From the IMG/VR virus record IMGVR_UViG_3300042453_001906: 20,000 bases of DNA; one strand, 5' to 3'. Shown piece after piece: positions 1 through 20,000 of the stretch. This DNA comes from an uncultured virus (IMG/VR IMGVR_UViG_3300042453_001906). Lineage: Duplodnaviria > Heunggongvirae > Uroviricota > Caudoviricetes. Both the position numbers and the translations under genes were made by a program. The notes below the pieces were generated by a model, which ran no database searches, was not told the DNA's origin, and saw only the letters and a program-made list of their open reading frames with translations. Position 1 is the first letter of the stretch. The number at the start of each line of letters is the position of its first letter.

Positions 1-1788
1 ATGAAAATGCTGCCCGAAAAGATGGCAGCAAAAATTCCTCTTGTTGGTGGAATGATAAGCCGTTCCCTTCAGAGAAGACGAGAGCAGAAAGAGGAAGAAG
101 CACAAGCCCTATCAACACTCACGGAAGAAATCTCTAGAGCGGGAAGAACTTCATTGTACGGAAGGCGTGGAGGCAGCGAGATTGGGCCGACGCTCACAAC
201 ACCCGACATGGGGATGGGGATGGGGACAGCGGAGCCACCCATACCCGGTGGAACCACGGTTGCAGAAATCACGAACACGAAGGGAGCAAAAGGCGGATTC
301 GACAAGTCTGCCGTGGTAACCCTTAAAGCGATACTGCTGAATGTTCAAGACATCAAAAAACTGTTGTTTGATCAGTATGATCCAGAAGATCAAGAACTAA
401 AAGCAGAAGAAGCCAGCCGCGAAGAAGAAAACAAGCGGATCAATGCTCTTCAAAAAATGAAGGGTTTGTTTGGTGGAAAAGGCGGTGGGGCGGGAGGGGC
501 TACTACGGGCGAAAGCGGTGGATTTATTTCCTCAATTTTGGACTTTTTTGGACTGGGAAACCTTTCCAGTATTCTTGGCTCTGCTGCGTCAACCATCGGT
601 AGTTTGGTTTCTAGCCTTGGACCAATGCTATCTGGTATTGCAACCACGCTTGGAGGTCTTGCAACCACGGTTGCTGGAGCGGTGGGATCGGTTGTTACCA
701 CTATTGGTGGTGCGGCAGCGGCTGCTGCGCCTTGGGTTGCCGCAGCAGCGGCAGGGGCTGCACTTGGTCTTGGTGCAGCATGGGTGGTAAACAAGGGTAT
801 TGACGCAGTATTTGGCACAGACCTGTCAGATCGGATGTTTGATTCCGATACATGGACTTTCGATGACGCACGGCGTGATGCTGAAAGAGAAGAACTTGGT
901 GCTAAAATAACTGCTGAACACGAGCGGCAAACCAGTACTCCAGAGTACATTCAAAGAATGTCCGAAGACCCCAGAATGTTGCCAAAACTCGTAAGCGACA
1001 AAAAGTTGACAGGCGCACAAGCACTTGAATCTCTGACAAAGTATGAAATGCAACATGGTCCCGGAGAAGACACAAAGGCAATTCGTGAAAGAATCTTGCA
1101 ACTAGACCCATCTGCAAGAAATGAGGTAATGCCAGTAGAGGGCATGAACAATGGAACCGTTGAAGGCATGGACAATGGAACCGTTGAAGGCATGGACAAT
1201 GGAACCGTTGAAGGCATGGACAATGGAACCGTTGAAGGCATGGACAATGGAACCGTTGAAGGCATGGACAATGGAACCGTTGAAGGCATGAACAATAGAA
1301 CCGTTGAAGGCATGAACAATGGAACCGTTGAAGGCATGAACAATGGAACCGTTGAAGGCACAAGGCGTGAAAGAATCTGGCGTGAAAGTATCTTGCAACT
1401 AGACCCATCTGCAAGAAATGAGGTAATGCCAGTAGAGGGCATGGACAATAGAACAGTTGAGGGCACAAGGCGTGAAAGAATCTTGCAACTAGACCCATCT
1501 GCAAGAAATGAGGTAATGCCAGTAGAGGGCATGGACAATGGAACAGTTAAAGGCACAATTGTTCCTCCGGGTGAAAAAAACATCACCCAACAAACTCTAA
1601 ACACGCTTGAACAAAGCCAAGACGCTCTTGCTGCTGAAACAATGGGCCCACCAGCACCCATAGGCATGAACACGGTCGTTGCTCCTACCACAAACAACAG
1701 CAACACCACCATCAACAACAACAGCGGAAACAGCGGTGTTCGCAACAACGACCCCACCCTGAAAGCAGCAGAACGAGCGTCCATGTAA
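1..1788 (+). CDS. Putative baseplate hub / tail-length determinant (gp29-like) protein; may extend upstream of the window
   Basis: 595-aa ORF with charged helical segments, a long Gly/Ala-rich hydrophobic stretch and a C-terminal Asn/Thr-rich tail (NTVVAPTTNNSNTTINNNSG..VRNNDPTL) resembling T4-like hub/tape-measure proteins; converges on gp32. Function is inferred. Confidence 0.55.
   Translation: MKMLPEKMAAKIPLVGGMISRSLQRRREQKEEEAQALSTLTEEISRAGRTSLYGRRGGSEIGPTLTTPDMGMGMGTAEPPIPGGTTVAEITNTKGAKGGFDKSAVVTLKAILLNVQDIKKLLFDQYDPEDQELKAEEASREEENKRINALQKMKGLFGGKGGGAGGATTGESGGFISSILDFFGLGNLSSILGSAASTIGSLVSSLGPMLSGIATTLGGLATTVAGAVGSVVTTIGGAAAAAAPWVAAAAAGAALGLGAAWVVNKGIDAVFGTDLSDRMFDSDTWTFDDARRDAEREELGAKITAEHERQTSTPEYIQRMSEDPRMLPKLVSDKKLTGAQALESLTKYEMQHGPGEDTKAIRERILQLDPSARNEVMPVEGMNNGTVEGMDNGTVEGMDNGTVEGMDNGTVEGMDNGTVEGMDNGTVEGMNNRTVEGMNNGTVEGMNNGTVEGTRRERIWRESILQLDPSARNEVMPVEGMDNRTVEGTRRERILQLDPSARNEVMPVEGMDNGTVKGTIVPPGEKNITQQTLNTLEQSQDALAAETMGPPAPIGMNTVVAPTTNNSNTTINNNSGNSGVRNNDPTLKAAERASM
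1084..1560 (+). repeat. Nested in-frame coding tandem repeat: 9 x 24 bp inside the first of 3 copies of a ~90-bp unit
   Basis: GARGGCATGRACAATRGAACCGTT (EGM[D/N]N[G/R]TV) x9 at 1138-1353; the larger unit CGTGAAAGWATCTTGCAACTAGACCCATCTGCAAGAAATGAGGTAATGCCAGTAGAGGGCATG starts at 1084, 1381 and 1471. Confidence 0.97.
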
Positions 1789-1820
1789 AAGAAAAAGGCA
1801 CACTTTCGTGTGCCTCTTTC
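1787..1820. terminator. Intrinsic terminator, probably bidirectional, between convergent genes
   Basis: 8-bp stem AGGCACAC/GTGTGCCT (1796-1815); on the minus strand the loop is GAAA and is followed by TTTTCTTTT; CTTTC follows on the plus strand. Confidence 0.85.
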
Positions 1821-1839
1821 GGTGCTGCTTTGGGTTGGC

Positions 1840-2793
1840 TCAGTCTTCGCTTGCCAACTTCTCAAAGTACGACAGAGCGTCCTCATTGTCGTCATCGGAC
1901 TGTACTGCCTGCTTCTGCTCCCGCTTTGGGGCAGGAGTGTCAGCCACCGCTGACTTCCGAACAGGTCGGGCAGGGGTTTCGTCCTCATCATCAAAAGAAG
2001 CGGCTTCTGCGCCACCCTTTGCAGCGGACTCGTTTACGGAAGCACGAATATCTCCACCGAGAACTTCATGCAACCGCGCCTTCAATTCATCGTATGACTT
2101 GAAGTTCTTGGGATCGGTGAACTCCTTGAGCGCATACTGCTTCTTCCACAGTTCCTCAAGAGCCTTGTCATCACCACCCAAGAGGGCAGACGGTTCCGCG
2201 AACTCGCTGCGGTCATAGTTCACATACCCATCCACCTGACGAATCTTCAACTTGAATTCAGCACCACCCCAAAAATCAAACGGATTCATGGGCTTCTCGT
2301 CCTGATACTCAGGGTTCATGGCACTCTGAATCTTCTCGAAAATCTTCTTGCCGTAACGGAACAGGAAAACCTTGCCTTCGTTCTCTGGGTTCTTCGGATC
2401 ACTCACGACAAGAATATTGCTGACATACGAGAGGCGACGCTTGCGGTCACGCGCCAACTTCTTGTCGTCATCGCTGCCGCTGTTCCACAACTGCGAATTC
2501 AGTTCGGAAACTGGATCCTTCAGACCAATGGTGGTAAGCGAGTTTTCGATGTACCATCCACCCGGACCGCGGAAACCGTGATTCCACACCCGTGCCCACG
2601 GCAGGTCTTCACCTTCAACCGCAGGAAGAAAACGGATGACTGCGTAGCCGTTTGAGGTCTTGTCTAGGGTAGGCTTCCAAAAACGGTCGTCCTTGTAAGA
2701 CTCTGAACGCTTGTTCAGTTTCTCCATTTCAGCCGCGAGGGACTGATACGAGGTGGGCGACTTGGAACGATTCTTCATGTCCTTGAAACTCAT
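1840..2793 (-). CDS. gp32: Single-stranded DNA-binding protein, T4 gp32 family
   Basis: Motifs DDRFWKP..DK..NGYAVIRFLP, WYIENSLTT, ENEGKVFLFRYGKKIFEKI, PFDFWGGA.FKLKI, NYD.SEF and the acidic tail DALSYFEKLA; SD AAGGAG. Confidence 0.98.
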   Translation of the reverse strand: MSFKDMKNRSKSPTSYQSLAAEMEKLNKRSESYKDDRFWKPTLDKTSNGYAVIRFLPAVEGEDLPWARVWNHGFRGPGGWYIENSLTTIGLKDPVSELNSQLWNSGSDDDKKLARDRKRRLSYVSNILVVSDPKNPENEGKVFLFRYGKKIFEKIQSAMNPEYQDEKPMNPFDFWGGAEFKLKIRQVDGYVNYDRSEFAEPSALLGGDDKALEELWKKQYALKEFTDPKNFKSYDELKARLHEVLGGDIRASVNESAAKGGAEAASFDDEDETPARPVRKSAVADTPAPKREQKQAVQSDDDNEDALSYFEKLASED

Positions 2794-2868
2794 GCGTGTC
2801 TCCTTGTACTTGATGTACCGTGTGTGTTGATGTGTGTGACGAAAAGATCAGACATCACTATGTAGGCT

Positions 2869-2896
2869 AGTATAGCCAACACATAGCAAATGTCAA
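2869..2896 (-). promoter_or_regulatory. Sigma70-type early promoter for gp32
   Basis: TTGACA-N16-TATACT on the minus strand. Confidence 0.8.
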
Positions 2897-2899
2897 GAT

Positions 2900-3136
2900 T
2901 CAAATTGGTAGTTTTGTCTTCTTGGGAAGCAGATTCAGGTCTTGCCCCTCGGCGCGAATCTTCTCAATAATTGGCTTGTTTAAGAATTTCGCTGCCACTT
3001 GTGGCTCTATGCCGTAGCGTTCGCAAACAGCGATCACCGAATCAATATACGAAACACTGTACTTTTTTGCGTGGGCTTCCACTTCTTTTGGAAACCGTAT
3101 GTTGTTTACTTCCATCGGTAGCCTTTCTTCGCTCAT
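2900..3136 (-). CDS. gp33: Late transcription co-activator, T4 gp33 family
   Basis: 78 aa with F..EVE......SYIDSVI..CE...IE....K.L.KPI.EKI..E...LNLLPK..KLPI, the pattern of cyanophage-type gp33; next to gp32. Confidence 0.9.
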   Translation of the reverse strand: MSEERLPMEVNNIRFPKEVEAHAKKYSVSYIDSVIAVCERYGIEPQVAAKFLNKPIIEKIRAEGQDLNLLPKKTKLPI

Positions 3137-3142
3137 GTGATG

Positions 3143-3149
3143 TATTTAT
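3143..3149 (-). promoter_or_regulatory. T4-type late promoter (ATAAATA)
   Basis: CATAAATACA just upstream of the gp33 start; similar (C/A)TAAATA boxes recur before other genes. Confidence 0.6.
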
Positions 3150-3211
3150 GATCGTTCACGGATTGATTGCCTGATGGTACACGCTTGCGCCGCGAAATCA
3201 AGACTCAAAAA

Positions 3212-3412
3212 TCAAGAATACTGAACCTGTCTCCGGTACTGCTTTTGCTGTCTGTCTTCTCGCTTGGCAGCGGCATACAGACCCTGCGTGAATCCGCAGT
3301 GCTTGCCGTCATCGTAGCCCCTAGTGTAGCCAATGTTGTACAGTTTCAGCAGACCCGCGACAAACGCAGCCCCTGCTCCGATAGCGTAAGAAATGAGTTC
3401 TAGTGTTTCCAT
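3212..3412 (-). CDS. Small membrane-anchored hypothetical protein
   Basis: 66 aa; N-terminal hydrophobic helix followed by GxxxG repeats (GYTRGYDDGKHCGFTQG). Confidence 0.7.
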   Translation of the reverse strand: METLELISYAIGAGAAFVAGLLKLYNIGYTRGYDDGKHCGFTQGLYAAAKREDRQQKQYRRQVQYS

Positions 3413-3455
3413 GCCCTATGTTCATCTATGCGTTTCTTGAACTGTTCCTTAACAA

Positions 3456-3527
3456 AGCCGCCTATCGGATTTGAACCGATGACCTGTTGATTACAAATCA
3501 ACTGCACTACCGCTGTGCTAAGACGGC
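3456..3527 (-). tRNA. tRNA-Thr(UGU)
   Basis: Cloverleaf: acceptor GCCGTCT/AGGCGGC, anticodon arm GTTGA-TT TGT AA-TCAAC, T-loop TTCAAAT; no encoded CCA. Confidence 0.96.
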
Positions 3528-3530
3528 GAA

Positions 3531-3612
3531 TGGGAGCGGAGGGATTCGAACCCCCGTAGCCAATGGCAGCAAATTTACAGTCTGCCCTCGTTGTCCACTT
3601 GAGTACACTCCC
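3531..3612 (-). tRNA. tRNA-Tyr(GUA)
   Basis: Acceptor GGGAGTG/CGCTCCC-A, anticodon arm GCAGA-CT GTA AA-TTTGC, long variable arm GCC-ATT-GGC, T-loop TTCGAAT. Confidence 0.96.
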
Positions 3613-3614
3613 CA

Positions 3615-3685
3615 TTCACCCGCTTGGATTCGAACCAAGACAAGGAGGACCAAAATCTCCGGTGCTACCGTTACACCACGGGTGA
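3615..3685 (-). tRNA. tRNA-Gln(UUG)
   Basis: Acceptor TCACCCG/CGGGTGA, anticodon arm GGAGA-TT TTG GT-CCTCC (A31.C39 mismatch), T-loop TTCGAAT. Confidence 0.94.
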
Positions 3686-3686
3686 A

Positions 3687-3758
3687 CTGACTCGGAAGGA
3701 TTCGAACCTTCAACCGATCCGTTAACAGCGGATTGCACTACCGTTGTGCTACGAGTCA
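3687..3758 (-). tRNA. tRNA-Asn(GUU)
   Basis: Acceptor TGACTCG/CGAGTCA-G, anticodon arm ATCCG-CT GTT AA-CGGAT, T-loop TTCGAAT. Confidence 0.96.
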
Positions 3759-3761
3759 AAA

Positions 3762-3842
3762 AGCGTAGTGAGGGGCTTGCACCCATGCTCAATCACCGTT
3801 TGCAACCAGTGATCCTAGTCAGCGTCACACACTGAACTACGC
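3762..3842 (-). ncRNA. tRNA-like small RNA with a non-canonical cloverleaf
   Basis: Perfect 7-bp acceptor-like stem GCGTAGT/ACTACGC enclosing three arms: TCAGT/GCTGA, GATCACTG/CGGTGATT (loop GTTGCAAA) and a bulged T-like arm GAG(CATG)GG-TGCAAGC-CCCTC; G.U pairs favour the minus strand; 3 nt from tRNA-Asn. Confidence 0.65.
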
Positions 3843-3850
3843 AAAAAAAG

Positions 3851-4090
3851 TGGCGGCTTTTGGATGGAGCCGCCGAACCATTCAGACGAGTGCTGTGTGC
3901 CACGGTACTCTGAGTCCACCGCTGCAAGAAGCCCAATCTTCTCTTGCATTCCGCGCATATCTTGTGTCCTTAAGGACACAAGTACCGTTGGTTTTTCCTG
4001 CGTTTGTTGGTGATCAGCCGACCGTGATCATCGGTGCAGGAGGGATAGGCGCAATTAACAATATAAGTGTCAGTTTTTACTATGGTTCAT
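3851..4090. ncRNA. Unidentified highly structured intergenic element (RNA or ssDNA)
   Basis: At least 6 stems, including a perfect 22-bp palindrome (3961-3982) and long-range pairs 3875-3881/4082-4088 and 3902-3909/3981-3988; no credible ORF. Confidence 0.55.
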
Positions 4091-4103
4091 GGTAAATCCT
4101 TAA

Positions 4104-4176
4104 TGAGCCTACGGGGATTCGAACCCCGGTCAAGGGCTTGAAAGGCCCCTATCCTAAACCGCTAGACGATAGGCCC
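4104..4176 (-). tRNA. tRNA-Glu(UUC)
   Basis: Acceptor GGGCCTA/TAGGCTC-A, anticodon arm GGGGC-CT TTC AA-GCCCT, T-loop TTCGAAT. Confidence 0.96.
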
Positions 4177-4182
4177 GTTGGT

Positions 4183-4521
4183 TCAGTACGGATAGCCGTA
4201 CTGACCGTAGTTTGGAACAACCACCGGAACTGGAACAGTGGGCAGGACAGGAGGCATTCCTCCGTAGCCGCCGCCGTAAAACGGCATACCCATGCCGCCG
4301 TACATTCCGTAACCACCGTAACCAAAGCCGTAGTCGCGGACATGGACGGACTGCTCGGAAGTACCCGTAAAGTTCGGATTGTAGTTGTATCCGTTGCTCT
4401 TGTTTTCGTAAATCTCCGTGGAACCATTCGCGTGTTTCACCGTTCGGGTGATGTTGGTCTGCGTGTAGCAGCCACACAGGAGGACGGAAGCAGAAGAAAG
4501 AACGAGCGCAGCAGAACGCAT
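4183..4521 (-). CDS. Putative lipoprotein with Gly/Tyr-rich C-terminal region
   Basis: Signal peptide ending in a lipobox-like LLCG-C; GFGYGGYGMYGGMGMPFYGGGYGG; SD GGAG. Confidence 0.8.
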   Translation of the reverse strand: MRSAALVLSSASVLLCGCYTQTNITRTVKHANGSTEIYENKSNGYNYNPNFTGTSEQSVHVRDYGFGYGGYGMYGGMGMPFYGGGYGGMPPVLPTVPVPVVVPNYGQYGYPY

Positions 4522-4540
4522 TAGAGTCTCCGTGGTTGGA

Positions 4541-4942
4541 TTAGCGAATGATGAACTGACCGTTGCACACCGGGTAGACAGGGACAGCGCACCCGCCGTA
4601 ATACGGCATCACGACTGCGGGGTAGTACGGTGCGCCGTAGCATCGCGTAAACGGCGAGTACACAGGCACACAGGGAGCAGCCCCGTATCCATAGCCGCCG
4701 TAGCCGTAGCCACCGCCGTAGCCGTAGCCACTGACGGCATTCATGCCGATGCTGCCACCGATGGAGGTGTTGCTGATGGACGCGGACTTGCCGTTCGGGC
4801 CGGTAACCGTGGTCTTGCTGTACGAGCCACCAAAGTTCACGCCGATACCACTGCCACCATAGCCGTATTGGGCATGGGCAGAAGCCGTGAACAGTGTGGA
4901 AGCGGCAAGAACGGCAGATGAAACGAGTGTCTTCAGTAGCAT
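4541..4942 (-). CDS. Putative secreted Gly/Tyr-rich protein
   Basis: Sec signal peptide with AHA-Q cleavage site; GYGYGGGYGYGGYGYG; SD GAAAGG; own promoter upstream. Confidence 0.8.
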   Translation of the reverse strand: MLLKTLVSSAVLAASTLFTASAHAQYGYGGSGIGVNFGGSYSKTTVTGPNGKSASISNTSIGGSIGMNAVSGYGYGGGYGYGGYGYGAAPCVPVYSPFTRCYGAPYYPAVVMPYYGGCAVPVYPVCNGQFIIR

Positions 4943-4963
4943 GGGTGTAAACCTTTCACCATG

Positions 4964-4991
4964 ATTGTAGCATGGTATAGATGGATGTCAA
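4964..4991 (-). promoter_or_regulatory. Sigma70-type early promoter
   Basis: TTGACA-N16-TACAAT with an extended -10 TG. Confidence 0.8.
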
Positions 4992-4995
4992 TGGG

Positions 4996-5127
4996 TCAAC
5001 GAGCGTTTCGTCTATTTGATTTGGATTTTTGAGATACTTGCCGATTGCCGTTTCTGATTTTGCTTACGGCATTTTTCAACAGGAAAGACTTCAGTTTTTC
5101 CCGAGAGGTTTGATTGTTTTTTGACAT
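4996..5127 (-). CDS. Small basic protein, 43 aa (absent from the ORF track)
   Basis: MSKNNQTSREKLKSFLLKNAVSKIRNGNRQVSQKSKSNRRNAR; SD AAGGAG; CTAAATA late box at 5140-5146; fills the intergenic gap. Confidence 0.7.
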   Translation of the reverse strand: MSKNNQTSREKLKSFLLKNAVSKIRNGNRQVSQKSKSNRRNAR

Positions 5128-5151
5128 TTGCTCCTTAACTATTTAGGAGTT

Positions 5152-6000
5152 TCAGTCAGCAAAATCCTCGTAGATTGTGATCCACTTGGGTTCTTCGCCA
5201 CGGCGGAGGTACGCAGCCTTGGCAAAATTCCACTCTTCTCGTTCTTGCATCTTGTAACCCGAGCGGTGCTTCTTGGCATAACGCTGTGCAGCGTCTTGGT
5301 CGTCAAAATACTCGTAGTTGCCTTCCGAATCCATTGCTCCGAAAAGACCACTGGAAGTCTTCCACACATCACCGGGCTTGTGCTTTTGTGCAGAAGTAGC
5401 AGACTCACCGGACTTTTCCTGTGATTCACTGCCTTGCTGTGGTTCATCCTTCACATTGAACACGAACTTGGTGTCCTTGTGTGCGCCTTTACGCAATTGA
5501 GAGAAGAACTGCACTACCTTGTGCTTTGCAAGTTCAAGGTTGTTTTGTCCTTCACCCTTCTTGAATCGCATAAGAACCTTTCCGATTCCTGCCGATTCAT
5601 TGGTTCCAATGTAGTAAAAGTCTTCGTTGTTTTTGTACATCACTGAGTGCTGCTTGTAATGCCGACCCAACTGCACAATTTCAGACTTTTTGATGTTCGG
5701 TATGAGCAAACTGAGTTCTTCAACCACGCCGCCCTCTTCTTGGTAGCCGCCGCGTAGTTCAATATATCCGTAACCCATCGAACGAACCTTCTTTTTGAGG
5801 TCGTCATGGAGTTTTTTGTTCTGCTCACGCGAATTTTCGCCACGGAAAGCGGAAACAATGCCAAAATCCTTCTCATCGTCTTCCACATACTGAAAAACGC
5901 GAGACAATTTGGCCTCAACGAGGGGCGTTTCGGTGACTTCCGAGCGAGAAATCCACTCGTTTAGTCCCTGACGATCAAGATATTGAGAGAATTTCTTCAT
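5152..6000 (-). CDS. DUF3293-like domain protein, candidate internal head protein
   Basis: Core pattern GIVSAFRG..S...N......L........GY....G.Y.E......E.S..I........LG..Y.Q.SV; N-terminus MKKFSQYL...LNE...LVE resembles the T4 capsid-targeting sequence; late box CTAAATA at 6031-6037. Confidence 0.7.
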   Translation of the reverse strand: MKKFSQYLDRQGLNEWISRSEVTETPLVEAKLSRVFQYVEDDEKDFGIVSAFRGENSREQNKKLHDDLKKKVRSMGYGYIELRGGYQEEGGVVEELSLLIPNIKKSEIVQLGRHYKQHSVMYKNNEDFYYIGTNESAGIGKVLMRFKKGEGQNNLELAKHKVVQFFSQLRKGAHKDTKFVFNVKDEPQQGSESQEKSGESATSAQKHKPGDVWKTSSGLFGAMDSEGNYEYFDDQDAAQRYAKKHRSGYKMQEREEWNFAKAAYLRRGEEPKWITIYEDFAD

Positions 6001-6418
6001 TTACAGTGATCTCCTGTCGTGGGTTCACTATATTTAGGGGAAATAGTGCGTTGCCGTGCAAAACTACCCCCTCATCGGTGGTGTACCAAATCTCCGAAAA
6101 GGCCCCGTAGCACCACGGCATACACCTTTCGCACGGTCGTGCCATCCGCATCTGCCCCAAACTGTTGAAGCGGACATTGAACAGGATCAAATCTCGCTGC
6201 GGGGAGTCCAATTTCAAAAATGCGTCCAATTCGGAGTGCATTTCTTCAAACATGTACCCCTTTTCTTTTGCCATCGGGTGAGTCTTGAACCTATTTTGAC
6301 CCACCGCAACAATTTTTCCCTTACGCAAAATCAAAGAGATGTGCTTTTTCTGTCTCCTGATGCTCAAGCACAGGGGATAAGCGTATTCCAAGAGGCGTTG
6401 AACTCGTTTTGCGTTCAT
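5975..6418 (-). CDS. Zn-dependent cytidine/deoxycytidylate deaminase family protein
   Basis: HSE (HxE) and PCERC (PCxxC) motifs, IVAVGQN, terminal IWYTT. Confidence 0.88.
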   Translation of the reverse strand: MNAKRVQRLLEYAYPLCLSIRRQKKHISLILRKGKIVAVGQNRFKTHPMAKEKGYMFEEMHSELDAFLKLDSPQRDLILFNVRFNSLGQMRMARPCERCMPWCYGAFSEIWYTTDEGVVLHGNALFPLNIVNPRQEITVNEEILSIS

Positions 6419-6426
6419 AACAGTAA

Positions 6427-6469
6427 AAGTAGCGGGGGGAGTCGAACCCCCCTAGTACCCGTGCTACCT
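6427..6469 (-). other. tRNA minihelix-like element (acceptor-like stem plus T-arm), possibly also a terminator
   Basis: AGGTAGC-(10 nt)-GGGGGG TTCGACT CCCCCC-GCTACTT; canonical T-loop, no D or anticodon arm. Confidence 0.6.
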
Positions 6470-6831
6470 CAGAAAACAGCCTTCTCCGTGCAGCAGTCCT
6501 TGGAACCGCTGTCAAGACTGTCGATGTCACGGCGAATGGTGTCATTCACCATGTCAATGTGGCGATACACCGATTCAATCTCACGCGACCGCTCGTTCGA
6601 TTCGTCACGAATAGATTCGAACGCGCTTTCAATCATGGTCTTCTGAGAGGCAAGCATGTAGAAGATGACGGTAGTGCAGAAGAATCCGTAAAACGCAAGG
6701 AAAGATTCCGCAGTGGTCAGGTTATCGCTGCCCTTCACTCCAAACCAAAGACCAGCAAAGCCCACAACGCTCACAAGAGCGTAAGCAGTGAAGATGGAAG
6801 TCTTGCTACGAGTGTTGAAATTGACAAACAT
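6469..6831 (-). CDS. Membrane protein with two TM helices and a C-terminal coiled coil
   Basis: Start moved to ATG 6831 (SD AAAGGAG); two hydrophobic helices followed by a charged helical tail. Confidence 0.8.
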   Translation of the reverse strand: MFVNFNTRSKTSIFTAYALVSVVGFAGLWFGVKGSDNLTTAESFLAFYGFFCTTVIFYMLASQKTMIESAFESIRDESNERSREIESVYRHIDMVNDTIRRDIDSLDSGSKDCCTEKAVF

Positions 6832-6865
6832 GATTTCTCCTTTGTTGGATGTAGATACACTTAAA

Positions 6866-6894
6866 GGGTGAGTGGGCACGATGCCCACCCACCC
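6866..6894 (-). terminator. Strong hairpin (terminator or processing signal)
   Basis: GGGTGGGTGGGCA-TCG-TGCCCACTCACCC followed by TTTAA; the G.U pair favours the minus strand. Confidence 0.55.
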
Positions 6895-6919
6895 CAAGTG
6901 CGGTTCACTGTTTCAGTGA

Positions 6920-7171
6920 TCAGGCGACCGACACGGAAGCGTCAGCCATGCCGCTGCCAAGACGCTTGCTCCAGCGCGAGAGCAGGATCGCAACGCCCTG
7001 CTCGGTGCAGCCGAAGGTGTACGAACGGCTGTCGTAACCATCGTTACGAGCGTTCTTCAGCGTGATGTTCGTGCCGCTGATGCGACGAGCGAAAGCATCA
7101 AACTTGCCCTCGGTGCTGTTGTCGTACAGGTCAACGGTCACGGTCACGGTGTAGTTCTTACGGTTCTTCAT
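6920..7171 (-). CDS. Hypothetical protein, 83 aa (early gene)
   Basis: SD GGAG; own promoter; alternating beta/alpha sequence pattern. Confidence 0.8.
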   Translation of the reverse strand: MKNRKNYTVTVTVDLYDNSTEGKFDAFARRISGTNITLKNARNDGYDSRSYTFGCTEQGVAILLSRWSKRLGSGMADASVSVA

Positions 7172-7252
7172 AGCAAATCTCCAAATGTGGGCTTCAGTGT
7201 GTTTACGCCTCGGATGTCAGCCCGTCACATCGGTTGGCGTTTCGATGAGTAG

Positions 7253-7280
7253 ATTGTAGCAGGTCTACGGTGTATGTCAA
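7253..7280 (-). promoter_or_regulatory. Sigma70-type early promoter
   Basis: TTGACA-N16-TACAAT with an extended -10 TG. Confidence 0.8.
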
Positions 7281-7313
7281 GAGGGTGAGTCGGTTTTCCA
7301 ATATTTGTTTTGC

Positions 7314-7736
7314 TCACCATCTCAAATATCGCATGGCAGCAGCAACGCAAACTGCAACAGCGGTCAACACCGTGCAGAAAGAAATTGCAAATGCCAAGGG
7401 ATGATTAAAAGCAAAATCCTTGAGTTTTTCAAATGATTTTTCGGAGGCTTCATCAAGCCACTTTGAAATATCGTTGAAGACTTGCTTTATTTTAGACGGT
7501 GGAACCACTTGTTCATCCAAATAATCTAGACGACTCGGATAATCAATTTTGGTGAATTCCACTTGAGGAACTGTGGGAACGGGTGGACTCACGATGGGAG
7601 CAGAAAGCGTAAAATCCGCAGACTCGGTGGTGGTAATCACCGGAATCGCTTTTGCGCGAGGCTTGCGTGTGGTTTTTGCCGTCTTGTTTTGCTTTACCCG
7701 TTTAGCCACGGGTTTCTTGATCTTCTTCTTTGCCAT
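7314..7736 (-). CDS. Hypothetical protein with Lys-rich N-terminus and C-terminal TM helix
   Basis: SD AGGAG; late box CTAAATA at 7755-7761; hydrophobic C-terminus. Confidence 0.8.
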   Translation of the reverse strand: MAKKKIKKPVAKRVKQNKTAKTTRKPRAKAIPVITTTESADFTLSAPIVSPPVPTVPQVEFTKIDYPSRLDYLDEQVVPPSKIKQVFNDISKWLDEASEKSFEKLKDFAFNHPLAFAISFCTVLTAVAVCVAAAMRYLRW

Positions 7737-7761
7737 ATGTGTCTCCTAGTTTTATATTTAG

Positions 7762-7834
7762 TGCCTTCGGTGGGAGTCGAACCCACAACCAATTGATTAA
7801 AAGTCAACTGCGCTGCCAATTGCGCTACGAAGGC
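7762..7834 (-). tRNA. tRNA-Lys(UUU)
   Basis: Acceptor GCCTTCG/CGAAGGC-A, anticodon arm GTTGA-CT TTT AA-TCAAT, T-loop TTCGACT. Confidence 0.96.
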
Positions 7835-7844
7835 TTGGATCAAA

Positions 7845-8075
7845 TCAAACCGGATCGAAAAGTGTTGGCTCTGAAGCGGCTGATCGCAGAATCTGTGCGG
7901 CACGAAGTTCAGCGAGTGCATCCTGCATACGGTCAATCAAGTCCATCATTTCAGGAAGACTGTAACTCTCAACAAGTTCGGGAGTATCAACTCCAAAGAC
8001 GGAAACACACAGCGAATTGCCCTTGTGTGGATTGGTTACGATCTGTGTCTTGACATGTGTTCTAATGCTTTCCAT
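7845..8075 (-). CDS. Hypothetical protein
   Basis: 76 aa; SD GAAAGG; overlaps the upstream gene end. Confidence 0.65.
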   Translation of the reverse strand: MESIRTHVKTQIVTNPHKGNSLCVSVFGVDTPELVESYSLPEMMDLIDRMQDALAELRAAQILRSAASEPTLFDPV

Positions 8076-8340
8076 TACGAGCCTTTCTGTTGGTGTGCTT
8101 GCGAAACAACCACGGATGACGCTTCTTCCACATGGCTATCAGGTCTTTGTCGTTCCTGAATGTCTCCATCATGTCGTACAAGAACATTGTAACGCTTTGG
8201 TTGCCGCAGATCAATACCTCATCGTGCAACATATCGAACATCTGTTTTGTTTTTTCTGCACTGACTGGATATTTCACACCCTGATGCTCGTACATCCAAA
8301 GCGGCTTGGTCTTCGTCTTTTTGCGTACAGGCTTTTTCAT
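8062..8340 (-). CDS. Hypothetical protein
   Basis: 92 aa; SD AGGGG; starts 1 nt after the upstream stop. Confidence 0.7.
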   Translation of the reverse strand: MKKPVRKKTKTKPLWMYEHQGVKYPVSAEKTKQMFDMLHDEVLICGNQSVTMFLYDMMETFRNDKDLIAMWKKRHPWLFRKHTNRKARNGKH

Positions 8341-8341
8341 T

Positions 8342-8596
8342 TTATCCCCTGAACAGGTACTTGAGTCTCTGCCAAAAATTCATTCCTGTTGGAAATTCTA
8401 AAACACCTTTTCTCATGCTCTCTCCCCATCCACACGAATCTGTTTCACGCATGTGTTTCAACATGTGTGCCGGGGGAAATCGGTCGCTCACTTCACGCCA
8501 AGCATGGCATTCCTTGCCAAGAACGAAAAGTTGATCCAACAATTTCTGTTGGTATGCTATATGCTGTTCTCGGCAGTCTTTATCGCATGGGCACAT
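8342..8596 (-). CDS. Hypothetical protein
   Basis: Start moved to ATG 8596, a TAATG overlap with the guaC stop; [12 protein letters not shown]...NFWQRLKYLFRG. Confidence 0.7.
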   Translation of the reverse strand: MCPCDKDCREQHIAYQQKLLDQLFVLGKECHAWREVSDRFPPAHMLKHMRETDSCGWGESMRKGVLEFPTGMNFWQRLKYLFRG

Positions 8597-9657
8597 TATC
8601 CGTTCCCCCAAACCGTGTTCAGTTGACGGTTAACACGAACAAATGTGGTACACTTGGGCAAGTCCTTCAGTCGCCGCGCTCCCACATAAGTGCAAGCCGA
8701 CCGCAGACCACCAGTAATTTCACGAACCGTTTCTGCTATAGGGCCGGTGAGCGGAACTCCCACAATCTTGCCCTCAGAAGCACGGTGCTTTGCGATTCCA
8801 CCGGAGTACTTGTTCATGGCAGCGCACGAACTCATTCCGTAAAATTGCTTTCGATCACCAATCACCTCTCCCTCTGCTTCATCCGCCCCCGCAAACATCC
8901 CGCCAAGCATCACGAAATCTGCTCCTGCACCGAATGCCTTTGCAACATCGCCGGGGCATGTGCAGCCACCGTCACCGATCACATATCCACCCAACCCATG
9001 TGCTGCATCGGCACACTCCGCGATAGCAGACAATTGAGGATATCCAACTCCCGCAACCCGGCGGGTGGTGCAAACCGATCCGGGCCCAATCCCCACCTTC
9101 ACGATGTTGGCTCCCGCAAGTAGCAGGGCTTCTGTCATTTCTCGGGTAACCACATTTCCTGCAATAAGCACATGATTGGGAAACAGTCCACGAATGGTCT
9201 TGACATATTCCGCAAATCGCTCTGTGTAGCCGTTTGCCACATCAAGGCAAATGAAGTTCACTCCGGGACACGCGCTCAATACTCGCTGTGCCTTTTCCAC
9301 TTCTTGGTACTGCGAGTTTCCGTCACTTCCCATTCCCATCGTGTACACAAGGTGATTCACAGAGATGCCATTGATAAAAAACCTGTTGTAGTTTTCCGCC
9401 CACTGCTCCACGGAATAGTGCTTGTGAATTGCCACCATGCCACCCAATGGGATAAGTTGTTCGGCAATGCGAAATGTACCAACGGTGTCCATGTTCGCAG
9501 ACATGATGGGCACACACGAAAAAGATGCGTTGCCGTCACGCAACCTGAACTTGAACTCACGCTCAAGGGAAACCTCACTGCGCGACTTCATGCTGCTCCG
9601 CTTTGGGCGGATCAGTACATCGGAAAAATCCAACTTGGTGTCTTCTTCGATTCGCAT
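8596..9657 (-). CDS. guaC: GMP reductase
   Basis: [109 protein letters not shown]. Confidence 0.97.
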
Positions 9658-9674
9658 GACAGTCCTTTCACAAA

Positions 9675-9746
9675 TGCGGGTTGGGAGAATCGAACTCCCG
9701 TGACGGGTTTGGAAAACCCGCGTAATAGCCTCTATACGAAACCCGC
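9675..9746 (-). tRNA. tRNA-Gly(UCC)
   Basis: Acceptor GCGGGTT/AACCCGC-A, anticodon arm CGGGT-TT TCC AA-ACCCG, T-loop TTCGATT. Confidence 0.95.
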
Positions 9747-9752
9747 GTGTAC

Positions 9753-9968
9753 TTATCGCGCTCGGGCGTTGATCCGTTGCGCTCTTCTGATATTTTCCGT
9801 GTCACTGCTGTCAACCATGACCAGTTCCGGTGCGGTCTTGTGCGACCAATCCATGAATCCGACGAATGTGGTCACGCGAGAACACTTCACGCAAGTAGTG
9901 GTGTTGGGAAGTGCTTCAAGTCGTGCGGGAGGAATAACGCAGTTGCATGATTCGCAAGTACGAGGCAT
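9753..9968 (-). CDS. DksA/TraR-type C4 zinc-finger protein
   Basis: [22 protein letters not shown] matches the DksA/TraR C4 signature; start moved to ATG 9968 (SD GGAG, TGATG overlap). Confidence 0.88.
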
Positions 9969-10168
9969 CACCGTGTCTCCATGATAAACATACTGCTCTT
10001 GATTGCACGGCACTGCTGCCGGAACTCACCGTCAAGCCGTGCCTTGCGTTCCTTGTGTGTGCGCTTGTTGAATCCAAAAGGCTTGCACACCTGTTGCCGA
10101 CCACGGCTCAGGGCAGTGCCTTGCCGCTCGGCTTCCATGTCGATAGAGTCTAGAACTCGCTTTGCCAT
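9968..10168 (-). CDS. Small basic hypothetical protein, probably leaderless
   Basis: MAKRVLDSIDMEAERQG...; ATG 10168 lies 6 nt downstream of a -10 box, with no SD. Confidence 0.7.
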   Translation of the reverse strand: MAKRVLDSIDMEAERQGTALSRGRQQVCKPFGFNKRTHKERKARLDGEFRQQCRAIKSSMFIMETR

Positions 10169-10174
10169 ACCCAT

Positions 10175-10202
10175 AGTATAGCGTGTGGGCGGCAGCAGTC
10201 AA
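10175..10202 (-). promoter_or_regulatory. Sigma70-type early promoter
   Basis: TTGACT-N16-TATACT. Confidence 0.75.
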
Positions 10203-10215
10203 CAGAGAAGTAGAT

Positions 10216-10467
10216 TTAAAATAGTCCGTAAACCGAAACACCAGAGGCGCAAGACGCACCGCTTGTTTTAATCGGAAAAATAACTGAAGAACTTGCGCCT
10301 GCAACCATACGCATCGAAAAAGTTGCTCCAGTTGCTCCCCACGGAAACAGATCGACATTGGAAGGAGAACCATTTATATTCACAAACATTACCCCCTTAA
10401 CCTTGGTGGTTCCGGTGGCAGCAAACGCTCCATTAGTAATGAGTGATATTTTGTGATAGATGTCCAT
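10216..10467 (-). CDS. Small beta-rich putative virion (decoration) protein
   Basis: 83 aa, Gly/Ala/Thr/Ser-rich; SD AGGAG; late box CTAAATA at 10487-10493; C-terminus SGVSVYGLF matches the upstream gene. Confidence 0.7.
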   Translation of the reverse strand: MDIYHKISLITNGAFAATGTTKVKGVMFVNINGSPSNVDLFPWGATGATFSMRMVAGASSSVIFPIKTSGASCASGVSVYGLF

Positions 10468-10489
10468 TTATCAATTCTCCTATTTGTAT

Positions 10490-11419
10490 TTAGTATAATC
10501 CGTATACTTGCAATCCGCTGGGAGATGCAATATTTTGATCGTTTTTGGTGGCAATTGTAAAAAAGGATTGATTCACTAGAGTTGTGCTGTTTGCAGGAAC
10601 AGTCACTGTGGTGTCGTATATCCTATTCACCCCCGCCCCCGATCCACGGGCAACGGTGGCTGTGCCTATTCCCGTACCAATTCCGTTCCATTGCTGTGCG
10701 GTGGGGGTATATGTGCCAAGCGTGTTTCCCTCTATTAGTTGCGCTCCCCAAAAAACCAAACGAGCAACCGGAGGAGTTCCACTACCGTTTCCTATCGCTA
10801 TATTCTCAAAGGTGTTTGTGGTGGAATTACTTGCCACAAATGTATGAAACACTCTTCTTGGAGTAGTGGTAACTGTAAAATCTGGCGAAAAGCCAGATGT
10901 TGCTCCCACGGTGTATGTGGATATTCTTGCTGTGGTAGTGGAAGGATATCCCTCTCTGTTATCACATGCCATCCAAACTGAAAAAGTGTAAATCTTTCCT
11001 TTTTCTAAAAATGACGAGGACGGAAATCCAAAATAAATCCCGTTATTTGCACTTAAAACTGTTTGAATCATTACACCGTTTGTTGTTCCATCTGGCATGA
11101 CTATGTTGGAGTACACGCTGCCGTTTACCACTGGATGGGTGGCAGAATAGGTAATCCACCGCAAAGCCCCGGTAGTTATGCCGGATCGAATGTTTTCGCT
11201 GAAAAGTATTTCGTTGGTTATGCCACTTACCTGTTCACCTAGACTGTAGGCATTAAATGAAATTCCAACACCGGAAGTGTTTGTGACAAGCAAGGCATTG
11301 GATTGATTCTGACGGTTCACCGTATCATACGAATACCAAGGAAAGTGACCCGTGTCCACTGTGTTGTTGATATAAAAGCGTTCAGCCTTCTCGTATTGAT
11401 CTTTATTTCCGTAAGCCAT
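10490..11419 (-). CDS. Putative virion protein with a carbohydrate-binding-like (head spike/fibre-type) domain
   Basis: NEILFSE...W...PDGT...YTFSVW...FWGAQLIEG...TYTPT pattern of CBM-like phage fibre domains; late box CTAAATA at 11439-11445; SD GGAGG. Confidence 0.75.
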   Translation of the reverse strand: MAYGNKDQYEKAERFYINNTVDTGHFPWYSYDTVNRQNQSNALLVTNTSGVGISFNAYSLGEQVSGITNEILFSENIRSGITTGALRWITYSATHPVVNGSVYSNIVMPDGTTNGVMIQTVLSANNGIYFGFPSSSFLEKGKIYTFSVWMACDNREGYPSTTTARISTYTVGATSGFSPDFTVTTTPRRVFHTFVASNSTTNTFENIAIGNGSGTPPVARLVFWGAQLIEGNTLGTYTPTAQQWNGIGTGIGTATVARGSGAGVNRIYDTTVTVPANSTTLVNQSFFTIATKNDQNIASPSGLQVYGLY

Positions 11420-11454
11420 GCACTTTCCTCCAGTCTCCTATTTAGACCAAAAGG

Positions 11455-11477
11455 AAAAAGGAGCCTTGCGGCTCCTC
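11455..11477 (-). terminator. Intrinsic terminator of the tmRNA gene
   Basis: GAGGAGCC-GCAA-GGCTCCTTTTT; immediately followed by a late promoter box. Confidence 0.88.
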
Positions 11478-11800
11478 TTTCTGCCCGTTCAGATGCGGGA
11501 GGGCTTTCCCCACGGCTTCAAGCCGCCATTGCCAGTCTGTTGGCAATTATGGTTGCAACAGGTTTTTTAACGAGGCTCTGTAACCCGCCCCGGATGCCTC
11601 TTGCTTCTCTAATCCGCGCTAGTCGATTCCATTTCGACCCCGTGTCCCGGAGGCTAGCACTCCGGGGGTTGCCCCGCTGCACCGGGGACTTGACTCGCCG
11701 TCCCCGAAAACTTGCAGTAGCAATCAGGTTAGGCTAATGGAGTCGGGGGGATTCGAACCCCCGTGCTATTCGCGTTTCGATCCACCGTCAACAGCATCAC
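11478..11800 (-). ncRNA. ssrA: Circularly permuted (two-piece) tmRNA gene
   Basis: Acceptor piece ~11800-11738 ends GGGGG TTCGAAT CCCCC CGACTCC-A; intervening segment 11737-11642; coding piece starts at 11641 with GGGGTCGAAATGGAATCGAC; G3.U70 and A73; pk1 at 11592-11560; resume context ATAATT-GCC; tag ANRLAMAA* at 11544-11518. Confidence 0.92.
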
Positions 11801-12014
11801 TGTATCTATTCAATTCAGTGCCCCAACCACTCTCACGGATGCTTTCTTCCCACCGTTCCCGAATGTCTGCGGGGAACGGGTAGTGCTTGCACACTTGCCG
11901 GGCCCTTAGACGAATGCTACGGGGCACTCGGGGAGTCTTTTTAGGATCAAGCAGGTCGTACAAAAAGTTTCGGGTTGCAATCAGCGCGTGTAGTTCTTCA
12001 TGCGGAAGGGTCAT
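11766..12014 (-). CDS. BPSL0761-like family protein
   Basis: MTLP.E...AL...R.FL.DLLDPKKTPRVP..IR.RAR...KHYP pattern; its 3' end overlaps the tmRNA acceptor piece. Confidence 0.78.
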   Translation of the reverse strand: MTLPHEELHALIATRNFLYDLLDPKKTPRVPRSIRLRARQVCKHYPFPADIRERWEESIRESGWGTELNRYSDAVDGGSKRE

Positions 12015-12339
12015 TCGCTTGTTCCTTTAGTGCCTTTTCCAATTCAGCGTACATGGAAATCCAAGTCTTCTTGGGAATGAACACCGGATGCCCTGCTTCC
12101 TCGTCCCACACCCACCATCCGTTTGCTTTTTCGTGCAAATACGAAAACATGGCAGCATCCAATTCACCCACCTTGGGATCGCCGTCTTTCCACTTCTGCA
12201 CCATGTTCCAAATGGTGATCTCAAGTCCGCTCATCCACCCCGCAGCGTAAGCGTCTTCGCTCCAGTCACGCATTACCCGCAGGAGGGTGTGTCTTGCTAT
12301 TTCGCTTTCGCTTGGGCTTTTGCTTTTTGGCTTTGCCAT
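11998..12339 (-). CDS. Conserved phage hypothetical protein
   Basis: M...SE.AY.AGWMSGLE..IW...GWWVWD....PVFIP...W; the start may be 12339 or 12273. Confidence 0.7.
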   Translation of the reverse strand: MAKPKSKSPSESEIARHTLLRVMRDWSEDAYAAGWMSGLEITIWNMVQKWKDGDPKVGELDAAMFSYLHEKANGWWVWDEEAGHPVFIPKKTWISMYAELEKALKEQANDPSA

Positions 12340-12430
12340 TGCCGAAAATTTCCTCCCAATTCTTGTCCCACAGTTTCCAATCCACCGGACGATACTGATC
12401 GCCCTTGCCAGCAGCGTGTTTACCACCCAT
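12266..12430 (-). CDS. Small phage protein of the GKG...RP...NW..IF type
   Basis: MGGKHAAGKGDQYRPVDWKLWDKNWEEIFG; start moved to ATG 12430. Confidence 0.7.
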   Translation of the reverse strand: MGGKHAAGKGDQYRPVDWKLWDKNWEEIFGNGKAKKQKPKRKRNSKTHPPAGNA

Positions 12431-12440
12431 GTCACTGCGG

Positions 12441-12656
12441 TCAAGCGTTGGGTCGGGCAGAGAACCCGAACGGCTGCGTGGAAGTGGGGACAGCGACCGG
12501 ACGATCCATCGCGGCAATCGCGTCCACAACGATCTTGTTGATCTGCTCGTTGAAGGTCATGTTGTTGGCATGAGCCATCTTTGCAATCTTGAGGAATGTG
12601 CTGTCGCCCACTGCCATCTCAAGCACGATGCTTGTAGTCTTCTTTGGTGTAGCCAT
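12441..12656 (-). CDS. Small putative DNA-binding protein (ribbon-helix-helix-like)
   Basis: Beta strand followed by FLKIAKMAH..NMTFNEQINKIV; SD GGAG; start moved to 12656. Confidence 0.65.
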   Translation of the reverse strand: MATPKKTTSIVLEMAVGDSTFLKIAKMAHANNMTFNEQINKIVVDAIAAMDRPVAVPTSTQPFGFSARPNA

Positions 12657-12657
12657 T

Positions 12658-12936
12658 TTAATCTGTCTCCATTTGTTCACTGATTCCACTGATGTTGTAC
12701 GCAACAAGTTCACGCGCACACTCACTCACCCACAGTTCGCGGGGATTCACGCCCCATGTCCGAACAGAACGGATGATGAGGTTATTTAGGTCTTCATCCG
12801 TGTCGATGATTTCGTCTACCATTCCTGCCCGTGCCGTGTCGCGTGAGGTAACACACAGTCCCCACAAGCCGTCACAAATGTAGTCGATCACTGCGTGTTG
12901 GTCGTCACCGAAGTTGTTGTAGTCAGAGTCGTGCAT
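12658..12936 (-). CDS. Acidic hypothetical protein
   Basis: 92 aa; SD GAAAGG; follows tRNA-Ile. Confidence 0.7.
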   Translation of the reverse strand: MHDSDYNNFGDDQHAVIDYICDGLWGLCVTSRDTARAGMVDEIIDTDEDLNNLIIRSVRTWGVNPRELWVSECARELVAYNISGISEQMETD

Positions 12937-12950
12937 GGTAACCTTTCGAA

Positions 12951-13021
12951 TAGGCGGTTCAGGTGTCGATCCTGAATGAATCGGGTATAAGCCGATCTGC
13001 GAAGCCGTCCGCCCACCGCCC
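12951..13021 (-). tRNA. Atypical tRNA-Ile(UAU)
   Basis: Acceptor GGGCGGT/ACCGCCT-A, D-arm GCG-GACGGCTT-CGC, anticodon arm ATCGG-CT TAT AC-CCGAT, T-arm TCAGG-ATCGACA-CCTGA (A54; G8). Confidence 0.85.
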
Positions 13022-13139
13022 AGTGGTCTGCTCTAGTATAGACTCATTTAGACATCCATGCTAGGGCAGAAGTCGCGTTTTTCATTATTTGATGCAGAAA
13101 GTCAGGGACCGCGACTTAAACCTTTTTTCTGCGGAATTC

Positions 13140-13385
13140 TTAAGTGGTCTTGCGCTTGCGGGGCAAGGTCTTGCCTGTCTTCTTGGCAGTCCGCTTGCCG
13201 CGAACAGCGGCAGGTTCAGCCACAGGCTTGGCAAACAACTTCTTTACATCCACGGGAGGCAGCAGCGTTTCGCGCTTCCACCCCTTGCGCCAATTGTAGT
13301 AGTCCTCGCACATAATAAGCACAATCATTCCGCCCAAAACCGTGAACAGCGTACCCATGATGAAACCAAAAGTAAAATCAGACAT
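13140..13385 (-). CDS. Membrane-anchored protein with a basic tail
   Basis: N-terminal TM helix; SD AAAGGA; start moved to 13385 (8-nt overlap with the upstream gene). Confidence 0.72.
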   Translation of the reverse strand: MSDFTFGFIMGTLFTVLGGMIVLIMCEDYYNWRKGWKRETLLPPVDVKKLFAKPVAEPAAVRGKRTAKKTGKTLPRKRKTT

Positions 13386-13635
13386 CTGTTTCCTTTCTTG
13401 TAAATTCAATCCGAGACTTCTTGTTCACGACATGACCCATCGGGGTCTTGACAAGGTAGTTGCTCTTCTGCCTGTCTTCGTCGTGACCCAAGCGATAATT
13501 CACTCCATCAATTCCTGCGGACACCAACCGTGCTTCCATTTCACGCACAAGTGCCGCAACGATTTCTTGGGACAAAGCAGCCGCATCACTCTCACCCATT
13601 GCCATAGGAATGTCAATGTGCAGTCTGTACATCAT
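13378..13635 (-). CDS. Hypothetical protein
   Basis: 85 aa; ATGA overlap with the phosphoesterase stop. Confidence 0.72.
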   Translation of the reverse strand: MMYRLHIDIPMAMGESDAAALSQEIVAALVREMEARLVSAGIDGVNYRLGHDEDRQKSNYLVKTPMGHVVNKKSRIEFTRKETDV

Positions 13636-14213
13636 GCCTTCCTCTGTGCAACCCGCTTGCGAATCTCGTCAAGCGAAATGGGAGTGTACCCAATCCGTTC
13701 CACGCACACAGAGAAATACCGCTCGTCCTCCGGGCGCAGCGCGTTGATGCCGTCCGGGTCTTCAGTCCACATTCCCTCAATCTCACGCACGGGTTCGTTG
13801 TGGAGGTGTGCGTGGATGTTCAGCCACCATCGCCCCGTCTTGTGTCTGTACAGCGAACCGGGGTGGATGGGAATATGGGACAGCACTTCGTTCTCAAGTT
13901 TGTGGTACGCACGGATGTCCTTGAAATGCTTCAGGTATTCACCGGGCTTGAGATTGTCGTGGTTGCCCTTGATAAGAATCTTCTTGCCCTTAAGACGGTC
14001 AAGAATCTTCAGCCCCTTGTTGGTGAATGCCACATCGCCAAGCACATACACCTTGTCGTTCTTGCCCACCACGGAGTTCCAATTGCGCTCAATACACGCA
14101 TCGCCTTCAGCCGCGTCAACGAACGGGCGCACCTTGTCGCCGTTGCTACGCACGAACTTGTAGATGCTTTCGTGCCCGAAATGGGTGCAACCAATGAAAA
14201 ATGTGTTAGGCAT
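13632..14213 (-). CDS. Calcineurin-like metallophosphoesterase
   Basis: GCTHFGH, WNSVV...D.VYVLGD, LIKGNHD, LSHIP, NIHAHLH, VCVE...YTP. Confidence 0.93.
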   Translation of the reverse strand: MPNTFFIGCTHFGHESIYKFVRSNGDKVRPFVDAAEGDACIERNWNSVVGKNDKVYVLGDVAFTNKGLKILDRLKGKKILIKGNHDNLKPGEYLKHFKDIRAYHKLENEVLSHIPIHPGSLYRHKTGRWWLNIHAHLHNEPVREIEGMWTEDPDGINALRPEDERYFSVCVERIGYTPISLDEIRKRVAQRKA

Positions 14214-14577
14214 TGGTGTTCACCGTTTCAATCAGGCAGTAAGCGTAGTTTTCCTTGTTGAATGCCCGTACCCAATAGGGATCAGTCATGTGAATGAGTT
14301 GGGCGTACTCTTCAGGAGAAATGAACCGTGCGCTCTTCACCGTCTTGCCCTCGGGCAGACACGGAGCATCACCCACAGCCACGCGCAAATCCATGCCTGT
14401 GAAGACGCAAGGCCCACCCTCAAAGTCTGCCATCGTGGGGCCGTTTTCATCAGACGAGCCACGCACATACCGCGAAGGGCCTTCAATGATGAAACGGTTC
14501 TCGTCCACTCGGCAAACCGAACGGTGCTGTCCGTAACGGGACGGCTCAACGCTGAAAAGGTTGGGTGCAATCTTCAT
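14206..14577 (-). CDS. Hypothetical protein
   Basis: 123 aa; SRYG...YVRG......MADFEGGP; SD AGGA; coupled to the next gene. Confidence 0.72.
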   Translation of the reverse strand: MKIAPNLFSVEPSRYGQHRSVCRVDENRFIIEGPSRYVRGSSDENGPTMADFEGGPCVFTGMDLRVAVGDAPCLPEGKTVKSARFISPEEYAQLIHMTDPYWVRAFNKENYAYCLIETVNTNA

Positions 14578-14594
14578 AGCAGAATCCTACCACA

Positions 14595-14945
14595 TCAGCC
14601 CCCGGAGTCAATACCTTGAGCGGCTTTCTGTATATTTGGTTTTGGGAGCGGCAAGTAATTTACAAGCAGCCGAAACTTGCCGTCCACGCTTGGTACGGGA
14701 AACAGTCCAGTCACCATTCCAAATAGGGGAATTCCCAAAGCCAACAGCGGTGTGCCAATTTTAATATACGGTGAGTCGTCCAGTTGAACGCCCATCAGCA
14801 CTTCTTTTTCTTTTTTAAGTTCTGTTGCCGTTCCGTCTGCGGTGAGCAGGAGTCGGTTGTGCGGCATGGTTGTGAAAACCCGTTCGTGCCCTCGGGGGGA
14901 TCGCACAACAAAAGAACGGGGAACGAATGGTTCGCTCGGTTTCAT
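14595..14945 (-). CDS. Hypothetical protein
   Basis: 116 aa; fills the gap; late-like boxes CTAAACA (14954-14960) and TATAAGTA (15006-15013) upstream. Confidence 0.65.
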   Translation of the reverse strand: MKPSEPFVPRSFVVRSPRGHERVFTTMPHNRLLLTADGTATELKKEKEVLMGVQLDDSPYIKIGTPLLALGIPLFGMVTGLFPVPSVDGKFRLLVNYLPLPKPNIQKAAQGIDSGG

Positions 14946-15050
14946 TCTACTGGTGTTTAGTGGTGTGTAGAGAACGAATAATATTGTTCTTCAAACCCTA
15001 CACAGTACTTATACGGGTGAAAAAATGACCCCAATATAAAAGTGTATATT

Positions 15051-15230
15051 TCAGCGAGATTTCATTTTCGATTCCCATGACACGATCTGCTTTCTCAGGG
15101 CAGTCATGGTTTGTGCCAGTTCGCGCCACCCGGTTTGATCCAAGAGATACGCTTCGTAATCCTCCACCGCTCGTTTGGCTGCGATGATCAGTTCTTCGGT
15201 TGGAGTCTTTTCGGGTTCGTATTTGGACAT
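15051..15230 (-). CDS. Small helical protein, 59 aa (absent from the ORF track)
   Basis: MSKYEPEKTPTEELIIAAKRAVEDYEAYLLDQTGWRELAQTMTALRKQIVSWESKMKSR; SD AGGAG. Confidence 0.75.
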   Translation of the reverse strand: MSKYEPEKTPTEELIIAAKRAVEDYEAYLLDQTGWRELAQTMTALRKQIVSWESKMKSR

Positions 15231-15234
15231 GGTT

Positions 15235-15552
15235 CTATCTCCTGAATTTTCTGATGAACCTTTTCCACCATGAGGGTTTTATGGAGTTTTCTGTTTTCGC
15301 GCACCCATTTATTCGTTTCCACTCCCGTTGTTCAATTATTTCGTACCGCAGCATTTCTCGTATCTGAAAGGGCAAGATCATCGGTATGGTTTCATCGTAC
15401 CGAGATTTTGCAACATCAAGAAGTCCTTCAATTGCTCTACCGTTTTCAACAATGTCCCAAGTCTCACCGCCATCAGATGATTCACAGAGTGCGTACATTC
15501 CGCCGTGTTCATCGGTGTTAAGCAAATCAATTCCGATGATTTTTTCATCCAT
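15235..15552 (-). CDS. Hypothetical protein
   Basis: 105 aa; SD GGAGG; late box ATAAATA at 15569-15575. Confidence 0.75.
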   Translation of the reverse strand: MDEKIIGIDLLNTDEHGGMYALCESSDGGETWDIVENGRAIEGLLDVAKSRYDETIPMILPFQIREMLRYEIIEQREWKRINGCAKTENSIKPSWWKRFIRKFRR

Positions 15553-15577
15553 AGCAAACCTCCAAGTCTATTTATGG

Positions 15578-15604
15578 AAAAAGCCGCCCCGTGAGGAGCG
15601 GCTT
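15578..15604 (-). terminator. Intrinsic terminator ending the early operon
   Basis: AAGCCGCTCC-TCAC-GGGGCGGCTTTTT. Confidence 0.88.
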
Positions 15605-15623
15605 CTATGGGTGCGCGAGTTTT

Positions 15624-15893
15624 TTACTCGCCGTCTGTGGTGCGGAACAGGGTGTTGTTCGCGTCCGCTTCTGCCTTGTCGGGGAAGCAGTCCCAACCCA
15701 TGCGAACGGCGTATTGCTGCGGACTGCACGGCGGATACACAATGCACTCCGCTTCCATCTCGCAGATTTTCCGCCGTGCCTCGTCGCGCTCCTTCCGCAA
15801 CTGCTCAATTTCAGCATTTGCCTCGTCATTGAGAATGTCTGCCATCTTCTCCATGAGGCGGACAGATTCGGGAATGGGTTTGTTGTCAGGCAT
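15624..15893 (-). CDS. ERDEARR/GWDC family protein A
   Basis: DEANAEIEQLRKERDEARRKIC...GWDCF; SD GAAAGGA; start moved to 15893. Confidence 0.78.
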   Translation of the reverse strand: MPDNKPIPESVRLMEKMADILNDEANAEIEQLRKERDEARRKICEMEAECIVYPPCSPQQYAVRMGWDCFPDKAEADANNTLFRTTDGE

Positions 15894-16032
15894 AGATTTC
15901 CTTTCGGAGTGAGGACTTGGACTTGCGGCGTTCGGCGCGGGGACATCGGGACTTCTTGCCCCATGTCTTGGCGCGGAGGCGTTGCCCCTCGCGGAGCGCA
16001 TCGTGGACGAACTTTCCTGCTCTGATGTTCAT
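15886..16032 (-). CDS. Small basic protein, 48 aa (absent from the ORF track)
   Basis: MNIRAGKFVHDALREGQRLRAKTWGKKSRCPRAERRKSKSSLRKEIYA; SD AAGGAG; coupled at both ends. Confidence 0.7.
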   Translation of the reverse strand: MNIRAGKFVHDALREGQRLRAKTWGKKSRCPRAERRKSKSSLRKEIYA

Positions 16033-16253
16033 GCGTTCTCCTTGTAGCAGTCCCATCCGCGCCGCTCGGCTTCTGCACGGGCGCGGCGATTCATGTCATC
16101 CACGGATAGGCAGTTACCGACAGGCGCGGCTTCGCACCACATCCGCCTCGCCGCATCACGCTCTTCACGGTAGAAGTCTCGTTCGCCCTGAAGCCAGTTG
16201 ATCCTCATTTTGAGAGCGATGATTTCTTTCTCGCATTCAGTCATTTCAGTCAT
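16029..16253 (-). CDS. ERDEARR/GWDC family protein B
   Basis: EERDAARRMWC...GWDCYKENA; SD AAGGAG. Confidence 0.78.
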   Translation of the reverse strand: MTEMTECEKEIIALKMRINWLQGERDFYREERDAARRMWCEAAPVGNCLSVDDMNRRARAEAERRGWDCYKENA

Positions 16254-16557
16254 TGCTGTTCTCCTTGAAACAGTCCCATCCACGCTCAACCGCTATCTCC
16301 TTTGCCAGACCCACGACATCCTCGCTGTCTCTGTGGACACGATGCCGTTGCAAACGGATGATTGCCTCATTCCTGCACAACTCACGCCTCGCCGCACACA
16401 ACTCACGCCGTGCCTCGTCACGCTCCTTCCGCAGCCGCTCAATCTCCGCGTTGGCTTCGTCAATCTGCCTTTCAAGTTCTGCATTGTCCTTGATCAATCG
16501 GTTGTACTTTTCCTTGTAAATATCAGCCAGTTCTACAAGCGATTGTTTGTCAAGCAT
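16246..16557 (-). CDS. ERDEARR/GWDC family protein C
   Basis: DEANAEIERLRKERDEARRELCAARRELC...GWDCFKENSND; SD AAGGAG. Confidence 0.8.
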   Translation of the reverse strand: MLDKQSLVELADIYKEKYNRLIKDNAELERQIDEANAEIERLRKERDEARRELCAARRELCRNEAIIRLQRHRVHRDSEDVVGLAKEIAVERGWDCFKENSND

Positions 16558-16795
16558 TGTTGTTCTCCTTGAACAAGTTGTGGATGGCTTCCAGATGCCC
16601 ATTGCTCTCCGCGCCATGTTCGATTCGGCAGTCGATCTCATTGAGGATGCGTCCCGTTTGCAGCCTCGCCTCGTCGCGCTCGGCGCGGAGCCTTTCGATG
16701 TAGGCTGCGGCTTCCGCAATGTCGTTATCATCGCGGTTGGTGTGATCGCGCAGACGGGAAACAATGTCATACTTACCTTCGCATGGGTCAGTCAT
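16550..16795 (-). CDS. ERDEARR family protein D (lacks GWDC)
   Basis: DIVSRLR...EAAAYIERLRAERDEAR...FKENNNA; SD AAGGAG. Confidence 0.78.
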   Translation of the reverse strand: MTDPCEGKYDIVSRLRDHTNRDDNDIAEAAAYIERLRAERDEARLQTGRILNEIDCRIEHGAESNGHLEAIHNLFKENNNA

Positions 16796-16991
16796 CGATG
16801 TTCTCCTTGTAGTTCTTGTAGCACTCCCACCCAAACCGCAGCCGTTCCATCTCTTCGGTGACAGCCGACAACTGTGATCGCAGACACTCAATCAAGTGCG
16901 TTCCTTCCGCGTTAGTGCTGCTCAACCCACGGGTGGCTTCAAGAATCTGTCTGCTCTTCTGTTCGTAGTTGCCACGGCGGAACTCAAACAT
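16788..16991 (-). CDS. ERDEARR/GWDC family protein E (middle segment missing)
   Basis: EEMERLR-F-GWECYKNYKENIDD; SD AAGGAG. Confidence 0.72.
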   Translation of the reverse strand: MFEFRRGNYEQKSRQILEATRGLSSTNAEGTHLIECLRSQLSAVTEEMERLRFGWECYKNYKENIDD

Positions 16992-17370
16992 CGGTGTTCT
17001 CCTTGAAGCAGTCCCATCCAAGAAAATCGGCAACGCTGCGTTTAGTCTCGTTGGTAATCCCATGTTGGATTTTTTCAACAGCCCCACAGTAAAGCCGCCT
17101 TGCTTCGTCACGCTCTTTCTCAAGTTCACGGCACTCCTCGGTCAGAAGGTTGTTCTGATACCGAGCGTTCTCCAGTTCCTCGGTCAGATTCCTGCCACGG
17201 AGTCGGTCTAGGTTGTCTCCTGCGAGTAGATCGGGGTCTTCTTCAGTCATCGGCGTGTCTCCTGTGTTGGTTGTGGTGATTACTTCGACCTGTGGTGGGT
17301 GGTTGGGAGCCGTATACGGCGGGATGTATTGCCACAGTTCCTCAATACGCTTGTCGGTGGGGTCAGTCAT
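16984..17370 (-). CDS. ERDEARR/GWDC family protein F
   Basis: LEKERDEARRLYC...GWDCFKENTDV; SD AAGGAG; possible internal start at MTEED. Confidence 0.8.
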   Translation of the reverse strand: MTDPTDKRIEELWQYIPPYTAPNHPPQVEVITTTNTGDTPMTEEDPDLLAGDNLDRLRGRNLTEELENARYQNNLLTEECRELEKERDEARRLYCGAVEKIQHGITNETKRSVADFLGWDCFKENTDV

Positions 17371-17551
17371 TGGTGTTCTCCTTGTTCTTCTTGAGTCCCG
17401 TCTTCAGGATGAAATACAACTGGCGTTCGCACATCCGCTGAAAGTCAGCGGTGTAATCCTCGGGGTCATCGTATGGGTTGCTCTCCCGCCACATAGCGAT
17501 GAGGGCGTTGGTGAGTGCGTCTGCAACCATTTCTTTTGCGGTCTTGTTCAT
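17363..17551 (-). CDS. Hypothetical protein, 62 aa
   Basis: MNKTAKEMVADAL...KENTND; SD GAGGA; start moved to 17551. Confidence 0.7.
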   Translation of the reverse strand: MNKTAKEMVADALTNALIAMWRESNPYDDPEDYTADFQRMCERQLYFILKTGLKKNKENTND

Positions 17552-17561
17552 TTGTTTTTCC

Positions 17562-17957
17562 TCAAGGAAGATCGTCAACAGCGGGAGTCCGTCCCGTCTG
17601 CTCGTACAGTCGCCACGCCTCACACCCACCGCAGCCCTTCTTGAACCGCTTGCACTTCGGACCCCACATCCGCTCCATGCCCTGCGGCGTGTGGTCGCTC
17701 GGCTCACACAGTTCGCAAGTGTCGTAGTCGGTGTCGTAAACGGGTTCGCCGCAGCAGCGGCACGGGTTCGCGTTGTCGTCCGAAACAGGCGCGTCCTTGC
17801 CCGACACGATGCCGTAGCAACGGCGGCACAGGGTCGCGCTCTCGCCCACATTGGCGGAAGCCACATCGCACGGCAGTTCTTCCACCACGCAACGCGCCTT
17901 CGCGTGGACGCGGCAACCGCAACTGTCACAGTGTTCGTATTTGCACATTTCTGTCAT
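17562..17957 (-). CDS. Cys-rich putative multi-zinc-finger protein
   Basis: CDSC, CRRC, CRCC, CELC and CGGC knuckles; SD AGAGGAG. Confidence 0.75.
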   Translation of the reverse strand: MTEMCKYEHCDSCGCRVHAKARCVVEELPCDVASANVGESATLCRRCYGIVSGKDAPVSDDNANPCRCCGEPVYDTDYDTCELCEPSDHTPQGMERMWGPKCKRFKKGCGGCEAWRLYEQTGRTPAVDDLP

Positions 17958-17967
17958 TCTCCTCTGT

Positions 17968-18186
17968 TTACTTGACCCGTTTCCAACCCCACTCCATCAG
18001 ACTGTCCCATGTCCGCCGCGCTGCGTCCTTGGAGTAGATGCCGCTTGGCGGGATGTCAGGCAAGTCCTGCGTGTCGTTGCTCTGAATAATGATCTTGTCG
18101 TCTGCGGTATTTATCATGGAGACAAACACGGACGGAATGTCCTTGTTCACCAACACCCACTCCAATGGCGTGAACACTTCAGGCAT
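17968..18186 (-). CDS. Hypothetical protein, paralogue of the C-terminal domain of the upstream gene
   Basis: MPEVFTPLEWVLV...GIYSKDAARRTWDSLMEWGW; SD GGAG; start moved to 18186. Confidence 0.75.
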   Translation of the reverse strand: MPEVFTPLEWVLVNKDIPSVFVSMINTADDKIIIQSNDTQDLPDIPPSGIYSKDAARRTWDSLMEWGWKRVK

Positions 18187-18976
18187 TGTTGGCTCCGTGC
18201 GTCTGCGACAGCACCCACCCGTCAGCGACCAGCGCGTTCCAAGTCTGACGCGCCTCGTCCTTTGTGTAGATGCCGTCCACATAGTTCTCGTCATCGGAGG
18301 TCAGCACGATGCGACCGTCTGTGGTGGTGTTCATCGTGAGGAACATCGCGTTCTTCACGAAAGTCCAACCCTGCGGCTTGCGCGGCGCAGCGGGAGCCGT
18401 GGGCGCAGCAGCACCACCGAGGTCTTCGGTGCTGAAGTAAATCCCCGTGGCAGTGTGCGTGGGGTCGCTCTTCAGAACGCCGTGGAACGAGTACACCCAC
18501 TGCCTACGCAGCATCTCGTCAAACCGCTGCTGCGTGATGCTGGTGGCATCAAAGTACCACCGCTTGCTGTCGCCGCAGAACTTCGCGTTCAGCATCTTCG
18601 CAACATCCTTGTGTTCAAACGGAACCGCAAGGTAGATGCGGAAGGGGTACGCGAGGTTGATGTCCGCGAGGTTCAGCGCGTATGCGTTGAACGCGGGAGC
18701 CTTGCGCTCACCCACGATCATTTCGTGATCGTTGAGCCACTTCACCGTTTCCGCCGTGAGGCGGTTCTGCGGCATCCACCACTTGATCTTGCCCTTCGCA
18801 GCGGGAACGAAACGCGCACCGCGACCCTTGGCTTCGGAGCGGATGGCAGTGCTGCCCTTGGTGCGGAAGGGAATGTCGATCCACAGACCGTAGGGAAGCG
18901 CGGACGGGTTGAGAGTGTACGGGGTGTACGACATAGGCGAACGGGTAGAGCGGCGAGTGGGTGAGGCGGTAGCCAT
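18179..18976 (-). CDS. Protein with two DUF5710-like domains and a C-terminal ARxxW..L...GW domain
   Basis: LWIDIPF...EAKGRGARF....KWWMP and IYLAVPFEHKDVAKMLNAKF...SKRWYF match the DUF5710 pattern. Confidence 0.82.
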   Translation of the reverse strand: MATASPTRRSTRSPMSYTPYTLNPSALPYGLWIDIPFRTKGSTAIRSEAKGRGARFVPAAKGKIKWWMPQNRLTAETVKWLNDHEMIVGERKAPAFNAYALNLADINLAYPFRIYLAVPFEHKDVAKMLNAKFCGDSKRWYFDATSITQQRFDEMLRRQWVYSFHGVLKSDPTHTATGIYFSTEDLGGAAAPTAPAAPRKPQGWTFVKNAMFLTMNTTTDGRIVLTSDDENYVDGIYTKDEARQTWNALVADGWVLSQTHGANNA

Positions 18977-18984
18977 AGACCACG

Positions 18985-19014
18985 ATTATACTGGAAAACA
19001 GGCGTTTTCGTCAA
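18985..19014 (-). promoter_or_regulatory. Sigma70-type early promoter of the 18976-15624 operon
   Basis: TTGACG-N18-TATAAT, 8 nt upstream of ATG 18976. Confidence 0.75.
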
Positions 19015-19134
19015 GAGGCAGGGAACGCAATGTCCGATAACTTATACACAGAAACCCCTGTAAAAACAGGGGTTCTGCGCGTGTGCCAGAAATATGAATA
19101 TTTCAAGCACTTTTCGGGTTGTTGTGCGTTCCCA

Positions 19135-19404
19135 TCACACAGAGGTTTCAGGCAGCAGTTCCACTGCCATCAGGGAGTCGGGCTTGAAGGAACGCCAGCC
19201 CCCTGCCTCAATATCGAACACCGGGAACGCATCCCCCTTCTTTTCCGTTTCGCTGCCCTTTGGATGCAGTTCAGCAGGAATCCGATCCGGGTTCCGTGTG
19301 CCGATTAGCACCCGTTCCGTTCCGTCCTTCTTGGTGAAGACCAAGCGAACGGTTGCTCCAGTTCCAAAGTACTGCTGCGCGGTTTCGAAGAGTGGATTTG
19401 TCAT
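19135..19404 (-). CDS. DUF2693 / WYL_2 SH3-like protein (T4 a-gt.4-like)
   Basis: FTKKDGTERVLIGTRN...IP and VFDIEAGGWRSF; start moved to 19404 because the longer ORF runs through the promoter. Confidence 0.85.
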   Translation of the reverse strand: MTNPLFETAQQYFGTGATVRLVFTKKDGTERVLIGTRNPDRIPAELHPKGSETEKKGDAFPVFDIEAGGWRSFKPDSLMAVELLPETSV

Positions 19405-19411
19405 GTGGGTA

Positions 19412-19439
19412 ATTGTAGCCGAAAGAGAAGCGATGTCAA
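19412..19439 (-). promoter_or_regulatory. Sigma70-type early promoter
   Basis: TTGACA-N16-TACAAT, 7 nt upstream of ATG 19404. Confidence 0.8.
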
Positions 19440-19457
19440 GAGAGTGGGTGGAAGATT

Positions 19458-19919
19458 TCATATTTCGTTGTCTTGCTCCACCCACCGGAAAGAATTTCCG
19501 TGAGAAATAAGAGCCGCGATTGGTTCAACAACCGAATCAATACTGTAGAAAGCGATTTGAGCATTTTTGTATCCTCCGTTTTCCAAACTCATGCTCATGC
19601 TCTTTCTTCCAACGGGATTCATGGAATGGCACACCACAAACCCAATATCGGGAGTGTGTTCACGAATCCAATTCACGATGGCAGTTCCGTCACGCCAACC
19701 CATCTTGGTGTCCCAATCACCGGGGTCTTCAAGATCGTGGTCTAGAAACACGATGTTCCACTTGCCGCTCTTCAGAGCCGAAATGGTTTCATCATAGTCC
19801 CGTGCCCACACAAACTCTACATGATCGGTTTCCTCGTTCCTGAACATTTCACAGAAGTACTCCCATCTGTGGTTGGAATCGTCAACGAACAAGACTTTTC
19901 TTTTTTCGGGTTTCATCAT
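19458..19919 (-). CDS. Cyclic-phosphate-processing receiver-domain protein
   Basis: LFVDD, WARDYDE, FLDHDL, DG..IVNWI and HSMNPVGR..M; the DHDL and HS.NP motifs distinguish this clade from signalling receivers. Confidence 0.85.
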   Translation of the reverse strand: MMKPEKRKVLFVDDSNHRWEYFCEMFRNEETDHVEFVWARDYDETISALKSGKWNIVFLDHDLEDPGDWDTKMGWRDGTAIVNWIREHTPDIGFVVCHSMNPVGRKSMSMSLENGGYKNAQIAFYSIDSVVEPIAALISHGNSFRWVEQDNEI

Positions 19920-20000
19920 GCCTCCAAAGCGTACTGCGTGTTTCTCGGTTCGAAATGCTGTGGAATGGAATTCTTCAGGATGTTGTTGTGTGTCTTCTTG
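19916..20000 (-). CDS. 3' end of a gene starting beyond the window
   Basis: Open frame ...KKTHNNILKNSIPQHFEPRNTQYALEA* with an ATGA overlap onto the next gene. Confidence 0.5.
   Translation of the reverse strand, partial: KKTHNNILKNSIPQHFEPRNTQYALEA

Follow-up and report, generated by a model that had tools for sequence, protein, structure and literature searches.

A conserved structured RNA gene at the head of the tRNA cluster in uncultured freshwater T4-like phages

The GOLLD and ROOL RNAs, known from phages and bacteria, are often neighbours of tRNA genes and are several times longer than the element described here. Terminator-based leaders, such as riboswitches and leader-peptide attenuators, are laid out as a promoter, a Shine-Dalgarno (SD) sequence with a short open reading frame (ORF), a folded domain and an intrinsic terminator ahead of the genes, and to our knowledge no riboswitch or attenuator has been described in front of tRNA genes. 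Extra small RNAs with no assigned function have been known from phage tRNA clusters for fifty years, and the tRNA region of T4 gives rise to the small stable RNAs RNAC and RNAD, whose roles are still unexplained (PMC3014915, PMC9697503). The annotation of NC_000866 lists RNAC (species 1) with 139 nt and RNAD (species 2) with 119 nt. The element examined here is a real, conserved, structured non-coding RNA gene of an uncatalogued family found in uncultured freshwater T4-like phages, and it constitutes a new family of a known kind, the extra small RNA in a phage tRNA cluster.

The window, by which we mean the whole 20,000-nt stretch of viral DNA that was analysed (IMG/VR record IMGVR_UViG_3300042453_001906), belongs to a T4-type phage. 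On its minus strand are the genes for gp32 (1840-2793), the late-transcription coactivator gp33 (2900-3136) and a GMP reductase, and the window also carries eight tRNAs and a permuted tmRNA. Judged by gp32, the nearest deposited relatives are T4-like cyanophages at about 55% identity. The element occupies the head of the tRNA cluster, and its parts and immediate neighbours are given in Table 1. The tRNA-like gene that follows it received no tRNA call from ARAGORN (default settings) or Rfam (E ≤ 10); it is kept in relatives, where the changes in its acceptor stem are compensatory.

Table 1. Coordinates of the element, its parts and its neighbours (positions are those of the window).
Feature	Position	Strand	Remarks
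tRNA-Glu(UUC)	4104..4176	-	upstream neighbour of the element, same strand
Shine-Dalgarno-like AAGGA	4097..4101	-	6 nt 5′ of the mini-ORF start
Mini-ORF MNHSKN* in the leader	4070..4090	-	six codons
Structured RNA core	3843..4050	- (4050 to 3843)	begins with the 5′ strand of closing helix P1, ends with the T-run
P1	4050-4048/3901-3899	-	long-range closing helix, plausible
Helix P2	3996..4041 (4041-4036 with 4001-3996)	-	encloses hairpins P2a and P2b
Hairpin P2a	4021..4035	-	ACCN / N′GGT, 7-nt loop, ATGATCA in the window
Hairpin P2b	4009..4019	-	stem 2-4 bp, loop YTGAYNN, CTGATCA in the window
Central variable-domain hairpin	3961..3982	-	perfect 22-bp palindrome; medium class
Hairpin P4	3924..3947 (3947-3941 with 3930-3924)	-	invariant T(T/C)GGG in the loop
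P5	3921-3918/3906-3903	-	plausible helix
Near-invariant 18-nt block TCAGAGTACCGTGGCACA	3896..3913	-	contributes the 3′ strands of P5 (3906-3903) and P1 (3901-3899)
GC-rich 3′ hairpin	3851..3875	-	7-8 bp, 9-nt loop, −13.2 kcal/mol
T7 run	3843..3849	-	immediately 3′ of the GC hairpin; 3842 is base 1 of the tRNA-like gene
tRNA-like gene	3763..3842	-	7-bp acceptor stem GCGTAGT/ACTACGC, long central hairpin, T-arm-like hairpin

Relatives were gathered through gp32 and two pattern scans (25 viral loci and 40 metagenome loci). Across the gathered loci 51 distinct stretches carried the core motif, and eight of these were chance hits without other similarity and were dropped, leaving 43 real loci on viral and metagenome contigs. 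Three stretches are cut by contig ends, and 36 distinct full-length copies were used. The copies fall into three classes with common 5′ and 3′ parts and a swapped central domain: a short class (four copies, 196-197 nt) whose central part is a 7-bp hairpin with a TTCG loop, a medium class to which the window belongs (14 copies, 212-220 nt) with the palindromic hairpin, and a long class (18 copies, 260-265 nt) with a domain of about 90 nt that contains three helices. The element is abundant in lake viromes. Each of three related genome-size records, including a complete genome of 147 kb, has a single copy, as does the window, where neither a second copy nor a template/variable repeat pair was found.

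A previous examination of the letters alone (the sequence-only reading) had recognised no known family here, and our searches agree with it. Rfam 15 applied to the whole window at gathering score returned the tRNAs and the permuted tmRNA only, and at E ≤ 10 one copy from each class (the window, a long and a short one) drew only chance-level matches far below gathering scores, with no riboswitch or T-box model matched. The core gave no match at E ≤ 0.01 to 50,697 deposited phage records including T4 (blastn, word size 11). Bacterial and archaeal genomes, scanned with a 17-base pattern, yielded no relative by nhmmer among the at least 120 loci listed, the best hit among those matches having an E value of 0.011 over 27 nt. 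Full-text literature searching found no account of such an RNA, with the proviso that word searching cannot reveal a sequence family.

Conservation extends from the GCC at 4050-4048 through the T-run in all 36 distinct copies. It is tightest in the 18-nt block, where 17 positions never vary and position 15 departs from the rule, with G for A, in locus L066 only. A GC hairpin followed by a run of 5-10 T is present on the minus strand of every copy (36/36). In the window this hairpin went unlisted in the consensus terminator scan, which accepts loops of 3-8 nt; the loop here has 9 nt. Ahead of the core, an ATG mini-ORF of 3-9 codons whose stop lies 1-20 nt before the GCC is found in 30 of the 36 copies, and in most relatives an AGGA-type motif precedes the ATG by 5-8 nt irrespective of the gene upstream. 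In the other six copies (the L056 group) the corresponding position is taken by the stop codon of the gene upstream. The encoded peptide is not conserved, its length and sequence varying freely and no single codon being enriched. The window's own mini-ORF (4090-4070) with its SD (4101-4097), and the hairpin with T7 (3849-3843) on the minus strand, had been read correctly from the letters.

Since P4 is misaligned, and P2 displaced by one column between classes, when all copies are aligned together with MAFFT, helices were assessed with class-wise alignments and register-free duplex extraction. Twelve of the 14 medium-class copies were scored, with L055 and L128 excluded as their central hairpins deviate. 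Read on the minus strand, 97.3% of the 560 cells in these 12 copies pair, as against 51% at most in a control in which the partners were slid, and nine pairs have changed on both sides compared with 3.6 ± 1.3 in shuffles (0 of 500 reached nine). The sequence-only reading had looked to homologues and their covariation as the measure of its proposal, and with 43 loci in hand such covariation is there. Stem variants across the classes number eight for P4, six each for P2, P2a and P2b, and nine for the 3′ hairpin. The cells of P2 comprise 237 Watson-Crick pairs and 5 G.U with no mismatch, and those of P4 comprise 224 Watson-Crick, 22 G.U, 0 A.C and 6 other, with several double changes. At the fourth pair of P2a we count G-C 13 times, A-U 9, U-A 2, C-G 2, U.G 1 and A.C 9, and the P2b stem variants are Watson-Crick throughout (e.g., GG/CC, GC/GC, GA/TC and longer forms). 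Both-side changes affect 5 of the 9 pairs of the central palindromic hairpin in the medium class, and the 3′ hairpin has the compensatory variants GACGGC/GCCGTC (five copies) and GGTGGC/GCCACC (one copy) and one internal G.U. Compensatory changes in the aligned copies support six helices. The RNA has a 5′ domain of three hairpins ahead of the exchangeable central domain. Because P1 and P5 are invariant, covariation has no bearing on them, for or against.

Of the P2a loops, 29 have GATC at the core and 7 have GTAC; both cores are self-complementary, and it is possible that two molecules could pair with one another through this loop. A loop-loop pairing between P2a and P2b was considered and rejected, as seven copies have GTAC in place of GATC in the P2a loop while the P2b loop stays GATC/GAC. 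AATGG (3882-3878) might form a pseudoknot with CCAT(T/C) in the loop of the 3′ hairpin, a candidate that is not counted as evidence; the C variant of that loop always occurs together with an A-run shorter by 2 nt (six copies in two classes), and the two may be one linked block. The window also has two TGATCA sites 14 nt apart.

Which strand is the functional one proved to be a question on which the evidence is divided. The stems listed in the sequence-only reading, the 22-bp palindrome, the hairpin at 3851-3875 and the pairing gaaccat/atggttc (3875-3881 with 4082-4088) all lie where that reading had put them, and its claim that the region folds better on the plus strand is confirmed. Folded as RNA, 3851-4090 reaches −94.0 kcal/mol on the plus strand (z −5.14), where 0 of 200 dinucleotide shuffles (mean −69.9, sd 4.7) were as good, and −76.0 kcal/mol on the minus strand (z −2.74, 1 of 200). 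The minimum free energy (MFE) structure has 78 pairs on the plus strand, 15 of them G.U, and 73 on the minus strand with 7 G.U; the earlier figure of about eight such positions was therefore too low. The bias is family-wide. MFE is lower on the plus strand in 33 of the 36 copies (means −77.0 and −69.1), and the z-score is lower there in 10 of the 12 copies examined with 25 shuffles each, for example −6.2 versus −1.4 in L055 and −5.2 versus −0.6 in L125. Consensus folding by alifold gives z-scores, minus/plus, of −2.7/−2.4 for the short class, −6.7/−6.8 for the medium class and −2.8/−4.8 for the long class. G+U content on the plus strand is only 50-54%. This energetic bias to the plus strand is real and not fully explained, and it counts against reading the element on the minus strand.

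The helices that are specific to the plus strand are nevertheless not conserved in relatives; three from the sequence-only reading are peculiar to this sequence or its class. The pairing gagtgctgtg/cacggtactc has 26 of 360 cells mismatched on either strand, and free variation on one side faces an invariant partner, so nothing compensates. The long hairpin gttggtgatca/tgatcatcggt has 45 of 198 cells mismatched on either strand. The closing helix gaaccat/atggttc was rejected, as the complementarity of leaders to AATGGTT (6.36 of 7) is at the level of shuffled leaders (6.09). Most of the extra G.U pairs of the plus strand belong to helices without conservation in relatives, and the remaining gains come from G.U between invariant C-rich and A-rich segments.

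The sequence-only reading had seen its non-Watson-Crick positions as G.T pairs on the plus strand and A.C mismatches on the minus strand. In covarying helices G.U exceeds A.C in minus orientation, at 22:0 in P4, 10:3 in the 3′ hairpin, 11:6 in the central hairpins and 5:0 in P2. The exception is P2a at 1:9, where the fourth pair is A.C on the minus strand (G.U on the plus) in nine long-class copies, and beside P1 fourteen copies with TGCGCC have C.A on the minus strand. The medium-class helices have 97.3% of cells paired on the minus strand versus 90.2% on the plus. Leaving out three G.U pairs that never vary, the medium class shows only 13 G.U against 7 A.C. Loops read in minus orientation are TTCG in the short-class hairpin and GTAA in L048 and L128, and A makes up 35.6%, U 22.8%, of the residues left unpaired. 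Transcription signals lie on the minus strand as well. A promoter TTGACT-16-TATACT (10/12, with TG) is found about 45 nt upstream in L055 and L089, and the SD with mini-ORF is kept whatever gene is upstream. On the plus strand no promoter or terminator is conserved across loci, and the sole promoter-like site of that strand in the window faces away from the element (1 site versus 0.8 in shuffles). We therefore think it likely that the functional molecule is made from the minus strand, the same as its neighbours, a call that rests mainly on transcription signals because the folding energies favour the plus strand. What survives of the sequence-only reading is that this is a functional, structured and multibranched nucleic acid; a plus-strand RNA or single-stranded DNA as the functional molecule is the part we do not retain.

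In 14 of the 36 loci tRNA-Glu(UUC) begins at 0 or +1 after the T-run, in 15 a tRNA-like gene of about 80 nt lies between the two, in one the tRNA-Glu(UUC) is at +179, in four it is upstream of the element as in the window, and the flanks of two loci gave no tRNA call at all. A tRNA-Glu on the same strand is within 110 nt of the element in 33 of the 36 loci, and every tRNA detected beside it is co-directional with the minus reading (34/36 loci). Two relatives lack the element. At the corresponding place, L009 has a gene for a basic protein of 54 amino acids, and in L081 a related hairpin alone separates the upstream gene from the tRNA-like gene. The folded domain is thus a module that can be inserted after a stop codon, ahead of a hairpin that was already present.

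RNA-library contigs from four studies fall on the element, at 3871-4045 (a whole 176-nt contig), 3893-4034, 3805-4050 and 3782-3939, and the last two run across the hairpin and on into the tRNA-like gene. They are only a hint at expression and read-through, since contigs, the form in which all 24 runs found are available, are strandless and possibly derived from DNA. The same RNA runs have no contig over the flanking protein genes at 3300-3440 and 4190-4700, an absence that is no evidence either way.

How the element might act can be read in more than one way. We favour a stable structured RNA of about 200 nt that is made with the tRNA operon, freed by processing and active in trans, a proposal we consider evenly balanced between right and wrong. 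Transcription would proceed in the direction of the neighbours from the head of the phage tRNA operon, host tRNA-processing enzymes would excise the RNA from the polycistronic precursor, with RNase P presumably cleaving at the downstream tRNA, and the excised molecule may then persist as a stable RNA and act in trans through its invariant core. Excision from a precursor seems the most likely route because the U-tract adjoins the next tRNA or tRNA-like gene and serves as its 5′ leader. The main rival is a cis-acting attenuator of the tRNA operon, possible in our view but doubtful, in which the folded domain senses a ligand, a protein, a tRNA or translation of the mini-ORF and sets termination at the hairpin and U-tract against read-through into the tRNA genes. 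All 36 copies have the conserved fold directly before the hairpin and its 5-10 U, with tRNA-Glu at 0/+1 in 14 of them and the tRNA-like gene at +1 in the window, and no promoter fits between terminator and tRNA, so tRNA expression requires read-through, which could be regulated. A short ORF behind an SD, or in the L056 group the upstream gene's stop codon, ends just before the closing helix, an invariant core with a variable periphery resembles an aptamer, and two of the RNA-library contigs span the hairpin into the tRNA-like gene. An attenuator should, on the other hand, show an alternative pairing, and inspection of the alignment by eye found no conserved anti-terminator; the best candidate, the 5′ strand of P5 with the 3′ strand of the hairpin, is left uncompensated in the GACGGC/GCCGTC variant, and the leader complementarity to AATGGTT is at chance as described above. 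The free variation of the mini-ORF peptide, the position of tRNA-Glu upstream of the element in window-type loci (4/36), the related hairpin that L081 keeps before the same tRNA-like gene without any sensor domain, and the lack of a match to riboswitch and T-box models also speak against it. That such a sensor-attenuator gates the whole phage tRNA operon, with leader translation or a ligand setting the tRNA output, we judge unlikely.

The trans-acting RNA and the attenuator share the minus strand, which the view of the sequence-only reading, an antisense RNA made from the plus strand opposite the leader of the tRNA operon, does not. The lower MFE and z-scores of the plus strand, its better long-class alifold score, and the A.C positions at P2a and beside P1 that become G.U on that strand are what such an RNA would predict, and we nonetheless find it very unlikely: no plus-strand promoter or terminator is conserved, what lies upstream on that strand is the tRNA-Glu gene or the tRNA-like gene depending on the locus, the helices it would need are lost in relatives, G.U exceeds A.C in minus orientation where helices covary, the TTCG and GTAA loops and A-rich unpaired regions suit the minus strand, and the conserved T-run would have no role. 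A structure acting at the level of DNA, whether a single-stranded replication or recombination signal, a retron-like product or a cluster of palindromes bound by protein, could draw on the perfect 22-bp palindrome, on the pair of TGATCA sites and on the strand symmetry of Watson-Crick covariation, which is compatible with DNA hairpins. Neither RVT_1 nor Y1_Tnp, the families searched for the reverse transcriptase or HUH nuclease that the sequence-only reading had suggested looking for, occurs in any of the three related genome-size records (one complete; controls were positive) or, by a Pfam scan, in 31 ORFs of the window. Other classes have unrelated hairpins in place of the palindrome, the TGATCA pair is not kept, and G.U-tolerant covariation, the terminator and the RNA-library contigs indicate RNA, which together make a DNA-level role extremely improbable. 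Hardly any probability at all attaches to a protein-coding gene (an 81-aa plus-strand ORF spans 3850-4095) or to a non-functional spacer that merely looks structured. In 19 of the 36 copies a plus frame free of stops does span 75% or more of the region, but variable columns are spread evenly over the three codon positions (36, 37, 32) with no coding periodicity, length differences are not multiples of three, the central part is swapped between classes, 17 of 18 positions are invariant in one block, and the helices have compensatory changes.

The three classes are natural domain-swap variants that reveal which parts of the RNA are exchangeable, and should the attenuator reading be true, the element would be the first known regulatory RNA controlling tRNA gene expression. 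The results also advise caution in calling strands from folding, as a better fold that holds across a family (z of about −5 versus −2) can oppose the transcription signals.

Set against terminator-based leaders, the element shows the same order of parts, and it differs from them in that no anti-terminator was detected and the mini-ORF peptide has no codon enrichment; its folded domain is also far larger than attenuation needs. It resembles GOLLD and ROOL in being an orphan, highly structured RNA from environmental and phage sequences, and is unlike them in that Rfam has no model matching it, whether at gathering score or at E ≤ 10. Its closest known counterparts, by position and kind, are T4 RNAC and RNAD. 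Like these, the element is a non-coding, non-tRNA gene in a T4-type tRNA cluster, co-directional with the tRNAs and adjoining one, though it shares no sequence similarity with them (blastn, E ≤ 0.01) and is 1.5-2 times longer. RNAC and RNAD lie at the 3′ end of their cluster and the element at the head of its own. The T4 genes, as we read them, are tRNA-like at the 3′ side, rnaC with a T-arm-like hairpin and rnaD with a CCA end, whereas the element finishes in a GC hairpin and a U-tract. The family provides a second, independent and far better-constrained example of the extra small RNAs of phage tRNA clusters.

Across the family, the 3851-4090 region folds better on the strand opposite all of the transcription signals of the structured RNA in 33 of 36 members, as the sequence-only reading had noted for the copy in the window. 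The z-scores of this plus-strand fold reach -6.2, and much of the gain is contributed by minus-strand segments, C-rich and A-rich, that are invariant and face one another.

The loop of P2a, the small hairpin ACCN/N'GGT of the structured RNA (loop at 4025-4031 in the window, minus strand), has the core GATC in 29 copies, while the other seven carry GTAC. Its self-complementarity is preserved by a double change, which in medium- and short-class copies is TGATCA/TGTACA. This would fit a kissing-loop homodimer, but the double change could be a single inherited event.

Other features of the window are collected in the table. The permuted tmRNA has a predicted tag peptide of ANRLAMAA* (ARAGORN). Neither the 595-aa ORF, which carries about ten tandem copies of the 8-residue unit VEGMDNGT along with long Ala/Gly-rich tracts, nor the two Gly/Tyr-rich ORFs matched a Pfam family. 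The latter two have signal-like N-terminal segments, followed in one by a Cys, and most relatives have homologous Gly/Tyr-rich genes ahead of the element. The lyase-family and cREC_REC genes lie among ORFs that are otherwise without family.

Features of the window other than the structured RNA
Feature	Position	Strand	Support or structure
595-aa ORF	1-1788	+	
tRNA-like gene, conserved	3763-3842	-	acceptor stem, central hairpin, T-arm-like hairpin
Gly/Tyr-rich ORF, 112 aa	4183-4521	-	
Gly/Tyr-rich ORF, 133 aa	4541-4942	-	
S-adenosylmethionine lyase-family protein	5152-6000	-	E 3e-10
Permuted (two-piece) tmRNA gene, phage-borne	11427-11829	-	ARAGORN; Rfam tmRNA_permuted, 68.9 bits
Cyclic-phosphate-processing receiver domain protein (cREC_REC)	19458-19919	-	E 7e-16

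The tRNA-like gene adjoining the structured RNA was not called by ARAGORN (default settings) or Rfam (E<=10). Its acceptor stem is 7 bp long, the long central hairpin closes on an 8-nt loop, and the T-arm-like hairpin has the loop TGCAAGC. Relatives keep the gene with compensatory changes in the acceptor stem (GCGTAGT/ACTACGC versus GCGCGGT/GCCGCGC); in some of them it is longer and has an additional arm. The gene occurs whether or not the structured RNA is present. In close relatives (gp32 ~90% identical), such as the locus L009, which lacks the structured RNA, a basic-protein gene stands in place of this RNA between tRNA-Glu and tRNA-Ser; this looks like cassette exchange within the tRNA cluster. 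In L009 this gene (1470-1640, plus strand) has its own SD and encodes a very basic protein of 54 aa.

Follow-up and report, generated by a model that had tools for sequence, protein, structure and literature searches.

Results

Eight overlapping genes on the minus strand

The window analysed here is a stretch of 20,000 nucleotides from an uncultured virus (IMG/VR record IMGVR_UViG_3300042453_001906). On its minus strand, positions 17551-15624 hold eight translationally coupled small genes in the order G, F, E, D, C, B, X, A (Table 1). Four of them, F, C, B and A, carry both ERD(E/A)ARRxxC (block 1) and GWDC(F/Y) (block 2) and are full members of a family with a common plan: a variable N module, the constant heptad block (I/L)ExLRxERDEARRxxC, a middle that varies and spans about 20-40 aa, and a constant RGWDC(F/Y) end. 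D and E are module variants of this plan. A first-pass annotation, made from the letters alone, had counted six genes on the plan, with A, B, C and F complete, D without GWDC and E without the middle. All six are present as described, on the minus strand; the interval also contains G and X, which stand outside the plan. A profile from related loci matches F, C, B and A with E values of 3e-16 to 4e-11, and D with 7e-5, and the array is therefore not a chance resemblance.

In gene E, ...EEMERLR is joined directly to FGWECY (16850-16818), the middle being absent. An N module of the same type (N cluster 19) precedes a full block 1 and a middle in two related loci, L012 and L043, and the short form is preserved at 80-97% in L055, L017, L036, L056 and L006. 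In D, an alternative C-terminal module, which lacks GWDC, comes after block 1. The tail of A reads PDKAEADANNTLFRTTDGE instead of KEN, and L004 has an identical one. The ARRELC duplication that had been annotated in C as 21 bp long is real and imperfect, its units being identical at 16/21 nt; it recurs in L003 and L004 and is absent from L005, L006 and L009. Of the two genes outside the plan, G has a homologue in L079 (88%), and X is probably a decayed or derived family member, because its homologue in L060 (4165-4323) ends in ...REVRGWDCFKDNA.

The array is closed by a hairpin followed by a U run, probably an intrinsic terminator (-24.4 kcal/mol, z -4.47; an equally good fold in 0/200 shuffles), which a separate pattern scan for promoters and terminators missed. 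The promoter candidate upstream is weak, as its region has 3 such sites against 2.2 by chance. This chance-frequency site and a contig from an RNA library, perhaps with carried-over DNA, faintly suggest that the array may be expressed early. As part of the overall explanation given in the Discussion, and with the same fair probability that we attach to that explanation as a whole, the interval would be the distal portion of a single early-type operon in an uncultured freshwater phage with a T4-type gp32.

Table 1. Genes, constant blocks and candidate signals of the array region (positions in the 20,000-nucleotide window)
Feature	Position	Strand	Description
Promoter candidate	18985-19014	-	sigma-70-like, TTGACG-18-TATAAT, 11/12 matches; upstream of the array-bearing operon
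Gene G	17363-17551	-	62 aa, non-member, no profile match
Gene F	17370-16984	-	128 aa, full member, profile E 3.1e-16
F block 1	17133-17086	-	CRELEKERDEARRLYC
F block 2	17022-17005	-	LGWDCF
Gene E	16991-16788	-	67 aa, short variant
Gene D	16795-16550	-	81 aa, profile E 7.2e-5
D block 1	16699-16661	-	IERLRAERDEARL; reads ERDEARL
Gene C	16557-16246	-	103 aa, full member
C block 1	16443-16396	-	
C ARRELC duplication	16413-16372	-	imperfect, 21 nt (one heptad); units 16413-16393 and 16392-16372
C block 2	16284-16267	-	
Gene B	16253-16029	-	74 aa, full member
B block 1	16181-16134	-	ERDAARRMWC
B block 2	16061-16044	-	RGWDCY
Gene X	16032-15886	-	48 aa, basic, family motif absent
Gene A	15893-15624	-	89 aa, full member, last gene of the operon
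A block 1	15809-15762	-	
A block 2	15701-15684	-	
Hairpin and U run	15574-15606	-	after gene A; probable intrinsic terminator

Translation signals inside the upstream genes

The KEN that follows GWDC(F/Y) had been assigned to the protein block, but these letters are what AAGGAGAA, the Shine-Dalgarno sequence of the next gene, spells when read as codons. KEN also closes the non-member G (whose protein ends in KNKENTND) as well as D and E, and is missing from gene A. AAGGAG stands ahead of the starts of F, E, D, C, B and X, 7 nt away in the case of F, and is lacking before that of the last gene, A; each of these seven starts, A included, overlaps the preceding stop codon, that of G in the case of F. 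Translational coupling, taken to require an AAGGAG-like sequence at 5-9 nt from a downstream start that overlaps or adjoins the stop before it, was found at 6/6 starts after a KEN tail in the window. The pattern extends to the wider family, where GGAG, GAGG or AGGA lies within 9 nt after WDC(F/Y) in 88/100 short-tailed members. An overlapping or adjacent downstream start is found in 81 of these 88, with a spacing of 7-8 nt in 66/77; among the short-tailed members without the motif, 6/12 have no such start. Conserved C-terminal 'motifs' in tight phage operons should be read with caution, as they may be the translation signals of the next gene.

Selection on the constant blocks

As the first-pass annotation had noted, A and C share a block, DEANAEIE(Q/R)LRKERDEARR(K/E), with synonymous differences: 18/20 residues are common, and the 11/60 nt that differ amount to 8 synonymous and 2 non-synonymous codons. 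Across the family, conservation of the block residues E, R, D, E, A, R, R and C is 86-100%, and their synonymous codons are mixed. This indicates selection at the protein level, since the constant residues are kept while synonymous codons vary. Both cysteines are retained in 517/531 domain instances; when joint loss of the two was examined, C2 was never missing among the instances that reach the profile end. The W and the R of E-R-D almost never vary.

Independent reassortment of modules between phages

The mosaicism of the family is strongly supported by sequence comparison. In 78 related viral loci, one N module occurs on different middles and vice versa. When N identity was taken over only the 30 residues adjoining the block, with start codons set by a simple rule, the same N module (at least 60%) accompanied an unrelated middle (at most 25%) in 51/7260 pairs (122 complete unique members), the same middle accompanied an unrelated N module in 64, and both were shared in 3. 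At least two different middles are carried by 22/22 multi-member N clusters and at least two N modules by 24/26 multi-member middle clusters, and the graph linking N modules to middles contains 4 independent cycles. Variation is greatest at the N termini, which form 83 N clusters among the 122 members. Variable modules are nevertheless 90-100% conserved across phages, and one N module of 30 identical residues stands on 5 different middles. The surrounding DNA changes as well, downstream in 70/76 same-middle pairs and upstream in 41/46 same-N pairs. Comparison shows, at the level of sequence, that the upstream gene, the N module, the middle and the downstream gene reassort independently among phages.

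The same comparison places the exchange points at block 1 and at the junction of GWDC, Shine-Dalgarno sequence and start, with a precision of within a block, since the blocks are conserved in all members. Among 1500 unrelated pairs, exact matches of at least 15 nt occur in 23% for block 1, 28% for block 2 and 0% for N or middle segments, and exact identities of 15-36 nt between otherwise unrelated copies fall solely in block 1 and that junction. In the window, gene F is a patchwork of DNA matching L003/L043 (17371-17243), L006 (17244-17176), L036 (17183-17096) and L079 (17115-16997), and some of its patch boundaries, those at 17243/17244 and near 17180, fall outside the blocks. Positions 16806-16664 equal L017:3915-4057 (100% over 143 nt), ending in the D block, and the middle of L017 differs; the D segment 16693-16555 matches L012, L034, L023 and L008 at 91-93%. 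The B middle recurs in L077 (91% nt) and L066 (83%) behind other N modules. In A, 15866-15772 corresponds to L003 (96%) and 15815-15684 to L053 (93%), the two overlapping in block 1 only.

A fixed gene order in relatives, which the first-pass annotation had named as evidence against its reading, was not found: in the syntenic loci L079 and L060 the flanks are kept and the arrays differ, and the interspersed genes (G, X and genes of 72-79 aa in L060 and L079) vary between loci. Short-read assemblers break contigs at repeats as expected, and joins may link different phages, not variants of a single one. Among the best-supported 22 of 168 contig ends, read manually, 16/20 of the listed in-array loose ends fall on the edge of a block or junction or no more than 6 nt from it; joints with short sides (19-36 letters), which may stem from other members, were not counted as specific deletions, and array parts that lack cover in some runs were left out of the interpretation. 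One contig, from the RNA library that may include carried-over DNA, passes from the end of G through 140 other letters into the C block, skipping F, E and D. The reassortment, the patch map and the contig ends agree with the earlier proposal of a diversifying family with its constant blocks at the exchange points.

A large unnamed family

F, C, B and A belong to a large family of small phage proteins that carries no name. We found 88 relatives in viral contigs, with 1 to 7 profile matches per locus in 79 sources and E values down to 1e-19; 2395 representatives at 50% identity match the profile at E<=1e-3, and 892 at E<=1e-10. The family spans unrelated phage types: in T7-like, ERF-type and gp32-type contigs its arrays sit in the neighbourhood of early or replication-region genes, and PolB-type phages also carry it. 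At least seven loci were recovered from a genome collection with protein C; two, on short contigs of freshwater MAGs, have the family, and the other five listed are coiled-coil matches to C residues 16-55. The window stretch itself is present at 0.97-1.00 of sampled words in four runs from four studies, three of which are a possible source.

Nor does the family match a characterised domain, the other observation that would have counted against the first-pass reading. Pfam yielded coiled-coil-type matches only, all below cut-off, NCBIfam nothing above cut-off and PADLOC weak coiled-coil matches only. The best PHROGs match is phrog_3501 (function unknown; E 5e-5 for C), with 2 single-member matches among 103, and the best profile match among PDB sequences is the Prp19 coiled coil (E 0.002), without a family match. 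No match was obtained in 50,697 deposited phage genomes (blastn, and tblastn with B and C), and hence no cultured relative; the nearest record, a 4.3-kb fragment (G001), gave chance-level matches only and was left out. A protein atlas returned unnamed clusters, whose look-up gave no informative names; its structural first match, a ribbon-helix-helix, was kept as a lead only, no family covering the aligned part. The published literature, searched by motif strings and general terms, yielded no description of the family.

A few family cores stand behind other domains (3/380 proteins): an RNA polymerase alpha-CTD domain in P0371 (59.8 bits against a cut-off of 23.8) and a TacA1-like (TacA-antitoxin-like) segment in P0285 and P0302 (26 bits against 21). 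These rare fusions hint that the variable parts could serve as interchangeable binding heads in host takeover or counter-defence.

Predicted fold and pairing

AlphaFold2 models protein C (pLDDT 90) with helices at 4-71 and 78-92, and the B core (pLDDT 85) on the same plan. The C homodimer prediction, which used our own alignment, reaches an ipSAE of 0.61 against 0.00 for the best control, a mark attained, when the tool was calibrated, by 20/30 proteins solved as pairs and 1/23 solved as single chains. At least 95% of contacts agree between runs, with a partner pLDDT of at least 76. Heptad a/d contacts (4, 7-8, 10-11 ... 66-67, 70) occur in both copies, the closest pairs being i with i. C is thus predicted to form a parallel coiled-coil dimer, in register, whose core contains the constant block, in line with the dimerisation scaffold proposed earlier. 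Coiled coils are an easy case for structure-prediction models. Foldseek against the PDB gave no match at E<=0.001, and a wide fold search with VIA returned generic coiled coils only (Z<=6.4).

Discussion

Exchange of small genes at short repeats has precedents. In the hyperplastic regions of T4-type phages, PeSLs are intergenic cassettes of a promoter and a stem-loop (Arbiol et al., 2010, PMC2839356; Comeau et al., 2014, PMC4122927), and, as described there, small non-core early genes are gained, lost and replaced by recombination at short repeated motifs. The array likewise displays motif-mediated shuffling of small accessory genes, with coding motifs instead of regulatory cassettes. Unlike the PeSL regions, its genes overlap without intergenic space, its motifs are a coding block and a stop/Shine-Dalgarno/start junction, and exchange also falls inside genes, giving chimeric proteins. 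From G to A there is no intergenic sigma-70-like promoter with a stem-loop terminator; the only promoter-like site listed inside the array (16334-16362) lies within C on the other strand, and the listing for the array contains no terminator-like site. Alternation within one small protein is known from the gp38 adhesins of T-even phages, in which, by the account of Trojet et al. (2011, PMC3157838), conserved glycine-rich structural motifs separate interchangeable hypervariable segments. However, gp38 is a single-copy virion adhesin, whereas the present family is multi-copy, helical and apparently non-virion, and the two have no relation in sequence or fold.

Outside phages, the orphan cdiA-CT/cdiI modules behind CDI and Rhs loci, as presented by Poole et al. 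(2011, PMC3150448), are tandem and bounded by VENN-coding sequence, one short conserved coding motif where similarity ends abruptly and where recombination was proposed to bring in new variable parts. The same account concerns secreted bacterial toxins with immunity genes, most orphans having no start signals; in contrast, the array copies are complete translated phage genes with two variable modules and no immunity partner, members adjoin one another directly, and no toxin or immunity family match was found. Finally, the internal proteins of T-even phages are treated in a review (PMC3012670) as diverse small defence-countering proteins that share only a short capsid targeting sequence, a repertoire likewise read as the product of an arms race. 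Their targeting sequence is N-terminal and, in that description, directs packaging, whereas the array proteins have variable N termini, falling into the many clusters counted above without a conserved targeting sequence, carry their constant blocks internally or C-terminally and are not known to be linked to the capsid.

The explanation that we consider rather probable is a recombining tandem array of coupled genes that encode dimeric scaffolds with swappable modules. Each protein would fold as a long helix with a short return helix, two copies forming a parallel coiled coil around the constant block, and recombination at the constant blocks would create new combinations of N module and middle and alter array content. 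The scaffolds may present their interchangeable modules to host targets for takeover or counter-defence, a role that we put forward with low confidence. Part of the first-pass interpretation survives in this explanation, the shuffling by comparison and the dimer by prediction, with KEN removed from the protein block.

The constant part could also be the working part. ERDEARRxxC and RGWDC(F/Y) would supply two cysteines per chain and four per dimer to one conserved site, for metal binding, redox chemistry or a conserved host target, and the variable segments would change to escape host sensors. The retained cysteines, the near-invariant W and R and the position of the block in the predicted dimer core suit such a site; yet a genome with five to eight copies is difficult to account for if all are identical in role, the conservation of variable modules across phages is unlike escape variation, and no metal-binding or enzyme family was matched. 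We regard this alternative as unlikely. Quite improbable, in our view, are dimeric transcription regulators or nucleic-acid binders, leucine-zipper-like and arginine-rich, that would reprogramme host or phage expression. The predicted parallel coiled coil, the conserved arginines (R46, R50 and R51 in C, and the R before GWDC) and the member fused to an alpha-CTD domain point that way, but no basic region precedes the zipper, most N modules are acidic or neutral and they are mutually unrelated, no DNA-binding family was matched and the fold searches found the generic coiled coils mentioned above.

The spread across unrelated phage types, the fast turnover of array content and the presence of the junction sequence in non-member genes too would be expected of neutral or selfish recombinogenic filler, whose conserved ends spread cassettes between phages without benefit to them. 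Against this speak constant residues kept through synonymous change, open frames and both cysteines preserved in hundreds of clusters, and a one-heptad duplication that preserves the coiled-coil register, and we hold filler to be very improbable. Repeats do break short-read assemblies, but a chance resemblance or an assembly chimera is practically refuted by the profile E values, by the recovery of the stretch in four runs and by the occurrence of the family in thousands of independent clusters.

A more far-reaching reading is possible, if doubtful: a natural combinatorial library of binders, with a constant coiled-coil handle, two independently exchangeable specificity modules, and blocks that serve both the fold and crossover. 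The handle may let paralogues pair with each other, and unrelated phages in shared hosts might trade and recombine counter-defence or takeover heads. Such a library, if real, would in effect resemble antigenic-variation cassettes, applied to the early proteins of phages and driven by recombination.

Among the small early genes of phages, most are orphans that do not allow comparison from one phage to another. This family does, one recognisable scaffold linking thousands of such genes across phage types with different replication and virion modules, and it offers a nucleotide-resolution view of how new small proteins are pieced together from parts. Should the variable modules prove to be binding heads, the family would provide an alignable catalogue of candidate host-takeover and counter-defence specificities on a simple dimeric scaffold that could be addressed one module at a time.

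A coupled array of modular genes

The small genes occupy a run on the minus strand between 18000 and 15500, and from F to A each gene begins within the stop codon region of the gene before it, start and stop codons overlapping (see the table). The first-pass annotation had described a common plan, complete in F, C, B and A, without GWDC in D and without the middle in E, and the minus-strand reading bears this out: ERD(E/A)ARRxxC and GWDC(F/Y) are both present in the four complete genes, and in E ...EEMERLR is joined straight to FGWECY. A profile derived from the related loci recognises F, C, B and A with E values between 3e-16 and 4e-11 and D with a value of 7e-5; gene E is not recognised. A homologue of X in the related locus L060 (4165-4323) ends in RGWDCFKDNA, and X looks like a family member that has lost its C-terminal block. 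Around block 1, A and C have 18 of 20 residues in common and differ at 11 of 60 nucleotides (eight synonymous and two non-synonymous codons); the shared block and its synonymous differences had been noted earlier. The reported 21-bp duplication in C (ARRELC twice) is present, albeit imperfect, with 16 of 21 nt identical. It corresponds to exactly one extra heptad in the predicted coiled coil, and is also found in loci L003 and L004 and absent from L005, L006 and L009.

Coordinates of the array and of accompanying features in the window
Feature	Position	Strand	Remarks
Sigma-70-like site	19014-18985	-	11/12 matches; such sites here no commoner than by chance
DUF5710-domain protein	18182-18976	-	265 aa; E 2e-11; first gene of operon
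Cys-rich gene	17562-17957	-	ends 8 nt before G start, no overlap with G
G	17551-17363	-	small gene of array, non-member
F	17370-16984	-	both motifs
E	16991-16788	-	block 1 absent
D	16795-16550	-	ERDEARL, other C-terminal module
C	16557-16246	-	both motifs
B	16253-16029	-	both motifs
X	16032-15886	-	48-aa basic gene
A	15893-15624	-	both motifs; last gene
Strong hairpin and U run	15606-15574	-	after A; -24.4 kcal/mol, z -4.47
GMP reductase/IMPDH-family protein (GMP-reductase-like)	8599-9657	-	auxiliary gene
SAM-lyase-like protein	5155-6000	-	auxiliary gene
cREC_REC receiver-domain protein	19461-19919	-	auxiliary gene
Permuted (two-piece) tmRNA	11518-11798 (ARAGORN 11427-11829)	-	Rfam RF04321, 68.9 bits, gathering score 47
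Eight tRNA genes (Thr, Tyr, Gln, Asn, Glu, Lys, Gly, Ile-tat)	3456-13022	-	among small genes; Rfam gives seven

The window also encodes a gp32-type single-strand-binding protein, about 55% identical to the versions of T4-like cyanophages. Together with the GMP-reductase-like and SAM-lyase-like proteins, the eight tRNAs and the tmRNA (tag ANRLAMAA* by ARAGORN), it indicates that the window is part of a large virulent-type phage. In related loci L013 and L071, the GMP-reductase-like gene is paired with adenylosuccinate synthetase. The Cys-rich protein encoded directly before G has many CxxC pairs. Its frame is 131 aa long in the window, and the versions called in L079 and L060, which are syntenic loci, have about 87-90 aa and are about 88% conserved; a family search with it gave no match. 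An internal frame (17968-18294) overlaps the DUF5710-domain gene. The stretch was found in 20 sequencing runs from 14 studies of lake, river, freshwater and wastewater samples; three of these runs may be its source.

Exchange of modules between family members

For the analysis of mosaicism, L001 and L002 were dropped, identical proteins were collapsed (159 to 149) and the 122 with both motifs were kept. Identity was then measured over two segments, N (the 30 residues that precede block 1) and the middle (the stretch separating the two blocks), in the 7260 of 7381 possible pairs where these were long enough. N was at least 60% and the middle at most 25% identical in 51 pairs, the reverse was true of 64, and only three were at least 60% identical in both; in 14 further pairs one segment reached 60% and the other was intermediate. 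By these counts, the majority of N/middle exchanges are clean at the block. Single-linkage clustering gave 83 N and 76 middle clusters; each of the 22 multi-member N clusters is combined with two or more different middles, and 24 of the 26 multi-member middle clusters with two or more different N modules. One N module sits on five unrelated middles, its 30 residues being identical in four of the five members with a single change in the fifth. The N-middle graph contains four independent cycles, which cannot arise by divergence alone. The surroundings change as well, with different 120-nt downstream sequences in 70 of 76 same-middle pairs and different 120-nt upstream sequences in 41 of 46 same-N pairs.

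The blocks also stand out at the nucleotide level. Among 1500 pairs unrelated in both N and middle, the longest exact match had a median of 11 nt in block 1 (at least 15 nt in 23% of pairs, at least 20 nt in 9%, maximum 36) and in block 2 (28%, 11% and 30, respectively), as against a median of 5 in N or middle, where no pair reached 15 or 20 nt (maximum 10 in N, 13 in the middle). Conserved residues are written in mixed synonymous codons, which points to selection at the protein level, and the strong codon bias at some conserved positions (AGG in 93 of 121) would fit shared descent or conversion.

Within the window, all 143 nt of the N part of D (16806-16664) are 100% identical to L017, where the gene continues with a different middle. 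The remainder of D is 91-93% identical to L012, L034, L023 and L008, and block 1 (16699-16661) is the only stretch that both sets of matches have in common. Similarly, A matches L003 at 96% (15866-15772) and L053 at 93% (15815-15684), again overlapping in block 1 only. F consists of at least four patches, and since two of its boundaries (17243/17244 and about 17180) fall elsewhere than in the blocks, exchange must also occur beyond them. The proposal that the blocks are the points of swapping agrees with the reassortment of N and middle (51 and 64 pairs versus 3), though not with these two boundaries in F.

Array content is not fixed among close relatives. L079 and L060 retain the flanks at up to 92% identity (the DUF5710 protein, the Cys-rich protein and downstream genes of 105 and 59 aa), but the members enclosed by these flanks differ in number and kind. 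When metagenome contigs from three DNA runs and from one run of an RNA library were mapped to 15000-18500, many short contigs were seen to end at common positions and then continue with several different sequences. The stop at 16663 was seen in three to four contigs per DNA run (agreement 0.65-0.68), and further common stops lie at 16446, 16699, 16989, 17024 and 16393. Among the best-supported 22 of 168 loose ends, 20 fall inside the array, and on our reading 16 of these are no more than 6 nt away from the edge of a block or junction; repeats are in any case places where assemblies tend to break. In the RNA library, one contig of 1663 nt runs from the end of G (17352) through 140 other letters to the block of C (16446) and so lacks three genes (F, E, D). 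Another contig of that run contains G and F together with part of E. As the library may include carried-over DNA, these contigs are not taken as a sign of expression.

The KEN ending as a translation signal

KEN had been taken as part of the second protein block, GWDC(F/Y)KEN, which can no longer be maintained. The starts of F, E, D, C, B and X lie 5-7 nt downstream of AAGGAG, read as K-E in the preceding gene. The KENTND-type ending is also found on the non-member G, and on D and E without GWDC(F/Y) directly before it, and A, with no gene downstream, has GWDCF-PDK... We surveyed 121 complete members with enough flank, the window included, of which 100 have tails of at most eight residues. GGAG, GAGG or AGGA occurs within nine bases after WDC(F/Y) in 88 of these 100; a downstream start overlaps or abuts the stop in 81 of the 88, with a spacing of 7-8 nt in 66 of 77. 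Tails with other residues (EE, QE, PQED, DKE) still keep the GGAG core, and six of the 12 short-tailed members without any such core also lack an overlapping or abutting start. The protein motif is thus RGWDC(F/Y), and KEN represents the ribosome-binding site of the next gene.

Predicted structure

C is predicted as a helix (4-71), a loop, a second helix (78-92) and then GWDCF (pLDDT 90.3), and the core of B follows the same plan (pLDDT 85.2). The homodimer of C scored an ipSAE of 0.61 (runs 0.65, 0.61 and 0.59), and the best of three controls 0.00. When the tool was calibrated, 20 of 30 proteins known to be pairs from their solved structures attained this mark, as did one of 23 solved as single chains; these counts apply only roughly here, as the dimer prediction used our own alignment. 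At least 95% of contacts agree between runs (partner pLDDT at least 76), and residue i meets residue i at a 3-4 spacing from 4 to 70; the predicted dimer is a parallel, in-register coiled coil, with I39, L42, R46, A49 and L53 of IERLRKERDEARREL at its core. Both cysteines are conserved in 517 of 531 unique domain instances. Of the dimerisation/Cys scaffold proposed earlier, the dimer is supported by prediction; the conserved cysteine lies slightly beyond the listed interface.

Distribution of the family

Viral contigs yielded 88 relatives, of which 80 were retained (78 loci), and a word-indexed protein search gave 197 matches, with no Pfam domain in the 120 among the matches listed. The core profile A2 (103 sequences, 65 positions) matched 2395 representatives at the 50%-identity level at an E value of 1e-3 or less, 892 of them at 1e-10 or less. 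Of 149 inspected, 144 contain both motifs, and in 21 GWDC occurs more than once, in tandem fused domains. The family matched no characterised domain in Pfam, PHROGs, NCBIfam, PADLOC or PDB sequences, and the deposited phage genomes searched gave no match. Among bacteria and archaea, at one genome per species, there were at least two true matches, each on a short contig from a freshwater MAG.

The 92 large plus-strand genes flanking family loci include 11 C5-cytosine methylases within 4 kb of the family (L007, L015, L019, L021, L036, L039, L041, L046, L058, L064 and L072), eight T7-type helicase-primases, five ERF recombinases, four family-A polymerases above cut-off and two single-subunit RNA polymerases; family-B polymerases occur in two loci. 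The family thus extends over different phage types.

The closest process is PeSL shuffling in the hyperplastic regions of T4-type phages, which uses intergenic promoter-terminator cassettes (PMC2839356); such cassettes are absent from the array. In protein logic, the nearest parallel is offered by the gp38 adhesins, where conserved motifs separate hypervariable segments (PMC3157838). CDI orphan modules, with divergence and proposed recombination at the VENN-coding sequence (PMC3150448), are close in logic, and the T-even internal proteins, with only a capsid targeting sequence in common (PMC3012670), offer a further parallel. None of these is homologous to the family. What is new is the two-block coding scaffold, the intragenic chimeric proteins, the multi-copy coupled array and the spread over unrelated phage types.

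Fusions and putative function

Longer forms (249 proteins of at least 154 aa at E ≤ 1e-5) are mostly tandem domains. A recurrent middle, H(x)TGFL(A/S)GDY...RGWDCF, seen in 37 of 380 proteins and in L005:4527-5157, L023:2978-3575, L032 and L065, usually stands first in tandem fused proteins of two or three domains.

Fusions of the core to other domains are rare. The metagenomic protein P0371 carries an RNA polymerase alpha-CTD domain ahead of the core (59.8 bits, cut-off 23.8). In P0285 and P0302, also metagenomic, the preceding segment matches the profile of the TacA1 antitoxin over its C-terminal half (26 bits, cut-off 21); TacA binds its toxin through the C-terminal part. P0294, P0303, P0345 and P0357 begin with a common, unnamed domain of roughly 150 aa, and a Cys-containing stretch of this domain in P0303 weakly matches Lar restriction alleviation, below the threshold. 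These rare fusions fit a putative handle dimerising interchangeable heads that would be directed against host machinery or host toxin-antitoxin defences.
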